Origin: a virus | Strand: one strand, 5' to 3' | DNA length: 64,000 bases | IMG/VR virus record: IMGVR_UViG_3300042893_000684 | Span: 40,427-104,426 of that record | In this document: positions 1 through 64,000 of the stretch, one piece after another | How positions within the stretch are numbered: position 1 is the first letter of the stretch | Layout of the letters: the number at the start of each line of letters is the position of its first letter | Translations under genes and position numbers: made by a program | The notes under the pieces: model-generated | Told to the model about the DNA's origin: nothing | The model's input: only the letters and a program-made list of their open reading frames with translations | Databases searched by the model: none

Positions 1-981
1 GACATTGGGTACATTGGGCATATCCCAGCAAAGACAATGCGTGTTCGCAGACTTAGAGATGGCTTCATTCAGCTGCTGTATGGCAAGGCTGTATTCTTTA
101 ATAACTTCGGCGAGAATGAAACAGAGAACCCAATCGCTGGTCAAGAAGATCGCCCAAATGAAATTATTCATTTTAAGAAGTACACACCAATGAATAACTA
201 TTATGGAATTCCAGACATCATTGCAGCACAGGTAGCCCTTGCTGGAAATGAATTATCTGGCCGTTACAATCTAGACTACTTTGAAAACAAAGCGGTCCCA
301 AGATATATTATTACAGTTAAGGGAGCAAAGCTTTCTCCAGAGTCAGAAAGAAAATTGCTTGAATTTTTCCAAGTTGGATTAAAGGGAAAGAATCACAGAT
401 CCCTATATGTTCCACTTCCAGCAGATAGCCCAGACTCAAAAGTTGAATTTAAAATGGAGCCTATTGAAGCGGGTAATCAAGAAGGATCATTTGAGAAATA
501 TCGTAAATCAAATAGAGACGAAATTCTACTTGCCCACCGTGTTCCAATTAATAAAATAGGAACTCCAGAGGGGGTTAATTTAGCGGTAGCCAGAGATGCT
601 GATAAGACATTTAAAGAGCAGGTTTGCCGACCAGCTCAAATGACCCTGGAGAAAAAAATTAATGCAATATTTGATGAAAAAACAGATGCCTTGACTTTAA
701 AGTTTAATGAATTAACTTTAACTGATGAAGACACTCAATCTCAAATAGATGAAAGATATTTAAGAATGCAGGTAATTACTCCAAATGAAGTTAGAATTAG
801 AAAAGGAATGATACCTGTTGAAGGCGGAGATAAAATGGTTGAATTAAAGCCCCAAGAGGCTGCTGATCAAAAAGCAACCGCTGGGAAAACCAGGGCCCGA
901 GATTCCGAAAGATCCGCATCCTCCTCAGATAAAGTGGGAGAAGGCCGAAATGCCAAAGGCGAAGGAAGACGGGTCGACTAA
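1..981 (+). CDS. Portal protein (5' end outside window)
   Basis: Portal-like motifs (EIIHFK...YYGIPD, N..YF.N.A.P, IT.NEVR); frame open from window edge; lies before protease and capsid. Confidence 0.85.
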   Translation, partial: DIGYIGHIPAKTMRVRRLRDGFIQLLYGKAVFFNNFGENETENPIAGQEDRPNEIIHFKKYTPMNNYYGIPDIIAAQVALAGNELSGRYNLDYFENKAVPRYIITVKGAKLSPESERKLLEFFQVGLKGKNHRSLYVPLPADSPDSKVEFKMEPIEAGNQEGSFEKYRKSNRDEILLAHRVPINKIGTPEGVNLAVARDADKTFKEQVCRPAQMTLEKKINAIFDEKTDALTLKFNELTLTDEDTQSQIDERYLRMQVITPNEVRIRKGMIPVEGGDKMVELKPQEAADQKATAGKTRARDSERSASSSDKVGEGRNAKGEGRRVD

Positions 982-998
982 GTCCACTCAACTGTTAT

Positions 999-1027
999 TT
1001 GCTTTATAGTCTATAACACTATAAAAT
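999..1027 (+). promoter_or_regulatory. Promoter TTGCTT-17-TAAAAT, leaderless to ATG 1035
   Basis: -35/-10 spacing 17; ATG 7 nt after -10; no SD. Confidence 0.6.
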
Positions 1028-1034
1028 TAAGCAT

Positions 1035-2387
1035 ATGAACATTGAAAAGTCTTTATGGACCAGTAACGGCAACGTTATTAATTTGTCGGTTCCTTTTACT
1101 AAAGTTAACCGTGAAAAGAGAACCGTATCTGGATTCGCAACCCTAGACAATGTTGATCAGACTGGTGATGTTGTAACAGCAGAATCAAGTCTCAAGGCAT
1201 TCGAAAATTTCCGTGGGAATATTCGTGAAATGCACGGATCAAATGCGGTAGGAAAGATGGTTTCATTTAAGCCAGAAACTTTTTATGATCCAAAGTCAAA
1301 AGAGTTCTTCAACGGAGTGTATGTAGATGCATACATCTCAAAGGGCGCACAAGACACCTGGGAGAAAGTTCTAGACGGAACTCTATCTGGATTCTCAATC
1401 GGCGGAAAGATTCTTGAGTCAGACAATGAAGTTAACAAGGCAAACGGTAAGACCGTAAGATTTATTAAGAACTATGAACTAATTGAACTTTCTATTGTTG
1501 ATTCACCAGCAAATGAACTTTGTAACATTCTTTCTATTCAGAAAGTAAATGGACAATACATTGCTAAGGGAATTGCAGTAGGTGTAGTAACTGAAAACAT
1601 ATTTTACTGTGCAGACAGTGATTCTGTTTTTATCTCAACAGATAAAACATACGACTCTCCAGTATCTGGAAAGCCAGCAGAATTAATAGGATGGGTTGAA
1701 AGCTCAGACGTTAATAAAGCAAAAGAGATAGATAAGATTCTTGATGCATATAAGCATTCAAGATTTACGTTGCCTGAAACACAAACAATTGCAAAACAGG
1801 CAAACGCAGAAGGAGGTAATGAAATGTCAGATAATACAGAAAACGTAGTTGTCGAAGATGTTGCAGTAGAGGCACCAGCCGAAGCAGTAGCAGAAGAAGC
1901 AGCCGTTGAAGATACAGCAGTAGTTGCAGATGATGCAGCTCCAGCTGAAGCTCCTGCAGAAGCAGTAGCAGAAGACGTTCCTGCCGAGACTCTGGAAAAA
2001 GCAGCCGAAGTATCAGAAGATAAGGTTGATGAACCTGATTTTGCGAAGATGTTAGGCGATCTAAAAGGCTTTTTCTCAGAAACTCTAAACAAGGCATCTG
2101 AAGCAAATGCAGCACAAGTAACAACAATCCAAACGACTGTTGAAGCTTTCAGCAAGAGCGTAGATGCTAGAATTTCAGAGTTGGCAGAACAACACACAGC
2201 ACTTTCAAGCGCTGTAAATAACATCAAGAGCACGATTGATGGTGTACAAAAGCGTGTCGACGCAGTAGAATCAGAGACTGCATTTAAGAAGTCTTCAGAT
2301 CTTGGCCGATCAGAAGAAGCAACAACAATCAAAAAATCTAAATGGAACGGTTCTTTCCTCGGTTCCGTAAACGAAATATTCAACTAA
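1035..2387 (+). CDS. HK97-type prohead protease fused to scaffold domain
   Basis: GFA..DNVDQTGD, REMH, GFSIGG, ELSIVD.PAN protease motifs; acidic Ala/Glu-rich coiled-coil C-terminal half. Confidence 0.85.
   Translation: MNIEKSLWTSNGNVINLSVPFTKVNREKRTVSGFATLDNVDQTGDVVTAESSLKAFENFRGNIREMHGSNAVGKMVSFKPETFYDPKSKEFFNGVYVDAYISKGAQDTWEKVLDGTLSGFSIGGKILESDNEVNKANGKTVRFIKNYELIELSIVDSPANELCNILSIQKVNGQYIAKGIAVGVVTENIFYCADSDSVFISTDKTYDSPVSGKPAELIGWVESSDVNKAKEIDKILDAYKHSRFTLPETQTIAKQANAEGGNEMSDNTENVVVEDVAVEAPAEAVAEEAAVEDTAVVADDAAPAEAPAEAVAEDVPAETLEKAAEVSEDKVDEPDFAKMLGDLKGFFSETLNKASEANAAQVTTIQTTVEAFSKSVDARISELAEQHTALSSAVNNIKSTIDGVQKRVDAVESETAFKKSSDLGRSEEATTIKKSKWNGSFLGSVNEIFN
1824..2387 (+). CDS. Probable nested scaffolding protein (internal in-frame start)
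   Basis: AGGAGGT at 1811-1817 then in-frame ATG 1824. Confidence 0.6.
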   Translation: MSDNTENVVVEDVAVEAPAEAVAEEAAVEDTAVVADDAAPAEAPAEAVAEDVPAETLEKAAEVSEDKVDEPDFAKMLGDLKGFFSETLNKASEANAAQVTTIQTTVEAFSKSVDARISELAEQHTALSSAVNNIKSTIDGVQKRVDAVESETAFKKSSDLGRSEEATTIKKSKWNGSFLGSVNEIFN

Positions 2388-2400
2388 GGTAGGTATAAAA

Positions 2401-3450
2401 ATGAGCAATGAAACATTAGAAAAGGCCGTAGCAGCTGGTACTCAGGTATCAACAGGATTCGGTTCAGCAACTGGTGGAACAGGAGTACACGTAGCGTCTG
2501 AAAATGGCAACGGTGGACTACTCAACCCAGAGCAGTCTGCTCGCTTCCTTGATTATATGTTCGACGCAACCGTTATCGGTAAGGTCGCACGTACAGTTCG
2601 TATGAAGTCAGACACAGCCGAGATTGACCGTATGTCCGTTGGTGAGAAGCTTATGAAGCTTGCAACCGAGGCAGACAACACTGGTGTAAATGCACCAGTA
2701 ACTTTCTCAAAAATCTCTTTAACAACAAAGAAACTCCGCATGGACTGGGAGCTTTCAACAGAGTCTCTAGAAGATAACATCGAAGGTGCAGATCTAGAAG
2801 ATCACATTGCACGTTTGATGGCAACACAAGCAGGAAATGACATCGAAGATGTTATTCTTAACGGTGACACACTTCTAACAGCAGACGGTCTTTACAAGTC
2901 ATTCGATGGCGTTGTAAAGAAGGCAAAGGCATCAGGCCGTGTCGTAGACGCAGCAGGAGCCGCAGTATCACGTGAAGTATTCAACAAGGCACTTAAGGCT
3001 ATGCCACGTAAGTACAAGCAACGTCGTGGAGACCTTCGCTTCCTTGCTGGATCAAACTTGATTCAGGATTTCCTATATGCTAACAGCATTGGAACAAACC
3101 AAACAATTCCACAAGATATCGCTTCAAGCGTTATCCGTGGTGGAGTTGCACCACTAGGTGGACCAGCAGGATACGTGGCACCATTCGCATTCGGTATTCC
3201 GATTGTTGAAGTTCCACTTCTTAATGAAACACAGACTGGTACATACGCAACACCAACAGGTTCACACGGAGATATCCACTTGACATTCCCAAATAACGTA
3301 GTTATTGGTATCAAGCGTGACGTAACCGTTTACCGCTTCTTCCAGCCACGTAAGGACACAATCGAGTACACAATGTATACTCGTGTTGGAGTTCAAATCG
3401 AGCAGGCAGACGCTTGGGTAGTTGTAAAGAACGTTAAGGTTGCTTCTTAA
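2401..3450 (+). CDS. Major capsid protein (HK97 fold)
   Basis: Position after protease; GGLLNPEQ..RF, E.LEDNIEG motifs; followed by terminator. Confidence 0.9.
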   Translation: MSNETLEKAVAAGTQVSTGFGSATGGTGVHVASENGNGGLLNPEQSARFLDYMFDATVIGKVARTVRMKSDTAEIDRMSVGEKLMKLATEADNTGVNAPVTFSKISLTTKKLRMDWELSTESLEDNIEGADLEDHIARLMATQAGNDIEDVILNGDTLLTADGLYKSFDGVVKKAKASGRVVDAAGAAVSREVFNKALKAMPRKYKQRRGDLRFLAGSNLIQDFLYANSIGTNQTIPQDIASSVIRGGVAPLGGPAGYVAPFAFGIPIVEVPLLNETQTGTYATPTGSHGDIHLTFPNNVVIGIKRDVTVYRFFQPRKDTIEYTMYTRVGVQIEQADAWVVVKNVKVAS

Positions 3451-3475
3451 TTAATTTAAGATAAAACCCTCGAAA

Positions 3476-3502
3476 GGCCCCTAATTAATTTTAGGGGCTT
3501 TT
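3476..3502 (+). terminator. Rho-independent terminator
   Basis: GCCCCTAA-loop-TTAGGGGC followed by T-tract. Confidence 0.8.
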
Positions 3503-3552
3503 CATTTTAATTTATCAATGCTATAATTGAAGAACCTAACAAAGGAGATAAT

Positions 3553-3960
3553 ATGTCATTTGAGACATTGAAGGTCGCAGAACTCAGAAAAATTGCAGAG
3601 GACTTTGCAGTTGATACTGATGGAATTAAGAGTAAGGCAGATATCGTTGCCGCCCTTGCAGAAGAGGGAGTTACATGGTCTGTCTATCAAAAAACTATTA
3701 AAGATATCGAAGACGCAACAGATGAATTTAACGAAGACGCAGAAGAGATTCTTCCTAGATTTAGCCTAGATGCTCAGCCAGAAGATACGGTTCTAGTTCG
3801 AATGACTAGAGAAAACTTCAGATACGATATCATTGGATTTACATTTACAAAAGAGCACCCTTTTATTGCAATGACAGAAGAAAATGCTCAAGAAATTTTT
3901 GATAAGGAGGAGGGCTTTAGATTAGCAACTCCAAAGGAAGTTCAGGAGTATTACAACTAA
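3553..3960 (+). CDS. Hypothetical protein, N-terminal Rho-N/HeH-like motif
   Basis: LKVAELRKIA...KADIV pattern; SD AAGGAG; extended -10 TGCTATAAT upstream. Confidence 0.55.
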   Translation: MSFETLKVAELRKIAEDFAVDTDGIKSKADIVAALAEEGVTWSVYQKTIKDIEDATDEFNEDAEEILPRFSLDAQPEDTVLVRMTRENFRYDIIGFTFTKEHPFIAMTEENAQEIFDKEEGFRLATPKEVQEYYN

Positions 3961-3974
3961 TCTAAGCTTATAAA

Positions 3975-4961
3975 ATGGCAGAGATATATGTAAACAGCAA
4001 TTCACCGATCAGAACAAAGATCTACTGGGAGGGTGAATTAGCATCCCCTACGGGTAACGTAACGGCAAAGGTTTATGACATTACTCAAAACCCTGCTAAC
4101 GTTATATCTTCTACCAATTTATTACTTACTCTAACAGGAACAGCCGTTGAAACAGATGTCGGCACATATCAAGTTGTGCTACCGTTTTCCTATTCTGCAT
4201 ATCCCAGAAAGCTAAAGCTCGTCTGGGAATACGCAGTAGCTGGATCAACAGTGGGAACTCATACAACTTATGTGAATGTTGTAACCCCATACGTTTCTAT
4301 CAATGAGCAAATAGATGAATTAAACTTTGGGTCGGATCCAAGTGATCCTAACTACAAGACATACTCAGACCTCCAGATGGCTGAGAGATATGCAAGAAAA
4401 TTAATTGAAGAATACACTCAGCAAGAATTCTACCTGTATCCAGACACAAAGATTATATACGGAGACGAATCAGATACTCTACCCCTATCATCTAAAATAA
4501 ATCGGATATACCAGATTTATTCTAACGATATACTTCTTGTAGATAACCTTGCTACACCAAAGGTAAACAACTGGCTATATGACCCAATTGTTTCAGAAAC
4601 AGGTTTTGGAATAAGAGTTAATAGAGTAAACCTATTAGACAATTCAGTATATGTTGCAAATGGTTTAGTTCCTCCAACAATTAATGATACATATAATGGA
4701 GTCTTTTCTAAGAACGTTAAGTATAAGATCGTTGGCGAATTTGGATGGGATTTAGTTCCCGCTCAAGTGCAGATGGCAACAGTTGAACTAATGAAAGACT
4801 ATTTCTCAAAGGACAAAGTCTGGAGAAATAAGTACATTAAATCCATTAAGACATTTGACTGGAGTTTTGAATATAACAGCTCAGCATCAAAAGGAACTGG
4901 CAATCTATATGCAGATCAATTGCTTGCTCCACATGTTATATCTCAAATGGTCCTTATCTAA
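3975..4961 (+). CDS. Head-tail adaptor/connector
   Basis: Position; AR.LIE.YT.Q.F and G.FGW..VP..V..A motifs. Confidence 0.65.
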   Translation: MAEIYVNSNSPIRTKIYWEGELASPTGNVTAKVYDITQNPANVISSTNLLLTLTGTAVETDVGTYQVVLPFSYSAYPRKLKLVWEYAVAGSTVGTHTTYVNVVTPYVSINEQIDELNFGSDPSDPNYKTYSDLQMAERYARKLIEEYTQQEFYLYPDTKIIYGDESDTLPLSSKINRIYQIYSNDILLVDNLATPKVNNWLYDPIVSETGFGIRVNRVNLLDNSVYVANGLVPPTINDTYNGVFSKNVKYKIVGEFGWDLVPAQVQMATVELMKDYFSKDKVWRNKYIKSIKTFDWSFEYNSSASKGTGNLYADQLLAPHVISQMVLI

Positions 4962-5389
4962 TGTATGATCTTGTCGACTCCGTTCTTCCAATGCTTATTG
5001 ATGTATATAGGCAATTTGAAACACAGGACCCAGCGACGGGATCTTTAAAGAAAGACTGGCAATTTAATAGAACAGTTGCATGCAGCGCAAAAGGAACTAT
5101 TAGTAATTCTACAGCCAGCAGATCTGGAGACAAGCAGACCTTTTCAAACAAATATGTTAATGAGCAGATGATTCAAATAAGAACTACATCCAAATTAGTA
5201 TTTAACGAAAAGGTTACAAACATTAGAAATTTAGACGGAACTGTTATTTGGGAAGAGATTAACTTTCCAAGCAACACGCCAACAGTATTTGAAGTAATGG
5301 GAGTTACTCCAATTACAGAGCCGATGGGCGGAATTATTGGTTACAATACAACCGTTAAAAGATCGGAGAATCAGGTAATTGGACAGTAG
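4961..5389 (+). CDS. Head closure/stopper protein (putative)
   Basis: Synteny and size. Confidence 0.5.
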   Translation: MYDLVDSVLPMLIDVYRQFETQDPATGSLKKDWQFNRTVACSAKGTISNSTASRSGDKQTFSNKYVNEQMIQIRTTSKLVFNEKVTNIRNLDGTVIWEEINFPSNTPTVFEVMGVTPITEPMGGIIGYNTTVKRSENQVIGQ

Positions 5390-6167
5390 CGTAGCATTAT
5401 TACAAACAGCCAGCGGTCTTGAAAGATTGATGGCAGGATCAGTTCCAGGAGTAATAAAAGATAGCACCGTGGCTCAAGTATCTGCATTTTTGTATTATGA
5501 AGCAGCTGTTATTGCCAAGCTAACAACAAATGCTGAATTTAAAAATTTATTTAAAACAACCATATTTAATCAAATAGAAAAAGATTTTGGTCAGTACGTT
5601 GATGCCCAAGCAAGAGTAAAGCCTAAAAGCCTTCACCATGTATACGAGTGGAATAAAACTGGCAACCCAACAGCAAGGCTTTTCAACCTATATCTAATAG
5701 ATTCTGAAGGCCTTTCATTTAGAGTAGGCCGTGATTTTAAACTATCTAAATCAACAGTACCGTCTAAAAATAAAAAACAAAAGAATAGATATGTATTTGC
5801 TAATAAAGCTTCCGTAATGGAAGAAGGAATGCCCATAGTAATTCGACCAAGATCCGCAGAACGCCTAGTATTTGAATTAGATGGTGCAACAGTCTTTATG
5901 CCCAAAGGCACCTCAGTTACAGTCAAGAGGCCAGGAGGCAAGGCTGCAACAAATCAATTTGCACTCACATACGGAAGATTCTTTGGAGGTCAACCAGTAA
6001 ACTCCTCAATAAAGTCTTCAGGGTTTCAAAGAATATTTAATGCTAAGATTGCAAGAGCATTGAGTGTACCAACTAATATTAAAAAGGTGCAGTATAGCTT
6101 CAGTGCTGGTAAAATAAGAGTGCAGGCAGATGCAGCATTAAGCTCATCATTTGGAGGGTCACTATGA
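5379..6167 (+). CDS. Neck/tail-completion protein (putative)
   Basis: Synteny; overlapping starts and stops. Confidence 0.45.
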   Translation: MDSSVALLQTASGLERLMAGSVPGVIKDSTVAQVSAFLYYEAAVIAKLTTNAEFKNLFKTTIFNQIEKDFGQYVDAQARVKPKSLHHVYEWNKTGNPTARLFNLYLIDSEGLSFRVGRDFKLSKSTVPSKNKKQKNRYVFANKASVMEEGMPIVIRPRSAERLVFELDGATVFMPKGTSVTVKRPGGKAATNQFALTYGRFFGGQPVNSSIKSSGFQRIFNAKIARALSVPTNIKKVQYSFSAGKIRVQADAALSSSFGGSL

Positions 6168-6673
6168 CAGTAGATTATAAAATAGACGCAATGTTTGAGC
6201 TTCGCAAGTTCTTGTGGACCCAATTAAAACTTACTGGACTATTTGATCCAGACGACTACTACTCAGATAATCTAGGATCTGAGATAGTACCTATTATTCC
6301 AGTTCAGCAATTACCAGAAATGGATCAATTCCTAAACGGTAAAAAGCATATCGTATATGACAAGATCGGAATGTCCTATGAAGAGAACTGGCTGATATGC
6401 TGCGAAAAGGTTTTGTTTACCATATACTCAACAGATATAACAGAGATATATGAGATAAGAAACCTAATGACTGACCTGTTTAGAAGAATGGACGAATCTG
6501 CAAAAGATGTCAATTCTTTAAAGACCACCAACAAATTAATTTTCCACAGCATTCATATTACAGAAACTTCTCCAATTGACCCATCCCTTGAACTTCAGGG
6601 CTTTTTGTCATCAGACGTAATACTAGAGGTCAAGTACTCCAGAGTCACCGACGGACTAGGTAGATTTGCCTAG
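6164..6673 (+). CDS. Tail terminator protein (putative)
   Basis: Directly precedes major tail gene. Confidence 0.5.
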   Translation: MTVDYKIDAMFELRKFLWTQLKLTGLFDPDDYYSDNLGSEIVPIIPVQQLPEMDQFLNGKKHIVYDKIGMSYEENWLICCEKVLFTIYSTDITEIYEIRNLMTDLFRRMDESAKDVNSLKTTNKLIFHSIHITETSPIDPSLELQGFLSSDVILEVKYSRVTDGLGRFA

Positions 6674-6702
6674 TTGCTTTTAAAGGGTTAATCCAGTAAA
6701 AT
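6674..6702 (+). promoter_or_regulatory. Promoter TTGCTT-17-TAAAAT for major tail gene
   Basis: Same hexamers and spacing as 999-1027. Confidence 0.6.
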
Positions 6703-6786
6703 TGGACATAAGAGGAAATGAGCCTAGCCAGCTTGATTTAAAGTAAGTCAATATATATATATTTATTTAACAGGAGGTTTTACAAC

Positions 6787-7524
6787 ATGGCACAAAATAT
6801 TGGTAATGCTAGAAATATTCTTGTCGGTGCGTCTCCACTGTTTCTTTCAGTAACAGACATCACCAGCCCAGATTATGTAGTTTCTGCACCAGCAGGAACA
6901 CTAAACGCATTTGCAGCAAACAAGAATAAGACAGTCCCAGCATTTAAAACAGGAGAGTCTTACACAGATTCTTTGAACAAGGTTGATGTTACAACAGCAG
7001 CAACTGGTGCGGTATCACCAGCCCTTGACACAAAGGGTGCATTTTACCGTAACGTAGGTTACACAAATAACGGTCTTCAGGTTACATACAACCCATCATA
7101 CGGTTCAGTAACAGTAGATCAGCTTCTTGATACAGCAAAGCTTTTCAAGGAGTCAATGGAAGTTATGATCGCAACAGAAATGGCAGAAGGTACTCTTGAG
7201 AACGTTCTTGCCGTATTTGGTCAGAAGTCAGATACACTTACAGATTCTGGTAAGAAGCTAGGTATCGCAGGTGGAGCTCTTGGTGAAGCACCAACAGAGC
7301 GTCAGCTAATTGCAGTTGGTCAAGCACCAACTTCAACAACAGATACTGCAACTGAGCGTGTATATTATGCACGTCGTGTTCTTTCTGTACAACAGTCACA
7401 GTTCTCTTTGGCTCGTAACGCAGCATCAACATTCCCAGTAACATTCCGTTTGCTACCATCAGGTGATTCATCACACGTAGGTCAGGAATATGGTTTCATC
7501 GTAGACCGTGTTCTATCAGTGTAA
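6787..7524 (+). CDS. Major tail (tube) protein
   Basis: NILVGA, VGYT..G, VTVDQ, F.VTFR motifs; SD AGGAGG; terminator after. Confidence 0.8.
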   Translation: MAQNIGNARNILVGASPLFLSVTDITSPDYVVSAPAGTLNAFAANKNKTVPAFKTGESYTDSLNKVDVTTAATGAVSPALDTKGAFYRNVGYTNNGLQVTYNPSYGSVTVDQLLDTAKLFKESMEVMIATEMAEGTLENVLAVFGQKSDTLTDSGKKLGIAGGALGEAPTERQLIAVGQAPTSTTDTATERVYYARRVLSVQQSQFSLARNAASTFPVTFRLLPSGDSSHVGQEYGFIVDRVLSV

Positions 7525-7543
7525 TTAATTTAATTAATTAATA

Positions 7544-7570
7544 GAGCCCCCCAAGAAATTGGGGGGTTTT
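7544..7570 (+). terminator. Rho-independent terminator
   Basis: CCCCCCAA/TTGGGGGG stem plus TTTT. Confidence 0.8.
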
Positions 7571-7628
7571 CTATTGCTCTTGTATTTTGAATATGATACA
7601 ATAATTAAGACGATCCTAGGAGGATTAA

Positions 7629-7961
7629 ATGGCAACAACAGTATACGATGTTGAAGAAATTCAACTACAAAATGGCGCAACAGTTAAGCTCAAGCCTTTA
7701 ACAATTAAAGAGCTACGTGAGTTTATGAAGGTCATTCAAAGAACACAAGAAGTAACATCAGAAGATGAAACACTAACAATCCTTATTGAGGCCTGTGGAG
7801 TAGCACTAAAAAAGCAGCTTCCAGATCTTGTAGCAGACAAAGACGCATTTGAAGACACACTTGACGTTCCAACCATCAATCGCATTCTAGAAGTATGCGG
7901 AGGGATTAAGATGGACGACCCAAACCTACTAGCGGCAGCGGTTCTGGCTGGTCAGAACTAG
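7629..7961 (+). CDS. Tail assembly chaperone (G)
   Basis: Between tail tube and tape measure genes. Confidence 0.75.
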   Translation: MATTVYDVEEIQLQNGATVKLKPLTIKELREFMKVIQRTQEVTSEDETLTILIEACGVALKKQLPDLVADKDAFEDTLDVPTINRILEVCGGIKMDDPNLLAAAVLAGQN

Positions 7962-8290
7962 ATCTAGCCGCTTTAGAGGGGGAAGTATTTCTTCTAGGTA
8001 ATTGGAAAAATTACGAAGAACTAGAAGATAATCTTTCAATGCCAGAGATGGTCCAGACTTTTAAGTCAATGCAAAAAACGGAATCAGAAAAAAGGAAATT
8101 CCTAGCTTCGATTCAAGGTGTTGATTTAGATGAAAGCAGTAATAATGAGGAGGGATCATCCTTCGAAGATGTCAGAAGAAGAGCACTTGGTATAACCACA
8201 TCAGCAGATGATGTTGTTTCATTACAAGGTGGTCTTGCAGCAGAAGCTGGCTTTGGCATTAACGCAGGATTAGGATACCGAATAGAGTAA
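7919..8290 (+). CDS. Tail assembly chaperone T segment reached by -1 frameshift (G-T fusion)
   Basis: Slippery C CCA AAC at 7919-7925 in G frame; -1 frame open 7910-8290. Confidence 0.75.
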   Translation, partial: PKPTSGSGSGWSELDLAALEGEVFLLGNWKNYEELEDNLSMPEMVQTFKSMQKTESEKRKFLASIQGVDLDESSNNEEGSSFEDVRRRALGITTSADDVVSLQGGLAAEAGFGINAGLGYRIE

Positions 8291-8299
8291 CATATACAT

Positions 8300-11200
8300 A
8301 TGGCAGATAATTTAATCACCACCAATATTACCGCCAACGCAGACTTCACGAGTTTAAGAACTCAGCTTGCTGCGGTTACTGCCCAACTCGTAAAATTACA
8401 AGAAACAACGGCGGGAACTAACGCCAAACTAGCAAATCAAATTGCTGTAATGAATAAGTCCTTCGCAGAAACTATGCGATCAACGGGACAGTTTTCATCA
8501 CACTTTGTATCGCTTACATCAGACGTAGAAAAATTTGGTAGGAACCTAGATAGAGGAAGACTTAAACTAGGGGAATACTACAACGCCTGGAGTGGGCATA
8601 CAAAGAAAACAAGCAGCCTGATTAGAGACCTGGCCAAGCAGCAGGTAATGCTAGAGAATGCAATCATTCAGCCTATCGGCAAAAACGCACAAGGCCTAAT
8701 GCAATACAATGTTATGGTTGCAAAGGGCCTTGATGAAATAAAGAACAAGACGGCAATTGCAAGACAAGAGCTATCTATCATGAATAAGGTAATGCTCGAT
8801 GGATCTAATCAGCTTATCAATTGGGGTAAGAACACCCAGTGGGCTGGCCGTCAGTTAACAGTAGGACTAACAGTTCCTCTTGCAGCATTTGGAATGGCTG
8901 CACAAAAAGCATTTAGAGAAGCAGATCAAGAGCTTGTAAGACTTACAAAGGTTTACGGCGGACTAAGTGCAACATCATCTTCAGAGCTAGCAAAAGTAAG
9001 AAAAGATGTTTCCGAAACAGCAAGAGAAATTGCTGGAGCATACGGAATTGCATACAAAGAAACTATTGCATTAGCAGCTGACCTTGCTGCAACAGGACAA
9101 GAAGGCGGAAACCTTCTAGAAGCTACAAGACAGACAAGCAGACTTTCAATCCTTGGTGAAGTAGACAGACAAGAAGCAATGAAGGCAACTCTTGCTATTC
9201 AAAATGCATTTAAATCAAGTACAGATGAATTAACTCAATCTATTGACTTTCTTAACGCTGTTGAAAACCAGACATCCACTTCTCTACAAGATTTAGTTGA
9301 AGCAATCCCTAAAGCAGGCCCTGTTGTAAAGTCTTTAGGTGGAGATGTAAAAGATTTAGCATTGTATTTAACTGCAATGAAAGAAGGCGGAGTAAACGCA
9401 TCAGAAGGTGCTAACGCAATTAAGTCAGCAATGGCATCTCTTATCAACCCAACAAAGGTTGCAAAGGAAATGTTTTTTGGCTTTGGTATAGATATAGATA
9501 AGATTGTAACATCTAATGCGGGAAATTTAACTGAAACAATTACAGACCTTCAAGCAGCTTTAGACAGACTAGATCCACTAAGCAAGTCAAGAGCAATTGA
9601 ACAGTTGTTTGGTAAGTTCCAGTATGCAAGAATGTCAGCCCTATTTGAAAACCTAGGTAAAGAAGGATCTCAAACTCTTCAGGTAATGGATTTAATGAAA
9701 GCAAGCGCTACAGATCTTGCAAATATCTCTGCTCGAGAATTAACTATGATGACAGAGTCCGCTTCAGGACAATTTAAAAGAGCATGGGCTTCAGTCCAAG
9801 CAGACCTTGCTTCAGTAGGAGAACAATTTTTAAGAATTAGCACAAAGGTTTTAAATGTAGTAGATGGGATCATTAAGTTTTTCCAAGGACTTCCAGGTCC
9901 AGTTAAAACATTCCTTAACGCTCTTGGTGGACTAACAGCATTTGCTGGACCACTAATTATGTTAACTGGTGTTATGGCCAACTTTATTGGTTATGTTACA
10001 AAGGGAATATTCTCTTTAAGACAAATGGCTACAGGAGGACATGGGTTTAAGCTCCTTACTCCAGAAATATTAGCGGCAGATGCAGCAGCAAAAGGTCTTG
10101 CTACATCATTCTATTCAGATACAGAAGCAACAGTTGTATTAACAAATGCAGTAAATACTCTTGCAGCATCATTTGATAATCTTCAGGTAGCAGCATCTAC
10201 AGCGCAAGTTGCAGTGCAACCAAGCATCTCAACAGTTGCAGGCGGAGTAATTGCAGCGGGAACTCCAGGCGGAACGCCAAGATATGTTGATAAAAATAAT
10301 CCATTAATTGGAGATTCATACTCAAGAGATATGTCTCACATGATTCCTGCTCAAACACAACAGGCGGGGACAATATTTGGAACAGTTCCAGGAGCAGGAC
10401 CAGTAAACGTTAGAATTGGTAAAAACCCTCAAGCATATATGAACGCAGATCTTCCAAAGATTCCAGGTGTTACATCTGTAAACGGAACATCGACTGGTAT
10501 AGTTGCTCAAGAGGCAGCAAAGTGGCATGCAATGACAGCGGCAATTGCAATGCAATCAGAAGCAGAACTTAAAGTATTAAAGGCAGAGGTAAATGCTACA
10601 GGAACAATTACATCAAGTCTATCTAATTCTTATCAAGCCTTGCTTCCAGAATTTTCAGAAATTACAAGCATGGCTGCACAAGAAACTGCTTTAATCGTTA
10701 AGCAGCTACAGCAAAGCAAAATAACAGCAGACGAAGCAAGAATAAAAGTAATTCAATTAAATGCAACAGTTGAAGCAATGCTTGCTGAGACAGCTCAAAA
10801 GATTGCAGCTGGACAAGGAAGATCTGTAAACTTAACAACAGTTCCATTAACATCTCAACCTGTAGTAGACCCAGTAACTGGTAAATCAAATATGAAAGAA
10901 ATGTTTCATAAGGGTTCTACAAAAACATTAGTAGATAAAATTGCTAGAGCGCTAGGCGGAGTTAGAACTTCAGGTGCAGGATATAACATTGAAACAACAA
11001 AGCCTAAGTTTAATAAAGGCGGAATAGTTCCAGGAACTGGTAACACAGACACCTATCATACAATGGCCGAGCCCGAATCATTTGTAATTAATAAAGCTGC
11101 AACACAAAGAAACATGCCTACAATTAGCAAACTTATTGGTGGCACTCCAACATTTAGAAACACTGGAGGAATGGTTCCAGTAGTTTTAACTCCTGGAGAA

Positions 11201-14200
11201 GCAGTAATTCCAGCAAAAATTGCTAAGCGTAATCCAGAACTAATGTTGCAATTAAATGGTGGCCCAGGTAATACAACTGGTATGGGAAGACATCAAGGCG
11301 GAGGAGTTCACCCACACCCTCATGCAGGAAAGCCTATGACAGATGCTCAATACAGAAGAGCTCTTAAAATGTATTATGAATTTATTAACGATCCAAACTA
11401 TGAAGCCAATGTTCGTGCAAGATTTATTGCACTAGATGCTTCAGAGTATTTGGGAGTTGCCCCACAGATAGGAACTAAAAAAGCTATTGAAATAGCTACT
11501 GCTAATTTTGATGCTGCTAAGGACCTTAATGGATCTCCCGAAGACTGGATTAAAACTAGAACAGCACAGCTTGCTGCTTTTGACGAAAAATATTCTATGG
11601 GAGACAAAAGATTAGTAAAAGAAGGAAGAAGCGCAACGGCTTCTGGTTTAACTAGCGATAACTTTTTAAATAGAAATATGAACAGGGTTTTAAGATCAAT
11701 GAGCAGAAACCCATTATTTGCAGAAGCTCATGAAGATTTAAAGTCAATACCTAGAGCAACTGGTAAAATACAAGGCGGCGGAGGAAGATTAGTTGAAACT
11801 GCTAGAGGCCACGCATTTAGAAGATCTTTAATAGCACAACTAGGTGGAGTTGGCTCAAGAGGATTTGCAGGATTTGCTGCTATTATGCCTGCAGCATTTA
11901 ATACAATTGCTGCACAACTTCAGGGCAAAAATTTTCAACCAGATGTAATTCATTTAAAGAGGGCAAGTGCAATTGCTGACTTTGAAGAAATGGTAAGAAA
12001 ATCTGGAGTCCCTGGAAGCGTAGACGATGTAATACAAGCATTACAGTATGATACAAGATTTGTAGCTGCATCAGACAAGAAACCACGAGTTGCTCCTCCA
12101 TCACCAAAACAAAAAACTGCACTCAACATGTTTTTGCAAGCAATCTCTGCAGGAAAAGCTTGGATTCCAATTCGTGGAAAACTTGCTCTTGCAGGAGCGG
12201 TTAAATTAAATAAGGGTGGACAAGTACCAGGAAAGTTTGCACAAAGATTGTTTGGCGGCGGTAAAGCGTTGTTCTTAGGAATGCCAAGATCTATTAAGCA
12301 GGTTGAAGCCCAGAGAGCCGCAAAGGTTGCTATGGAAAAAGCAAGTCAAGCAGTTAAAGACTCTAGATTTAGCAAGACCCCAGTAACTGATTATGACGCT
12401 ATGCTAGAGCCAACATCAGGAAGAAGTTTCCCAGTATCTGGAATTGGTGGAGTTTATAGCAAGAACGGGGAAAAGGTTTTTGTTAAGCCAGTACTAGATG
12501 AAAAAGCAGCGCTTGCTGAGATAAGAGCAACTGAAATTGCTCGTGATGTTCACGGACTACAAACACCTAATCAAAGAGTTGTTGTAATGAGAGACCCAAC
12601 TGACAGAAGAGGATCTAGAACACTACTAGCTTTAGAGTCTAAGTACAATCCTGCTATAGCAAATCAAGATGGTAAATTTACAGAAGATCAATACTTTAGA
12701 CAGTTAGTTGCATCATCATTACGTGGCGACAAAGATTTAGGCAGGGGTAACCTTTCTGGGAACATACTTGCCGATGTAGGTCCAGCTGGGGTATTTTCAA
12801 CAGCCTCTGGACCAAGAGATTATTCTGCAACAATGCCTTCATTTAAACAACAAGCAATGATCAACTTGCTTGGAGTAAAAGGAAGCAGTACAAAGAAATT
12901 CTTTGCTGAAGCAACTTCAGATATTCCAAGAGGTATGACACCTGATCAATACAATGATCGCATGCTGCAAGAAATTGAATCTGCTCTCCCAAAGCTAAAA
13001 CAAACAATAGGTAGATTTGATTTAAACACAGAAGAAAAAGTTATTTACAATGCAATGATCACAAGACTATCTGATGCAAGAAGACAAACTTACAGAGATT
13101 TGCATGGAGTTCATTCATCAGTAACAATGTCTCCAGAAAAAACAATGACTCCAGCAGCAATTGCCAAAATGCTTGCAGCAGATGAATTGAAGCGCAGACA
13201 AAAGGGTCACTCTGTAAGCCTATCTGATAATGCATTTAAGACACCAGAAAATGGATTCAATATTGGCGGATTAATTGGAAACGTTCTTAAGGGTAAAGCA
13301 ATGCATAGAATTGGTGCAGGATTTGGCCCAACTGGAGCACCTAAGCCAAGTATGTATGAGTCAGCTCCATGGGGCGTGAACTCTCTATCTATTGAAATGG
13401 CCGACAAGCTATTTGCAAACACAGGTTTAAGAAAGCATACTCAAAAATTATTCTATGACAAGTTTGCGGCAGCACTAGCAAAAGAAAAACCTTACGGATA
13501 TGTAAAGATGCCAGATGGTAAATTAAAGAACGGACTCGAGCCAGACGTGCTAGACTCTGTAATAAGATCAGCCGCTTCAGATCTTGTTGGAGACAGAAAC
13601 ATAATTAAACAACTTTCTCCAATTGATAAAGATATTTTGCGAAACAAATATTTAAATTGGGATTCTAAAAAAGATACTCCGCTTACAGAATCTTTAAAGA
13701 AAATTATATTTGGTTTAGAAAAAAGAGAAATGGGCGGACCAGTTAACGCAGGTCAACCATACGTTGTGGGAGAAAAAGGACCAGAGCTATTTGTACCTAG
13801 AAATTCAGGAGGCATTGTTCCAAACGGATACATGAAGGGCGGAAACATTGCAATGCTTGGAGCCTCACTAGCACCAATGCTAATTGCGAGCAAGATTACT
13901 AATCCTTTACTTCAAACAATAATGCAGACGCTTTCATTTATCATACCTCAAATGATGATGACGGCAATGATGCAGACAAAAGCTGAAGGCGCACAAGGAA
14001 GAGTCGGTGGACTTATGTCTAAGATTCCAGCTTCTGCAAAAACTCCTATATTCTCTACAGCAAGAGGGACAAAAGTTGCTGGTGAAATGTTGGAAGATGG
14101 AACATACGCCAAGGGCGGAAGAATGCTCAATAGATACGGCGCAGCTCTTCAGAATTCTGCCAAGAGCGGGAGCGCAGTAACAAGAACCCTGGGAAGAATT

Positions 14201-16606
14201 GGAATGGGTCTTACAAGATTAAATGTAGGACTTGCTGTAGCAACAGGAGCTTTTATTCTTATCAATAAAAGAATAAGGGATCACAACGAACATTTAAGAG
14301 TTGGGGTAACACAATACGGACTAACAGAAGAAGCTGCCAAAAAGGCGGGACTTAAGTTTACTGATTACAACTCAAAGCTTGCAGATACTGTTAAAAACAT
14401 AGAAGCAATACGAGAAAGAAATCAGTTCCTTTATGAAAGCATGCAAGATGCTGGACTTCCTATATCCATGACAATTGAAGAGTATAAGAAGCTTAAGAAG
14501 GAAGTTAAGGAAGTATATACTGATCAAATTAAATTAATTAATCAGTCTAAAGAAAGTGAACTTCCACAAGTAGCAATAGACATTAAGACTGCTCTAATGG
14601 CTGCTGGGTTATCAGCAGATGAAGCAAGCAAGAAGATATTTACAATGTTTAAGCTTTCTGAAAAGGGAGAAAAGGCTGGTGCATTTACTGTAGGTAATCG
14701 TGCATTTAGAAATATTAAAACAGGACAAGATGCAGCCGAGGCTGCAATAAACACTTATACTACTGCCTCAGATGGTAAAGAGAAAGCACAGGCAGTAAAT
14801 ACAGGTCTAACTGCTATCGATGCAGGAATCATTGATATGATTGAGCAAAGTAAAAAAGCTGCTAGAGAAGACAAGAGTGGAAATACAAAAGTATTAACTC
14901 AGTATCAAGCCCAAGAAGCAATGCTTCAAAAACTAAATAAGCTAGAATCTTCTAAAGCTGTTCTTACTGCAAAAACTAGAGCGGAAATGATTAAGCAGAA
15001 TCCAGAACTTAAAAAGATTATTAATCCTATGGATACAATAGTTAGCTTATTTGAAAAGATGAATCTTGCAGCAAAGGGATTTACTGGAGATCTTTCAAAG
15101 TTAGGCGCTGAGGCTGTATCTACACTATCAAAAGTTGCAGATTCCATATCAGAAGCAACCGTTGCTGCGAACAAAGAGGGTCTATTAAAACAACAGTACA
15201 TAGATTTAAAGAAGCTAACAGATCAACAAAAGGCATTAATGCAAGCGGCCAAAGGACAAACTGCTCAGCAACAAATAAACACTAGAGAGCAGCTAAAGGG
15301 TTTGCAAAAGCAAATAGATGCTAATAATAAACTTGCAGAGTCAAGACTAAAAGCATTAGATGCAGCAAAGCAAGAGGGCGATATTGCAAGACAAATTGCA
15401 AAAGCACAAGCAGCATACGAAGCAGCTTTAGCAACAGGCAATACTGCTGCAGCACAACAAGCAAGCTTAGATATTCAAGGTCTGCAATCAGATCAGCAAT
15501 ACAACTCTCAAAAGAAAGCAATTGAAGATGCTCTTAAGCTAGCCAATGCTCCTCTTGAGGCTAAGATAAAATTAATTAATGACGGACAACAAAAGATGTC
15601 AGACAATGCATCAATTGCTGCAGAAAAATTGGGCTCATTAAATGCAAGGATTGATAAGCAAAAACAAAAGATTGATGATGTTAATCAAGCAATGGTCACC
15701 TTAGCACTAAATGCAGCTGCTGCAGGAAAAAGTATAGAGGATTATATTAAGTTTGGAACTGATGAAGACCCAAATGCTGGTAGAGAGGCTGCTGCAGGCC
15801 TTGTTGGAGCAGTAAGAACAGCAAAGCCTGGAACAGTTCCTGAATTTAAACAACCAACTCATCCAAAGGGTGTTAAAACTCCAATTGATGTAGGTACCCA
15901 AGCCCTGGGAATAATGGGCGGGGTAGAAGGAGCTATTACAAAAGGATTAGCCTCAAAGGGTATTCAAATGGGCAGCGGAGATATTATTATTAATGGAAAG
16001 AAGATGGATGTTGGCCAATCAAATGCTACTGCTAAGATTAGTTCTGTTCCTACAACTTTAGGCGTAACCGCTGGAGCCTATGCAGGATCTACAATTATTC
16101 ATCCATCTACACTTATGGCAGCAGGAGCATCTCAAATATCTGATGGCAAACGAGGCTCTACTTGGGTTGGTGTTGAGTTTGTAGATAAAAATGGTAAAAA
16201 GTGGAAGGTAACTTCTGATGCAGGGAGAGCTGGTCTTAACGTTCAAGCAGTAAAAGCTGGTTACGGAACAATGAAGCTTAATCCAAATGTTCCTACTATT
16301 GTCGGAGACCGTGGACCAGAAATGGCATTTGGCGGAATGGTTATTCCTAATATGGCTAAGGTACCATATGCTTCACCTAGATACGATATTAAGCAAGCAG
16401 CAAAAATGTTTGAACCAATGCGTGATTCAGGGGTAGGACAAGGTGTAATTAATTATACACAACATATTCATGCCTCTCCAGGAATGAATGAGGATCAATT
16501 AATAAGTAAAGCAAAGGTTGCAGCATATGAATTCTTGCAGGCCAATATAAAAACTAATGCTAAAATGAAGGGCAACCCAATGAATGTAGGTATTAAAAAC
16601 ACATGA
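8300..16606 (+). CDS. Tape measure protein (2768 aa) with inserted cargo domains incl. HipA/PI3K-like kinase
   Basis: N-terminal TP901-type helical TMP region; follows chaperones; kinase motifs at aa 1381-1492. Confidence 0.9.
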   Translation: MADNLITTNITANADFTSLRTQLAAVTAQLVKLQETTAGTNAKLANQIAVMNKSFAETMRSTGQFSSHFVSLTSDVEKFGRNLDRGRLKLGEYYNAWSGHTKKTSSLIRDLAKQQVMLENAIIQPIGKNAQGLMQYNVMVAKGLDEIKNKTAIARQELSIMNKVMLDGSNQLINWGKNTQWAGRQLTVGLTVPLAAFGMAAQKAFREADQELVRLTKVYGGLSATSSSELAKVRKDVSETAREIAGAYGIAYKETIALAADLAATGQEGGNLLEATRQTSRLSILGEVDRQEAMKATLAIQNAFKSSTDELTQSIDFLNAVENQTSTSLQDLVEAIPKAGPVVKSLGGDVKDLALYLTAMKEGGVNASEGANAIKSAMASLINPTKVAKEMFFGFGIDIDKIVTSNAGNLTETITDLQAALDRLDPLSKSRAIEQLFGKFQYARMSALFENLGKEGSQTLQVMDLMKASATDLANISARELTMMTESASGQFKRAWASVQADLASVGEQFLRISTKVLNVVDGIIKFFQGLPGPVKTFLNALGGLTAFAGPLIMLTGVMANFIGYVTKGIFSLRQMATGGHGFKLLTPEILAADAAAKGLATSFYSDTEATVVLTNAVNTLAASFDNLQVAASTAQVAVQPSISTVAGGVIAAGTPGGTPRYVDKNNPLIGDSYSRDMSHMIPAQTQQAGTIFGTVPGAGPVNVRIGKNPQAYMNADLPKIPGVTSVNGTSTGIVAQEAAKWHAMTAAIAMQSEAELKVLKAEVNATGTITSSLSNSYQALLPEFSEITSMAAQETALIVKQLQQSKITADEARIKVIQLNATVEAMLAETAQKIAAGQGRSVNLTTVPLTSQPVVDPVTGKSNMKEMFHKGSTKTLVDKIARALGGVRTSGAGYNIETTKPKFNKGGIVPGTGNTDTYHTMAEPESFVINKAATQRNMPTISKLIGGTPTFRNTGGMVPVVLTPGEAVIPAKIAKRNPELMLQLNGGPGNTTGMGRHQGGGVHPHPHAGKPMTDAQYRRALKMYYEFINDPNYEANVRARFIALDASEYLGVAPQIGTKKAIEIATANFDAAKDLNGSPEDWIKTRTAQLAAFDEKYSMGDKRLVKEGRSATASGLTSDNFLNRNMNRVLRSMSRNPLFAEAHEDLKSIPRATGKIQGGGGRLVETARGHAFRRSLIAQLGGVGSRGFAGFAAIMPAAFNTIAAQLQGKNFQPDVIHLKRASAIADFEEMVRKSGVPGSVDDVIQALQYDTRFVAASDKKPRVAPPSPKQKTALNMFLQAISAGKAWIPIRGKLALAGAVKLNKGGQVPGKFAQRLFGGGKALFLGMPRSIKQVEAQRAAKVAMEKASQAVKDSRFSKTPVTDYDAMLEPTSGRSFPVSGIGGVYSKNGEKVFVKPVLDEKAALAEIRATEIARDVHGLQTPNQRVVVMRDPTDRRGSRTLLALESKYNPAIANQDGKFTEDQYFRQLVASSLRGDKDLGRGNLSGNILADVGPAGVFSTASGPRDYSATMPSFKQQAMINLLGVKGSSTKKFFAEATSDIPRGMTPDQYNDRMLQEIESALPKLKQTIGRFDLNTEEKVIYNAMITRLSDARRQTYRDLHGVHSSVTMSPEKTMTPAAIAKMLAADELKRRQKGHSVSLSDNAFKTPENGFNIGGLIGNVLKGKAMHRIGAGFGPTGAPKPSMYESAPWGVNSLSIEMADKLFANTGLRKHTQKLFYDKFAAALAKEKPYGYVKMPDGKLKNGLEPDVLDSVIRSAASDLVGDRNIIKQLSPIDKDILRNKYLNWDSKKDTPLTESLKKIIFGLEKREMGGPVNAGQPYVVGEKGPELFVPRNSGGIVPNGYMKGGNIAMLGASLAPMLIASKITNPLLQTIMQTLSFIIPQMMMTAMMQTKAEGAQGRVGGLMSKIPASAKTPIFSTARGTKVAGEMLEDGTYAKGGRMLNRYGAALQNSAKSGSAVTRTLGRIGMGLTRLNVGLAVATGAFILINKRIRDHNEHLRVGVTQYGLTEEAAKKAGLKFTDYNSKLADTVKNIEAIRERNQFLYESMQDAGLPISMTIEEYKKLKKEVKEVYTDQIKLINQSKESELPQVAIDIKTALMAAGLSADEASKKIFTMFKLSEKGEKAGAFTVGNRAFRNIKTGQDAAEAAINTYTTASDGKEKAQAVNTGLTAIDAGIIDMIEQSKKAAREDKSGNTKVLTQYQAQEAMLQKLNKLESSKAVLTAKTRAEMIKQNPELKKIINPMDTIVSLFEKMNLAAKGFTGDLSKLGAEAVSTLSKVADSISEATVAANKEGLLKQQYIDLKKLTDQQKALMQAAKGQTAQQQINTREQLKGLQKQIDANNKLAESRLKALDAAKQEGDIARQIAKAQAAYEAALATGNTAAAQQASLDIQGLQSDQQYNSQKKAIEDALKLANAPLEAKIKLINDGQQKMSDNASIAAEKLGSLNARIDKQKQKIDDVNQAMVTLALNAAAAGKSIEDYIKFGTDEDPNAGREAAAGLVGAVRTAKPGTVPEFKQPTHPKGVKTPIDVGTQALGIMGGVEGAITKGLASKGIQMGSGDIIINGKKMDVGQSNATAKISSVPTTLGVTAGAYAGSTIIHPSTLMAAGASQISDGKRGSTWVGVEFVDKNGKKWKVTSDAGRAGLNVQAVKAGYGTMKLNPNVPTIVGDRGPEMAFGGMVIPNMAKVPYASPRYDIKQAAKMFEPMRDSGVGQGVINYTQHIHASPGMNEDQLISKAKVAAYEFLQANIKTNAKMKGNPMNVGIKNT

Positions 16607-17070
16607 GCTATCCAATGACACTCCCAGTAGGTTCCCTATTATATTTTGATACAGGAACTGACCTTGTAAACCCAACATGGACAAAGGTCTCTGAGCACAA
16701 CAGATCTAGCGCCTCTCTAGAAATAGATAGAATAGAAAAGACTCAAAGAATGTCTAACGGATCCCTTAGAAAAATTTGGATTGCAGATAAGAAACAATTT
16801 AGCGCAAGCTGGGGAATGCTGCCAACTGATAATACAATGACAGTAGACGGAGGCATGGGCGCCTCAGAAATTAAATCTTTTTATTTAAATAAAGGCAAGG
16901 GTGCCTTCAAGGTAAAGATATCATACAACGGAGTAGCGGCTAGAGATGAAATTATTTTAATGTCATTTACCTCATGTAATTTTACAGTTATGAAAAGAAA
17001 CGTTAAGTCTTCTTCAGCTTCCGTCCCACAAGAATTTTGGGACGTCTCTCTCTCCTTAGAAGAGGTATAA
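16603..17070 (+). CDS. Distal tail-like protein
   Basis: Follows TMP; R..NG.LR and C-terminal W.VSL.LEEV. Confidence 0.55.
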   Translation: MSYPMTLPVGSLLYFDTGTDLVNPTWTKVSEHNRSSASLEIDRIEKTQRMSNGSLRKIWIADKKQFSASWGMLPTDNTMTVDGGMGASEIKSFYLNKGKGAFKVKISYNGVAARDEIILMSFTSCNFTVMKRNVKSSSASVPQEFWDVSLSLEEV

Positions 17071-20000
17071 TGATACAGGTATCAGCAAATACAACGAATG
17101 CCTTAAGCAAGGCCGTAAACGTATCTGTAACTAACGGATGTCGTGTTGAGTATAATATGAACGACCTAATATCAGGAGTGGCTGTAACAGCCCCTGAAGG
17201 CGTTATAACAGCAACCCTGACTGCTCCACAGAATCAAGGCGGATATCAATATAAGCCTTTTGAAAAGCTATTTCCAATAAAAAGCATTATTGATCCAAGA
17301 CGCCCAAAGGTAGCTGGGATTCAATATATGATTGCAGCAGACCCAAGCCTTAGCACAACACTTGCTGCTAGTGGGTCAGCAGATGGTAAAACATATGCGG
17401 CGGCAAAGGAATTAAATAAAAGACTATATTTTTCTGGAATAAAAACTGCTTATAAATATTGGGTAACCCCAAAGGCAGCAAGCGGAAGTACCTCTTTAAC
17501 AAATTGTATATTAACTGTTTCATACCCAGCAGTAAAAACTGCTGCAGCAAATAAAATTGTTCTTAAGTTTGAAACATCTCACTCCAAACCTACATCCTGG
17601 AACGTAAAACTTTTAAGTCTATCTGGAGTAGAGTCTACAATATATACAGGAACAACTTGCCCAGATAACGGAATAGTAAACTTATACTACAACGGATCGG
17701 CTTGGGTAGACGTAGAACCTGCAACCGTTTCTACAGGGGTAGACCTAAGCGGGTTGAAGTTACAAGTTAATAGTATAAGTACTGCAGGCGGGTACCTAGG
17801 AATAATTGAAATATCAGCAAGACTAGTAAAGGATGTAACAGACATTCTTCAATCATTTGATATATCTCAGAACTCATCAGACTCAATCAATGGCTTAGTC
17901 CCAGTTGGAGATGTAACAGCAAACTATTTAAGACTTAGTTTAAATGCATACGATAAGTCCTATGACAATTATGATAAGACTAAAGCTTTTAATAAAAACA
18001 AATTAAGCCTTTATGAAAACATTACAATTAGACCACACGTTATAGTTGAATCAGAAAAAATTAATCTAGGTGTTTTTTACCTTGACTCATATGAGGTAGA
18101 TGAATTTGGAGAAGTTTCTATTAATGCATTAGATGGGGCAAGAGAACTTCAGTATATTAAGCCACCAGATATTGTAACAAAGGACATGTCCACAGTTGCT
18201 ATAATCAGAAGACTGTTAGATTCAGTTGGATTTTCCAATTATAAATTTAATCTAGTAGATACCGATACCTCTATTGTTGCTCCCTACTACTGGTACACCG
18301 ATCCTCAAAAGACAGTTTGGCAGCACATACAAGATTTATGTAAGGACACTCAGATGATTGCTGTTTTTGACAACAACGATGTTCTGCAATTTTATCCAAG
18401 AGGATATATATTTAATACAGCAAAAAACCCAGACGCTTCTTTTAGATATAGCAATACAGCAGATGGAAAGCTAGCAAACATATCAGGAATATCAATTGAA
18501 AATGTTCCATCAGTAAAAGCTATTAAAGTTATGTATAGCCCACAGCTTACATCTAATTATGATGGAGATGCCGACAACCTTTATACTTCCCCAGTAGTCA
18601 CACTTGGATCAGCAGCACTAATGGCTGATTTGCCAAAGGTTGCTACAGCAGAAACAGATGCACCAAAGGGAGTAATTAAATTAAGGCCAGTAGAAATTTC
18701 AGGAGCCGCACAGCAATTTTATTCCTACACAGGGTATTTAGTTTTAGGAAAAGAAATTATTGAGTATGACGCTATTAAGTTTGTTTATGAGCCAGTTTCA
18801 GGAAGCCCAGCCGTTGCGTATAAGTGGATAAAGAATGAATCAGACATACAGTCTAACTTAGGTCTTGCTAAGCCTAACACCTTTAGGCCAACAGGCGAGT
18901 ATAGAATTAAAGAAAGAAATGTTTTTAATGCAGTAACTGCCGATGCTGATTTAACACATAGCGCAGATATTGATTCCCTAAGAATGGAATGGACGGGACA
19001 AAAATGGAACTCAGAGACTGGAAACTTTACTCCTGACAATACTGAATCAGCATTTACTTTAAAAGAAGTTGCTATTAAAGATGAGAACGGTAAAGACTTA
19101 GCAAATCCAAATAATTTATTTAGTGCCATACCTAGGTCAATGATGACAATTTTTGCCCCGCTGGGAACATTAAAAGATAGTACACAAGATCCAACCATAA
19201 AAGAGCCTGTTCCAAACAAGATATATACTCTTGTAACAACAGATACGGCTAAATATCTTAAGGGGGAAAACTTTTCGATTGGAACAAATATGTATTTCCC
19301 ATTGTTAAAGAATTCAAAAGGCGAAGCCACGGGAGAGCAAAGAACAATTTCGGGTATAGCATTTTCATTAAACTCAACTAACAAAAGTGGTTATTTTTTA
19401 TCAGTAGCAACAACCCAAAACACAAGTGCAGATAAAGGATTTAGAGAACTTTCATTTTACAAAATTGTAGACGGAAAACTTATTAAGATGACTGACTCAC
19501 AAAAAGAAGAAGACGGTAGTATCTTGACAGGAATAAGTGGAGGAAGACTATATAGAATAGATATCCGTGCAAATTATTCTGTACCTACAGGAGGATCCGC
19601 TAAAGTTTTAACTTTAAGAATATCTATTAATAACAAAGAGTTTATTGTGGTAGACCAGTCTCCAATAACAATTACAGAAAAAATTGGAATTGCTTCCCTT
19701 CAAGGGGTATCAGCATTTGACTATGTTTATGCTTCTGCTATAGATGAATCAGACTTTACTGCTGATAAAAAATATAATCCTTACAAAGGATTTATGGGCG
19801 GAGAGTCTACAATTATTAAAACATTCGGAGAGTTTATTTTTAATCAAAAGGGACAAACCGAAAGCACCTCGTGGGTCAGAGAGTTTGGTCCAGTTGCAAG
19901 AGAACTTAAAAAGATTACAGCTAGGTATACTACTCCAGGCTTTCCGCTTTACCCAAGCCTAGTAAATAATCCAGATGTAACAATTGCTGGAACCTCAATA

Positions 20001-20468
20001 GATTCTTTTGGAATGGACATCTATGTAATAAACAACACTGGAACATTTACGGATCTTGCTAATAGCGAAGAGAAACAGTTTGTCGTGGTTGGCAACTATA
20101 TCGTGCCTTCAGATCCATTTGAATATATTGACCCAGCACTTACAGATGAAGAAAAAAAGGAAATTGTAGGCTTTGACTCCACATGGATTCAGAGGGAGTC
20201 AGAAGCAATTGAGCTATCTAAGTTTATGACAAAGCAGTGGTCTAAGCAGCAAAAGGTTGTCACACTAGAAACATTTTTTAATCCCCTAATACAAATAGGA
20301 GATATTGTGGAAATTTCTTACCCAGATAATGGACTATATTCTTCTGAAAACTCAACAATACCCGCTGGGTTTCAGGCTAATAAATTTGTTGTTCTGTCTA
20401 TTGATAGTACCTACGATAAAGATTCTCCGCCTACAACAAACATAGCTTGTAGGTCAATTTATACATGA
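17070..20468 (+). CDS. Large tail hub/minor tail protein
   Basis: Position; C-terminal NPLIQIGDIV hub-like motif; ATG 17070 coupled to the upstream stop. Confidence 0.65.
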   Translation: MIQVSANTTNALSKAVNVSVTNGCRVEYNMNDLISGVAVTAPEGVITATLTAPQNQGGYQYKPFEKLFPIKSIIDPRRPKVAGIQYMIAADPSLSTTLAASGSADGKTYAAAKELNKRLYFSGIKTAYKYWVTPKAASGSTSLTNCILTVSYPAVKTAAANKIVLKFETSHSKPTSWNVKLLSLSGVESTIYTGTTCPDNGIVNLYYNGSAWVDVEPATVSTGVDLSGLKLQVNSISTAGGYLGIIEISARLVKDVTDILQSFDISQNSSDSINGLVPVGDVTANYLRLSLNAYDKSYDNYDKTKAFNKNKLSLYENITIRPHVIVESEKINLGVFYLDSYEVDEFGEVSINALDGARELQYIKPPDIVTKDMSTVAIIRRLLDSVGFSNYKFNLVDTDTSIVAPYYWYTDPQKTVWQHIQDLCKDTQMIAVFDNNDVLQFYPRGYIFNTAKNPDASFRYSNTADGKLANISGISIENVPSVKAIKVMYSPQLTSNYDGDADNLYTSPVVTLGSAALMADLPKVATAETDAPKGVIKLRPVEISGAAQQFYSYTGYLVLGKEIIEYDAIKFVYEPVSGSPAVAYKWIKNESDIQSNLGLAKPNTFRPTGEYRIKERNVFNAVTADADLTHSADIDSLRMEWTGQKWNSETGNFTPDNTESAFTLKEVAIKDENGKDLANPNNLFSAIPRSMMTIFAPLGTLKDSTQDPTIKEPVPNKIYTLVTTDTAKYLKGENFSIGTNMYFPLLKNSKGEATGEQRTISGIAFSLNSTNKSGYFLSVATTQNTSADKGFRELSFYKIVDGKLIKMTDSQKEEDGSILTGISGGRLYRIDIRANYSVPTGGSAKVLTLRISINNKEFIVVDQSPITITEKIGIASLQGVSAFDYVYASAIDESDFTADKKYNPYKGFMGGESTIIKTFGEFIFNQKGQTESTSWVREFGPVARELKKITARYTTPGFPLYPSLVNNPDVTIAGTSIDSFGMDIYVINNTGTFTDLANSEEKQFVVVGNYIVPSDPFEYIDPALTDEEKKEIVGFDSTWIQRESEAIELSKFMTKQWSKQQKVVTLETFFNPLIQIGDIVEISYPDNGLYSSENSTIPAGFQANKFVVLSIDSTYDKDSPPTTNIACRSIYT

Positions 20469-20487
20469 GAAATGGTAGAATGTAAAT

Positions 20488-20847
20488 ATGAGTAATATTA
20501 AAAACCCAGCGTCCTCAACGGCAAAAGTAAAAAAGCTTTTGCTTTTTGAAGGAGACCCTTTAATTAAAACTCTTAAGCCAGACTATTATGCTATTGTTGG
20601 TAAAGACACGCTGACTGGTATTGCAGACCCTACTGGAGAAGACCCAGGAACAGACCCAGAAGATCCTGGCGAAGAGGATCCAGGTGAACCAGGTGATGGA
20701 CTAAAGGCACCATCTTTGTCTGATATAACTCTTATAAGCAAGACTATGGTTACAGACAAAAACAAAAATCAATATGTTGAGTTTGTATTTAATGTTAAAA
20801 ATAGCGGCGGAGAAACAGTAGTGGGGGCAGAGGTTTATGGACAATAG
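20488..20847 (+). CDS. Hypothetical tail-region protein (leaderless)
   Basis: TGGTAGAAT 6 nt before ATG; DPGE-rich linker. Confidence 0.6.
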   Translation: MSNIKNPASSTAKVKKLLLFEGDPLIKTLKPDYYAIVGKDTLTGIADPTGEDPGTDPEDPGEEDPGEPGDGLKAPSLSDITLISKTMVTDKNKNQYVEFVFNVKNSGGETVVGAEVYGQ

Positions 20848-21793
20848 AATAAGCTTAGTTGGAGAATATATCTTTTACGAAGACGGCAAAGAGATATGCC
20901 GTAATAAAAACCTAATAACTAAATTTGGTAAAAGATATTTAACACAGTATCTGGCTGGCCAATCAAATACAAATTTAAAAGATATTGCAATTGGTATAGG
21001 TTCCACTGCGGCATCAGTAAATGACACACAACTGGGATTTGAATTTTATAGATCTCCAGTAACAATGAGTAGCATTGACATACAAACTAGCTCAGTAACG
21101 GGAGTTAGCACATATGGTGTAGTTCACAAGACAACAATACCAGTAGATGTTGTAGGAGTTATTAATGAATTAGGTCTTTTCCCAACTGTATCTTTGTCAA
21201 GCACAGACTACGCAAGTAATTCTATTTCTACTTTTGAAGATAATCAAAGCTGGGTAGATTCAGGTGGGCTGTACCCTACTGTATTAACAACACCAACTCC
21301 TAAAATTGGAACTTATTATTTGTCTATGAGTGCATCGGCCTCTGGAGTAAAACAATATTTTAACAATTTTAATATAGACGTATCTGGATACAGCGCACTA
21401 GATAGCCTAACAATTGCATATCGTCAATCTGATTTAAACTTAGATTACGTATTTGTAAGAATGTATGACTCAAACAATAACTACTATGAGATTAGATATG
21501 CAGGAGACGTATCAACAGGAGACAAGATTAAATCATTAACTTTAAACAATCTTTACAGCAGCGGCTACGGATCTGGCCTTCCAGATCAGACTTCTATTGT
21601 TAAAATTGGAGTAGGCGTAAAAGCAAAATCATCGGGAGCAACAACAGTTTTGTTTGATGGATTAAGAATTAATGACGAAGATGCATTTAGAACAGACTAC
21701 GGTCTTATTAGTAGATCGGTTTTAACTACTCCTATTGTAAAGACCTTTGGAAAACAAATGGTTATTGAATATAGAATTGGGTTAGATTTTTAA
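20837..21793 (+). CDS. Minor tail/baseplate-like protein
   Basis: N.IT..G, IAIG.G...D..L..E..R, E.GLF motifs. Confidence 0.55.
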   Translation: MDNRISLVGEYIFYEDGKEICRNKNLITKFGKRYLTQYLAGQSNTNLKDIAIGIGSTAASVNDTQLGFEFYRSPVTMSSIDIQTSSVTGVSTYGVVHKTTIPVDVVGVINELGLFPTVSLSSTDYASNSISTFEDNQSWVDSGGLYPTVLTTPTPKIGTYYLSMSASASGVKQYFNNFNIDVSGYSALDSLTIAYRQSDLNLDYVFVRMYDSNNNYYEIRYAGDVSTGDKIKSLTLNNLYSSGYGSGLPDQTSIVKIGVGVKAKSSGATTVLFDGLRINDEDAFRTDYGLISRSVLTTPIVKTFGKQMVIEYRIGLDF

Positions 21794-24700
21794 TGGGTGC
21801 TTACGATAGAGATGAAGTTGGTTATAGATTACCACCTGATTTAGAAATAACACCTACAGCAGCTGCTGCCTCTGCTGCCGTAGGTTCAAAAGATTCCTAT
21901 ACAAAAAAAATAAAGATTCCTCTTATAAAAAATAAAGAATATAGATTTTTCTTTACTTACTTGCATGAAGACCCAGAAACAAAAGAAATAAAAGAAAGCG
22001 ACAGGTCTCCCGTATGGAAAGAAACTTTTACTATTCCAAATTTAACTAAGGCTGTAAAAAATTTAACATTAACTCCAGGATCACAATCTTACGGAGTTAA
22101 GTTTGATCTTGACCCTTTAAGTGAACAAGAAGATGTCGTTATATTTGAAAGCCTTACCAGTAATTTTGCTACACAAACTATTGTTTATACAGGAACATCT
22201 ACTAACGTTTCAATTCTTACAACAGGGCCAAACGCATTTGCGCCAAGATGGGTGAAGGTTAGATCCAGAGATAAATGGGACGACTTAAATATATCAGAAG
22301 CCACTGCTGGACCAGTAACACCTTTTAGTGCAGATGTTGATACAACATATACTGTTGAAAACCCAGCTAGTTCTTCTGCATCCGCTTCTATTGATCCTAA
22401 AGATTTAAGCGGATTTAGTCTTGTTTCAACAATTAGCTGGGCGCAATCTACAAATGTTAAAACGGCGGGATATGCAATAAGATGGTCAACAGATAATCCA
22501 GCAACAGTAACAAATCCTTTATGGGAATACGCATCAGTAAGCGGAATAACAACAACCTCTTTTACCGCAACAGGATTAATTCCAAACACAACATATTATT
22601 ATCAAGTTGCATCAACAACACCATACGATGTCGTAAGTTGGACAGGTGCTGCAAGTGGAACATTTATTGCTTCAGATGCAGATGGAACAGCGGCAGGTGC
22701 ATTAGCAAGACTTAAATCTTTTATAGCAATAGGCGGGGCATCGCAAGATCTATTTAAAATAGGAACAGGCATATCTCAAAGTATTAATTTAAATACAGAT
22801 CCGCTTGTAAGCCCAACATTAACTGCGGGAACCTATCATGGAATTATATTAAATAAATCAACTACCAACGTAGGTAATAACTTTTGGCTTACCACTGGTC
22901 AGTTTAGAGTTGGAAACCCAACAGAGTTTATGTACTGGAATGGAACAAACCTATATCTAACTGGAAATGTAAATGCTACAGGCGGCAAGTTTACAGGTAA
23001 TGTCCAGCTAGCGATCCCAGCTGGGGCAACTACAAGTGGTACTCTTTTTGCAGGCGCTAATCCAACATCGGGGGCAAGAGTAAGATTTAGTAGCGAGGGT
23101 ATATTTGCATATGATGCTACAAGCACGGACAATGCAACGGGTCAAACATTTTCTTTAGTTCAATCAACAGGTAGATTAAATGCCAATTTAGGTACAGTTG
23201 GCGGATGGACACTTGCAACAACAGGATTCTCATCAAGCAATACTAAAATTGAAAATGATGGAAACATCACGCTAGGAAATCAAGTAGGATCAATCTATCC
23301 AATAGTCAGACTTAGCGCAACCGATGATTTTAGATTGTGGGTTGGAAGCAACAGCTCTTCAACTGCTAAGTTTAGAGTTTCAAAAGAAGGTATTCTGTAT
23401 GCTGAAGGAGCAGTAATAGGTCTAGGAGCAGGATCTACAATTGATGGATACGCAACAACAAGCTCTTTAAATAATTACACTCTTACAACTACTACGACAG
23501 CAATTAATAGCAGGCTGCAAACCGTTGAAGGTGCTTATGTTACCAATACAACACTTAATACTAATATTGCTACAAAAAATGCTATCTTTGTTCAAGACGG
23601 TCAGCCTACGGCTACAAAAGTTGGAGATGTTTGGATAGATACTGATGAAGGAAATATCCTTAAGACTTGGACTGGGTCCACCTGGACTACCAGAACAAAT
23701 TCAACATATGCTACAACAACAGCTTTAAATACAAAATTAGAAGCTGGGGGCTATGCAATTTCAACTGCTAGTAATCAAATTACAAATATTACATCTAATG
23801 GAATTTTTATAACACCAGGAACATTTAAGATATCAAATACAAATGAAACGGCACCTACTACTGGGTCATATGTTTTATTAAACTCAGCAGGACTAACAGC
23901 CTACGATGGAACAAAAACAACTTTTGCAATATCATCATCTGGCAGCGCTTCCTTTTCTGGAAATCTAAGTGCAGCAGGTGGTACATTTGAAGGAAGATTA
24001 TTTGTAAACAATGACACAGGATACATAGATACAGCAGGAACTAAATCAGTAAATGGAATAGGAGTAACAAGTCTTGTAGTAAAGGCTTTAGGATTCAGAT
24101 CTACGGATGACTCTGGCTGGACAAGTACTTGCTACCCATGGACCGAAGGTCTATTTTCTTTAGGAAGCACTCAATATTCTTGGTATAGGTTATATATGGA
24201 AGATGACGTATATTTTGCTAACGGAACAACTTATAAAATTGAACAAAATGGCGATGCCTTTCTGAATGGATATGCAGTTTCAGGAGGTTTTGGTGTATAT
24301 AGTCACTGGGCTCCAAGATCTGATAATACTTATGACCTTGGAGGATGGTCTTTATCAAGCACTGGAATTCAGCAAAATAAAAGATGGAGACAGATTTATT
24401 CAAATAATTCAACAATTACAACATCTGACAGTAGATTAAAAACTGATATTTCTGATTCAGAGCTAGGACTAAACTTTATAAATAAACTACGTCCAGTTAC
24501 ATACAAGTGGATAGAAGGGTCTAAGGAACCAGTTCTTGTAGATAAAGAAGTAAAGCACATAGGCATAGATGGCGTATCAGTTGAAAAAACAGATATCGTA
24601 AAAACCCAAAAAATTAGTGGGCAAGATGAAGACGGAAACGACATATATGAAACAGTATCTATTCCAGGAAAAAGAAGACACGCTGGTTTTCTAGCTCAAG

Positions 24701-24894
24701 AAGTAAAGCAAGTACTAGATGAGCTTGAAGTCGAAGATTTTGGCGGCTGGGTATCAGATAATATTGAGGATCCAGAAGCAATACAAAGTCTAAGATACGA
24801 GCAATTTGTAGCGCCTTTAACAAAGGCTGTACAAGAACTATCGGATATGGTAGAATCATTACAACAAGAAATAAACATACTGAAGGGTATATAA
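21793..24894 (+). CDS. Tail fibre/receptor-binding protein with FN3-like domain and C-terminal intramolecular chaperone (S74-like)
   Basis: GLIPNTTYYYQV; TSDSRLKTDI...LRPVTYKW...GFLAQEV...L.KAVQEL. Confidence 0.8.
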   Translation: MGAYDRDEVGYRLPPDLEITPTAAAASAAVGSKDSYTKKIKIPLIKNKEYRFFFTYLHEDPETKEIKESDRSPVWKETFTIPNLTKAVKNLTLTPGSQSYGVKFDLDPLSEQEDVVIFESLTSNFATQTIVYTGTSTNVSILTTGPNAFAPRWVKVRSRDKWDDLNISEATAGPVTPFSADVDTTYTVENPASSSASASIDPKDLSGFSLVSTISWAQSTNVKTAGYAIRWSTDNPATVTNPLWEYASVSGITTTSFTATGLIPNTTYYYQVASTTPYDVVSWTGAASGTFIASDADGTAAGALARLKSFIAIGGASQDLFKIGTGISQSINLNTDPLVSPTLTAGTYHGIILNKSTTNVGNNFWLTTGQFRVGNPTEFMYWNGTNLYLTGNVNATGGKFTGNVQLAIPAGATTSGTLFAGANPTSGARVRFSSEGIFAYDATSTDNATGQTFSLVQSTGRLNANLGTVGGWTLATTGFSSSNTKIENDGNITLGNQVGSIYPIVRLSATDDFRLWVGSNSSSTAKFRVSKEGILYAEGAVIGLGAGSTIDGYATTSSLNNYTLTTTTTAINSRLQTVEGAYVTNTTLNTNIATKNAIFVQDGQPTATKVGDVWIDTDEGNILKTWTGSTWTTRTNSTYATTTALNTKLEAGGYAISTASNQITNITSNGIFITPGTFKISNTNETAPTTGSYVLLNSAGLTAYDGTKTTFAISSSGSASFSGNLSAAGGTFEGRLFVNNDTGYIDTAGTKSVNGIGVTSLVVKALGFRSTDDSGWTSTCYPWTEGLFSLGSTQYSWYRLYMEDDVYFANGTTYKIEQNGDAFLNGYAVSGGFGVYSHWAPRSDNTYDLGGWSLSSTGIQQNKRWRQIYSNNSTITTSDSRLKTDISDSELGLNFINKLRPVTYKWIEGSKEPVLVDKEVKHIGIDGVSVEKTDIVKTQKISGQDEDGNDIYETVSIPGKRRHAGFLAQEVKQVLDELEVEDFGGWVSDNIEDPEAIQSLRYEQFVAPLTKAVQELSDMVESLQQEINILKGI

Positions 24895-25052
24895 TGGAAA
24901 AAGTAGAACTAGTAGTTCAAGCATTGCAACAGCGTATCGGTGAGATAGTCTCACAATATGAGACGCATATAGCAATTCTTCGTGCTGAAATTACAGAGCT
25001 GACTGATAAAAATAAATCACAGGAAGTTCCATCGGAACAACCAAAGGGGTAA
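24894..25052 (+). CDS. 52-aa coiled-coil protein (not in ORF track)
   Basis: MEKVELVVQALQQRIGE...; TAATG coupling. Confidence 0.6.
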   Translation: MEKVELVVQALQQRIGEIVSQYETHIAILRAEITELTDKNKSQEVPSEQPKG

Positions 25053-25055
25053 TAT

Positions 25056-25499
25056 ATGGCAATTTTAAAATCAACTAATGTTAATTCTGGAGATCCAGTA
25101 ACTTATGATATTATCAATAATATTATATTAGATCTAAATGAATTAAACAAAGCAACTGCAGCTAAATTTAATTTAAACTTAACTCAGACAGGCGGCAAAG
25201 ATGGCAAAGATGCAGTATCTCAAACTATTTATAGCACAACAAAATTAGTTAAAATAAAAGCAAAAACTGCTGGAGGATCAGGAGCAACCTGGGACTTTTC
25301 AAAAGCAGGATTTACTAACCCGCCCAGATGCTGGGTTCAGGCCAGAAGCTCTGCCTCATTAAAAGCTTCTCAACTTAATTTTACAACCATCATTACAAAT
25401 GTTAGTACTACAAGCATGACCTTCAAAGTAAGAGGCCCAGGCGGTACAGCACAAACTGATGCAGATATTGAGTTTGATTGCTTCGCAGTCGAAGCATAA
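25056..25499 (+). CDS. Hypothetical tail-associated protein
   Basis: End of structural operon; beta-rich C-terminus. Confidence 0.5.
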   Translation: MAILKSTNVNSGDPVTYDIINNIILDLNELNKATAAKFNLNLTQTGGKDGKDAVSQTIYSTTKLVKIKAKTAGGSGATWDFSKAGFTNPPRCWVQARSSASLKASQLNFTTIITNVSTTSMTFKVRGPGGTAQTDADIEFDCFAVEA

Positions 25500-25543
25500 C
25501 CTGTTGACAAGATAAACCAATATGTTACAATTACTGTAACACC

Positions 25544-25568
25544 AAAGTCACGTACCCGTGACTTTTTT
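25544..25568 (+). terminator. Terminator-like hairpin
   Basis: AAAGTCACG/CGTGACTTT plus T-tract; just downstream of TTGACA-16-TACAAT (25504-25531). Confidence 0.6.
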
Positions 25569-25585
25569 ACATATTAAGGTAGACA

Positions 25586-26386
25586 ATGAGTAACGATTTA
25601 AAATGGATGATCTCATCCGACCAGCAATTCCCGTATCAAGATGACAAGATGATTGCCCTTTGGTTTAAGGTAATGAAGTGGTTTAAGCCTGACGTTGTTG
25701 ACTACCTCGGTGATACAGATGATCAAGCATGCTATAGCAAGTACACAGAAGGACGCTCAGCAGAGTTCTTGAACCTTCATAAGACTGACAGTCGAGATCT
25801 TATTGTTCCAATGATGCGCCATGAAGCAAAAGGTGCAAGAGATTTTTATACTAAGACAAGAGAGATGTTGCCAGAAGCGCAACTATTTTCAGCACTAGGA
25901 AACCACGACGTTAGAATTTTTAACTACGTAGATGCAAAACTTCCTGACTATATTAATGAGGTTACTCCAGAAGCTCTTTGGGGATTAGACTCTTTAGGCT
26001 ATGAATATATTCACTATAACGAACTACCTAAGCGCCGATTCGGAGATATCCATGTACACCACGGACTATCAATTGCAGCAACTGGTTCCGTTCGCAAGGA
26101 CATGGAAGACCTACAGGTATCTTTAATTAGAGGTCACTCACACAGAATTGCATCACACCTAGTTACTTATGAGTTAAGAAACGGCGGAGAAGGTGAAACA
26201 CTTCGAGGCTACGAACTAGGACATATGTGTGATGAAAAGGGCCCAGGAATGAAGTACATGCAGCACCACGACTGGCAAAAAGGATTTGCTATCGCTCACA
26301 TTGTCAACGATTATCCACATATACAGATGATCCACGTGGCGCCTGATTACTCATGCGTTGTTGACGGGAAGCTGTTTACCTTATAA
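25586..26386 (+). CDS. Calcineurin-like metallophosphoesterase
   Basis: SDxQ, LGD..D, GNHD, HG, GHSH motifs. Confidence 0.8.
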   Translation: MSNDLKWMISSDQQFPYQDDKMIALWFKVMKWFKPDVVDYLGDTDDQACYSKYTEGRSAEFLNLHKTDSRDLIVPMMRHEAKGARDFYTKTREMLPEAQLFSALGNHDVRIFNYVDAKLPDYINEVTPEALWGLDSLGYEYIHYNELPKRRFGDIHVHHGLSIAATGSVRKDMEDLQVSLIRGHSHRIASHLVTYELRNGGEGETLRGYELGHMCDEKGPGMKYMQHHDWQKGFAIAHIVNDYPHIQMIHVAPDYSCVVDGKLFTL

Positions 26387-26571
26387 TGTGGTGCGGAAAA
26401 TGTGGTGGTAGAGTTTTTGTAGACAGAGTATTCTCACAAAAACTACACGTAGAGTTGTTCTGCATTCTATGCGGGAAAAGAAATATGATTAATAAAGAGA
26501 CGAGTGCTTTCGGGAAATGGCTAGAAAAAAGAGAGACGTTAAACGCAAAAAACTACGGTATTTCTTCTTAA
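26386..26571 (+). CDS. Zn-ribbon protein
   Basis: CGKC...CILC. Confidence 0.6.
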   Translation: MWCGKCGGRVFVDRVFSQKLHVELFCILCGKRNMINKETSAFGKWLEKRETLNAKNYGISS

Positions 26572-26999
26572 ACGATAAAGTACATAAGGTTTTGAGATCA
26601 TCAAGGTCTAAAGATGAATTAGTTGCTTGGTGCTACCCTGATCGCAAAAGAGTCATGTATTCGCATTCTCAGGTTGAAAAACATATGGAGAATGCCTACA
26701 CAATGAAAGATGTTTCTGGGCTTTTAAATAAGCACACAGTAACTATTCACGATTATATTTTAGAAGGAAAGATTAAAGCTCCTTCAAAGATATACCCTAT
26801 CGGAGATCCAGAAAATAAACATTGGTCTAAGTATATGTTTAGCCAAAAAGATATCTTAGGCTTACATGAGTTTATATTAGACTCAGGGCATTCTAAAAAC
26901 TTGCCATCAAAGGCAGAACTGCTGGGTCTTTTCAAACACAACATTATATTGTATACTAAGACTGACTCGGGATTCGTACCAGTATGGAAGGCGGAGTAA
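26517..26999 (+). CDS. Putative HTH DNA-binding protein
   Basis: YTMKDVSGLLNKH..TI..YI..GKI excisionase/MerR-like pattern. Confidence 0.45.
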   Translation: MARKKRDVKRKKLRYFFLNDKVHKVLRSSRSKDELVAWCYPDRKRVMYSHSQVEKHMENAYTMKDVSGLLNKHTVTIHDYILEGKIKAPSKIYPIGDPENKHWSKYMFSQKDILGLHEFILDSGHSKNLPSKAELLGLFKHNIILYTKTDSGFVPVWKAE

Positions 27000-27103
27000 T
27001 GAATAGAAGCGTTACTTGTCCTACTTGTGGAAAAGAATGGGAATTGCGATGGGGCATATTCGCCCATGATAGTTTATCTAGACATATGAAGGAGCACAAG
27101 TGA
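26999..27103 (+). CDS. 34-aa C2H2 zinc-finger micro-protein (not in ORF track)
   Basis: MNRSVTCPTCGKEWELRWGIFAHDSLSRHMKEHK; coupled on both sides. Confidence 0.55.
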   Translation: MNRSVTCPTCGKEWELRWGIFAHDSLSRHMKEHK

Positions 27104-27303
27104 CAACTAGAGTTAAGGTGGACCTCTCGTTCACACGTAATTTAGGTAACTATGAAAGCATTAAGATAGGTGTTGGTGTTGAAGACGATCTTCGTTCTGG
27201 AGAAAGTGTTGATGCGGCAACAGAAAGAGTTTATAAGTTTGTCGAAGATAAGCTTATTCAAAAAACTCGTGAGGTAGAAGAAGAGCTCAAGAGTGGCAAA
27301 TGA
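27100..27303 (+). CDS. Hypothetical protein
   Basis: SD AAGGAG; T.NLGNYES motif. Confidence 0.6.
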   Translation: MTTRVKVDLSFTRNLGNYESIKIGVGVEDDLRSGESVDAATERVYKFVEDKLIQKTREVEEELKSGK

Positions 27304-27610
27304 AAAAGAGCCATACGTACTGATTGGACTTTACCTGTCTCTATACAAAGAGAAGTATAACAAGGCGCTTACTGTAAACAAGTTTAGAGAGAAGTGGGCT
27401 ATGAACGATGTCATAGAGAGTGTTGGATTCCAACGTGCTCAAGAACTTTTGATATACTATTTTTCTACCAACAAGACTGGGCACCCATTAAATTTCTTCT
27501 ATAACAACTTTGACAGAATTGATGCATTAAATAAAGAAATTAAGAAGGACAAGTTTAACCGTAGCATTCTTTTGAATGAGACTAAGAAGATGGTGGAGGG
27601 CGAAGAGTGA
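27293..27610 (+). CDS. Hypothetical protein
   Basis: Overlap-coupled in replication operon. Confidence 0.55.
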   Translation: MANEKEPYVLIGLYLSLYKEKYNKALTVNKFREKWAMNDVIESVGFQRAQELLIYYFSTNKTGHPLNFFYNNFDRIDALNKEIKKDKFNRSILLNETKKMVEGEE

Positions 27611-28875
27611 ATACAGAAGCAACATTAATCTCTGCTGTATGTAAGAATAAAGATATTAGCACACTACTGGCAGACAACGTAGATGATCTGTTTACATCGC
27701 ATAGAGATATCTGGGAAAGCCTAAAGTCATACTACTATAAGTTTAAAGCAGTTCCTGAAGCAGGCGTTCTTATGGAACGACACAAAGACTTTGAGCCAGT
27801 AGAAGCAAAGGCAGAAACTGGCTACTACCTAGACATACTAAAGAATGAGTTTATATCTAACAAGCTTAAGACAATTATTTTGCGTGGAGGCTCGGCCTTA
27901 AAAGAAGATGCAGCATCAAGAGTTCTTGCACAAATGCAGAGCGACCTTGCTGGACTAAGCCGATACACAAACAACGTAAGAGACTTAGATATTATTGATG
28001 TTGAAAATGCTGCACGACATTATCAGGCAGTTAAAGAACGTTCATCTGTAATGGGCGGTGCACCAGGAATCCTTACAGGGTTTGAGGCAATTGATAAAGC
28101 ATATCCAACAGGTATGGCACCAGGACATTTAATTGTAGCAATTGGTTGGCCAGGAAAAGGTAAGACTTGGTTTACTGCTTACCTTGCATGCAAGGCATGG
28201 GAGCAAGGCTTTAAGCCAATGATTGTATCTCTTGAAATGTCTCCAGAGAATATGCGTGACCGTATCTTTACGATGCTTGGCTCAGGAATATTCCGTGCAA
28301 GTGATTTGTCAAAGGGCGACATTAACATTGATGATTTCCGTAACTGGGGAAACAAGAAGTTTGAGGGAAAGAATAGTTTTGTTCTCATCTCAAATGAAGG
28401 TGCATCAGAAGTTACTCCCGCAACCATTCAAGGCAAGATAGATCAGCATAAACCAGATTTAGTTATCCTAGATTACCACCAGCTATTTAATGATAACAAG
28501 CGATCTAACTCTGAAGTAGAAAGAAATAGAAACGTTTCTCGTGAGTTTAAGATGCTTGCAGTTTCTAATAACATTCCTATTATTGATATCACCGCTGCAA
28601 CTGCAGACGATATCTCTGATCAAGATAATCCGCCAATGATGAGCCAAGTTGCTTGGTCAAAGGCAATTGAGTATGATGCTGATATGGCTCTAGCCGTTCA
28701 CAGATACCCACAAACTAATATGATTGAGATTGTTTCTCGCAAGAATAGACACGGTCACGATTTTAATTTCTATCTAGACTGGGATATCAACCGTGGTATC
28801 GTCAAGGAAATTTACGAGAATCCATTCCAAAAAGATGAACCACAAACAGATAAAAAGATTTCAAGTAAGGGTTGA
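27607..28875 (+). CDS. dnaB: DnaB-like replicative helicase
   Basis: GWPGKGKT Walker A, SLEMS, ILDY, IEYDAD, KNRHG. Confidence 0.9.
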   Translation: MNTEATLISAVCKNKDISTLLADNVDDLFTSHRDIWESLKSYYYKFKAVPEAGVLMERHKDFEPVEAKAETGYYLDILKNEFISNKLKTIILRGGSALKEDAASRVLAQMQSDLAGLSRYTNNVRDLDIIDVENAARHYQAVKERSSVMGGAPGILTGFEAIDKAYPTGMAPGHLIVAIGWPGKGKTWFTAYLACKAWEQGFKPMIVSLEMSPENMRDRIFTMLGSGIFRASDLSKGDINIDDFRNWGNKKFEGKNSFVLISNEGASEVTPATIQGKIDQHKPDLVILDYHQLFNDNKRSNSEVERNRNVSREFKMLAVSNNIPIIDITAATADDISDQDNPPMMSQVAWSKAIEYDADMALAVHRYPQTNMIEIVSRKNRHGHDFNFYLDWDINRGIVKEIYENPFQKDEPQTDKKISSKG

Positions 28876-29134
28876 GTTTGCTGACGACTCTGGTATACCT
28901 AGATTAAAATACCAGTACGAAAGCATGCTTACTCACGATATGAGAAGCAAAGGTTATGCTAGAGTCCTTGACATAGACACTAGTTTCTCGGTAGAATTTG
29001 ACGGACAAACGTGGGTGTTCTTAATGACACTCTACGGAGTATACGTAGGAAAGAAGAAGGCATGGCTATCAGAGGGTATAACGCAAGGAAAATTGATTCC
29101 ACGCAATATGCGCCCAACCATATCAAGTCGGTAG
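28835..29134 (+). CDS. Hypothetical protein
   Basis: Fills gap between helicase and primase; start inferred. Confidence 0.5.
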   Translation: MNHKQIKRFQVRVEFADDSGIPRLKYQYESMLTHDMRSKGYARVLDIDTSFSVEFDGQTWVFLMTLYGVYVGKKKAWLSEGITQGKLIPRNMRPTISSR

Positions 29135-30060
29135 TAAAAGCTTTAGGCTTAGATGTAGTTGCGGAACCAGGCAATGAGGTTATGTTCTACTGCCCTTTTC
29201 ATTCCAATAGACACACTGCAAGCTGTTGCATAAACAAATCATCAGGTGCATGGCTATGCTTTAATCCATCATGCGGAGAGTCTGGAACATTAACTGAGTT
29301 AGTTAGACGTGTGCTACACAAGAATGACTTTGAAGCAATTAGATTTATTGCAACACAAGAGCAAGCCGCTCTTAATAATTTTGATGAGATTATGGCAAAT
29401 ATGTTTGAAGAAAAGCCAGACTTCGAAGAGTTTTCCCAAGAAACTTTAGATAGACTTCATACAGATCTTTTAGCAAGCCAAAGCGCAAAAGACTATCTTA
29501 AATCAAGAAGTATTAATGAGGATTCTATGAACCATTTTGGATTAGGATACTCTACTTCAATGAATATGGTTATTACTCCTGTGCATAGTCCAGACGGAAC
29601 ACCGATAGGTTTAGTGGGAAGATCAATCGAGGGCAAGTCATTTAAAAATAGTACCAACCTGCCTAAGAGCAAAACATTATTTAACGTTCATCGTGCAAAG
29701 AAAATTGGTGAGAATGTTATTGTAGTTGAATCCAACTTTGATGCAATTAGAATACATCAAGCTGGGTTTCCAAATGTGGTGGCCGTCCTTGGTGGTATAT
29801 TATCAACAGAACAGCAAAAGCTTTTAAATAGATATTTTAATAAAATAACTGTAATGACAGACGCAGATTTGGCTGGCAGAGAGCTAGGATTGAGCATAGC
29901 CAATAGATTAAAAAATAAAGACCTCTTGTGGGCTTCCTATGAATATGGTAAGATATATCCACATGATGCAAAAGATGCTGGCGACATGACCGATGAGGAA
30001 ATAAAGACCTGCATTAAAAATTCTGTATCCGACATCGAATACAGATCCTGGAACTCGTGA
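29062..30060 (+). CDS. dnaG: DnaG-like primase
   Basis: CPFH...C..C zinc finger; TOPRIM VES.FD, D.D.AG, KD. Confidence 0.85.
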   Translation: MAIRGYNARKIDSTQYAPNHIKSVVKALGLDVVAEPGNEVMFYCPFHSNRHTASCCINKSSGAWLCFNPSCGESGTLTELVRRVLHKNDFEAIRFIATQEQAALNNFDEIMANMFEEKPDFEEFSQETLDRLHTDLLASQSAKDYLKSRSINEDSMNHFGLGYSTSMNMVITPVHSPDGTPIGLVGRSIEGKSFKNSTNLPKSKTLFNVHRAKKIGENVIVVESNFDAIRIHQAGFPNVVAVLGGILSTEQQKLLNRYFNKITVMTDADLAGRELGLSIANRLKNKDLLWASYEYGKIYPHDAKDAGDMTDEEIKTCIKNSVSDIEYRSWNS

Positions 30061-30114
30061 TATAATAAAAATACAGATGGATATATACCATCAACTACAA
30101 ACAAGGAGATACAT

Positions 30115-30783
30115 ATGAGTATAGTAAAGGGTCTAAAGGACCTAAACAAAGCACTCGATAAGCCGTCATATTCTGGCGGAGACGAAAACAAAGGCCGTTG
30201 GCTAAAAGTTGAAGACGGCGAAAGCGTAAAGATTAGATTCCTCCAGGAACTTGATCCAGATTCACCAACATATAATGACAAGCTTGGTTGCGGATTTATC
30301 GCATTAGAGCACACTAACCCAAAGGATTATCGTCGCAAGGCTCTAGACACAATGGAGTCAGAGGGACGTGACTGGGCAAACGAACAACATCGCAAGGATC
30401 CAAAGGCTGGCTGGAAGGCCAGGACCCGCCTATATATCAACGTCTTGGTAGACGATGGTAAAGAAGAGCCATATGTTGCAATTCTTTCACAAGGTACAAG
30501 CGGTAAAACAATTACACCTACCTTAATTGAATACGCTGGCGAGATGGGAAGCATCACTAACTTGATGTGGAGAATTAAGCGCAATGGTTCAAAGACAGAC
30601 ACAAGTTATACAATTATTCCATTGGCAAAAGACGAAACACCATTTGATTTCACTGCGCTGGAATTGTATGACCTAGAAAAAACAGCAGTACGCCACGTAA
30701 CATATGCAGAGCAAGAAGCTTTCTATATGGGCGAAGGTGGAAATAATGAAGAGTCTACTTCTTCAAGTAGCATAGACTGGTAA
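30115..30783 (+). CDS. Single-stranded DNA-binding protein (gp32-like)
   Basis: IRFL, I.R.G...DT.Y motifs; acidic tail; between primase and polymerase. Confidence 0.65.
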   Translation: MSIVKGLKDLNKALDKPSYSGGDENKGRWLKVEDGESVKIRFLQELDPDSPTYNDKLGCGFIALEHTNPKDYRRKALDTMESEGRDWANEQHRKDPKAGWKARTRLYINVLVDDGKEEPYVAILSQGTSGKTITPTLIEYAGEMGSITNLMWRIKRNGSKTDTSYTIIPLAKDETPFDFTALELYDLEKTAVRHVTYAEQEAFYMGEGGNNEESTSSSSIDW

Positions 30784-30806
30784 TAGGTTAAGAGGCGGAG
30801 AGTTAA

Positions 30807-33800
30807 ATGAAATTTACACACTTACATGTGCATTCCTACTATTCTTTAATGGATGGGCTTAACTCTCCCCTCGAACTTGTTCAAGCGGCAAAAGCGGCGG
30901 GACAAACAGCAATAGCAATTACAGATCACGGAACATTATCATCACACCGTGAAATGCAAATTGCGTGTAGAGAAGAAGGCATAAAGCCAATCCTTGGAGT
31001 AGAAGCATACATATCTCCAACAGACAGATTTGATAAGTCTTCAAAGACAGATAAGTCTATTCAAGCATACAACCACATCATCCTATTAGCAAAGAATAAA
31101 AAGGGATTAGAAAATATTAATATTCTCCAAGAGCTTGCATGGAACGAAGGCTTTTATCATAAGCCACGTATTGATAGGGAGATATTAAATGAATACTCGG
31201 AAGGCATTATTGTATTGTCTGGATGCCTTAATGGTCTTATCTCTAAGTGCATCGAGAAGAATGAGTTCTCTGAAGCTAAACTCCTTCTCAAAGACTTTAA
31301 GAAAATTTTCGGTGAAGATTTTTATATTGAGGTTCAGGCTCACAATCCGAAAGAAATAAATGAAGGCTTGCTATCTCTAGCAGATGAACTTAAAATTAAA
31401 GCGGTGGCAACAGGAGATGCTCACTTTGCTAAAGAAGAAGACAGAGTATTAGAAGAGGCAATGCTTATATTATCAACATCCCCTAAGATGGATAAGGATG
31501 CTGACTTTGAAATGTCCAGACAGATTAAAGATATTAATGAAAGATTAAATTACCTATATCCAGACCGTAGAATATCATTTCAAGACTACAATTTATTTAT
31601 CCAATCACGATCTGAAATTGAGGCGGACTTTAATAAGGCTGGAATTACTCGTACAGATATATATGAGAATACAATTGAGATATCTGACAAAATTGAAGAA
31701 TACGATTTTAACAGGGGTCTAGACCTACTCCCTGTACCCAAGACCGATGCTGACCAGAAACTGGCTGAGATGGCCTTCCAGGGCCTAGAAAGGCTACGTT
31801 TAACAGACGGCTGGCTAGGAAATGATGTGTATGAGCAAAGATTAATGGAAGAATTAGAAGTAATTAGAAACAAGTCCTTTGCATCATATTTTTTAGTTGT
31901 GGCAGATATGATTAACTGGGCTAAAGAAAATAATATTATGGTTGGTCCTGGTCGTGGTTCCGCAGCTGGATCTTTAGTTTGTTATACATTAGGGATTACT
32001 GATGTGGACCCAATAGAGTATGATTTACTGTTCTTCCGTTTTATTAATCCAGAACGTAATGACTTTCCAGATATTGATACAGACTTTGAAGACCGCCGTC
32101 GTAAAGAGGTTAAGGATTATTTAAAGAAGAAGTTTAAGCACGTTGCATCTATTTCTACATACACTTACTTTAAAGATAAGGGTGTAATTAGAGATGCTGC
32201 TCGTGTATTTATGGTTCCACTTTCAGATGTTAACCGTGCAATGAAGTCTATTGATACCTTTGAAGACTTTGTTGAGTCGCCAAATACTAAGGAGTTTAGA
32301 ACCAAATACCCTGAAGTCTTGTGGCTTGCAGATAGACTTCGTGGAAGAATTAGATCTGTTGGAGTACACGCTGCAGGTGTTGTAGTTGCAAAAGATGATT
32401 TAAGAAAATATGCTCCTGTTGAATCAAGAGCGGACGCAAGTGATTTAGTATCAGGTAGAATTCCTGTCGTCGCATACGATATGGATACGGTTGCAGATAT
32501 AGGTCTTATTAAGCTAGATGCACTAGGTCTTAAGACTTTATCTGTGATCTCAGATACACTTGCTTCGATTAAAAAGCGCTCAGGCAAAGATATTAATCTT
32601 TCAGAGTTGACACTTGACGATCCCGATGTTTATAAAGTTCTAAGCGAAGGGTATACAAAGGGAGTATTTCAAGCAGAAGCAACCCCATATACTAATTTGC
32701 TAATCAAGATGGGCGTAGATAAGTTTGAAGATCTTGCTGCATCAAATGCATTAGTTCGTCCAGGAGCTATGAATACAGTAGGTGCTTCTTATATTAAGCG
32801 TAAACACGGTAATGAAGCAGTCCAGTTTATTCATCCAATTATGAAGCCTTTTACCGAGAATACATATGGTGTTATTATATATCAGGAGCAGGTTATGCAG
32901 GCATGCGTACACCTGGGCGGTATGACTTGGTCAGAGGCTGATAAGGTCCGCAAGATTATTGGAAAGAAGAAAGATGCAAAAGAGTTTGACCAATTCAAAG
33001 ATAGGTTTATTGCTGGGGCTTCAAAACACATTTCTAAGAAGCAAGCCGAAACGCTCTGGCATACTTTTGAAGCGCATGCTGGTTATTCTTTTAACCGCTC
33101 CCATGCTGTTGCTTACTCTATGCTTAGTTATTATACTGCTTGGCTTAAGTTTTATTATCCACTTGAGTTCATGTTTTCGATTCTTAAAAACGAAAATGAC
33201 AAGGACAAAAGAACAGAGTATCTGATTGAGGCTAAGAGATTAAAGTTAAGTATTAAGCTTCCACATATCAACGAGTCTGATGTATTCTTTTCTTTAAAGG
33301 AAGACTCGATTAGATTTGGTCTCGGAGAAGTAAAGTTTATTTCAGATAGTATTGCAAACAAAATTATTGACCAGAGACCGTTTGCTTCTTACTCAGAGTT
33401 TATTGACAAGGCTTCTAAAAAAGGTAGCGGAATAAATAGCCGTGCTATCTCTGCTTTAAATGCAATCGGTGGAGCGGCATTCCCAGACAATCCTAGAAGC
33501 GGAAATGAAAAGGATAGTTACTACGAGTATCTAGGTATACCTACATTTAACCTAGAGGGAATTCCACCACGCATTAAATCACAGGCAAGACCTATTGAAG
33601 AGTTTGAAGACCTCGGATCATTTGTTATGTTTGGTATGGTTAAATCAATTAAGCGTGGTAATGGTTGGGCACGTATAGAATTAGTAGATGAAACTGGATC
33701 TATTGGTCTATTCCATACGGAGCAGACTCAAATAGAGACAGGACAGATGTATTTTATCCTTGTAGGTGATAATAGAATTGCTCGTTATGTAAAGGTTAGC

Positions 33801-34088
33801 GATATGGATCCCTCTGGTTCTAATTCATTTGTAGACTACTTATATAAAAAGCAATATGATCTTGACGAAGACGAGTATGTTGTAGTAGACTTTACTCCGT
33901 ATGTAACAAAAGCTGGAAAAACAATGAGCCATATAGTTCTTTCAAACGCACAAAAAGAATTAACTAGAGCAATTGCTTTCCCCACAATGTATAAAATGTC
34001 CCTTGCTAAAATGCGAGAAGGAATGAAATGTAAGGTTGTTCTATCTACTTTAGATGATGGAACTTTAATGGTAAAGGAAATAAAATGA
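30807..34088 (+). CDS. dnaE: DNA polymerase III alpha subunit
   Basis: HLHVHS..S..DG PHP domain, GRGSAAGS, PDIDTDF, GYSFNRSHA. Confidence 0.95.
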   Translation: MKFTHLHVHSYYSLMDGLNSPLELVQAAKAAGQTAIAITDHGTLSSHREMQIACREEGIKPILGVEAYISPTDRFDKSSKTDKSIQAYNHIILLAKNKKGLENINILQELAWNEGFYHKPRIDREILNEYSEGIIVLSGCLNGLISKCIEKNEFSEAKLLLKDFKKIFGEDFYIEVQAHNPKEINEGLLSLADELKIKAVATGDAHFAKEEDRVLEEAMLILSTSPKMDKDADFEMSRQIKDINERLNYLYPDRRISFQDYNLFIQSRSEIEADFNKAGITRTDIYENTIEISDKIEEYDFNRGLDLLPVPKTDADQKLAEMAFQGLERLRLTDGWLGNDVYEQRLMEELEVIRNKSFASYFLVVADMINWAKENNIMVGPGRGSAAGSLVCYTLGITDVDPIEYDLLFFRFINPERNDFPDIDTDFEDRRRKEVKDYLKKKFKHVASISTYTYFKDKGVIRDAARVFMVPLSDVNRAMKSIDTFEDFVESPNTKEFRTKYPEVLWLADRLRGRIRSVGVHAAGVVVAKDDLRKYAPVESRADASDLVSGRIPVVAYDMDTVADIGLIKLDALGLKTLSVISDTLASIKKRSGKDINLSELTLDDPDVYKVLSEGYTKGVFQAEATPYTNLLIKMGVDKFEDLAASNALVRPGAMNTVGASYIKRKHGNEAVQFIHPIMKPFTENTYGVIIYQEQVMQACVHLGGMTWSEADKVRKIIGKKKDAKEFDQFKDRFIAGASKHISKKQAETLWHTFEAHAGYSFNRSHAVAYSMLSYYTAWLKFYYPLEFMFSILKNENDKDKRTEYLIEAKRLKLSIKLPHINESDVFFSLKEDSIRFGLGEVKFISDSIANKIIDQRPFASYSEFIDKASKKGSGINSRAISALNAIGGAAFPDNPRSGNEKDSYYEYLGIPTFNLEGIPPRIKSQARPIEEFEDLGSFVMFGMVKSIKRGNGWARIELVDETGSIGLFHTEQTQIETGQMYFILVGDNRIARYVKVSDMDPSGSNSFVDYLYKKQYDLDEDEYVVVDFTPYVTKAGKTMSHIVLSNAQKELTRAIAFPTMYKMSLAKMREGMKCKVVLSTLDDGTLMVKEIK

Positions 34089-34369
34089 CAGAAGAAGTGC
34101 AGCACGACATTAATCAAATACAGGCTTCACTAACTGCAAGCAAGGTTCTTGTTGCAATTCTTGAGACCCTCGGTGAAGTTAGAGTAGAAACAAAAACATT
34201 GGTAGGAGCGGAAAATAAAGACAAAGAGCTCATTGTAGATTACGATGAGAATGGACCATCTTTTATTTTTAGACTTCCACGCCCAGGTGATTTTGAATTT
34301 AATGCAGATCTAATTGAAGAAGCAAATATAACTCAAGAAAACAAGGATCTAATTAATGACTTCGAATAA
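34085..34369 (+). CDS. Hypothetical protein
   Basis: Coupled ORF. Confidence 0.55.
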   Translation: MTEEVQHDINQIQASLTASKVLVAILETLGEVRVETKTLVGAENKDKELIVDYDENGPSFIFRLPRPGDFEFNADLIEEANITQENKDLINDFE

Positions 34370-34703
34370 TTTAGTTACGGAATACGGACTAGACGCCCTA
34401 GCAGCCATATTACACGAAACTGCAATTGAAAAAGGATTTTGGGATGGAACAATTAGTTACGACAAAGTTGGGAATAAGTTGGCTTTAGTTCATTCAGAAG
34501 TTACAGAGGTGCTTGAGGCAATTAGAAAGAATAAAGGTTCAGAAGAAGTTGTTGAAGAGATGGCAGATGTAATTATCAGATTACTTGATATCTATGCAGC
34601 AATGAGAAATTCAGGAGATTTAATACATAGCCTAGATGAAGTTCTAGAAAAGAAAATTAATATAAACAAGGAGCGTCCAGCACTTCACGGCAATTTATTT
34701 TAA
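34356..34703 (+). CDS. MazG-like NTP pyrophosphohydrolase
   Basis: SEVTE..EA.RK, EEMADV, K...N..R. Confidence 0.75.
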   Translation: MTSNNLVTEYGLDALAAILHETAIEKGFWDGTISYDKVGNKLALVHSEVTEVLEAIRKNKGSEEVVEEMADVIIRLLDIYAAMRNSGDLIHSLDEVLEKKININKERPALHGNLF

Positions 34704-34732
34704 TGCTATACTATAAAAAAGAGAGAGTATAA

Positions 34733-35737
34733 ATGAGCGTAGATATTGATAACATATTAGCAAAGCTAGACCCTAAAACAAGAGCAAGAGTTCAATCTGC
34801 ACAGGATGTACAAGTTGAAAAACAACTTACTCCAAGTATTGGACTAAACTTTGCATTACGTGGGGGGTTAGGATACGGTAGACAAGTGCTTGTATGGGGC
34901 AACAAGTCCGCTGGTAAATCTTCTTTCTGCCTACAGATGATTGCTCTTGCACAAAAAGAAGGTAAGACTTGTGCTTGGATTGATGCAGAAGCATCTTACG
35001 ATCAGTCATGGGCCGAGCAACTAGGAGTAGATTCGTCTTCCCTTATTTACTCTCCTGCAAAAACCGTTAATGATATGGTTGATGTAGCTACCAAGTTAAT
35101 GGATGCAGGTGTTGATCTTATTGTTGTAGACTCTATCTCTGCATTACTTCCTGCTATTTATTTTGAAAAAGACGGAAATGAAATGAAGGATTTGCAAGAT
35201 ACAAAGCAAATCGGCGCTGAAGCAAAGGATATGACCCACGCAGTCAAGATGTTAAATTATGCAAACAAAAACACACTACTTGTTCTCATCTCACAACAAC
35301 GAAATCAGTTTGGATCTATGCATGCTAGTCACATCCCCACGGGCGGCATGGCTGTCAAGTTCTTCTCTTCCACAGTTATCAAACTCTGGTCTTCTGAAGC
35401 TGAGGCTAATGCTATCAAAGCTGGCATTAAAGTTGGCGACAAAATTATTGAACAAAGAGTTGGCAGGCCAGTTAACTGGATTGTTGATTACAACAAGCTC
35501 GGCCCCCCAAATTTATCGGGACAATACGACTTCTACTACCAAGGGAGTGTTCTTGGTGTAGACAGTGTTGGAGAAACTTTAGACGTTGCAGAAATGTGCG
35601 GCATAGTAGAAAAGGGTGGAGCATGGTATACAGTAAATGGAGAACGTTTTCAAGGACGTGCAAAGGCTGTAGCGTATTTAAAGGAAAATCCAGATGTTGT
35701 AGACAAATTAATAGGCGAGATAAATGCCAAACATTAA
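34733..35737 (+). CDS. recA: RecA-like recombinase
   Basis: GNKSAGKS, WIDAE, VVDS, GG.A.KF. Confidence 0.9.
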   Translation: MSVDIDNILAKLDPKTRARVQSAQDVQVEKQLTPSIGLNFALRGGLGYGRQVLVWGNKSAGKSSFCLQMIALAQKEGKTCAWIDAEASYDQSWAEQLGVDSSSLIYSPAKTVNDMVDVATKLMDAGVDLIVVDSISALLPAIYFEKDGNEMKDLQDTKQIGAEAKDMTHAVKMLNYANKNTLLVLISQQRNQFGSMHASHIPTGGMAVKFFSSTVIKLWSSEAEANAIKAGIKVGDKIIEQRVGRPVNWIVDYNKLGPPNLSGQYDFYYQGSVLGVDSVGETLDVAEMCGIVEKGGAWYTVNGERFQGRAKAVAYLKENPDVVDKLIGEINAKH

Positions 35738-35912
35738 TGAGTTTCTTAATCAACCAGAGCGTATCTTTTCTCCAGAGCTTGAGAAAATAGGCGGATCAAA
35801 GCCATGTAGTAAGTGTGAAAAGGATTCAACAGAATATTTTTGGGATGCAGTTACTACAACGATATCTTGGGAATGTCCAGACGGACATAAGAATTCTTAT
35901 TCGGTGGGATAA
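35724..35912 (+). CDS. Zn-binding hypothetical protein
   Basis: CSKC...CPDGH. Confidence 0.55.
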   Translation: MPNINEFLNQPERIFSPELEKIGGSKPCSKCEKDSTEYFWDAVTTTISWECPDGHKNSYSVG

Positions 35913-36214
35913 TGTCAGAGAGAGCAGAAGTAAAGCGTGACGGGGCTAAGGCTCAGAAGAACAGCGGAAGAGGGGATTACCAGAAAGGTGATGCTCAATG
36001 GAAGCAATTCCTTGTAGATTATAAAGAGGCTGGAACATCCTTTACTTTAAACAAAGATAACTGGGCAAAGATTTGTACAGACACCTTTAAGGTAAATAGA
36101 GATATGCATCCAGCATTAAAGATTATTATTGGGGCAGAGTCTAAGGTTAGACTAGGCATTATTGAGTGGTCAGTTCTTGAAGAGCTGATCCAGTTTTATG
36201 AGGAGAACCACTAG
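35912..36214 (+). CDS. PD-(D/E)XK resolvase-like nuclease
   Basis: NSGRG..KGD....VDYK. Confidence 0.55.
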   Translation: MSERAEVKRDGAKAQKNSGRGDYQKGDAQWKQFLVDYKEAGTSFTLNKDNWAKICTDTFKVNRDMHPALKIIIGAESKVRLGIIEWSVLEELIQFYEENH

Positions 36215-36307
36215 TGGAACTATTTTTAATTTGCGGTATTGCAATAGGATTTTTGATCGGCTACCCACTGGGTTTATTTATAGACAAACTAGATAAGGAT
36301 ATTAAAA

Positions 36308-36646
36308 ATGACGCAAGATAAAAATACTCTTGAGCTAATCAGCGACATAACAGAGTTCAATGATCTTCATGAGTTTATGAAGGATGAGCACTTAGATAAA
36401 ACTTTGGCTATTGTTGTAAAGCTTCTTATGAACCCCGATGTGCCTTCGGCAAAGGCTCCTATGCTTATTATGGAACTACAGGCTATGTCAACTAAGTTTG
36501 CAGTAATGTCTTCTATCTATTCAACTATTGCTAAGGATAAAGCGGGCACAGTAAATAACAATAAAAAGAACGTGTATTATTCAGTAAAAGAGTCCATAGA
36601 CAAACTTGTAGATGCACTTAAGTATGTCGTTAGGTATAACTCATAA
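36308..36646 (+). CDS. Hypothetical protein
   Basis: ORF with SD AAGGA. Confidence 0.55.
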   Translation: MTQDKNTLELISDITEFNDLHEFMKDEHLDKTLAIVVKLLMNPDVPSAKAPMLIMELQAMSTKFAVMSSIYSTIAKDKAGTVNNNKKNVYYSVKESIDKLVDALKYVVRYNS

Positions 36647-37438
36647 ATGGCTAGAGAAATTGTAAGAAACCTTAAATTTAAAAAGCACACAGGAAAGTTT
36701 TTTGATCCTGAGTTGTTTGCTCAGTTACTTGATGAGTCATATCGTAATACTAAACGAGCAGACGGAGAGATGACCAAGAAGTCGTTTAGTCCAAGTTCGT
36801 TAGGTTATGGTCATGGTAAGTGTCCTAGATACTGGTACATGGCATTTTCTGGCGCAGTCTTTATTGATGATAACGATGCAGTTGCTGTTGCTAATATGGC
36901 ACAGGGAACTCAGGCGCATGAGCGACTACAGAAGCTTATTTCTACTATGCCAGAGTGGAGAGCGGAAGAAGAAGAAATTATTAATGAGTATCCACCAATC
37001 AGAGGCTTTATAGATCTTATTATGGAGTACGATGGCGAAACAGTAATTGGTGAAATTAAAACGGCAAAGCAAGAGGTGTGGGACGCCAGACAATCAGAGA
37101 TGAAGCCTACAGACAACCACATGCTACAACTTCTTACCTACATGAAACTGAAGAATGCTAAAGAAGGATTCTTTCTGTATGAGAATAAGAATACTCAAGA
37201 AGTCCTAGTTATTCCAATTTCTATGAACGAAAAGAATACAAGGATTATCGAGGAGACCTTTGCCTGGATGTGCGAAGTCTGGGATAATTTTAAAGATGGG
37301 GATCTTCCAAAAAGACCTGAAGGTGCTACTAAATCAAAGATGCCTTGTACTTACTGCCCAGTTAAGAAGGAGTGCTACGCAAAGGGTGGACCTGTAGGCA
37401 CTGTTGAAATTGATTTGTTTTCGGTATCTAATATATGA
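36647..37438 (+). CDS. Cas4/RecB-like PD-(D/E)XK exonuclease
   Basis: CPR, G...H, G.ID, EIK, QL..Y, C-terminal CxxCxxxxxC. Confidence 0.75.
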   Translation: MAREIVRNLKFKKHTGKFFDPELFAQLLDESYRNTKRADGEMTKKSFSPSSLGYGHGKCPRYWYMAFSGAVFIDDNDAVAVANMAQGTQAHERLQKLISTMPEWRAEEEEIINEYPPIRGFIDLIMEYDGETVIGEIKTAKQEVWDARQSEMKPTDNHMLQLLTYMKLKNAKEGFFLYENKNTQEVLVIPISMNEKNTRIIEETFAWMCEVWDNFKDGDLPKRPEGATKSKMPCTYCPVKKECYAKGGPVGTVEIDLFSVSNI

Positions 37439-37713
37439 TTTGCGCTAACTCTGAATGTAAAAAAGATTTTGTGCCTAAGACGCACAATCAAAAATACTGT
37501 ACAGATGAGTGTTGCCGTGTTGCAACCAACAGAAGAATTATGGAAAAGTATTACGAAAAGAAAGCCATTAGGGGCGGTGCTGCAAGGCCTTGCTCAAAAT
37601 GTAAAGCTCAGTTAAGCAGGTATAACAATTCAATGCTATGCTCAACTTGTGAGAAAAGCATTAATATAGATATTAAAAATAAATTATTTAGGATGATTGA
37701 TGACGCTAGCTAG
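37435..37713 (+). CDS. Cys-rich zinc-binding protein
   Basis: Multiple CxxC/CxxxC motifs. Confidence 0.6.
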   Translation: MICANSECKKDFVPKTHNQKYCTDECCRVATNRRIMEKYYEKKAIRGGAARPCSKCKAQLSRYNNSMLCSTCEKSINIDIKNKLFRMIDDAS

Positions 37714-38266
37714 TTTAAAAAAGACACAAGCAGATAGAGTTCTTGGCATAGATGCTTCAACAAACTCTATTGCTTTTTGCTTGATGGAAAATGATGTCCC
37801 ATTAAAGTGGGGCAAGATTGAACTGCGTGGCCTTGATATATATGAAAAGATACACGATGCAAAGAATAAAATGCATTCAATGCTTGAAGAGTTAAGATCA
37901 GACTATATTGTCGTTGAAGGTGCTGTGTTTGTAAAATCAGCAGATGCTGTAATTAAACTATCATATGTTTATGGAGTAGTTATAGCAGAATTGATGTCTA
38001 CTGGAGCAAAGGTTATTACAATAGCCCCATCCTCTTGGCAGGCATACATCGGCAATAGGAACCCAACGAAAGAAGAGAAGCAGGCAATAAGAGCACTTAA
38101 CCCAGGCTATGCCGACTCCTGGTATCAAAACAAATTAAGGAACATGAGAAAGCAGAGAACTGCTGACTACTTTAACAGGAAGTATAATTTAAATGTGGTG
38201 GATTTTGACGTTGCAGATAGCTTTGGTATTGCACATTATGCTAACAAAGTACTAACAGAGCGATGA
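37700..38266 (+). CDS. ruvC: RuvC-like Holliday junction resolvase
   Basis: VLGID, VVE, P..W, D.ADS.GIA. Confidence 0.75.
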   Translation: MTLASLKKTQADRVLGIDASTNSIAFCLMENDVPLKWGKIELRGLDIYEKIHDAKNKMHSMLEELRSDYIVVEGAVFVKSADAVIKLSYVYGVVIAELMSTGAKVITIAPSSWQAYIGNRNPTKEEKQAIRALNPGYADSWYQNKLRNMRKQRTADYFNRKYNLNVVDFDVADSFGIAHYANKVLTER

Positions 38267-38409
38267 AGTTATATCAAAGTAAAGATTGGCTACATAGAAG
38301 ATATGTGGTTCAAAAGAAAACGGTAACTGAAATTGCCGATGAATGTAAAGTCTCTGCTATGACCATACAGAGATATCTAGAACAGTTTCAATTAATTAGG
38401 AGAAGATGA
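38263..38409 (+). CDS. 48-aa HTH protein (not in ORF track)
   Basis: MKLYQSKDWLHRRY...TVTEIADECKVSAMTIQRYL. Confidence 0.6.
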   Translation: MKLYQSKDWLHRRYVVQKKTVTEIADECKVSAMTIQRYLEQFQLIRRR

Positions 38410-38738
38410 TGCTAAAGGCGGTATTTGAGGATGTCAACAATTTTAATTGCAGTGATTTATATTTAAGATCAGTAGGTGCACCAGCAGGTAATAAGATCTG
38501 GGGAGCATGCCATGAAATTGCACATATGTTAATTGAAAAGAATATCTCGTACGGCAACTCTGCCCTTGAGCCAGCAAGAATATTTTCAACGGCGGACTCA
38601 ACAGAGCAATTAAAAGTTCGTATTGATGATAAATTAAATAGGGTAAAGAATAACCAAGGATATGCTGGAGACAATGATATTGATGATTTAATTGGATATT
38701 TAGTCCTATATAAGATTGCCAGGGCTAATTCTGATTGA
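38406..38738 (+). CDS. DUF1599-like (nucleotide-modification-associated) protein
   Basis: KN.SYG.S, RI.DKL.R, D...DLIGY. Confidence 0.55.
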   Translation: MMLKAVFEDVNNFNCSDLYLRSVGAPAGNKIWGACHEIAHMLIEKNISYGNSALEPARIFSTADSTEQLKVRIDDKLNRVKNNQGYAGDNDIDDLIGYLVLYKIARANSD

Positions 38739-38763
38739 CATTTTAGTCGACTGAAAGTATACT
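38735..38763 (+). promoter_or_regulatory. Promoter TTGACA-17-TATACT, leaderless to 38770
   Basis: Near-consensus; ATG 6 nt after -10. Confidence 0.75.
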
Positions 38764-38769
38764 GTATTA

Positions 38770-39306
38770 ATGAGCGAAATAGAATTGTCAGAACGTTTTG
38801 ACAGAATGAATAGGGTAGTTGAAGAACTTCTAAAAGGAAGCACACCCACACAGATTTCCACAATTACAGGAATACAGCGCAAGGAAGTCCTTGAGCTAAT
38901 CGATGACTGGAAAGACGTTGTACATAATGATAGCAACATCAGAGATCGTGCCCGAGAAGCCATCTCAGGGGCGGATCAACACTATGCCATGCTTATTAAA
39001 GAAGCGTGGAAGACTGTAGAAGATGCAGATCAATCTGGACAGTTAGCAGTCAAATCTGGTTCACTAAAGCTTATTGCAGACATAGAGACTAAAAGAATTG
39101 CAATGCTTCAATCAATTGGCGTCCTTGAAAATAATGAAATTGCATCTCAAATTGCAGAAACAGAACGCAAGCAAGACATTCTTGTTAAGATTTTAAAAGA
39201 AACTACATCAACATGCCCTAAGTGTAAGATGGAAGTTGCAAAGAGATTATCCCAAATAACTGGAGTAATCGAGTCAGTCCCAGTAGAGGAAGCCGATGTC
39301 GTTTGA
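38770..39306 (+). CDS. Terminase small subunit (putative)
   Basis: N-terminal HTH, helical; overlaps large subunit. Confidence 0.55.
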   Translation: MSEIELSERFDRMNRVVEELLKGSTPTQISTITGIQRKEVLELIDDWKDVVHNDSNIRDRAREAISGADQHYAMLIKEAWKTVEDADQSGQLAVKSGSLKLIADIETKRIAMLQSIGVLENNEIASQIAETERKQDILVKILKETTSTCPKCKMEVAKRLSQITGVIESVPVEEADVV

Positions 39307-41098
39307 GTTTACCGACCTTATCGACATGCTTGATGGAGAGGAGTTCGATGAAAAACCAGTCGATCTTAAAACGTTTGTTAGAAGTCCAGAATACCTTGGG
39401 CTTCCAGAACTTTCCGACTATCAGTACACGCTTATCGAAAAAAGCTCGCAAATTTATAAAGATTCAACCCTTATCAAATTATTTGGAGAAGAAGAAGGAA
39501 GAATAAGATTTAAACAAACTGCAAATGAAGTAGTTGCTCAGCTTGGCAAAGGTTCAGGAAAAGATTACTGCTCAACAATTGCAGTTGCCTATATAGTATA
39601 TTTATTATTGTGCTTAAAAGACCCAGCCACATATTACGGAAAGCCTCCAGGAGATAGCATTGATATCATTAATATTGCTATTAACTCTCAGCAGGCAAGC
39701 AACGTATTCTTTAAAGGATTTAAAACAAGAATTGAAAAGTCCCCTTGGTTTGCAGGAAGATACACAGACAAAGCAGCAGAAGTTAAGTTTGATAAAGCAA
39801 TAACAGTACACTCAGGCCACTCAGAGCGTGAAGCCTGGGAAGGATATAACGTTATCGTTGTTATTCTAGATGAGATTTCTGGCTTTGCAATTGAAAATAC
39901 AACAGGGCACGACCAAGCAAAAACAGGTGCGGCTATATATGACATGTATCGTGCATCAGTAGACTCTCGTTTTCCAGACTTCGGCAAAGTTATTTTGCTT
40001 TCATTCCCCAGATACAAAAACGATTATATTCAGCAAAGATACAATGCCGTCGTAGCTGACGTTGAAACAGTTGTTCGTGATCATCGGTTTAAGATGGATG
40101 AAGATCTACCAGATGGAACAGTAGGAAATGAGTTTGAGATTCAATGGGAGGAAGACCATATCCTTTCATATAAAATTCCTAGAGTATACGCTTTAAAGAG
40201 ACCAACTTGGGAAGTTAATCCAGTAAGAAAGATTGATGACTTTAAGGTTGCATTTTTTACAAACCCTATGGACGCTTTATCACGTTTTGCATGTATGCCA
40301 CCTGATGCAGTTGATGCATTCTTTAAGTCAAGAGAAAAGGTTGAGAAGGCTTTTAATAAAGCCCACCTAGCAGTAGATAACTTTGGTAGATTAGAAGAAT
40401 GGTTTATACCAGATCCAGATAAAGAATACTTTATACACGTTGACCTTGCTCAAAAACATGACCACTGTGCAGTTGCAATGGCTCACGTTAACAAATGGGT
40501 TAACATAAAAGTAACAGATACCTATTCACAGCCTGCACCAATTATTGAAATAGATGCAGTAAGATTTTGGACACCAACAAAAGATAAGTCTGTAGACTTT
40601 ACAGAAGTTAAAGACTATATTCTTTCATTAAAAACAAGAGGATTTAAAATTCGTGTATGTACCTTTGACAGATGGAATTCACATGATATGATGCAACAAC
40701 TAAAACAATACGGCATCAATACAGAAATTCTGTCTGTCGCTAAAAAACATTACGATGATATGGCAATGGTTGTTGCCGAAGAAAGAGTAGTCGGACCACA
40801 CATACCATTGCTTATAGACGAGCTATGCCAGCTTAGAATTATGAGAGACAAGGTTGACCACCCAAGAAAAGGCTCTAAGGATTTAGCGGACGCAGTGTGC
40901 GGATCAATTTATAATTCAATAAGCAGGAGCAAATTTGATTCTAATCAAGAAGTTAATATACACACCTATGAGTCAATGAGTTACGACAATGATTTTGGAA
41001 CAGAGGCAGACGGAGAAACAAATTCTTATAATATGATTAGGGCTCCAAGAATGCCAGAAAATTTAAAAGACGCAATGGACAGGATGCAAATAATATGA
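39296..41098 (+). CDS. Terminase large subunit
   Basis: GKGSGKD Walker A, VILDE Walker B, HVDLA...D, DH....SKD.ADA. Confidence 0.85.
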   Translation: MSFEFTDLIDMLDGEEFDEKPVDLKTFVRSPEYLGLPELSDYQYTLIEKSSQIYKDSTLIKLFGEEEGRIRFKQTANEVVAQLGKGSGKDYCSTIAVAYIVYLLLCLKDPATYYGKPPGDSIDIINIAINSQQASNVFFKGFKTRIEKSPWFAGRYTDKAAEVKFDKAITVHSGHSEREAWEGYNVIVVILDEISGFAIENTTGHDQAKTGAAIYDMYRASVDSRFPDFGKVILLSFPRYKNDYIQQRYNAVVADVETVVRDHRFKMDEDLPDGTVGNEFEIQWEEDHILSYKIPRVYALKRPTWEVNPVRKIDDFKVAFFTNPMDALSRFACMPPDAVDAFFKSREKVEKAFNKAHLAVDNFGRLEEWFIPDPDKEYFIHVDLAQKHDHCAVAMAHVNKWVNIKVTDTYSQPAPIIEIDAVRFWTPTKDKSVDFTEVKDYILSLKTRGFKIRVCTFDRWNSHDMMQQLKQYGINTEILSVAKKHYDDMAMVVAEERVVGPHIPLLIDELCQLRIMRDKVDHPRKGSKDLADAVCGSIYNSISRSKFDSNQEVNIHTYESMSYDNDFGTEADGETNSYNMIRAPRMPENLKDAMDRMQII

Positions 41099-41343
41099 GC
41101 ACGTATCAAGAAAAAGCAAAAGAATGTAAGTGCTGTGGAAAACACGTACCACTACCTACTGTATTAAAAGAATATAATGGAATAGTTCTTTGCCCAACTA
41201 CATTCTCTAATGTAATTGAGTATAAAAGAATATGGAAACTCGCTGGTCACAGACCAATGGGAAATATTAGAAAACATTTTTCAGATTATGTTCAGCAAAT
41301 AGTTGAAGCAACTATTGACAAAAATGAAGACGGCACGTTATAA
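41095..41343 (+). CDS. Hypothetical protein
   Basis: Coupled ORF with CKCC. Confidence 0.5.
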   Translation: MSTYQEKAKECKCCGKHVPLPTVLKEYNGIVLCPTTFSNVIEYKRIWKLAGHRPMGNIRKHFSDYVQQIVEATIDKNEDGTL

Positions 41344-41354
41344 TAGACTTCTAA

Positions 41355-41428
41355 GCAACAATAGCTTAGTTGGTTAAAGCCCCGAACTCATAATTCGGTA
41401 ATCGTAGGTTCAAGTCCTACTTGTTGCA
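41355..41428 (+). tRNA. tRNA anticodon CAT (elongator Met or Ile2)
   Basis: GCAACAA/TTGTTGC acceptor stem, CCGAA/TTCGG anticodon stem, TTCAAGT T loop. Confidence 0.85.
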
Positions 41429-41440
41429 CAGGGAGACAAT

Positions 41441-41761
41441 ATGACAGAAGACGAAGCAAATGATGCAAGGCTTGCATACTACTTAGAAATAGGTGCCGTA
41501 AGTTTTGAAGGTGTTGATGAAAACGGAGAAATAATTTATTCAATTAGTGATAGTGCAAAAGAATTAGCTCCAGAGCTTTGGCAATCACATATAGACTATG
41601 TAGATAAGTCTTTAATGGATTTGTATGAAAAAGGTCTTGCCCATATTGAGTACAATGAAGATTTAGAAGCAATTATTAGCTTAAGCCCAGAGGGCCAAAA
41701 GCTTGCAAAAGAAATGGGATTGATTGAAATGGATCTGGATCAAGATATTCCAAATGATTAG
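41441..41761 (+). CDS. Hypothetical protein
   Basis: SD GGGAG. Confidence 0.6.
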   Translation: MTEDEANDARLAYYLEIGAVSFEGVDENGEIIYSISDSAKELAPELWQSHIDYVDKSLMDLYEKGLAHIEYNEDLEAIISLSPEGQKLAKEMGLIEMDLDQDIPND

Positions 41762-41766
41762 TCTAT

Positions 41767-41839
41767 GCCTTCGTAGCTCAGGGGATAGAGCGAGACTCTT
41801 CTAAGGTCTGCGTCGCAGGTTCGATTCCTGCCGAGGGCA
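41767..41839 (+). tRNA. tRNA-Arg(TCT)
   Basis: Cloverleaf; A20 present; TTCGATT T loop. Confidence 0.9.
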
Positions 41840-41843
41840 CAAT

Positions 41844-41914
41844 GCGGATGTTGCATATTGGTAGTGCCTCTGCCTTCCAAGCAGAAGGGGTGAGTTCGAT
41901 TCTCATCATCCGCT
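41844..41914 (+). tRNA. tRNA-Gly(TCC)
   Basis: GCGGATG/CATCCGC acceptor stem, U73. Confidence 0.9.
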
Positions 41915-41969
41915 CAAATAAAAAAATGCTATACTAATCATATGCAGTACAAAAAATAAGGAGAACAAG

Positions 41970-42179
41970 ATGAACGTTTTAAAAAAGCTTAAGGATTTTT
42001 TTGGAGTTAAAGAAGATGTCTATTCTGTAAACATAGATGAGATTTTAGCACCAGCCAAGAAGGCTGCCAAGAAAGCTCCAGCAAAGAAGGTAGCCAAGAA
42101 GGCTCCTGCAAAAAAGACAGCTAAAAAGGCACCAGTCAAGAAGGTGGCTAAGAAAGCGCCAACTAAGAAGGCTAAGTAA
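41970..42179 (+). CDS. Histone H1-like Lys/Ala-rich protein
   Basis: PAKK/AKKA repeats; SD AAGGAG. Confidence 0.7.
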   Translation: MNVLKKLKDFFGVKEDVYSVNIDEILAPAKKAAKKAPAKKVAKKAPAKKTAKKAPVKKVAKKAPTKKAK

Positions 42180-42583
42180 TGTTTGAGTACTACGTTAAAA
42201 AGGTTACAAAGGTTGTAGACGGAGATACCATCGATGTAGATATTGATCTTGGATTTGATATCTCATTTAGCTCACGAGTTAGGTTGGCGGGAATAGATAC
42301 TCCTGAAAGCCGTACCACAGACAAAATGGAAAAAGCGCTTGGCCTTGAATCTAAAGAGTATTTAAAGAAAGCAATTGATGCATCTAAGACTGTTGTTATT
42401 AAAACAGAAAAAATGGACTCATCAGAAAAATACGGGCGTATTCTTGGATGGCTATTCCTAGACGGATCTAAAGTATCAGTCAATGAACAAATGATTGCCG
42501 ATGGATATGCTTGGGGATACCTAGGGGATACCAAGGTAAAGGACTTTGAAGCACTTGCTAAAGTAAGGGCTAAGAAGAAATAG
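42179..42583 (+). CDS. Thermonuclease (SNase family)
   Basis: VVDGDTI, RLAGIDTPE, KYGRIL. Confidence 0.85.
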   Translation: MFEYYVKKVTKVVDGDTIDVDIDLGFDISFSSRVRLAGIDTPESRTTDKMEKALGLESKEYLKKAIDASKTVVIKTEKMDSSEKYGRILGWLFLDGSKVSVNEQMIADGYAWGYLGDTKVKDFEALAKVRAKKK

Positions 42584-42611
42584 ACAAGATATAAATATTT
42601 TGCTATAATAG

Positions 42612-42671
42612 TATACGGACTGCTCAATAGAGGGTCCGTATATTAATTTATTCGCTTGAAAGGGGAATAAC
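42612..42671 (+). promoter_or_regulatory. Two-hairpin 5' UTR, ROSE-like RNA thermometer candidate
   Basis: UCGCU (42652-42656) pairs over SD AGGGG; promoter TAGACA-17-TATAAT at 42581-42609. Confidence 0.55.
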
Positions 42672-43088
42672 ATGGTAACACAATTCGCAATGGATCTATT
42701 TAATGATCCTTTTTTTATTGGCTTTAACAGGGACCTAGCCCGTCTAAATAGTGCACACAAAATTAACTCTCAATCATATCCTCCATATGATCTTCTTAAA
42801 TTAGATGAAGACACATATAGGCTATCACTTGCTATTGCAGGATTTACCAAAGAAGATGTAAGTGTTTCAGTGGAAGATGGAACGCTTATTATTAAGGGTG
42901 AAATTGTAGAGGTTACAGATGCAGAAATTGTTCACAAAGGTATTGCTGGTAGAAAGTTCGTAAGATCTTTTGCTCTAGGTGAATACATGGAAGTATCTGG
43001 TGCAGAGCTAAAGGACGGCATGCTACATATTAATGTTGATCGCATTGTTCCAGAAGAAAAAAAGCCTAAAGCAATTAAAATCAAGTAA
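42672..43088 (+). CDS. Small heat-shock protein (Hsp20/IbpA family)
   Basis: YPPY, A.AGF, HKGIA.R.F.R.F.L, A...DG.L. Confidence 0.9.
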   Translation: MVTQFAMDLFNDPFFIGFNRDLARLNSAHKINSQSYPPYDLLKLDEDTYRLSLAIAGFTKEDVSVSVEDGTLIIKGEIVEVTDAEIVHKGIAGRKFVRSFALGEYMEVSGAELKDGMLHINVDRIVPEEKKPKAIKIK

Positions 43089-43100
43089 GGTATAATAGAA

Positions 43101-43181
43101 ATCTGCACCCCGTCACTGGGAAGTCGCAGATAGCGGGCCGTTACCCGCAGGATGGACCTGAGTATGTCCCGAAACTGCTCA
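43101..43181 (+). ncRNA. Candidate structured RNA: two hairpins plus H-type pseudoknot
   Basis: ATCTGC/GCAGAT; GCGGG/CCCGC; GGAC/GTCC with loop TGAGTA pairing TGCTCA; TATAAT at 43091. Confidence 0.5.
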
Positions 43182-43201
43182 TTATAATTAAAGGATAGGT
43201 A

Positions 43202-43390
43202 ATGCCAGTATACGAATACAAGTGCTCATATGATGATGCACATCCAACAATGTCAGTACATAGATCTATTAATGATAATGATCCAGGATACACATGCGTA
43301 GAGTGTGAAGCAAATATGACAAGACACTTTACACCGTTCGGCATACAGTTTAAAGGTAACGGGTTTTATAAAACAGACAATCCTAAATAG
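43202..43390 (+). CDS. FmdB-family zinc-ribbon protein
   Basis: MP.YEYKC...C..C...FKG.GFY.TD. Confidence 0.8.
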   Translation: MPVYEYKCSYDDAHPTMSVHRSINDNDPGYTCVECEANMTRHFTPFGIQFKGNGFYKTDNPK

Positions 43391-43441
43391 TTCAATGATA
43401 TAATTAACTAAGCAGACATAGTGTTTGTTTAGGAGTTATAG

Positions 43442-45385
43442 TTGACTAGGACTAAAGCATGGAGATTATCATTAGCATTCATTTTAATGTTTGGATGGCT
43501 ATTTCTCACACCTGCTTATAGCGATGATCCACTTTCAGTTGCCGCTGAAGAGATAGCAGAACTAAACGAAAAGGTAACAAATCTTACAGAAGAGGCAGAT
43601 ACTAGAGCCTTAATAAATATAGCAGAAGACAAATACGATGCAGCAGTAGCATCAAAATCTGCTAGGGATAGCGCATATGCTGCATATAATGAGGCGGTAG
43701 AAGCAGAAACAACAGCATTGTCTGAAAAAACAACAGCTCAATCAGCAGTAGATGGGCAAACGGTAACAGTTGCTACAGCCTTAGAAGATAAAAACGATGC
43801 TCAAGATGTATTAGATATAGCAAACATAAATCTACAAACAACGCAATCTACTGTTCAATCCGCTGGTAATCAGGGACTGGAATATACTGTTTATACCTTA
43901 TTAAGAAATGGTAGCCAAGCAGTGACTGGATCTGTTATATGTACTGGTATATGGAATTCAAATTTAATGAACCTCCCAGTTTGCGGATATTACGAAGATA
44001 TCATTGTTAAGTTTACTGGAAAAATTACAGTTCCTTCAGACTGGACTTCAGTATATTTTGCAGGATATACAGATGATGGTTTTAGGATGTATGTGGACGG
44101 AAACCTTGCCGTTGATAACTGGGTAGAACAAGGATCGACATGGAGTCCTTACTCACCAGTTTATGATGTTAGTCAAGATAAAACTTTAGATGTAGAAATA
44201 TGGTGGTATAACGGTGGCGGCCCAGGCTCGTATCACCTTGGCTGGTCAATTCCAGGCGGGTGGACTGGTGCGGGATGTGCTTATACTGGAGGATGGGGTA
44301 TAGGATTTAGTTGTAATTTAAATACATTTTCTTATGGCGTAGGTGCAACACAATCACAAATTGATGCATACAATGCAGCAGTAACTGCACAGGCGACGGC
44401 ACAGACAGATTACAATACTAAGCTTGCTACATACAATACAGCAAATTCTACATTAACCACATACAGTCAAACATTAACAACTAAGACTAATACCTATAAT
44501 ACTGCAGTAACAAATACAGCAAATGCATTAGCTGCTAAAAATAATACACAGTCAACTTATGATCAATCTATTATTAATTTAAATAATGCAATAGATGATG
44601 CATGGGAATTATATAATGAAACTTGGCAATTTGAAGAACAACAAAGAGTTGCTGCAGCAATAGCTGCTGCTATGGCAAATCAACCGCAACCAACTCCAGA
44701 TGCAACAACTGATCCTACGCCTGAACCTTCTCCTGAGCCATCACCTGAACAAACTGAACCAGACGATTCCACTCCAACTCCAGATTCTGAAACCACAGAT
44801 GAACCGACACCAGATCCAACTCCTGAGACAGAGCCCACTGATGAGCCTTCACCAGAGCCTTCACCTCAGCCATCGGATATAGATCAAGAGCCAACTCCTG
44901 AACCAGAGCCAACTCCTGCTGAACCTTCTGAAGAACCATCTACCAATACTATCACAGAAGAGACAGCAAACCTAATTGCAGATTTAACAAGCAAAGATAC
45001 ATTAACTAAATTAACTCCAGAACAAAAAACGGCTGTTGCGGAAGGACTTGGAATTAGAGCATCAGAAATAGCAAAGGTGGCAGCATTAGCTGCTACTGAT
45101 AAAAATTTAGCAACAGCTCTAGAAGAATTCGGTGATAGAATTAAAGAAAACGCTAGTGCTCCAATGCCATATACATTAGCAGATGCAACAACAGAGGTTG
45201 CCACAGAAGCATTTTTATCAGACCCAATTGGAGCTATTGCGGATATTGATTTTGAGAAATTATTTAGCCCATCAGAATGGGGTAAGGATATGACGGATGA
45301 TCAAAGAGAAAAAGCACAAGAGGTTGTAGTGCCAGTAATTATTGCAGGAAATATAGTGGCAGCAGCCATGACAAGGAGGATATAA
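43442..45385 (+). CDS. Exported protein: signal peptide, coiled coil, PA14-like domain, Pro/Glu/Thr linker, C-terminal hydrophobic segment
   Basis: TDDG.R.YVDG..DNW..Q and WYNGGG PA14 signature. Confidence 0.7.
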   Translation: MTRTKAWRLSLAFILMFGWLFLTPAYSDDPLSVAAEEIAELNEKVTNLTEEADTRALINIAEDKYDAAVASKSARDSAYAAYNEAVEAETTALSEKTTAQSAVDGQTVTVATALEDKNDAQDVLDIANINLQTTQSTVQSAGNQGLEYTVYTLLRNGSQAVTGSVICTGIWNSNLMNLPVCGYYEDIIVKFTGKITVPSDWTSVYFAGYTDDGFRMYVDGNLAVDNWVEQGSTWSPYSPVYDVSQDKTLDVEIWWYNGGGPGSYHLGWSIPGGWTGAGCAYTGGWGIGFSCNLNTFSYGVGATQSQIDAYNAAVTAQATAQTDYNTKLATYNTANSTLTTYSQTLTTKTNTYNTAVTNTANALAAKNNTQSTYDQSIINLNNAIDDAWELYNETWQFEEQQRVAAAIAAAMANQPQPTPDATTDPTPEPSPEPSPEQTEPDDSTPTPDSETTDEPTPDPTPETEPTDEPSPEPSPQPSDIDQEPTPEPEPTPAEPSEEPSTNTITEETANLIADLTSKDTLTKLTPEQKTAVAEGLGIRASEIAKVAALAATDKNLATALEEFGDRIKENASAPMPYTLADATTEVATEAFLSDPIGAIADIDFEKLFSPSEWGKDMTDDQREKAQEVVVPVIIAGNIVAAAMTRRI

Positions 45386-45582
45386 TGAAAATAATTAAAG
45401 GTTTCTTTAATTGGATATGGGAAGCAGTAAAGGAAAGCATAGCCCAACTATGGACCCTCCTTGGGTTCTTTATAGCCTGGCTAACCCTTACAGGGACAGC
45501 ACAGGATGTAGTCGGCATAGCAACAGTAATAGTTACTGTAATTTGGCTAATTACCATACCCCTCAGAAAAGACGAGGAATAA
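45385..45582 (+). CDS. Small 2-TM membrane protein (holin-like)
   Basis: Two hydrophobic helices, charged C-terminus. Confidence 0.5.
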   Translation: MKIIKGFFNWIWEAVKESIAQLWTLLGFFIAWLTLTGTAQDVVGIATVIVTVIWLITIPLRKDEE

Positions 45583-45596
45583 GGTATAATAGAGTT

Positions 45597-45815
45597 ATGA
45601 AAAGAATAACTGCTATTGCTTTGTCAGGTCTATTGATGCTATCATTGACTGGTTGCGGCTATCAAGGTTTTTACAGATACCCATGCCAAGACCCTGCTAA
45701 TTGGGAGAAAGCTGAATGCAATCCTCCAATTTGTGAAGCGACAGGCACATGCACTAAAGATGTAATTGGTAAAGATCCAATTGCAGAAGACAAGACGGGT
45801 ACACCAAATGGCTAA
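45597..45815 (+). CDS. Lipoprotein (leaderless), Cys/Pro-rich
   Basis: MKRITAIALSGLLMLSLTG-C lipobox; TATAAT 6 nt before ATG. Confidence 0.7.
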   Translation: MKRITAIALSGLLMLSLTGCGYQGFYRYPCQDPANWEKAECNPPICEATGTCTKDVIGKDPIAEDKTGTPNG

Positions 45816-46218
45816 AGAAAGACTAAGTCCACAGGATCTAGATGCTAGATTAAAATTTATTTTAGGAATTACATTAGGCACAATTCTTTTGTGCACATCA
45901 TTGGGCATTCTGTATGCTCTAATTTTCGTAACACAACCAATTGGCGGACAGTCAGAGAACGATAAGATGTTCTTTAATGTGCTTGGTTCTGTTGCAACAT
46001 TTATTACAGGAACACTTGCAGGCCTATTAATTGGTCAATCTGGTGCTAAGGATATTATGTCGGCACAGATAGCAAATAAAGAAGTAGATGCAAAGAATAC
46101 ACAGGCTGATAAAAAGCTCGAAGCAGAGATTGATGCTACTGCAGCACGACTAGCAGCAAAGCCAGACGGAGCAATGCCAGAAGAGCAACCAGTAGACACA
46201 GATTGGGATAAAGACTAA
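45808..46218 (+). CDS. 2-TM membrane protein with C-terminal coiled coil
   Basis: Two TM segments; directly before endolysin. Confidence 0.6.
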   Translation: MAKERLSPQDLDARLKFILGITLGTILLCTSLGILYALIFVTQPIGGQSENDKMFFNVLGSVATFITGTLAGLLIGQSGAKDIMSAQIANKEVDAKNTQADKKLEAEIDATAARLAAKPDGAMPEEQPVDTDWDKD

Positions 46219-46802
46219 TGGCAGACCAAGGTACAGCAGCACGTTTAATTGAAGTTGCTACAGCAGAACTAGGAACTATTGAAGGTCCTAAAGATAACGA
46301 AACTAAGTACGGTGCTTTTATGAAAGCAAACTTTCAGCCATGGTGTGGATCATTTGTTAACTGGTGTGCAAATGAAGCGGGAGTAAAGATTCCTAATACT
46401 GTATACACCCCAGGAGGAGCCGCAGCATTTAAGAAGGCTGGGGCATGGATCGATGGAGACATTGCAGATCCAGAGCCAGGAGATATTGCCTATTTTGATT
46501 TCCCATCAGATGGCGTCGATAGAATTTCTCACGTTGGAATTGTTGTAAAAGATAACGAAGACGGAACTGTCTGGTGTATCGAAGGTAACACTTCTTCAAA
46601 GAAGGCTGGAAGCCAAAGAAATGGTGGAGAAACTTGCAAGCAACTTCGTGCTTATAAAAAGAACAAAGCTGGAGTAATGATTTCAATCGTAGGATTTGGT
46701 CGCCCAAAGTTTAAGGGTTCATCTGCAGCATCTGCTCCATCTGCTTCAGCAAAAAAGACTGCTAAATCTCAGCCAAAAGTTTGCCCAACCTGCGGTAAGT
46801 AA
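46218..46802 (+). CDS. Endolysin, CHAP domain
   Basis: PWCGSFV, PGDI, SHVGIV, IEGN. Confidence 0.85.
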   Translation: MADQGTAARLIEVATAELGTIEGPKDNETKYGAFMKANFQPWCGSFVNWCANEAGVKIPNTVYTPGGAAAFKKAGAWIDGDIADPEPGDIAYFDFPSDGVDRISHVGIVVKDNEDGTVWCIEGNTSSKKAGSQRNGGETCKQLRAYKKNKAGVMISIVGFGRPKFKGSSAASAPSASAKKTAKSQPKVCPTCGK

Positions 46803-46951
46803 TGAATACCTACAGGGTTAAGTTAGAAGTAGAAGCAGAAGTAGAGGCTTTTAACGAAACTGATGCCAAAGACTATGTAGCAGATATATTTAATATCGAC
46901 GATGAAATTAAAAAAGTTAATATAATTAAAATAACAGAAAAAAACAAATAA
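46802..46951 (+). CDS. 49-aa hypothetical protein (not in ORF track)
   Basis: MNTYRVKLEVEAEVEAF...; TAATG coupling. Confidence 0.55.
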   Translation: MNTYRVKLEVEAEVEAFNETDAKDYVADIFNIDDEIKKVNIIKITEKNK

Positions 46952-47012
46952 AATCCTTGACAGAGCCGCAGTTTTTAATGTATAATAATACAAGAGACTG
47001 CGGTTTCTGCTT

Positions 47013-47085
47013 TGGCTCATAGCTCAGCAGGCAGAGCGGGAAGCTGTTAACTTCTAGGTCCTAGGTTCGAGTCCTAGTGGGCCAG
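47013..47085 (+). tRNA. tRNA-Asn(GTT)
   Basis: Cloverleaf, G73; promoter TTGACA-18-TATAAT at 46957-46986. Confidence 0.9.
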
Positions 47086-47122
47086 CAAAGCAATCTAGGC
47101 GGACTTACTAGATAGGAAAGAA

Positions 47123-47356
47123 ATGCTTAATCTTACACTTAAAGGTGTAGAGGTTTTTATGAAAAGATCAAAGACAAAAAATCAAGAATCTTTTTGGGAA
47201 AACTATGATTTACTAATTTGGAAACAGTCTGCAGGCGGATTTACTGATGTAAAGGGTATGTTCCGAAAGAATCAATGGGGAGTTACAGAGAGAATTCCTG
47301 TTAACGAAAACGGAATATGGAAGTTGCCAACAAAATATGTCAGACATTTTAAATGA
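47123..47356 (+). CDS. Hypothetical protein
   Basis: ORF with SD. Confidence 0.55.
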   Translation: MLNLTLKGVEVFMKRSKTKNQESFWENYDLLIWKQSAGGFTDVKGMFRKNQWGVTERIPVNENGIWKLPTKYVRHFK

Positions 47357-47654
47357 ATTAGGCGTAGATGAAGATGATCTTGATTGGTTCCACCTTGGTA
47401 TTTGTAGAGGTATGGACACAAACTTATTCTATGATAAATATGAAGCAGATATAAATATAGCAAAAAGTATTGATGAGGCTTGCCTTTCTTGCCCCGTTTC
47501 AAAGATGTGTTACCAAGCTGGGATAGAAAATGATGAGCAAGGAGTATGGGGCGGGATCTACTTAAACTCTGGAGCAATAGATAAGTCAAGGAATGTACAT
47601 AAGACAGCAGATGTTTGGAAAAGGATAAGGTCTAAAAATGGAATTCATAAATAA
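47337..47654 (+). CDS. whiB: WhiB-family transcription factor
   Basis: C...LF...CxxCPV...C...GVWGG. Confidence 0.85.
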   Translation: MSDILNELGVDEDDLDWFHLGICRGMDTNLFYDKYEADINIAKSIDEACLSCPVSKMCYQAGIENDEQGVWGGIYLNSGAIDKSRNVHKTADVWKRIRSKNGIHK

Positions 47655-47970
47655 AGATAAGAATCACTTTAAGTATGGAATAAATCAATGGACGGGTGAG
47701 CCAAATAAGCCAGTGTTTTACAATAAAGAAATGGCTATTGCTGTAAGAGGAATAAAAAAGCCAGTAATTGGTTTGCAGATGGACATCATAAAGTACCCTG
47801 AGTTTCTTTGTTTAAGGCTATATGAAGATAACTTCATTCAGTTTACTGGAAATAAAAAAGAGATGGTTATTGATTATCTTGGAAAAGTTAAGAAAGTAAT
47901 TGAATCTTACGGGGTAAGATGTGAATTAGAAGGCGTACCAAGCCAAAATGTACTAGGAAAAGGAATCTAA
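47638..47970 (+). CDS. Hypothetical protein
   Basis: Coupled ORF. Confidence 0.55.
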   Translation: MEFINKDKNHFKYGINQWTGEPNKPVFYNKEMAIAVRGIKKPVIGLQMDIIKYPEFLCLRLYEDNFIQFTGNKKEMVIDYLGKVKKVIESYGVRCELEGVPSQNVLGKGI

Positions 47971-47971
47971 A

Positions 47972-48208
47972 TTGGAAAAAATATTGTGTTATTGCTGCAA
48001 CAAAAGCAAGAATAAGCTTACTGTAAAGAAATCATCATTGCTGCCAATTAATCTATTTCTGTGTGAAACATGCATAGCTAATAAATTTGAGCCACGATGG
48101 GTCATCATTCTGTCTGGCAGGCAACTGGGTCCAGAGGCAGTAAAAGAATTTATTGTTAAAAAAAGATATATTGGCTCTGATATTGCCGCTTCAGAATTGT
48201 TTGTTTAA
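47972..48208 (+). CDS. Zn-binding hypothetical protein
   Basis: CxxC...CETC; TTG start with SD. Confidence 0.5.
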   Translation: MEKILCYCCNKSKNKLTVKKSSLLPINLFLCETCIANKFEPRWVIILSGRQLGPEAVKEFIVKKRYIGSDIAASELFV

Positions 48209-48248
48209 CTCTTAATTAGCACTTATTTCACGGTATAATTAGTTTATC

Positions 48249-48563
48249 ATGGAAATAAACTACTTGTCTGTCGTAATGGCTATATCTGCCGCTCTTGTTT
48301 CTGGTATGGGAACAGCGCTTGTGGCGGGATTCAGAGACAACAAAAAAGAAAGAATAAGGCGTTCTGAGCGTGAGCAAGACCATTTAAAATTAGACTTAAG
48401 AGATCTTAAAATAGAGTTGTATAAGATTGAAAAAGAACTAAATGAATGGAAAGATAAGTACTATAATGCTATTCAGGAATTGATTGGGATTAAGGCTGAG
48501 CTTGAAGCAACTGTAATAGAATTAGCTCATTTTGAGCACCATATGGATGAGTTGGACAGATAA
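48249..48563 (+). CDS. Membrane-anchored coiled-coil protein
   Basis: N-terminal TM plus heptad repeats. Confidence 0.55.
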   Translation: MEINYLSVVMAISAALVSGMGTALVAGFRDNKKERIRRSEREQDHLKLDLRDLKIELYKIEKELNEWKDKYYNAIQELIGIKAELEATVIELAHFEHHMDELDR

Positions 48564-48587
48564 TTTTTCATTTAGTATACTGGTAGT

Positions 48588-49145
48588 ATGACCTGTATTG
48601 TTGCTATCGCCCAAAACGGAACCGTATATATGGGTTCCGATCACGCCGCATCAGATGATAAAACTGGCTGGATCCTGTCAAGAAAAGAGCCTAAAGTTTT
48701 TAAAGTTGGGCAGTATGGCATTGCATTTACTGATTCTTTTAGAATGGGTCAGATTCTTCAATACTCGTGGACTCCACCAAAATATACTCCAACAAAAACT
48801 AATTCTGGATTAGATAAGTTTATGAGAACTAAATTTATTGATTCTGTTAAAGTTGCATTTAAAGATGGTGGATACGGAAGTATTGGCTCATCATCAGAAG
48901 AAGACTCAGGCGGTATTTTTATAGTTGGAGTTTGCGGAAGGCTCTTTACCATAGATGAAGACTTTCATGTTGGAGAGAATGTTGTAAATTATATGGCGGA
49001 AGGCAGTGGTGGAATGATAGCGCTTGGAGCCTTGCATGCAACAAAGAAGCAAAGAAACCCTAGACTTAGACTAAAGGCTGCATTAGAAGCAGCAACTGAG
49101 TTTAATATGAGCGTAGCTGCCCCCTATACATACATCCAAGTTTAA
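48588..49145 (+). CDS. HslV/proteasome-beta-like Ntn peptidase
   Basis: M-T-C-I start (Thr1 nucleophile), GSD, K.F, GSG...A.GAL. Confidence 0.7.
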   Translation: MTCIVAIAQNGTVYMGSDHAASDDKTGWILSRKEPKVFKVGQYGIAFTDSFRMGQILQYSWTPPKYTPTKTNSGLDKFMRTKFIDSVKVAFKDGGYGSIGSSSEEDSGGIFIVGVCGRLFTIDEDFHVGENVVNYMAEGSGGMIALGALHATKKQRNPRLRLKAALEAATEFNMSVAAPYTYIQV

Positions 49146-49159
49146 GGTATAATAGTAAT

Positions 49160-49519
49160 ATGAAATGGATCATATTAATTTTGTCCCTGTTACTCTCATA
49201 CTTTGTGTATGCAAGGATTAAAGATAAGATTCAACTGTTTCTGCAAACCTATGAAATATTTTTAGTAGACAAAGAAGATGTTGAGCGAGAAGGAAAACAC
49301 ACTGACGACATTTTAAATCTTCGTCCAGAAAGCTATGATAGGTCTATGGATATAAGAGGGACTCCGACTCATGTGTGTCCTTGTGGATCACAAATATGGA
49401 GCCTTAAGGTTATTTTTGAAGATTTTGAAATTGCTACATATTTCTTGGATATGGAATGTGTTAGTTGTGGTAGCGTTGCAACAGCGCCTACCCCTGTAGA
49501 CAGAGAGGCAATGGAATGA
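49160..49519 (+). CDS. Membrane-anchored Zn-ribbon protein
   Basis: N-terminal TM; CPCG...CVSC. Confidence 0.55.
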   Translation: MKWIILILSLLLSYFVYARIKDKIQLFLQTYEIFLVDKEDVEREGKHTDDILNLRPESYDRSMDIRGTPTHVCPCGSQIWSLKVIFEDFEIATYFLDMECVSCGSVATAPTPVDREAME

Positions 49520-49695
49520 GAAAGTCAGAAAGATTAAGATTACTTGAAATGCATATGGTAAGACTTGAAATGATGGTTGAGTTGTATTCACAAAGCTTAA
49601 CTAATCTATTAGAATCTCAAGGGATGAAGCCACCAACAGATCTTGACGCTGGTAAATGGTATAAGGCTAAATTAGATAATTTAGACAAAGAATAA
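49516..49695 (+). CDS. 59-aa hypothetical protein (not in ORF track)
   Basis: MRKSERLRLLEMH...; ATGA overlap. Confidence 0.5.
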   Translation: MRKSERLRLLEMHMVRLEMMVELYSQSLTNLLESQGMKPPTDLDAGKWYKAKLDNLDKE

Positions 49696-49734
49696 CCTAT
49701 TGACAATCTGTCAATATTTAGTAGAATAGGTACT

Positions 49735-50694
49735 ATGAATAAAAAAATAACTATGGCTCTAGTGGCCTTAATGCTTACTGCACCAATCACGGCAACTGCT
49801 GCTCCTAAGAGTAATCTTAAGAACACATCTTTGCCAGCACCTACAATAGCAATCCTGGATTCAGGTATTGACATGTCACAACAAAAGATTAAAGACCGTG
49901 TAGTGTATGAGGTATGCTTAATTGAAATTATTGAAGGCTCTACATCACGTTGCCCTAATGGACAAACATCTATGGAAGGTCCTGGGTCAGCGACATTGCC
50001 TGTATCAAGACTTCTGCTTGGCGGATTTGATCATGGCACACTTATGGCAGATCAAGCTATTCAGACAAACCCTAACGTAAAAATTGTATTTATTAGAATT
50101 GTTGGTCAACGTGAAAACGGTGCAAGAGAATATACTAATGAAGCAACTGTTTATAATGCCCTACAGTGGGTTATTAACAATCAGTCTAAGTTTAATATTC
50201 AATCAGTTGCAATGGCACAAGGCTCACACAATGTAGGTGCTGTTGGAACAGATTACTGTCCAAAAACACCAACTACCGTTGATAAAGTAAAGTCTTTAAA
50301 CTCACTAGGTGTCGGCGTATTTTTTCCAGCAGGAAATAATAGCGACTATCAAAGAGTAAACTGGCCTGGATGTATCCCTGAAGCAATTACAATGGGTGCA
50401 ACACTGCCATCAGGATCTATTGGATTTTATTCAAACTATGACCCACTTTTGTTAGACTTCTATGCTCGTGGAACAACAGTTTTATACGGGCTAAATGCAA
50501 AGAAAACTAATTTTGCAGGAACTTCAGCATCTGTTCTAGTCGGAGCAACTTCGTGGGCAACTGTTAAGTCTGTTAAGTCTAACTTAAGCTATTCAGAAAT
50601 GTATAGTTTAATTTCAAGGACTTCTTCTATTACAAAAAGCTCAAAGATTAGCAAGGGAAATCTTATTAATCTACAGGCGGCCTTGAATGGCTGA
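49735..50694 (+). CDS. Secreted subtilisin-like (S8) peptidase
   Basis: Signal peptide; ILDSG, HGT, AGN, GTS catalytic motifs. Confidence 0.8.
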   Translation: MNKKITMALVALMLTAPITATAAPKSNLKNTSLPAPTIAILDSGIDMSQQKIKDRVVYEVCLIEIIEGSTSRCPNGQTSMEGPGSATLPVSRLLLGGFDHGTLMADQAIQTNPNVKIVFIRIVGQRENGAREYTNEATVYNALQWVINNQSKFNIQSVAMAQGSHNVGAVGTDYCPKTPTTVDKVKSLNSLGVGVFFPAGNNSDYQRVNWPGCIPEAITMGATLPSGSIGFYSNYDPLLLDFYARGTTVLYGLNAKKTNFAGTSASVLVGATSWATVKSVKSNLSYSEMYSLISRTSSITKSSKISKGNLINLQAALNG

Positions 50695-50899
50695 GGAGCA
50701 AGTAACAGTATTAGAAGGCATTGTTGCTGATTTAGCAAATGAACTGTATCAGAAATGGTATAACGCTGCTACAGAAGAGCAAAAGACAGAAGAAACTTCT
50801 AAGGCTTTAAGAGAAAATGCTACGCAAACTACATATTGGGTTGTTCAGGAATTTATGAATAGATTCAATGCCGCAGCAGAAGCCCTGAAAGATAAGTAA
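50687..50899 (+). CDS. Hypothetical protein
   Basis: Coupled ORF. Confidence 0.5.
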   Translation: MAEEQVTVLEGIVADLANELYQKWYNAATEEQKTEETSKALRENATQTTYWVVQEFMNRFNAAAEALKDK

Positions 50900-50900
50900 A

Positions 50901-51203
50901 TTGATCATAACTGATAATTCATTTAATGACATAGTCTCAACAAATGATTTAGTATTGGTTGATTTCTGGGCTGAATGGTGTGGACCATGCAAAAAGCTTT
51001 CCCCGATACTTGATGAGATATCAAGTGATACGGGCCTACTGGTTGGTAAGTTAAATGTTGATGAAAATCCATTAAAAATGGAAGAATACTCTGTACATTC
51101 AATACCAACTATGGTATTATTTAAGTCTGGTCAACCAGTTAAAACGATTGTTGGGGCAAAGCCTAAACATCTTTTATTAAAGGAGTTGTCCGAATGGATC
51201 TAG
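50901..51203 (+). CDS. trxA: Thioredoxin
   Basis: DFWAEWCGPCK, SIPT. Confidence 0.9.
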   Translation: MIITDNSFNDIVSTNDLVLVDFWAEWCGPCKKLSPILDEISSDTGLLVGKLNVDENPLKMEEYSVHSIPTMVLFKSGQPVKTIVGAKPKHLLLKELSEWI

Positions 51204-51394
51204 AATTTGATTCTACAGATGCTAATCATTTAGAGTTTGAAATATGGCTTAAGAATGGTTATGATCGTGGATGGGTATCAGATGTATTTTGTGATACACA
51301 TGATGGTCCACCAATGTCAGATGAAGAAATGCAAGAATGGGAAGAAGGCGGAGATCCCTGCTCGTTTCATGTAAAGATACATGAATTACACTAA
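51194..51394 (+). CDS. Hypothetical protein
   Basis: C.THDG...GGDPC. Confidence 0.55.
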   Translation: MDLEFDSTDANHLEFEIWLKNGYDRGWVSDVFCDTHDGPPMSDEEMQEWEEGGDPCSFHVKIHELH

Positions 51395-51442
51395 GTTTCT
51401 GTGCTCACATAAGAGGCAGAAGAAATAAGGAGAATAAATTAA

Positions 51443-52501
51443 ATGAAGTCATTTAAGAAAATCGCTCTAGCAATGGTTGCAGCCATTGCCATGGGTACAC
51501 TAGCAACACCTGCAAGTGCTGCGCCAATGGTTGTAACTTCTGTAAAGAAGAATACAGGTACGGTAGCAAGTCCGACATGGACAGCACAAACTGCTGGAAC
51601 ATCAGCAGCAACTCCAATTACAATTTCAGTTCCAACAGATAACTCTGTTGATTCACTAGATGTAGTTGAGTTTGTAGTAACAGTTGATACAGGAACAGCA
51701 GTAACTGTTTCAGCAACTAACGCAGTAGTTGTGTCAGCATTTGCTACATCTACAGCACCAGTAACAGCATCTTCAGGTTCAGCAACATGGACACAGAATG
51801 TTGGTACAGGTACAACCGCAACGTTTTATGTATATACTAAAACGACAGCAGTAAGCTCAGTAGCAGTTACTAACTTGGGCACAACTGTAACATATTACCT
51901 ACAGGGAACATCTACTCTAATCGACAAGATTGCCGTAACTGGCGTAGATTCTGCTCCTGCAGGAACATCAGTAACAGTAACAGCAACAGCACAGGATGTA
52001 TTCGGAAATAAGATTTCTGGAAAGACCCTAAATGCAATTGCTAATGGCGCAACCCTTGATACAGTAACTGTAACAACAGGCGCAACACTAACCAATTTTG
52101 GATCAGCAGACGTTAAGTTTGTTGCCCCAGCAACTGGCCCAGTAACAATTGTATTCTATGCAGCAACAGCTGATATGGCAACAGCAGTAACAGGATTCAG
52201 CACACCATCTGCATCATCTGTAAAGATTATTGCAGTACGTGATTTGGCTGGAGACGTTGCAGCCTTGACAACTCAACTTGCAGCAGCAAATGCCGCTAAG
52301 GCAATTGCAGAAGCAGCATTGGCAGCCGAAAAGACTGCTCGTGCAGCAGACAAGGCAGCAGCAGATGCAGCAGCAGCAAAGGCTATCGTTGATAAGGCAG
52401 CAGCAGATATTGCTAAGGCTACCTATGTCAAGGAATACAACGCCCTTGCTACAAAGTGGAACAAGAAGTTCCCTAAGCTAAAGGTCGCACTAAAGAAGTA
52501 A
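51443..52501 (+). CDS. Secreted Thr/Ala-rich surface protein (Ig-like, S-layer-like)
   Basis: Signal peptide ending PASA; beta-rich body; Ala/Lys coiled coil; basic tail. Confidence 0.65.
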   Translation: MKSFKKIALAMVAAIAMGTLATPASAAPMVVTSVKKNTGTVASPTWTAQTAGTSAATPITISVPTDNSVDSLDVVEFVVTVDTGTAVTVSATNAVVVSAFATSTAPVTASSGSATWTQNVGTGTTATFYVYTKTTAVSSVAVTNLGTTVTYYLQGTSTLIDKIAVTGVDSAPAGTSVTVTATAQDVFGNKISGKTLNAIANGATLDTVTVTTGATLTNFGSADVKFVAPATGPVTIVFYAATADMATAVTGFSTPSASSVKIIAVRDLAGDVAALTTQLAAANAAKAIAEAALAAEKTARAADKAAADAAAAKAIVDKAAADIAKATYVKEYNALATKWNKKFPKLKVALKK

Positions 52502-52507
52502 ATGCTT

Positions 52508-52542
52508 AAAAAGGGGGGCGGGATTAATCTTGCCCCCCTTTA
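52508..52542 (+). terminator. Rho-independent terminator
   Basis: GGGGGCGGGA/TCTTGCCCCC plus TTTT. Confidence 0.7.
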
Positions 52543-52559
52543 TTAACAGAAAGAAGTAC

Positions 52560-53327
52560 ATGAAAAAAGAAAATAAAGGCCCGATAGTTGTTTACTGGGC
52601 TCCGCATTCAATAGCAGAAGACGACGGCCTTGTAGGAAACTGGAACATGATGTATCATGAACCTACTAATGTATTTAAACACTGGACTCAATTTGATATA
52701 AAGTCTGAAACTAAAGAGGTCGATTCTTTTATAAAATGTCCAGCATTTAAAAATCTAAGCAAAAATATTTATTCGTGGCCTTGGCCTTTTGATTCAAGTT
52801 ATTCATATAAGGCTGCATCAACTGATTTAAACCAAATAGAGATTAATCCATTATCAGAATCTTTTGTCGCATGCTACCCACCAAGAAACCAGACCATGAC
52901 TGTTGGACCAAATATTGAATTCTCATATAGACTTCACATGTTTGCAGAAGAACCAGTAGAGGTTATGCTCACCAGTCCTTATCTGCAACAAGTAGAGTAT
53001 ATGAAGTATGGATTTTTAACAAGTGGACAGTTTGATATAGGTAAATGGTTTAGAACTTTAAATGTAGAGTTACAGCTTTACGGCAATGAAGGTGAGCTTC
53101 ATTTCAAAAAAGATGAGCCAATATTTTACGTAAACTTTTTAACTGATCGTAAAATAATTCTTAAAAGATTTGAATTAACAAAAGAGATAGACACTTATTC
53201 AAGAAAATGTATTAACGCAAAACATATGTTTGGATATAAAATGCCATTAGTTGATTCATATAAAATTTTTAGCAAAAGCAGAACTAGAGACATATTACTT
53301 AAAAAGATTAAAGAGAATTTAATTTAG
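52560..53327 (+). CDS. Hypothetical enzyme, distantly similar to 54639-55340
   Basis: KCPAF, G.FDIG.W.R..N, D.PIF motifs. Confidence 0.5.
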   Translation: MKKENKGPIVVYWAPHSIAEDDGLVGNWNMMYHEPTNVFKHWTQFDIKSETKEVDSFIKCPAFKNLSKNIYSWPWPFDSSYSYKAASTDLNQIEINPLSESFVACYPPRNQTMTVGPNIEFSYRLHMFAEEPVEVMLTSPYLQQVEYMKYGFLTSGQFDIGKWFRTLNVELQLYGNEGELHFKKDEPIFYVNFLTDRKIILKRFELTKEIDTYSRKCINAKHMFGYKMPLVDSYKIFSKSRTRDILLKKIKENLI

Positions 53328-53728
53328 TGAGCATAGAAGAATATCAAGATGAAAGAATTAGGCGACAGATCTCTAACGAGATAAGTGGTCTAGAATTGCC
53401 TCCAGAATGGAGACCAAACGAAGTAATAAGATATATAGTAAGGATAATAGAAAAAAGTAATGGCTGATAAAAAAGGCAAAACAAAACACCCTTTTAATAA
53501 AACAATTATTAAAGATGGCAGAATAGTTAGAATTAGAAAAGATGGGTCAATTAAGGCTGACCTAGGCCCCTATAAACAAGGCCCTGCTAAAAATGGCATT
53601 AAATAATGTTTAGCGGATTATGTGAAATGGCGGGATGCGGTAAAAAAGCAACCAGACTTACTTCAAAGCCAGAAGGCCCTATCATAGATATATGCGATGA
53701 CTGCTGGCATGAGCGATACAGGTCCTAA
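53327..53728 (+). CDS. Three coupled micro-ORFs (53327-53467, 53460-53606, 53606-53728)
   Basis: Overlapping start/stop codons; third has CxxxxC...CDDC. Confidence 0.5.
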
Positions 53729-53803
53729 TCAACTAAATGCTATAATAGAGGGATGAGCGGAATACTAGTCCCGCTTAAATAAATAACCTATAGGAGAAAC
53801 AAA

Positions 53804-54459
53804 ATGTCAGACGGAATTAACTTAACAGGATTTAACGAAACAAAGCCAGCAGGAAAAAACTCAATCGATGCATCTGGAGATTACTCACCAGCTACAGGAT
53901 CATTCCCAGCAGCAGCAGACAAGTCATCACAAGATGGCGCAGGTCTCGGAAACAACGGTAAGTAATCATGTCAGAAAAAGATATTGATCCAACACCAGTT
54001 GTTGAAACGGTAGTTGTAGAAGAAGCAAAGCCAAAGGCAGAAACACCAGCACCAGCATCAAATGCGGACGCTGTAGTAGATTACTGGGCGAACGCCTGGG
54101 CAAACCGAGGCGTCTAATGTGTATTGAATGTGGATGCGAAGCATTCGGTAGCGAGACTGGTATTGTTCCAGTTACTATCACTGATGTTTCAAGAGATGGT
54201 GAATCAGGTTTAACATTAAACATGACTTCAACACCTGAGCAGACAAGACAATTTATCAATGAGTGAAAACGGAACAGGTATGGCAACACCACCAGTTTCT
54301 GAGCCATCAGGAGCGGTCACAAGTCGAGAAACACCAAGAAAGTATCCTAAACAAGGAACAAGATCTGGAATTAAGATAGACCAAAATAAGCATGGCATAC
54401 GAAGAGAAACATCGCTAGACCCAAAGCCACCAAGAAAAGGCAGACCTAAAAAAGTATAA
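53804..54459 (+). CDS. Four-peptide operon (53804-53965, 53968-54117, 54117-54266, 54259-54459)
   Basis: TGCTATAAT upstream, SD AGGAG, coupling, hairpin at 54468-54493. Confidence 0.6.
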
Positions 54460-54509
54460 CTAAATAGATATGGCCTCAGAAATGGGGCCATATTACTTTA
54501 AGGATAAAT

Positions 54510-54599
54510 ATGTGTAAGAATTGTGGAAACTGTTCATCAGAGCACGGCGGAAGAACGATAGATGATGCAGTAGACGAAATATTAGATTCACCAATATAG
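54510..54599 (+). CDS. 29-aa Cys-rich peptide
   Basis: MCKNCGNC...; SD AAGGA. Confidence 0.45.
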   Translation: MCKNCGNCSSEHGGRTIDDAVDEILDSPI

Positions 54600-54638
54600 T
54601 CTATTGACTATATTGCATACATTAGATAGAATAGATGC

Positions 54639-55340
54639 ATGGCTAAAAAAATATATTTTTCAATAATTGACGACACCGAATCTCTTTATAACCCAACTCC
54701 TGCAAGTAAGCTTATACCAGAGTGGTATAAGAATGCTAAGTCATATTTGAATAACGATAAAAAGCCAAGTATCGATGAAGCATTTGTTACTATTAAAAAG
54801 TGTGTTCCCGTATTTGATTCGATGACAGCAGGTTATTTAATTTTATTAGGACGAGACATCTACTGCGAACAAACAGAAACAGGACCATTCTTTCACTGGA
54901 GAACAGAAGGTGATGAAGAAAGCGGAAAAGTTCTTACTCAACATGTTGAGTTTCAAGTTCAGGGTCACCCAGATAATACTTTAGGGCATCAGCTTAAAAT
55001 TGAAAACCAGTGGATGATTAAAACAGAGCCAGGGTATTCTTGTTTGATTATACCCCCAATGCATAGAGACAATCAGATTGTAGTCCTTTCAGGAATAGTT
55101 GATACAGATAAATATTATGAAAAAATAAACTTGCCATTTAACCTAAAGAACGATAATTTTGAAGGAATGATTGAGGCTGGAACACCTATAGCCCAAGTAA
55201 TTCCATTTAAGAGGGAACCTTACAAAATGGAAGTTGTCCCTATAGACAAGAAGAGAAGCGCAAATAACAAAAGAGCAGTATCTGCCAAGCTATTTGATGC
55301 CTACAGAAATATATTCTGGGCAAGGAAAGAGTACAAATGA
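54639..55340 (+). CDS. DUF6065-like protein
   Basis: P.WYK, TIKKC.P..D.M..GY, GIVDTD.Y, GTPIAQVIPFKRE. Confidence 0.55.
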   Translation: MAKKIYFSIIDDTESLYNPTPASKLIPEWYKNAKSYLNNDKKPSIDEAFVTIKKCVPVFDSMTAGYLILLGRDIYCEQTETGPFFHWRTEGDEESGKVLTQHVEFQVQGHPDNTLGHQLKIENQWMIKTEPGYSCLIIPPMHRDNQIVVLSGIVDTDKYYEKINLPFNLKNDNFEGMIEAGTPIAQVIPFKREPYKMEVVPIDKKRSANNKRAVSAKLFDAYRNIFWARKEYK

Positions 55341-55963
55341 AATCCTTTTATGTTGAAAATATATTTGATCAAGAAACGTATACGGGAATAAAAAACTATG
55401 TCTACGAACATATGGAAAAATCTAAGGACTTTAACTACGCTCCGTATTATGGTAGATATTGGAACCTGATAGACTTCCCAGAAGATTTGCATAATAAGAT
55501 TATAAACAAGGCAAGAGAAAAGACGGGTATTGAGGATTTAGACATAGCCTATACTCAATGCATTAAGTATAAAAAAGAAGGCGAATCGGTTCCAAGGCTT
55601 GATAATCATGTTGATAATTTTTATGCCATATATACCCTAGACATAACAATTGAAACAACATTAAATTGGCCACTGACAATAGAAGACACGGACATGGAGT
55701 GTAAAGATAATTCTGCAGTATTCCTTAAAGGGGATGAAGACTATCACTCAAGGCCACCCTACCCTGGATCAGATGAAGATTTTATGATAATGCTTTATGT
55801 TAATCTTGTTCCGCTAGGCCATAAAATAATGGAGGACATAAAGACATTAAAGAATCTACCTGATTCAGTAAAAGATGTTTTTTTTAAGACAGTAATTCCA
55901 AACAATGTTAACCATAATCCAAATTCAAAAGTTAAAAAGCTACCTTGGGGAGAGTATAAGTAA
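55337..55963 (+). CDS. 2OG-Fe(II) oxygenase-like protein
   Basis: HxD (HVD), WPL, H.R. Confidence 0.65.
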   Translation: MKSFYVENIFDQETYTGIKNYVYEHMEKSKDFNYAPYYGRYWNLIDFPEDLHNKIINKAREKTGIEDLDIAYTQCIKYKKEGESVPRLDNHVDNFYAIYTLDITIETTLNWPLTIEDTDMECKDNSAVFLKGDEDYHSRPPYPGSDEDFMIMLYVNLVPLGHKIMEDIKTLKNLPDSVKDVFFKTVIPNNVNHNPNSKVKKLPWGEYK

Positions 55964-56656
55964 TTGGCACCCTTGAAATATAATAAAGTATATTTTTTGC
56001 ATACCATGAAAACTGGCGGTAGGTATATAAGAAGAAATGTTCTTTCTCCAATGAGGAGGCAGTTAAATGAACGTGGCATTGAGTTAATGATGTGGAATGA
56101 CGATTCGCACAATGGCTGGCATTCAAGAATAGATGAAAAGACATATGTCATAAGCGCATTAAGAGACCCAGTTGAGCATGCCGTTAGCTATTTTGCTCAT
56201 GTTATTTGTCTTGATAACGAGGGAAATTTAAAAGAAAACTATAACTCTAGCGCTTTGACAGTAGAAAACCTAATAGAGTTCCAAAATCACGACCCAGTTT
56301 TTCCAAATTTTCAAGCTAGATCTTTTTTGCATCATGAATTAAATAGGTTTGAAATTTACGGCAATAGAAGGATATTTAACTATGACTTGTTTAATGAAAG
56401 AAAAGATAGGGTAAACCTATTCCTTGATATAAAAGATATATCTGGTAAAGATTTAGTAATACAGAAAAAAATATTTCGTGATTTAGGAATGTTTCATGCA
56501 AATCCAAGGTCAGAGACCTCTAAGTCTTTTTTAAATTTTGAATCTACTGATTTATTTAATAAGCTTTCAGATAAAGAAAAAGATTTGATTAGAAAATACA
56601 ATAAAATAGATGATGATTTATACAAAAATGCAAATTATTGGAGAATTGACTCTTGA
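55964..56656 (+). CDS. Sulfotransferase
   Basis: FLH..KTGG (5'-PSB), LRDP.....SY (3'-PB), N..D..LY. Confidence 0.7.
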   Translation: MAPLKYNKVYFLHTMKTGGRYIRRNVLSPMRRQLNERGIELMMWNDDSHNGWHSRIDEKTYVISALRDPVEHAVSYFAHVICLDNEGNLKENYNSSALTVENLIEFQNHDPVFPNFQARSFLHHELNRFEIYGNRRIFNYDLFNERKDRVNLFLDIKDISGKDLVIQKKIFRDLGMFHANPRSETSKSFLNFESTDLFNKLSDKEKDLIRKYNKIDDDLYKNANYWRIDS

Positions 56657-56687
56657 CAGACCTAATAAATTATTATATAATTGAAGT

Positions 56688-57443
56688 ATGATCATACAAG
56701 TTATAGGGCTCCCAGGAGCTGGAAAAACTACTTTTGCAAAAGAACTAGCGGATAGAATTAATGCAGTTCATTTAAATGCAGACGCAGTAAGAGCAGAGTT
56801 AAATAAAGACTTAGGTTTTAGCCCAGAGGACAGACTAGAGCAGGCCCGTAGAATGGGTGCTTTATCTAGACTACTGTCTAATCAAGGATATCATGTTGTT
56901 GTAGACTTTGTTAATCCAACGGCAGAGACAAGAGCAGCATTTGGTGATCCAGATAAAGTTGTTTGGATGAATAGAAAGCCAGTTAGAGATTTTCCAGATA
57001 CAACTGCTATGTGGGAAACACCCGCTAATCCAGATTTAATGTTTGACGACATGACAGAGTATAACGTTGCAGCAAGAATTGCATGTATTGATTTTGAACT
57101 ACATGACTGGAGACAGCCAACCACTTTGATGCTTGGTAGATATCAGCCTTGGCATGAAGGACATCACGCTTTGTATGAAGAGGCGGGGAACAGGACAGAT
57201 CAGGTAATGCTTGGTGTAAGAAATACTTATAAGACTACCGATAAAGATCCACTAGACTTTGAGCAGGTAAAGGGATACATATCTCAGGATCCTATTATGG
57301 ATAAAGCAATGGTAATTAAGATGCCTAACATTACCAACATTGTTTATGGACGTGATGTAGGGTATAAGATTGAACAAGTATCGTTAGGAGCAGAAATTGA
57401 AGCTATTAGTGCTACGCAAAAACGTAAAGAGATGGGCATCTAA
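56688..57443 (+). CDS. APS-kinase (CysC-like) fused to HxGH nucleotidyltransferase
   Basis: GLPGAGKTT, D.VR, LGFS.EDR; GRYQPWHEGH. Confidence 0.75.
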   Translation: MIIQVIGLPGAGKTTFAKELADRINAVHLNADAVRAELNKDLGFSPEDRLEQARRMGALSRLLSNQGYHVVVDFVNPTAETRAAFGDPDKVVWMNRKPVRDFPDTTAMWETPANPDLMFDDMTEYNVAARIACIDFELHDWRQPTTLMLGRYQPWHEGHHALYEEAGNRTDQVMLGVRNTYKTTDKDPLDFEQVKGYISQDPIMDKAMVIKMPNITNIVYGRDVGYKIEQVSLGAEIEAISATQKRKEMGI

Positions 57444-57488
57444 AGTCTGGAACTTTGTTACTAAGCCAAATAATATTGAGTGGCCATC

Positions 57489-57692
57489 ATGAATGTATCT
57501 AAGCAAAGATCAGCGCTAAAGGCTGTTACATGGCGTTTAATAGGAACGGCAGATACATTTGTTATATCTTGGTTGATAACTAAAGAACCAGTTACAGCAG
57601 GAGCAATCGCAAGCTTTGAGGTAATTACAAAAACAATCCTTTATTACTTTCATGAGCGTGGATGGAACAAAGTTAAATGGGGCAGAAAGTAA
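57489..57692 (+). CDS. DUF2061-like membrane protein
   Basis: RS..KA.TWR..GT.DT, LYY.HER.W. Confidence 0.7.
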   Translation: MNVSKQRSALKAVTWRLIGTADTFVISWLITKEPVTAGAIASFEVITKTILYYFHERGWNKVKWGRK

Positions 57693-59206
57693 TGCCAAAA
57701 AACATAGTAGTTGTAGGTGGTGGAACTGCTGGATGGTTAACCGCTTTGTATGCAAAAAAACAATTACCAAATGACAACATTACTGTTATAGAGTCAGCAG
57801 AAATAGGCATACTAGGTGCAGGAGAAGGCTCTACTCCAATGCTTGTTCAATTCCTTGAAGATTTAGGAATATCAATATCAGATTTAGTAAAAGATTGTGA
57901 TGCAACAATAAAGAATGGAATTAAATTTACTAATTGGAACAATGATAATAATTTCTACTACCATGGGTTTTATAACGATTCAAAAATTGGCAATGCTTTT
58001 TATAGCCATTTAAATCCTAGTGCAGCAAAAGTAGCAAGCATTGCGATAAACAATGGTTTAAAAGAAGTAGACTTTCCAGAAAATGTTTCAGAAAAAAATA
58101 AAGTTCCTATTGTATTTAGAGCAAAAAAACATAAAAATAAACTTTTAGATTTTGAAAACTTATCAGGTATATCAGTTCACTTTAATGCCACAAAGCTAGC
58201 AAATAAACTAAAAGAAGTTGCGCTAAGTCGTGGAATTAAAATTGTAGAAGGCAAAATAAAAACAGTAGGCCTAAGTGACAAAAATTATGTAGAGTCTTTA
58301 GTTTTAGAAAACAATGAATCAGTTCAATGTGATTTTGTTTTTGATTGCAGTGGATTTCATAGGCTTATTATTGGCAAAACATTTAATTCAAAATGGAAAA
58401 GCTATAAAGAATTTTTACCAGTGGACGCTGCTATACCATTTTTTACTAATATGACAGATGAAATTCCACCATATACAGAAGCAATCGCAATGAAGTATGG
58501 ATGGATGTGGAAGATCCCATTGCAGAATAGGTTCGGGTGTGGCTACGTATACGATTCATCTTTAATTTCAGAGCAAGAAGCAGTAGCAGAAATAGAAAGT
58601 ATGTTAGGTTATGCTCCAACGTATCCTAGAAAAGATAAGGGTGGATTTAAGTTTGATGCTGGTTGCTACGAAGAAACCTGGGTAAATAACTGTGTCGCAA
58701 TCGGATTAGCAGGAAACTTTATAGAGCCTTTAGAGGCAACTTCTATTTTTGTAAGCATGGTTCAGATAGGGACATTTTTTAATAACGCAGATCACATTAT
58801 TGGCAGCTCAGATGATTTAAGAGAAAAGTTCAATAAAAATATACTTAATCTTAATACAATTATTTCTAATTTTATATATTTTCATTATATGACATTAAGA
58901 AAAGATACTGAATTCTGGCAAAAATTTTCTTATGAAAATGCGCCAGAAAAGATAAAAGAAAAGATTAACACCTGGAAAGATAGACTTCCTAATGATCTTG
59001 ACAATCAAGATGTGTGGCAATCCGTAAGCTGGCTTGCCGTGGGGTCTGGGCTAAACTTAATAAATAAATCTATAGCGGCCACTTATATTGACAATTTAGC
59101 TGAATATAAAGATTCTATTGAATTGTATAATCAATTTCTTTTTTTACGGGACAATATGATTGAACTGTGCATAGATCATAAAGAGTTTTTGGAGTATGTG
59201 AAATGA
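57692..59206 (+). CDS. Flavin-dependent tryptophan-halogenase family protein
   Basis: GGGTAGW, G.GE.S.P, K.GI.F, DCSGF, WMWKIP, FIEPLEAT. Confidence 0.85.
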   Translation: MPKNIVVVGGGTAGWLTALYAKKQLPNDNITVIESAEIGILGAGEGSTPMLVQFLEDLGISISDLVKDCDATIKNGIKFTNWNNDNNFYYHGFYNDSKIGNAFYSHLNPSAAKVASIAINNGLKEVDFPENVSEKNKVPIVFRAKKHKNKLLDFENLSGISVHFNATKLANKLKEVALSRGIKIVEGKIKTVGLSDKNYVESLVLENNESVQCDFVFDCSGFHRLIIGKTFNSKWKSYKEFLPVDAAIPFFTNMTDEIPPYTEAIAMKYGWMWKIPLQNRFGCGYVYDSSLISEQEAVAEIESMLGYAPTYPRKDKGGFKFDAGCYEETWVNNCVAIGLAGNFIEPLEATSIFVSMVQIGTFFNNADHIIGSSDDLREKFNKNILNLNTIISNFIYFHYMTLRKDTEFWQKFSYENAPEKIKEKINTWKDRLPNDLDNQDVWQSVSWLAVGSGLNLINKSIAATYIDNLAEYKDSIELYNQFLFLRDNMIELCIDHKEFLEYVK

Positions 59207-59487
59207 AATTTAGAACACAATGGATAACTACGCTCCGTGGTATGGGACATAAGTCTTACTGGAATAAACCTAATACTGTTGAGTTCTTTGCATTTATGAC
59301 TAAGGTAGCAATTATTATTCCAGGGCTTTTATTTAACACACAGATTTGGTGGCTTTACATAATTGCTTTAATAACCAGTTTATCTTTAATTTGGTCATCA
59401 ACAGTTAAAACATTGCCAACAATTATCTGGTTTAATATAATATGGTCTATTCTTGCAGCAACTGCTATAATTAAATATTGGGTATAA
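59203..59487 (+). CDS. Small membrane protein
   Basis: About 3 TM segments. Confidence 0.55.
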   Translation: MKFRTQWITTLRGMGHKSYWNKPNTVEFFAFMTKVAIIIPGLLFNTQIWWLYIIALITSLSLIWSSTVKTLPTIIWFNIIWSILAATAIIKYWV

Positions 59488-59527
59488 AAGCATTGACGAT
59501 ACCGCTCAAATATAGTATACTAAATAT

Positions 59528-59638
59528 ATGAGAGAGCCCAAGATTATGAAAATGGACTGGCGTCCACTCGGCTACTGGCCTGTCTATAAAGATGGAAAGC
59601 TTACATGGGAAAAGGATCCAGATGAAGATGTTAATTGA
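59528..59638 (+). CDS. 36-aa leaderless ORF
   Basis: TTGACG-17-TATACT then ATG after 6 nt. Confidence 0.5.
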   Translation: MREPKIMKMDWRPLGYWPVYKDGKLTWEKDPDEDVN

Positions 59639-59909
59639 ATTTGTAGAAAGATACCTTATGCGTCCTAAACGCCTTAGAGAGGCGATTGAAGCGGTTGTGC
59701 ATGAGAATGATGAATTGCTACGCATGCTTAAGCAATACGAAGAGAATGATACTCCAACTAATCTAACATGGTCTGAAGGCGATATGTGGTATGGCTGGAC
59801 ATATAATAGTAACGCCAAGCGTTATTACTTTGACGACATTGGCAATGAATCATTGATGGGCCTATGGGAAGATCAATGGGCTAGAGAAAAAGAGGCCGAA
59901 GCTAAATGA
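59622..59909 (+). CDS. Hypothetical protein
   Basis: SD AAGGA before ATG 59622. Confidence 0.5.
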   Translation: MKMLIEFVERYLMRPKRLREAIEAVVHENDELLRMLKQYEENDTPTNLTWSEGDMWYGWTYNSNAKRYYFDDIGNESLMGLWEDQWAREKEAEAK

Positions 59910-60136
59910 TGTGGTCATATGTATTAGCAGCAATCGGAGTCACAGGTATATTCTTTGTAGGTCGTAAAACTATCTGGGGATGGTTTGTTCTTTTATTTAA
60001 TGAGGTATTATGGATAGCATATGCCTTAATTACTAATCAGTATGGATTTATTCTCTCAGCAATAGCCTATGCCATAGTTTATATTAAATCTTACTTACTA
60101 TGGAGACGAGAAGCAGAAAAAGGTGTATGGATATGA
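59906..60136 (+). CDS. Small PnuC-like 3-TM membrane protein
   Basis: G.F..G.K..WGW...N..LW...Y. Confidence 0.45.
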   Translation: MMWSYVLAAIGVTGIFFVGRKTIWGWFVLLFNEVLWIAYALITNQYGFILSAIAYAIVYIKSYLLWRREAEKGVWI

Positions 60137-60556
60137 AGAACTTAATTAAATCTATTATATGTCGATTTAAAGATCACGTATTGGTTGCTGCTGGATCGTG
60201 CCCATTTACGGGCAGGACATATCAACACTGTACAAGATGTATGGCTATGATACCTGTAGAGATCCTTGCATGACCAGTTGTCCTATATGCTACTGCATGG
60301 TGGAAGAAAAGTTTATGTCAATGCATGTGCTGTGGCACGAAGAGCCTGATGAAGAAGAGACACCTGCTCAATACGTTCCAATAAGCCAGTCTAAATATGA
60401 CCTATGACTGTAACAGTTAGCGCCTATTGTGTTTTGTGTCAAAAAAATGTGGTCGGTAAGCTAAACGAGATAGTAGCCCTGGATTCAGGCAAAATGCTTT
60501 ATATAGGGGAATGCCCTGATTGTTTATGTCAGATCAAAAGGATTATAAAAAAATAA
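60133..60556 (+). CDS. Three coupled Cys-rich micro-ORFs (60133-60273, 60270-60407, 60404-60556)
   Basis: ATGA overlaps; CxxC pairs in each. Confidence 0.5.
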
Positions 60557-60557
60557 A

Positions 60558-60992
60558 ATGGAAAAATATTCTGAGATTTTATCAAAAGAGGGAACATCAT
60601 GCGTAGAACTATGGAAGTCTTTTGATACACCTCCAGAAGAGCTAAGTGTAATGAAAGATAGAATGTCTACTTATACCAGAGAAGACTGGGAAGAGATGAA
60701 GATAGAATCTTTGGACATAATATATGATTTCTTAGAGGCTTTTAGGTCAAGGTTGCCACATGATAGCCAAGAGGTCTTAAAAATAGCAGAAAGGCAAAGG
60801 CTATTAACAGATAGATGGTTTATAGCCAATCCACCTCAAAGAGAGCTATGGATTGCTAAGGGTGTATTGCTGGTGGATACTGCAAGAAAATCGGCAGGAA
60901 ACGCTGGATTTTATGATAAGTTTGAAGATGGACTAGGCCTATATGTATACAACGCTTCAGTGTGTAATGCAAAGAATAAGATAAAAGAATAA
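60558..60992 (+). CDS. TipAS-like antibiotic-recognition domain protein
   Basis: EDW...F..A....P.DS.E...A......WF...FYDK..DGL..Y...A. Confidence 0.5.
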   Translation: MEKYSEILSKEGTSCVELWKSFDTPPEELSVMKDRMSTYTREDWEEMKIESLDIIYDFLEAFRSRLPHDSQEVLKIAERQRLLTDRWFIANPPQRELWIAKGVLLVDTARKSAGNAGFYDKFEDGLGLYVYNASVCNAKNKIKE

Positions 60993-61008
60993 GTGGTATA
61001 CTAAGGTT

Positions 61009-61299
61009 ATGGAATTAAATAAGATTGTAGACGAGATCAAGGACATGCTACAAGATAGCCTGTCAAAGTCAATTGACCCTAAGCCTGAAGACCTTACAGA
61101 TGAAGAGATCTCAAAGGGTTACGAGTCGGACAATGAACAAGAAGACAACTGGGATAACATCCAGAAAGCATGCTGGTCTGGTTACAAGCAGGTAGGCATG
61201 AAGGACAAGAATGGTAAGAGAGTTCCTAACTGTGTTCCTATCAAGAAGTCTATATTCGGCTCAGAAGGTCCTCAAGACTTAATACCTAAAAATAAGTAA
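61009..61299 (+). CDS. Acidic protein with CW.GY...G.K.K.G..VPNCVP motif (leaderless)
   Basis: TGGTATACT 6 nt before ATG. Confidence 0.6.
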   Translation: MELNKIVDEIKDMLQDSLSKSIDPKPEDLTDEEISKGYESDNEQEDNWDNIQKACWSGYKQVGMKDKNGKRVPNCVPIKKSIFGSEGPQDLIPKNK

Positions 61300-61385
61300 T
61301 ATAGCTCGCAATTAGTGAAGCGAAAAGTGCGGCGGAAAGTAGAAGCCCTATTGACGGTACCCGTCATATATACTATACTTAGGGT

Positions 61386-61595
61386 ATGATTCAAAGCTTA
61401 GAGATACCTGATCCATTTGCTACATTTGTGGCGCATAAGTATGCCAATTTCAAAGGTGCTAAATATGACTTCTTTAGCGGTGAATGGGATATGGAATGCG
61501 GGGCATGCAAAGAGCCATTGAGCGCTGGTAGTAAGAAGATGCTAACAAAGATCAGACTTTACCATACCAGGAATGAATGTCTGGGTGGATACTAA
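61386..61595 (+). CDS. Zn-binding hypothetical protein (leaderless)
   Basis: TTGACG-17-TATACT; CGAC...H....C. Confidence 0.55.
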   Translation: MIQSLEIPDPFATFVAHKYANFKGAKYDFFSGEWDMECGACKEPLSAGSKKMLTKIRLYHTRNECLGGY

Positions 61596-61831
61596 TGCAC
61601 AATCACGATTTTCAACTAGATTTAGATGGACAGGTAACATGCAGTATGTGTGGTACTATGGATAATGAAGTAAATATTTCAGGTTCGTATAACGGCAGTA
61701 CGCCAGGTTCCGAACCTGTAAATGAAGGTTCGAACCCTTCACCTGAAGCTACCGAAATAGGATATTCAACAGGCAAATGGTCAGATGATGATGACTTTGG
61801 CATAACTCCATTTCTAGGACCTAATAGATGA
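61595..61831 (+). CDS. Hypothetical ORF spanning a tRNA
   Basis: TAATG start, ATAG/ATG overlap at end; H.H...CSMC. Confidence 0.45.
   Translation: MHNHDFQLDLDGQVTCSMCGTMDNEVNISGSYNGSTPGSEPVNEGSNPSPEATEIGYSTGKWSDDDDFGITPFLGPNR
61678..61748 (+). tRNA. tRNA-like cloverleaf with CCG anticodon (nominal Arg)
   Basis: TTCAGGT/ACCTGAA acceptor stem, GTAT/GTAC D stem, CAGG/CCTG anticodon stem, GAAGG-TTCGAAC-CCTTC T arm. Confidence 0.75.
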
Positions 61832-61992
61832 TAGGCGAGATATTGGGCAGAGATCCCAAATGCTTTACAGGCGGGGACTGCTGGAATTATGACTATTCAG
61901 ATAGATGGTTGTTACTCTTCGGTATCACGATATCTATAGTAGTCATAGCCAGAATAGTACGCAATAAAAGGCGGGGAACCAATGGCATATAG
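61828..61992 (+). CDS. 54-aa single-TM protein (not in ORF track)
   Basis: Hydrophobic stretch plus basic tail; overlaps both neighbours. Confidence 0.45.
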   Translation: MIGEILGRDPKCFTGGDCWNYDYSDRWLLLFGITISIVVIARIVRNKRRGTNGI

Positions 61993-62230
61993 CAGATTCA
62001 CCAATAGCGATATATACATATACCCTAGCGTAGAAGGACATATCGAATGTGCTGGATGTTTTCTAAACATATCTCCAGATGAACATACTATATTTCAGTC
62101 AACTAAGATATATAATGATGAGACATTATTGATGCATATACTCCAACACAAGATCTCAGGTCATAATATGCCAGATAGCTTGGCTCAAGATATATTGGCT
62201 GATCCAGACAGATATGGATCCATATCCTAG
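61982..62230 (+). CDS. Hypothetical protein
   Basis: MAY.RF..SD.Y, C..C, H...H...GH. Confidence 0.55.
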   Translation: MAYSRFTNSDIYIYPSVEGHIECAGCFLNISPDEHTIFQSTKIYNDETLLMHILQHKISGHNMPDSLAQDILADPDRYGSIS

Positions 62231-62439
62231 TATCCCCCCGCCCATTATATGCTCTCATATAGCCTCCTAGACCCCTTATAAATGGAGTAAAGTGGAGCAT
62301 AGTGGAGAATAAATACTATAGATACTATATCAATTACTATACTTATACTTAGTTAGATATACCTATGTAATTGAGCATACCATTATCATAACCGTAATGT
62401 CAATAGCGACAATTCGGACATATACTCACATGTGCATAT

Positions 62440-62700
62440 TTTCAGGGATTTGTCAATACCCTTCGTAAATGGCATATTTGGCCCACTTTGTCAATAGATT
62501 TTCATAGAAAAATTTTGACAAATTCTGGCCTATTCTGCACATATTCTATTAGATTTAGTATACATTCTATATCGATCTATATATATTATATTAGATTTGT
62601 TATAACTTTTCAGGGATTTTTATAAGCTCGTCGTAAATAGAAAAATTTGCCCACATTTCAGGGATTCTAGATCATGTGTCGTAAATAGAAAATTTGGCCC
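62440..62700. repeat. Three 45-bp repeats TTTCAGGGATT-N12-TCGTAAA-N11-GCCC (fourth at 63423-63467)
   Basis: Copies at 62440-62484, 62608-62652, 62656-62700. Confidence 0.85.
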
Positions 62701-62714
62701 TCATGCCCACACAC

Positions 62715-62750
62715 AAAAAATCCACAGGATGTGGATAACCCTGTGGATAA
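62715..62750 (-). terminator. Terminator for leftward genes containing DnaA-box sequences
   Basis: TCCACAGG/CCTGTGGA stem plus T6 on minus strand; TGTGGATAA at 62730 and 62742. Confidence 0.65.
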
Positions 62751-62766
62751 TTTGGCCTAGATTAGT

Positions 62767-63147
62767 TTATACTTGGTCAAATGGATTCTTATCTTCATCT
62801 GTATAACCAAAGACTCTTGGTTCTACTTTGACCTCCCGCTTTATATTATATGTGGTAGGTTTAGGTAATTTTAGATTAGATATAACATTGACTTCCTGAT
62901 ATGCTTTGATACATTCATTTAGTTCATTGGCAAGAAGCAGACCTTCTGACGAAGTTCCTCTTACTTTTAGCAGTTCATATACTTTGTCTAGTTCGCTAAT
63001 GACAGATACCAACATCTCAACAATTCTATCAACTGTATATACTGGCTGGTCTGCCAAATATCTACCGAAAATAGTAGGGTTGAACCAATGGTCATCTGTT
63101 AGATTAACTAGTGCTTCTGCTACTTTGATTTCTTGTGTCTTACTCAT
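62767..63147 (-). CDS. Hypothetical protein
   Basis: SD GAAAGG; minus-strand TTGACC-17-TATAAT promoter. Confidence 0.65.
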   Translation of the reverse strand: MSKTQEIKVAEALVNLTDDHWFNPTIFGRYLADQPVYTVDRIVEMLVSVISELDKVYELLKVRGTSSEGLLLANELNECIKAYQEVNVISNLKLPKPTTYNIKREVKVEPRVFGYTDEDKNPFDQV

Positions 63148-63228
63148 AGTCCGCCTTTCTAACCTATCATTATATCAAAAATAAGAAACGGGGTCAAGGA
63201 CCAACGAAGCCCTAACCCCGTCCCTGGT

Positions 63229-63381
63229 TTACTTAGCCTTGTTTGTAGCTGGCTGCGGATCTGAAAATGTAATGCCCTTGTTGATAGCTTCCTGGATAGC
63301 TACCTTAGCAGCTCCTGAGAAGCGACCACGTACACCTACTGTGATGCCTTGTGTCTTTAGATATTCTCGCTTTGTTGTCAT
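63229..63381 (-). CDS. 50-aa Lsr2 DNA-binding-domain-like peptide (not in ORF track)
   Basis: MTTKREYLKTQGITVGVRGRFSGAAKVAI...; SD AGAAAGGA; promoter TTTACA-17-TATAAT. Confidence 0.65.
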   Translation of the reverse strand: MTTKREYLKTQGITVGVRGRFSGAAKVAIQEAINKGITFSDPQPATNKAK

Positions 63382-63467
63382 GATGATCCTTTCTAGATCG
63401 GTTTGCTTTAATTATATCAACTATTCACGGCTTTGTAAATAGCTTTCGTAAACTGAAAAACTTGCCC

Positions 63468-63605
63468 TTAGTTAGAAACTTGTTCTAACCTATCTCTAAT
63501 TAGATTAGATACAATGTTATGTGCTTCGTCTACCTCATGTAGAGATCCAGACCATAACAAAGCTTGGGCCTTACTTAACTGATCATTGATGTATTGATCA
63601 CTCAT
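63468..63605 (-). CDS. 45-aa hypothetical protein (not in ORF track)
   Basis: MSDQYINDQLSKAQALLW...; overlaps stop of upstream gene. Confidence 0.5.
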   Translation of the reverse strand: MSDQYINDQLSKAQALLWSGSLHEVDEAHNIVSNLIRDRLEQVSN

Positions 63606-63912
63606 CTTCATCTTCGTCTTCTTCCCTGTCGTCATTGAGGTCAATCATATATTCTCGACTCAACATCCATTGCATTACATCTTCGTAATGCTGTTCGGCA
63701 CCATACTCTAATGTAAAGCCCATACCAGCCTCCACAGCCTCACAGAGGTGTGCCCACATCTCGTCCTCAGTTGCCACCACTTCCCAGTCTGTGTCGCTTC
63801 TAAAGTTGTTAATGGTGGACCAGGTCCACAACCAAACCAGGGATAATCCAAGGTCGGTGGTATCTAGAATCTTTAAACATTCGTTGAGTTTATCTTTATC
63901 GGCTGGCTTCAT
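63598..63912 (-). CDS. Hypothetical acidic protein
   Basis: SD AAGGGAG. Confidence 0.65.
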   Translation of the reverse strand: MKPADKDKLNECLKILDTTDLGLSLVWLWTWSTINNFRSDTDWEVVATEDEMWAHLCEAVEAGMGFTLEYGAEQHYEDVMQWMLSREYMIDLNDDREEDEDEDE

Positions 63913-64000
63913 ATGCTAACTCCCTTTCATTCCATTCCGCTAATGTCTTGACAGTAAAGTCTTTCCCTAAATTATAACAGTAGAGCACAGCATCCGTCAA

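Follow-up and report, generated by a model that had tools for sequence, protein, structure and literature searches.

[quoted passage not shown] The GG box at these junctions is better read as the first residues, or a remnant, of a widespread TMP repeat of ~50 residues than as a free-standing signal. On the reading that we favor, and consider fairly likely, a giant modular TMP holds independently folding modules arrayed between its N- and C-terminal regions, joined by hook junctions and delivered at infection, such that the tail would probably carry ready-made proteins into the host. The kinase-bearing relatives are all uncultured, and this reading rests on sequence comparison and predicted structures.

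The ORF assigned as the TMP of this IMG/VR phage matches PF10145 at aa 239-438 in a Pfam search, is covered by PHROG TMP families over aa 18-860, and has tail tube/chaperone-like genes on one side and minor tail genes on the other (Table 1). Residues 6-671 share ~32% identity with Streptomyces phage TMPs, and the alignments of relatives extend over aa ~1970-2470 of the C-terminal region. The J2 motif is the sole part of the middle region that is matched in cultured phage TMPs, with no match outside of it among 50,697 phage records. The architecture is not an artifact of chimeric assembly, since an independent metagenome contig (L002) shows it too, at 95% DNA identity. The source phage is uncultured (104 kb). 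An actinobacterial host, as implied by the first-pass annotation, is not borne out: the GC content is 39%, and the only cellular matches, among 185,579 genomes, are two MAG contigs labeled Bifidobacterium and Acidimicrobiaceae (GC of 43% and 38.5%, respectively), which are probably binned phage contigs.

Table 1. Features of the TMP gene, with nucleotide positions in the window and residues of the encoded protein.
Feature	Residues	Nucleotides	Strand	Basis
TMP gene (P0001), 2768 aa		8300..16606	+	single ORF; PF10145, PHROG TMP families, tail-module context
Canonical N-terminal TMP region, hydrophobic segment aa 537-566	1-880	8300..10939	+	Streptomyces phage TMP identity, hydropathy
Hook unit 1, FNKGG box at its start	903-950	11006..11149	+	unit HMM match; aligned in A6
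Hook unit 2, RNTGG box at start, LNGG at end	944-993	11129..11278	+	unit HMM E 8e-9
HQGGG box, left border of cassette slot 1		11291..11305	+	DNA similarity end; invariant GG
Insert 1, hypervariable, mostly helical domain	1003-1302	11306..12205	+	pLDDT 76-97; replaced among close relatives
LNKGG...LFGGG junction, right border of slot 1	1303-1321	12206..12262	+	DNA similarity resumption; invariant residues; pLDDT <50
Kinase-like module (insert 2)	1322-1652	12263..13255	+	AF2 pLDDT 85-97; Foldseek; invariant motifs
Predicted catalytic loop RGDKDLGRGN and ADVG	1475-1484; 1491-1494	12722..12781	+	invariant in 42/42 aligned sequences
FNIGG box, between kinase module and insert 3		13256..13270	+	P0019 join; equivalent ends in distant lineages
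Insert 3, small helical domain	1658-1808	13271..13723	+	pLDDT 60-84; presence/absence among relatives
J2 junction: REMGG, GEKGPELFVP, NSGGIVPN	1809-1842	13724..13825	+	phage TMP matches, phrog_30701 and phrog_1538, alignment A7
Third exchangeable cassette: YMKGG, Met-rich hydrophobic stretch, YAKGG	1843-1967	13826..14200	+	similarity break vs L002
C-terminal region, hydrophobic segment aa 1970-1988	1968-2768	14201..16603	+	translation, hydropathy
Second GDRGPE...GGMVIPN motif, close to C terminus	2669-2685	16304..16354	+	aligns with J2 (alignment A7)

The exchange of modules is visible in the DNA itself. Even with flanks at 93-96% identity, related phages lose all similarity exactly from HQGGG (aa 998) to LNKGG (aa 1303), and lose it again after NSGGIVPN (aa 1842). 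In DNA comparisons with close relatives, 53 HSPs end within aa 990-1004 and 44 within aa 1840-1849, with 55 picking up again within aa 1300-1324. For six relatives (L003, L004, L007, L011, L024, and L047), similarity ends at nt 11274-11305 with the GG codons as the last shared island, and to the right of slot 1, it is back from nt 12208-12215. Against L002, which is 95% identical before the junction and 91% after, similarity ends at nt 13825 and returns at nt 14202. Other relatives have lost single modules: P0019 lacks exactly the kinase module, with an LNKGG-type box joined directly to the FNIGG box, and P0015, P0018, and L065 lack exactly insert 3, with two GG boxes left adjacent. Insert 3 is present and the kinase absent in P0019, P0021, P0095, and P0146. 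Across more than 100 giant TMPs, the kinase module starts at approximately residue 700, 1000, 1300, 1840, or 2180.

Inserts are thus replaced, lost, or moved among relatives with conserved junctions, and the earlier proposal that GG boxes are the recombination junctions of a cassette array holds insofar as the exchange points coincide with the boxes at both the DNA and protein levels. It needs amendment in that the box belongs to a TMP repeat and that some breakpoints lie away from the boxes, in a cluster at aa 1070-1089 and at the right end of the third cassette (aa ~1965-1990); in the wider family, BLAST endpoints near the boxes are enriched just 3-4 times. The idea of swappable cargo is likewise narrowed for slot 1, where most of the occupants are strongly diverged alleles from a single domain family, not unrelated cargos.

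The region originally singled out, nt 11009-14119, corresponds exactly to aa 904-1940, and all nine motifs are found at the residues reported (FNKGG 904, RNTGG 953, HQGGG 998, LNKGG 1303, LFGGG 1317, FNIGG 1653, REMGG 1809, YMKGG 1844, and YAKGG 1936). Within aa 881-1960, GG occurs 21 times versus 11.3 in shuffles (P 0.002), N.GG 5 times versus 0.54 (P 0.0002), and GG.[VIL] 9 times versus 2.0 (P 0.0002); the bracketed 5-mer pattern was set post hoc from the motifs seen, and its count is no fair test. G1000 and G1001 of the HQGGG box are invariant in 23 divergent sequences, N1304, G1306, and G1307 of the LNKGG box are likewise invariant, and an equivalent G[FY][NA]xGG comes after the kinase module also in distant lineages sharing no other flank. 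The position before x-GG is Asn or Ala, alternating among relatives. AlphaFold models agree with the description of three globular-looking inserts bracketed by the motifs, with three compact, non-coil segments at aa ~1010-1300 (pLDDT 76-97), aa ~1333-1632 (pLDDT 85-97), and aa ~1700-1805 (pLDDT 60-84), and the GG boxes themselves lie in stretches with pLDDT <50.

The repeat to which the boxes belong, hereafter the hook, is modeled in unit 1 as a β-hairpin and two helices. At its start, the junction consensus is hydrophobic-[N/A]-x-G-G-x-V/I, and the junctions are probably flexible. The hook profile (A6) matches the TMPs of JBD30 (gp46 aa 1018-1065, E 1e-10) and mycobacteriophage Douge (gp16, twice, at aa 963-1013 and 1410-1461, E 7e-27), with no sequence match to the T5 hook or lambda gpH. 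At least 7,713 proteins contain the repeat. Most are TMPs, and many have SLT, glucosaminidase, lysozyme, or LysM domains; hooks adjoin such enzymes in P0154, P0156, P0159, and P0179. Successive hooks are spaced by 150-400 aa. Of the 122 TMPs that bear the kinase module, 70 have a hook ending no more than 80 aa upstream of it, and 48 have one starting no more than 25 aa downstream.

Insert 2 is predicted to adopt an atypical protein-kinase fold with a complete set of catalytic motifs, such that the first-pass identification of one insert as a kinase is supported for both fold and motifs. Every top Foldseek match is a kinase (E 1e-3), and structural alignment (VIA) is best with CtkA of H. pylori (Z 10.6, 199 residues aligned, rmsd 4.3 Å), followed by PI3K-delta (9.6), Legionella MavQ (9.5), PI4KII-alpha (9.1), and HipA and HipT (both 9.0); these scores are middling (Z 9-10.6), and the assignment rests on a predicted structure. 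Legionella LepB is grouped with these atypical kinase-like enzymes by fold. The module shares with them the Lys, the catalytic Asp...Asn, and the metal-binding Asp, and K1396, D1477, D1479, N1484, and D1492 do not vary among 42 sequences with identities as low as 35%. It differs from the CtkA/HipA/PI3-PI4-kinase-type enzymes in lacking any detectable sequence relationship to them and in the short spacing of its catalytic Asn to Asp (8 residues), and searches against Pfam and PDB sequences matched no family. All 35 short matches to the module are contig-end fragments, and the family is found only inside TMPs, the two MAG contigs being its matches among the cellular genomes. Since no member is free-standing, the link to the TMP is obligate.

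For inserts 1 and 3, no enzyme fold was found and no function could be assigned. The predicted structure of insert 1 matched no known fold in the PDB or BFVD, and its family retains R1041, D1046, H1171, N1201, and D1215; insert 3 has no Pfam match.

Under the modular reading, the array would comprise a hypervariable helical domain, the atypical kinase-like domain, a small helical domain, and a hydrophobic cassette. Since the ~4 nm lumen of the tail is too narrow for a folded domain of 330 aa, these modules would travel inside it in a non-native state, as part of the TMP, and would exit together with the TMP at infection, refold, and act ahead of phage gene expression. The kinase would act in the cytoplasm, where ATP is located. 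The hypervariability of slot 1 suggests that its domain directly contacts a host factor that changes fast. As in T5 and lambda, the protein may be cut at the junctions or next to them, although the modular reading works without such cuts.

If the GG boxes were protease sites, the TMP would be a true polyprotein from which multiple cuts, at assembly or after ejection, free the kinase and other modules as effectors. The invariant GG on either side of a hypervariable slot and the placement of the boxes in predicted disordered linkers would fit such a scheme, and the two TMPs for which cutting in particles is known both have the cut at a comparable place, namely in the glycine-rich region of lambda gpH and, in T5 pb2, directly after the anchor hook and before the enzyme domain. 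A cut directly after the hook (aa 1022-1066), which matches our repeat profile, is also proposed by the JBD30 authors. We nonetheless judge the polyprotein somewhat unlikely: we see no GG-specific protease of the adenain, ULP, or C39 type in the structural module, where an S78-type prohead protease is the sole protease; the T5 cut comes after Arg rather than GG; the Asn/Ala alternation before x-GG argues against Asn-driven self-cleavage; and a flexible hinge would equally require a conserved Gly-Gly. That the motifs do nothing in themselves, being ordinary Gly-rich linkers where exchange borders merely coincide with domain boundaries, strikes us as hardly probable at all, as thousands of TMPs carry a defined repeat whose conserved start is formed by the boxes, G[FY][NA]xGG follows the kinase module even where no other flank is shared, and motif counts exceed those in shuffles. 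This is despite the boxes being short and variable outside GG, the modest overall enrichment of endpoints near them, and the general tendency of phage mosaics to have borders at domain edges via selection for functional recombinants.

The remaining alternatives concern what the modules do. They may serve the TMP's own job (tail length, envelope crossing, or channel formation) rather than act as effectors, with the kinase-like domain as a binding, structural, or pseudo-enzyme element. Motifs embedded in the TM4 TMP do count toward tail length, enzymes known inside TMPs are mostly cell-wall hydrolases for entry, inserts 1 and 3 are without an enzyme fold, and the modules sit among hook units and hydrophobic segments, which in T5 serve anchoring and channel formation. 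We consider this explanation unlikely, however, given that the kinase catalytic residues are all invariant, which is unusual for a pseudo-kinase, that near-identical TMPs lose or swap modules, such that none is essential for assembly, and that a kinase requires ATP, which is absent outside the cytoplasm. The kinase could instead work late, on host or phage proteins in the producing cell before or during tail assembly, its location in the TMP reflecting expression timing or gene fusion. The TMP is made abundantly late, a folded module would be active before threading into the tube, and the sequence holds nothing that separates late action from delivery; yet the link to the TMP is obligate, and hooks flank the kinase module as they do the entry enzymes of other TMPs, which makes this scenario very unlikely.

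The modular TMP that we favor has partial precedents. In T5 pb2 (pb2* and pb2C), an enzyme domain likewise lies beyond an anchoring C-terminal hook and hydrophobic segments and is expelled at infection; the protein is cut after R1127, between anchor and peptidase domain, and both parts remain in the tail (Linares et al. 2023, PMC10038345). Its cargo, however, is a single C-terminal metallopeptidase acting in the periplasm, whereas the present protein has three or four modules, all internal and one of them kinase-like. The TMPs of JBD30 (PDB 8rk3) and Douge (PDB 8zdo) share the ~50-aa repeat without a kinase. The copy in JBD30, which precedes the proposed cleavage site, was named a "hook" by the authors and modeled as a β-hairpin and two helices, the same shape that AlphaFold gives for aa 903-993 here; in both papers, the repeat is unresolved in the maps, and it is neither called a repeat family nor tied to module exchange. 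Lambda gpH is processed to gpH* and gpHC at a glycine-rich region that lies close to a module border, with the fragment kept in the particle (PMC12617516), but has no enzyme cargo and is cut only once. A GE(R/K)GPE motif like that of J2 occurs in a solved chain named with the Pfam family Tape_meas_lam_C, at an E value (0.25) that makes it a lead only.

Host-acting enzyme motifs are also embedded in mycobacteriophage TMPs, where peptidoglycan-hydrolase motifs are dispensable for assembly and the TM4 motif contributes to the length of the tail (Piuri and Hatfull 2006, PMC1796659); these are small cell-wall enzymes acting outside the membrane, unlike the kinase-like and unknown-fold domains arrayed here with defined junctions. 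Polyvalent proteins combine many effector-type domains, including kinases, on one polypeptide co-delivered with DNA, and cassette-like variability has been suggested for them in a paper that does not mention tape measure proteins (0 matches for "tape"; Iyer et al. 2017, PMC5512222). The inserts matched no Pfam family, thus neither LPD nor Kinase-PolyVal, and polyvalent-protein kinases are without a C-lobe, whereas ~200 residues of the present module align with HipA, CtkA, and PI3/4-kinase. For action on cytoplasmic substrates straight after infection, the parallel is Thermus phage P23-45 gp96: with a single N-terminal cargo of unrelated fold and no junction repeat or cassette exchange described, this giant-TMP-fused virion RNA polymerase transcribes pre-early genes (Chaban et al. 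2024, PMC10770324). Finally, the Sle1-type TMP-like effectors of actinobacterial contractile injection systems, which belong to bacterial nanomachines rather than phages and have one C-terminal domain with no hook-delimited array described, join a helical carrier to an exchangeable variable domain and are packed into a tube resembling a tail (Nagakubo et al. 2026, PMC13277306).

[quoted passage not shown] Pfam recognizes PF10145 at aa 239-438 (E 1e-26), nine PHROG TMP families match over aa 18-860 (phrog_10030, E 3e-116), and the N-terminal 670 residues share about 32% identity with annotated Streptomyces phage TMPs. The gene is the longest of the tail module, preceded by the tail tube/chaperone genes and followed by the distal tail genes, within the order portal, S78-type protease, capsid, tail tube, two small ORFs, TMP, minor tail proteins and fibre. 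The two small ORFs just upstream, which belong to phrog_10504 and phrog_10474 and have no Pfam match, occupy the position of a tail assembly chaperone pair, while the 1033-aa tail fibre has an fn3 domain and, at its C terminus, an intramolecular chaperone domain of the Peptidase_S74 family. The window is the final 64 kb of a 104,426-bp IMG/VR virus record (CheckV completeness 96%, GC about 39%); in its last 2 kb (~62000-64000), both the GC skew and the AT skew reverse sign and the ORFs lie on the minus strand, indicating a strand switch at the record end.

The first-pass annotation had described the middle of P0001 as a series of short GG boxes bracketing three globular-looking inserts, one of them a kinase. 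All nine boxes are indeed found, and the region that holds them (aa 881-1960) is enriched in such motifs relative to shuffled sequences: GG occurs 21 times against a shuffle mean of 11.3 (P 0.002), N.GG 5 times against 0.54 (P 0.0002) and GG.[VIL] 9 times against 2.0 (P 0.0002; 5000 shuffles each). From alignments of relatives, AlphaFold2 predicts three compact domains between the boxes, in line with the annotation; the boxes themselves have pLDDT under 50, and the module junctions are probably flexible. Insert 1 is confidently modelled as a mostly helical domain, and insert 3 is predicted to be a small helical domain.

Features of the P0001 module region and of neighbouring tail genes
Feature	Residues (aa)	Window (nt)	Remarks
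Small ORFs upstream of TMP		7629-7961 and 8039-8290	phrog_10504 and phrog_10474
GG boxes	904, 953, 998, 1303, 1317, 1653, 1809, 1844, 1936		FNKGG, RNTGG, HQGGG, LNKGG, LFGGG, FNIGG, REMGG, YMKGG, YAKGG
Complete hook copies	903-950 and 944-993	11006-11278	Start at FNKGG and RNTGG; modelled as beta-hairpin + two helices
Insert 1 domain (slot 1)	~1010-1300		AlphaFold2 pLDDT 76-97
Slot-1 conserved residues	1041-1215	11420-11944	
Insert 2 domain (kinase-like module)	~1333-1632		AlphaFold2 pLDDT 85-97
Insert 3 domain	~1700-1805		AlphaFold2 pLDDT 60-84, modelled jointly with the kinase module
GE(K/R)GPE...GGxVxPN, mid-protein (junction J2)		13724-13825	
GE(K/R)GPE...GGxVxPN, near C terminus		16304-16354	
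Tail fibre		21793-24894	

Our main finding is that P0001 has a central array of independent modules linked by conserved junctions, and that it is at these junctions that related phages swap modules. An IMG/VR scan with the kinase-module alignment recovers 249 relatives, from which 80 loci were kept for comparison. One pair of borders encloses slot 1, the position of insert 1: the DNA of two of these loci, L003 and L004, is 96.4% identical to the window across 7.3 kb ending at nt 11290 (aa 997, where HQGGG begins), shows no alignment beyond that point, and is again 93-95% identical once nt 12215 is reached (aa 1306, at the GG in LNKGG). The same slot-1 ends are seen again in five further loci (L007, L011, L024, L031 and L047), and over all loci, 53 DNA matches terminate at aa 990-1004 while 55 start at aa 1300-1324. 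At base level, the last shared island on the left is two Gly codons and the first shared island on the right is N-x-G-G. Since slot-1 identity falls below detection while the flanks are 96% identical, the alleles are being swapped rather than drifting. At the left border of the third cassette, which follows insert 3, 44 DNA matches terminate at aa 1840-1849, and locus L002, 95% identical before the border, loses similarity past NSGGIVPN (nt 13825) and regains it at nt 14202.

Modules are also lost from box to box. In the relative protein P0019, an LNKGG-type box is fused straight to an FNIGG-type box, leaving it without the kinase module, while in the proteins P0015 and P0018 and at locus L065, FNxGG is fused straight to REMGG and insert 3 is missing. 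Four proteins (P0019, P0021, P0095 and P0146) have insert 3 with the kinase absent, and the point at which the kinase module begins differs from TMP to TMP (about residue 700, 1000, 1300, 1840 or 2180). The proposal that the GG boxes are recombination junctions of swappable cassettes is therefore borne out by DNA borders at boxes and by box-to-box module loss, whereas some breakpoints lie away from GG: relatives vary between persisting flanks and boxes at slot 1, the kinase module and insert 3, but GG is absent from a protein-level breakpoint cluster at aa 1070-1089, and the third cassette ends on the right 30-50 residues beyond YAKGG. When the divergent family is taken as a whole, enrichment of BLAST endpoints near boxes is only 3-4-fold because the endpoints of distant matches are fuzzy. 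Borders at the DNA level among close relatives are better evidence than this global test, and we regard the comparison of relatives as decisive for the cassette idea.

In five close relatives (L022, L031, L033, L034 and L041), the TMPs reach 4,004-4,268 aa, with 1,200-1,500 extra residues of modules beyond the C-terminal region of the window protein, and thus the array can grow at its far end too. Natural gene fission at the boxes was considered for loci L060 (11340-11520) and L030 (8880-9140), whose TMP genes look split there, and was rejected: both breaks are 1-nt indels, one of them in a homopolymer, and that of L060 falls in a GAAAAGG run right at the REMGG box. Both probably reflect errors of assembly, not gene fission or programmed frameshifting.

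The kinase assignment of insert 2 is supported by both its predicted fold and its invariant motifs. All 50 of the Foldseek matches listed are kinases, and VIA-align places CtkA first (Z 10.6, 199 residues, rmsd 4.3 A), followed by PI3K-delta (9.6), MavQ (9.5), PI4KII-alpha (9.1), HipA (9.0) and HipT (9.0). The model thus has a bilobal kinase fold of the HipA / CtkA / PI3-PI4-kinase branch. By sequence, the module contains an invariant Gly-rich loop (GIGGVY, aa 1381-1386), the ATP-binding Lys (K1396, kept in all 36 sequences covering that position), a catalytic Asp...Asn and a metal-binding Asp; D1477, D1479, N1484 and D1492 are present in 42/42 aligned sequences at identities down to 35%. Curated kinase families (HipA_C, PI3_PI4_kinase, Pkinase and Kinase-PolyVal) give no Pfam match at E<=10, and a profile of the 42 sequences finds no kinase in the PDB, only chance matches. 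On the strength of the model and these motifs, we read insert 2 as a putatively active atypical kinase.

A Pfam search of each insert and junction at E<=10 returns nothing usable. The insert 1 fold has no match in the PDB or BFVD (best E 0.2 with Foldseek in the PDB and 0.04 in BFVD), and the best of 48,161 chains in VIA-align reaches Z 4.0. Weak Foldseek rows pointed to Fic proteins, an assignment that we reject since the family is without a contiguous HxFx[DE]GNGRxxR motif. Neighbours in the ESM Atlas were likewise set aside: for insert 1, a cluster with Phage_P22_gp16 in 18% of members (score 0.86), and for insert 3, a neighbour with LPD38 and few shared features (score 0.89), both below the level that counts and without confirmation from Pfam. 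Within slot 1, single-linkage clustering suggested eight unrelated cassette families, most of which alignment reveals to be divergent alleles of one family; by this comparison, the slot holds mostly very divergent alleles of the insert 1 family, and a few other families occur as well. This family keeps R1041, D1046, H1171, G1188, A1193, N1201 and D1215 below 25% identity, and of these, R1041, D1046, H1171, N1201 and D1215 look like an active site.

More distant relatives carry a conserved and longer unit of about 50 residues, the hook, on the flanks of the kinase module. Its approximate consensus is hydrophobic-[A/N]-x-G-G, a Gly-rich turn, (T)D(T)xPAMLTPGExVI, and then a helix ending L-x-x-I/L-N. 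Two complete copies directly precede insert 1 (aa 903-993), placing an anchor before cargo as in T5 pb2, while four boxes (aa 1303, 1653, 1844 and 1936) resemble hook units of which just the first residues are left. Although no Pfam-A family covers the unit, its profile matches PDB TMPs, with two copies in gp16 of mycobacteriophage Douge (E 7e-27) and one in gp46 of Pseudomonas phage JBD30 (aa 1018-1065, E 1e-10). [quoted passage not shown] Of up to 8,000 candidates, at least 7,713 proteins match the hook profile at E<=1e-3, mostly TMPs and many with SLT, glucosaminidase, lysozyme or LysM domains. Hooks number two to four per protein with gaps mostly of 150-400 residues, and they adjoin enzyme domains in 4/5 proteins where Pfam placed one. 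A separate widespread motif, GE(K/R)GPE...GGxVxPN, is found twice in P0001, a protein that may have grown by extension or fusion past an older C terminus.

Searching aa 881-1960 against 1.84 billion representative proteins yields 6,694 matches (154 below 1e-30), nearly all of them 2,000-4,400 residues long with a TMP N terminus. Among these wider relatives, Pfam recognizes only scattered domains: HAD phosphatase, CHAP, NlpC/P60, LysM and cytidylyltransferase-like (nucleotidyltransferase-like). The inserts are absent from all 50,697 deposited phage genomes, where megablast of the gene gives no match and tblastn of the middle region picks up just the short GEKGPE motif, which many TMPs share. 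The kinase module never turned up in free-standing or cellular form, either among the relatives or in 185,579 species genomes, which matched only in two MAG contigs, L082 and L083 (CAZCDW010000001.1 and CAYVOK010000043.1), labelled Bifidobacterium and Acidimicrobiaceae. Since GC around these matches is 43% and 38.5%, the contigs are probably phage, binned with those genomes; we make no host assignment from two contigs of doubtful binning, and the labels are a weak host hint at best.

We consider it reasonably likely that the TMP carries this module array, exchanged at the junctions, into the host. By analogy with T5, lambda, TM4 and P23-45, the modules would be part of the TMP inside the tail lumen. 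As the T5 lumen is about 4 nm wide (PMC10038345), for which a folded 330-residue domain is too wide, they would be held in a non-native state, exit with the TMP once the tip opens, and refold afterwards; a refolding step may be required for the pb2 peptidase too, as the T5 authors point out (PMC10038345). A kinase needs ATP and so would have to reach the cytoplasm, which the TMP-fused RNA polymerase of P23-45 shows to be possible (PMC10770324).

Whether the array is also cut is a separate matter. In T5 pb2, the cut follows R1127 and separates the anchoring C terminus from the peptidase domain; both pieces remain in the tail, and infection expels the peptidase (PMC10038345), while lambda gpH is cut in a glycine-rich region by a mechanism that is not known (PMC12617516). 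By analogy, these two precedents would argue for cutting next to a hook or within a Gly-rich stretch, and the hook offers a defined junction at which to seek a TMP-processing step. However, the T5 site is not GG, and Gly-Gly would equally suit a hinge. We scanned ten structural-module proteins and found no GG-specific protease, only the S78-type prohead serine protease, and Asn-dependent self-cleavage at N-x-G-G was set aside since Ala replaces Asn in many relatives. Cleavage of the TMP at multiple GG junctions, the other role that had been proposed for the boxes, is doubtful. TMPs are usually viewed as rulers and channel formers, sometimes with a cell-wall enzyme; at about 0.15 nm per residue, the predicted tail length is about 415 nm if all 2768 residues count and about 294 nm if aa 998-1808 do not. 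A role of the modules in TMP mechanics alone seems to us improbable. Equally improbable is the boldest extension of the cargo reading, in which the hook/GG junctions are processing sites and giant TMPs of this type are true polyproteins, forming a general, recombination-programmable system by which phages inject a variable load of pre-made enzymes ahead of all phage gene expression. In this phage, the load would be a kinase together with a hypervariable domain directed at a host factor that evolves quickly. If true, the junction repeat would play the role of the pre-toxin motif of polymorphic toxins.

Returning to the reading of the array as modular cargo, P0001 and its many uncultured relatives point to the tail lumen as a cargo hold whose contents are reshuffled at a conserved junction repeat. 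The TMP-only kinase family is a candidate for the earliest host modification of an infection, slot-1 alleles may track host defence or receptor variation, and the junctions seem to be natural sites at which phage tails could be engineered to take cargo. Like polyvalent proteins, P0001 combines several unrelated effector-type domains in one polypeptide (the kinase-like module and two compact domains), but neither it nor its segments have a Pfam match to the signature domains of that class (LPD families, Kinase-PolyVal, MuF and others), and the polyvalent-protein paper of Iyer et al. 2017 does not mention TMPs (PMC5512222). Enzymes inside TMPs are already known from TM4, T5 and many Gram-positive phages, as are the TMP-fused RNA polymerase of P23-45 and TMP-like carriers of variable effectors such as Sle1 (PMC13277306). 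What P0001 adds to these systems, as far as the searched literature shows, is a family of atypical kinases that occurs solely in TMPs, a slot with hypervariable alleles, and the recognition of a widespread hook repeat as marking module borders and exchange points.

Follow-up and report, generated by a model that had tools for sequence, protein, structure and literature searches.

Tape measure proteins (TMPs) are usually viewed as rulers and DNA conduits that carry, at most, wall-degrading motifs. In actinobacterial contractile injection systems (CIS), TMP-like proteins have been described as modular effector carriers of the Sle1 type, with exchangeable effector domains (PMC13277306). Another group of carriers, the polyvalent proteins of phages and plasmids, is packaged in virions and bears kinase domains whose predicted targets are host proteins (Iyer et al. 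2017, PMC5512222), in a paper that makes no mention of tape measure proteins. CotH acts as a morphogenetic kinase that phosphorylates structural (spore-coat) proteins during assembly; in the B. subtilis protein, D228 is the catalytic Asp and D251 the metal-binding Asp (PMC7821199). Kinases can also pass from one organism into another, as do the Legionella effectors MavQ and LepB. In the literature searched, no report was found of an ATP-dependent kinase within a TMP.

In the viral sequence described here, a TMP is predicted to contain such a domain. The reading preferred, to which we give a probability of about 0.5, is that aa 1325-1636 of this protein form a catalytically competent protein-kinase-like (PKL) phosphotransferase, which is carried as a cassette in the TMP and acts on the host after ejection. 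That the segment adopts a kinase fold is close to certain from the structure model, and it is predicted, with good confidence, to be an active phosphotransferase.

A tape measure gene and its internal module

In the window (the whole stretch of 64,000 nucleotides that was analysed), a single open frame at 8300-16606 on the plus strand encodes 2768 aa with no internal stop. Its profile matches, its position after the tail chaperones and its great length mark it as a phage TMP. PhageMin_Tail (Pfam PF10145) matches aa 239-438 (E 1e-26), PHROG tape-measure families (phrog_10030) match aa 18-850 (E 3e-116), and the gene is flanked by tail chaperone-like ORFs and minor tail proteins in a standard siphophage tail module, which is syntenic with that of Streptomyces phage Wofford. 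The N-terminal core, which includes a hydrophobic segment at aa 541-563 by hydropathy, has 31-36% identity with kinase-free TMPs from phages of Streptomyces, Gordonia and Rhodococcus. The Wofford TMP also lacks the kinase module, and ends in a stretch that, judged by eye, resembles M23 peptidase motifs. The features referred to below are as follows.

8300..16606, plus strand: TMP gene, from PhageMin_Tail, PHROG profiles and tail-module position
8300..10849, plus strand: conserved N-terminal TMP core, aa 1-850, 31-36% identical to cultured-phage TMPs
11018..11269, plus strand: Gly-Gly/'PGEAVIPA' TMP motif block, aa 907-990, from the upstream sequences of 40 homologues, a motif list and a segment search
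12272..13207, plus strand: predicted kinase-fold module, aa 1325-1636, from the AlphaFold2 (AF2) model, VIA matches and dN/dS
12440..12457, plus strand: Gly-rich loop GIGGVY, aa 1381-1386 (G1384 in 133/133 domains, Y1386 in 129/133), preceding strands at model residues 63-67 and 70-77
12485..12487, plus strand: K1396 (VFVKP), predicted beta-3 ATP-binding lysine (133/133), in the strand at model residues 70-77
12518..12520, plus strand: E1407, predicted helix-C glutamate (133/133), in the helix at model residues 80-97
12722..12751, plus strand: catalytic loop RGDKDLGRGN, aa 1475-1484, after the helix at model residues 141-154
12773..12781, plus strand: D1492-V-G, DFG-equivalent metal-binding motif (D1492 133/133, G1494 129/133)
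12803..12817, plus strand: A-S-G-x-R, aa 1502-1506, family-specific motif after DVG (A1502 132, S1503 129, G1504 114 and R1506 113 of 133)

A conserved FLGMP(R/K)S motif marks the start of the module, and its end was set at the point where the model loses confidence; the slightly longer interval 12263-13255, corresponding to aa 1322-1652, was used for sequence searches, and its opposite strand carries no ORF of at least 100 aa. In most homologues (40 upstream sequences) the Gly-Gly/PGEAVIPA block lies directly upstream of the kinase, and here about 330 aa separate the two, made up of an insert (cargo 1) and a short linker. The TMP core is common to 115 of 150 kinase-bearing homologues, and the cargo 1 segment accompanies the kinase in 9 of the 150. 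The neighbouring segment, cargo 3, is unlikely to be an obligate partner, accompanying the kinase in only 16 of 150. The idea that Gly-Gly sites delimit a polyprotein was set aside; no cleavage evidence was found, and in most homologues the block recurs as a conserved TMP motif. Translation starting internally, from the conserved FLGMP Met, was also rejected because the sole purine-rich stretch, AGGA, abuts the ATG and leaves no usable spacing.

Conservation, fold and family

In a MAFFT alignment of 133 homologous domains, represented by sequences no more than 50% identical to one another, all domains have G1384, K1396, E1407, N1484 and D1492, and 132 have D1479. A preliminary description of this DNA had placed five kinase motifs in this protein, and all five lie at the residues it gave, including VFVK at aa 1393-1396, GDKDLGRGN at aa 1476-1484 (from nt 12725) and ADVG at aa 1491-1494; lack of conservation of the Lys, Glu, Asp, Asn and Asp, which it had named as grounds for abandoning the kinase assignment, is not what the alignment gives. 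Since the catalytic residues are invariant or nearly so over 133 homologous domains, the motifs are not due to chance. In the catalytic loop, D1479 is the predicted base and N1484 a predicted metal ligand, and R1475 (127 of 133), D1477 (127, with Asn in the other 6), K1478 (119) and L1480 (130) are also well kept. The residue two positions after D1479 is Gly in this copy rather than the usual His, as had been noted, and across the family it is Ser in 54 domains, Gln in 30, Gly in 23, Ala in 12 and Lys in 9, which leaves His outside the five commonest residues. Three positions in the stretch from D1479 to N1484 are variable, and this, together with the missing His, means that catalytic details may differ. 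The A-S-G-x-R motif is possibly part of the substrate site.

Selection on the module was compared with that on its flanks in 7 relatives, where dN/dS was 0.05-0.15 in the module, mostly below the 0.11-0.46 of the flanks; the module is under strong purifying selection. Over the whole family, mean identity is lower in the module (44%) than in the TMP core (56%).

The AF2 model built with 43 homologues reached a pLDDT of 87.8 and a pTM of 0.82 and is confident over model residues 8-315, while a model built without an alignment (pLDDT 47) was discarded. Its elements follow the order of three strands, the third with the Lys, a helix with the Glu, two strands, a helix, the catalytic loop and DxG, and the Lys-Glu-Asp-Asn-Asp assignment agrees with this order of predicted secondary structure. 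The modelled fold appears bilobal, with an N-lobe beta sheet and helix C and a helical C-lobe kept at model residues 141-315 (confident helices at 141-154 and 194-313); structural alignments extend to about model residue 288. The pairing of the beta-3 Lys with the helix-C Glu is predicted, both residues being placed by conservation and predicted secondary structure, and the catalytic Asp is followed by Asn at +5 and then by the Asp of DxG, as in PKL enzymes.

When the model was compared with 48,161 chains by VIA-align, the 50 matches listed were all PKL enzymes, and a second VIA search agreed, again with only PKL enzymes among the 50 listed. Z values of at least 8 were reached against 16 representative chains. 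The best match among those listed was CotH (5jda; Z 11.9 over 216 aa, rmsd 3.9), with CtkA at Z 10.0-10.8, PI4KIIalpha at 9.7-10.0, MavQ at 9.3-9.9, Fam20 at 9.1, LepB at 8.9, PI3K/Vps34 at 8.5-9.4 and HipA/HipT at 7.8-9.1. Foldseek against the PDB returned, among the rows listed, only kinase-fold proteins (kinases and the PAN3 pseudokinase), with CtkA at the top (E 5e-4). In BFVD, the best structural matches were large multi-domain phage proteins named as ADP-ribosyltransferase or portal-fusion protein.

Sequence comparisons gave no such relatives. With aa 1322-1652, Pfam and NCBIfam gave no match above noise at E values up to 10, and neither did PDB sequences searched by phmmer and with the family profile. 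The domain matches no HipA_C profile, lacks the D+2 His and is without a HipB/HipS pairing; it matches neither the PI3K/PI4K profile (PF00454) nor the GDRHxxN loop, with likeness to that group at fold level only (Z 8.5-10). The CotH profile (PF08757) likewise finds nothing, whether by hmmscan of the protein or with the genome translated in six frames. By hhalign, a profile of the 133 sequences gave a probability of 0.13% against 19 CotH domains and of 0.18% against E. coli HipA. Likeness to the nearest families is thus at the level of fold, and the profile searches connect the domain with no kinase whose substrate is known. Because there is no sequence-level tie to HipA, PI3K/PI4K or CotH, and no D+2 His, the domain is a new family within the kinase fold.

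The profile and structure search that had been proposed for this region therefore divides, with kinases found by structure and none by sequence profiles. The proposal of an atypical kinase of the HipA/PI3K-PI4K structural neighbourhood inside a TMP is upheld by the model, the fold matches and the TMP profiles, and the failure to predict a kinase fold, which would have counted against it, did not occur, the model being confident and its matches kinase-like. The label HipA holds as far as the PKL fold and the order of residues, but is too specific, because CotH and CtkA are nearer, HipA scores lower (Z 7.8-9.1) and no profile ties the two together. The further suggestion made there, of an injected kinase that would modify host proteins or defence factors, is more conjectural than the fold.

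At least 163 protein clusters and at least 315 IMG/VR contigs carry the domain, almost always inside giant TMPs. A stand-alone form was not found among proteins of 182-1511 aa, where the matches are annotated TMPs, unnamed proteins and fragments on short contigs. Among 185,579 species genomes only two matches were found, both on MAG contigs with the same giant TMP, and no cellular homologues beyond these; 50,697 GenBank phage records gave no match to aa 1322-1652 by megablast or tblastn. Source databases name the homologues only as hypothetical or tape measure. The family is a cassette inside giant TMPs of many uncultured siphophages of roughly 100 kb, which probably infect Actinomycetota. The source phage is itself uncultured, with a 104-kb sequence and probably an actinobacterial host.

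Proposed site of action and alternatives

In the preferred reading, the kinase domain would be assembled into the tail within the TMP, would leave the tail with the TMP at the start of infection, would reach ATP at or inside the cytoplasmic membrane, and would phosphorylate a host component, helping the phage to establish itself. Since the module keeps the kinase fold and every catalytic residue, the virion probably carries a ready-made kinase. Delivery and action on the newly infected host have about even odds. By analogy, the target would most likely be a protein, because the nearest structures, CotH and CtkA, are Ser/Thr kinases. A folded domain of 35 kDa, in three copies, is unlikely to fit in a siphophage tail lumen, so that it would probably be stored unfolded or extended and refold after ejection. 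This need for an unfolded state counts against the reading, as does the possibility that processing, to which TMPs can be subject, removes the domain from the mature tail; the lower whole-family identity of the module than of the TMP core is a further point against it.

An active kinase might instead work late, in the producer cell, on phage structural proteins, the TMP itself or host proteins, and then be buried or trimmed in the finished tail. CotH, a kinase of assembly, is nearest in structure (Z 11.9), the producer cell is certain to have ATP, and fitting a folded domain into the tail lumen is sidestepped. Ser1376, which adjoins the Gly-rich loop and is kept in 132 of 133 copies, could, speculatively, be an autophosphorylation site. 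However, a late enzyme has no evident need for fusion in the middle of a TMP, yet hundreds of phages retain it there, with no free form in the size range searched; cultured relatives build the same tail type without the kinase, and no Ser-rich repeat substrate like CotB or CotG is seen in the TMP sequence. Action in the producer cell is, on this evidence, unlikely.

It is also conceivable, though with still lower odds, that the enzyme is delivered at entry and acts on a lipid or envelope glycan, for example phosphatidylinositol, with a local change of membrane or wall helping the TMP conduit or DNA passage. Phosphatidylinositol occurs in Mycobacterium, Corynebacterium and Streptomyces, and the host is probably an actinobacterium, but the phosphatidylinositol version presupposes this lipid in a low-GC freshwater host. 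TMPs insert into the membrane, and a hydrophobic segment lies at aa 541-563 here; the kinase domain itself showed neither a membrane-binding insert nor a basic activation loop. PI4KIIalpha, MavQ, LepB and PI3K/Vps34 rank next to the protein kinases (VIA, Z 8.5-10.0), but the two best structural matches are protein kinases. LepB_N clusters are the only named ones among the matches listed by an ESM Atlas feature search, which gives leads without alignment. The nearest structures to PI4KIIalpha are CtkA, Fam20 and actin-fragmin kinase (PMC3974213), and therefore structure cannot reveal the substrate class here. A combined scheme, in which the tail lumen stores an unfolded kinase that refolds at the membrane and phosphorylates a lipid (e.g. 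actinobacterial phosphatidylinositol) or a membrane-proximal host protein, aiding DNA entry or blunting early defence, is a long shot.

Several PKL-fold proteins are not phosphotransferases (SelO AMPylates and SidJ glutamylates), and tail length is set by TMP length. Another chemistry of this kind, or an inactive spacer or folding unit, is the least probable reading, for although the catalytic loop is unlike that of every named family and selection for length alone could in principle favour extra residues, neither a spacer nor a pseudokinase would keep the full phosphotransfer set (Lys-Glu, Asp base with Asn at +5, DxG) over 133 diverged copies (D1479 in 132) with dN/dS below that of most flanks, and, as weak evidence, SelO and SidJ are absent among the 50 matches listed by each VIA search.

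Comparison with known kinases and carriers

The family adds to the PKL superfamily and was missed by Pfam, NCBIfam and source annotations. If the enzyme is active and delivered, the TMP would be a vehicle for a signalling-type enzyme reaching the host before phage gene expression; if it is delivered as an unfolded kinase, this would be the first demonstration of an ATP-dependent effector delivered via a TMP, and the domain would define a new kinase family. Should delivery be true, the cassette layout also suggests that TMPs could be used as programmable protein-delivery scaffolds in actinobacterial phages. A structural question is how a narrow tail tube could store, and then release, a 35-kDa enzyme.

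Among described kinases, CotH (Bacillus cereus, PDB 5jda) is the best fold match, an atypical PKL enzyme with a catalytic Asp and a metal-binding Asp like those predicted for the domain here, and in both cases the enzyme is placed within a large self-assembling structure. The two Asp residues are 13 residues apart here as opposed to 23 in CotH, and CotH, at about 40 kDa, occurs as a free protein, whereas the domain here is a TMP insert. The Ser/Thr kinase CtkA (JHP0940) from Helicobacter pylori (PDB 3akj/3akk/3akl), which is compact and atypical, comes close in length with about 280 aa. Its identity to the domain is 13-15%, it has no profile match, and it is a stand-alone bacterial protein, as opposed to a domain within a phage TMP. 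PI3K/PI4K, MavQ and LepB have the K / D-x4-N / DxG layout in common with the domain and align with it over about 200 residues at Z 8.5-10, and differ in that the domain here is without the DRHxxN His and the large helical accessory domains of the PI3K/PI4K group. HipA and HipT have the PKL fold and the same order of catalytic residues, but the domain here has no HipB/HipS partner because it is an internal segment of a structural protein.

The kinases of polyvalent proteins represent the same concept, a kinase domain in a large multi-domain protein, one that shares both packaging and delivery with the DNA (PMC5512222). That family is defined by loss of the C-terminal kinase subdomain, whereas the domain here appears, in the model, to keep a helical C-lobe, and its members sit in MuF-type proteins of Verrucomicrobia/Chlamydia and Bacteroidetes elements, as opposed to a TMP. 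TMP-embedded modules and Sle1-type CIS effectors are like the present system in having TMPs as carriers, but those modules are wall-acting or uncharacterised, while the module carried here is predicted to be a kinase.

Setting of the module within the tape measure gene

The kinase-fold module (aa 1325-1636) lies inside a single long open frame, where the searched interval 12263-13255 corresponds to aa 1322-1652.

7629-7961 and 8039-8290 (+): two small ORFs immediately before the tape measure gene, in the place usually taken by the tail assembly chaperone pair
8300-16606 (+): tape measure protein (TMP), one open frame, 2768 aa

Judged from its profile matches, the 2768-aa product is a TMP: aa 239-438 match Pfam PhageMin_Tail (E 1e-26), and aa 18-850 are covered by PHROG tape-measure families, of which phrog_10030 is the best (E 3e-116). 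Upstream of the gene are a head protease, a capsid protein, an Ig-domain tail tube protein and the two small chaperone-like ORFs, which belong to PHROG families of unknown function and are positioned as in Streptomyces phage Wofford, a cultured relative; minor tail, tail and fibre proteins follow downstream. The source virus record is 104,426 bp, with an estimated completeness of 96%.

On either side of the kinase are two non-coil TMP segments, at 11306-12205 (aa ~1003-1302) and 13274-13724 (aa ~1659-1808), neither of which has a Pfam or PHROG match. Of 150 homologues, only 9 have the first together with the kinase and only 16 the second, so both look like independent optional inserts. Motifs of the Gly-Gly-x-(V/I)-P-G and (V/I)GE(K/R)GPE types are repeated along the TMP (window 11018-11269, aa 1306-1311, 1812-1845 and 2678-2690), and may mark module boundaries, processing sites or binding sites.

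Several other genes in the window were also noted. A 266-aa ORF just past the tail-fibre genes (25586-26386, +) matches the PHROG metallo-phosphoesterase phrog_221 (E 1e-52) and no Pfam model, and its product may be a protein phosphatase able to oppose the kinase of the TMP, or an esterase of the nuclease type. A 509-aa ORF (57677-59206, +) has a match (E 2e-104) in a PHROG family whose annotation is tryptophan halogenase, an enzyme unusual among the auxiliary functions of phages, and the non-structural half of the genome holds a subtilase-family (Peptidase_S8) ORF (49735-50694, +) and a PA14 domain in a 647-aa ORF (43442-45385, +).

Predicted fold and catalytic residues

The kinase fold proposed in the preliminary description is borne out by an AF2 model built with 43 homologues (mean pLDDT 87.8, pTM 0.82; confident over model residues 8-315), whose elements are arranged in the order expected for a kinase.

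Elements of the AF2 model (model residues)
60-65: Gly-rich loop
63-67 and 70-77: two strands, with K75 (K1396) in the second
80-97: helix, with E86 (E1407)
104-110 and 120-127: two more strands
141-154: helix
154-163: catalytic loop, with D1479 and N1484
171: DxG, D1492
194-313: helical C-lobe

In Foldseek searches against the PDB, all matches listed have the kinase fold (kinases and the PAN3 pseudokinase), with H. pylori CtkA at the top (E 4.9e-4); re-scoring of this list gave CtkA Z 10.8, PI4KIIalpha 10.0, PI3Kdelta 9.4, MavQ 9.3, LepB 8.9 and HipT 8.8. When VIA-align was run against 48,161 representative chains, the best match was CotH (5jda; Z 11.9, 216 aligned, rmsd 3.9), followed by CtkA (10.0), MavQ (9.9), PI4KIIalpha (9.7), Golgi casein kinase (9.1) and HipA (9.1), and lower down by ATM, Vps34, Fam20, actin-fragmin kinase and HipT. 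All 50 matches listed are enzymes of the protein-kinase-like (PKL) fold superfamily, and this uniformity is a stronger argument for the predicted fold than the Z values of 9-12, where 7-8 is the typical best for models lacking a clear match in Foldseek (tool notes). Among predicted viral structures, the best matches (E 2e-5 to 1e-3) are large multi-domain phage proteins named as ADP-ribosyltransferase, portal fusion or PI3K/PI4K-domain protein, a hint that several virion scaffolds may have acquired kinase-fold modules by fusion. An ESM Atlas feature search returned mostly unnamed clusters, LepB_N being the only named ones, and this likeness is a lead only.

The five kinase motifs read earlier from the sequence were found exactly at the residues described. 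Across 133 aligned domains, G1384, K1396, E1407, Q1468, N1484 and D1492 are invariant and D1479 is present in 132, so that the K/E/D/N/D set is conserved in homologues; L1480 (130/133), R1475 (127/133), D1477 (127/133, otherwise Asn) and K1478 (119/133) follow, while the three residues linking D1479 to N1484 are variable. Two conserved motifs are specific to the family, G1374-x-S1376-F-P ahead of the Gly loop and A1502-S-G-x-R past DVG. In comparisons with seven relatives, whose modules are 73-98% identical to this one, dN/dS was 0.05-0.15 for the module and 0.11-0.46 for flanks of 700 aa on each side, the module being lowest in five of the seven. These data show that the phosphotransfer site of a kinase-fold domain built into a TMP is intact and strongly constrained. 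With the catalytic site invariant, a chemistry other than that of a kinase is unlikely, as is a role purely as a spacer.

Family, distribution and likely host

The family is large and TMP-bound. A full HMMER scan over 1.84 billion representative proteins found relatives of the kinase domain in 163 clusters, 140 of them with E 1e-30 or better, and the member proteins are nearly all 2000-4400 aa long. The conserved N-terminal TMP core (aa 1-850) is also present in 115 of the best 150 homologues, the rest being mostly N-terminally truncated fragments. When the profile search was limited to proteins of 182-1511 aa, it returned only annotated TMPs, unnamed proteins and short-contig fragments, with the source names 'hypothetical protein' or 'tape measure protein'. 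A module relative is encoded on 315 IMG/VR contigs; among 185,579 prokaryotic species (one genome each) only two contigs match, both from MAGs, labelled Bifidobacterium and Acidimicrobiaceae, and both within TMPs (2912 aa and >3019 aa).

In homologues the module usually sits at ~aa 720, right after a conserved Gly-Gly/PGEAVIPA block (GGxVPG...PGEAVIPA), and in most begins with FLGMP(K/R)S; elsewhere it is found at ~aa 1000-1370 or at aa 2837, and here ~300 extra aa separate block and module. Pairwise identities of core and kinase correlate only moderately (Spearman 0.47, 108 proteins), which fits a cassette mostly inherited with the TMP and sometimes moved.

Over the TMP core, identity is 31-34% to the TMPs of phages of Streptomyces (127 records), Gordonia (105), Rhodococcus and Tsukamurella, and the structural gene order is that of phage Wofford. 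The 2084-aa TMP of Wofford can be aligned over aa 151-671 only and lacks the kinase. Since the Wofford TMP is kinase-free and the PHROG profile aligned only over its first 764 of 2105 positions, the module has been added to a kind of TMP that can function in its absence. In the Wofford TMP (gene at 9142-15396 of that phage), a C-terminal stretch viewed in BLASTP output resembles M23 peptidase motifs by eye; if so, different phages of this TMP lineage carry different enzymes. The actinobacterial-phage relatives, the Actinomycetota labels of both MAGs and a GC content of 38% together make a low-GC actinobacterial host likely.

Proposed action and comparison with known kinases

TMPs lie in the tail lumen and are the first to leave it when infection begins; as part of the TMP, the domain therefore probably travels in the virion and is released at the host envelope, where it would act on a host target once ATP is accessible. 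Several folded copies of a 35-kDa domain should be too bulky for the narrow lumen of a siphophage tail, so that unfolded storage or removal during assembly would be needed. The main rival to delivery into the host is a role in the producer cell, which by analogy would be CotH-like (PMC7821199). It is also possible that the substrate is a lipid or a glycan, given the lipid-kinase structural neighbours and the probable actinobacterial host.

The interval aa 1322-1652 gave no match to Pfam or NCBIfam (hmmscan, E up to 10) or to any PDB chain (phmmer), nor did the family profile against PDB chains, Pfam scans of individual family members, or tblastn of the module against 50,697 GenBank phage records. 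The HipA/PI3K-like label of the preliminary description holds at the level of fold (HipA Z 9.1, PI3Kdelta 9.4) and fails at that of sequence, with an hhalign probability of 0.18% against E. coli HipA and nothing in Pfam. For CotH, 19 domains from actinobacteria were gathered into a profile, against which the family profile gave an hhalign probability of 0.13%, and the Pfam CotH model had no match in the genome. The module is a predicted PKL-fold enzyme without detectable membership in any named family.

A full-text literature search found no report of a kinase within a tape measure protein; related concepts are delivered polyvalent-protein kinases (PMC5512222) and the TMP-like modular effectors of contractile injection systems (PMC13277306). 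What defines the MuF-type polyvalent-protein kinase family is a missing C-lobe (PMC5512222); in the TMP module the C-lobe is present. HipA and PI3K/PI4K carry His at the second residue after the catalytic Asp, whereas its absence, noted earlier for this protein, extends throughout the 133-domain family. PI4KIIalpha, whose reported structural neighbours are CtkA, Golgi casein kinase and actin-fragmin kinase (PMC3974213), falls in the same structural cluster as the TMP module, one that mixes protein and lipid kinases.
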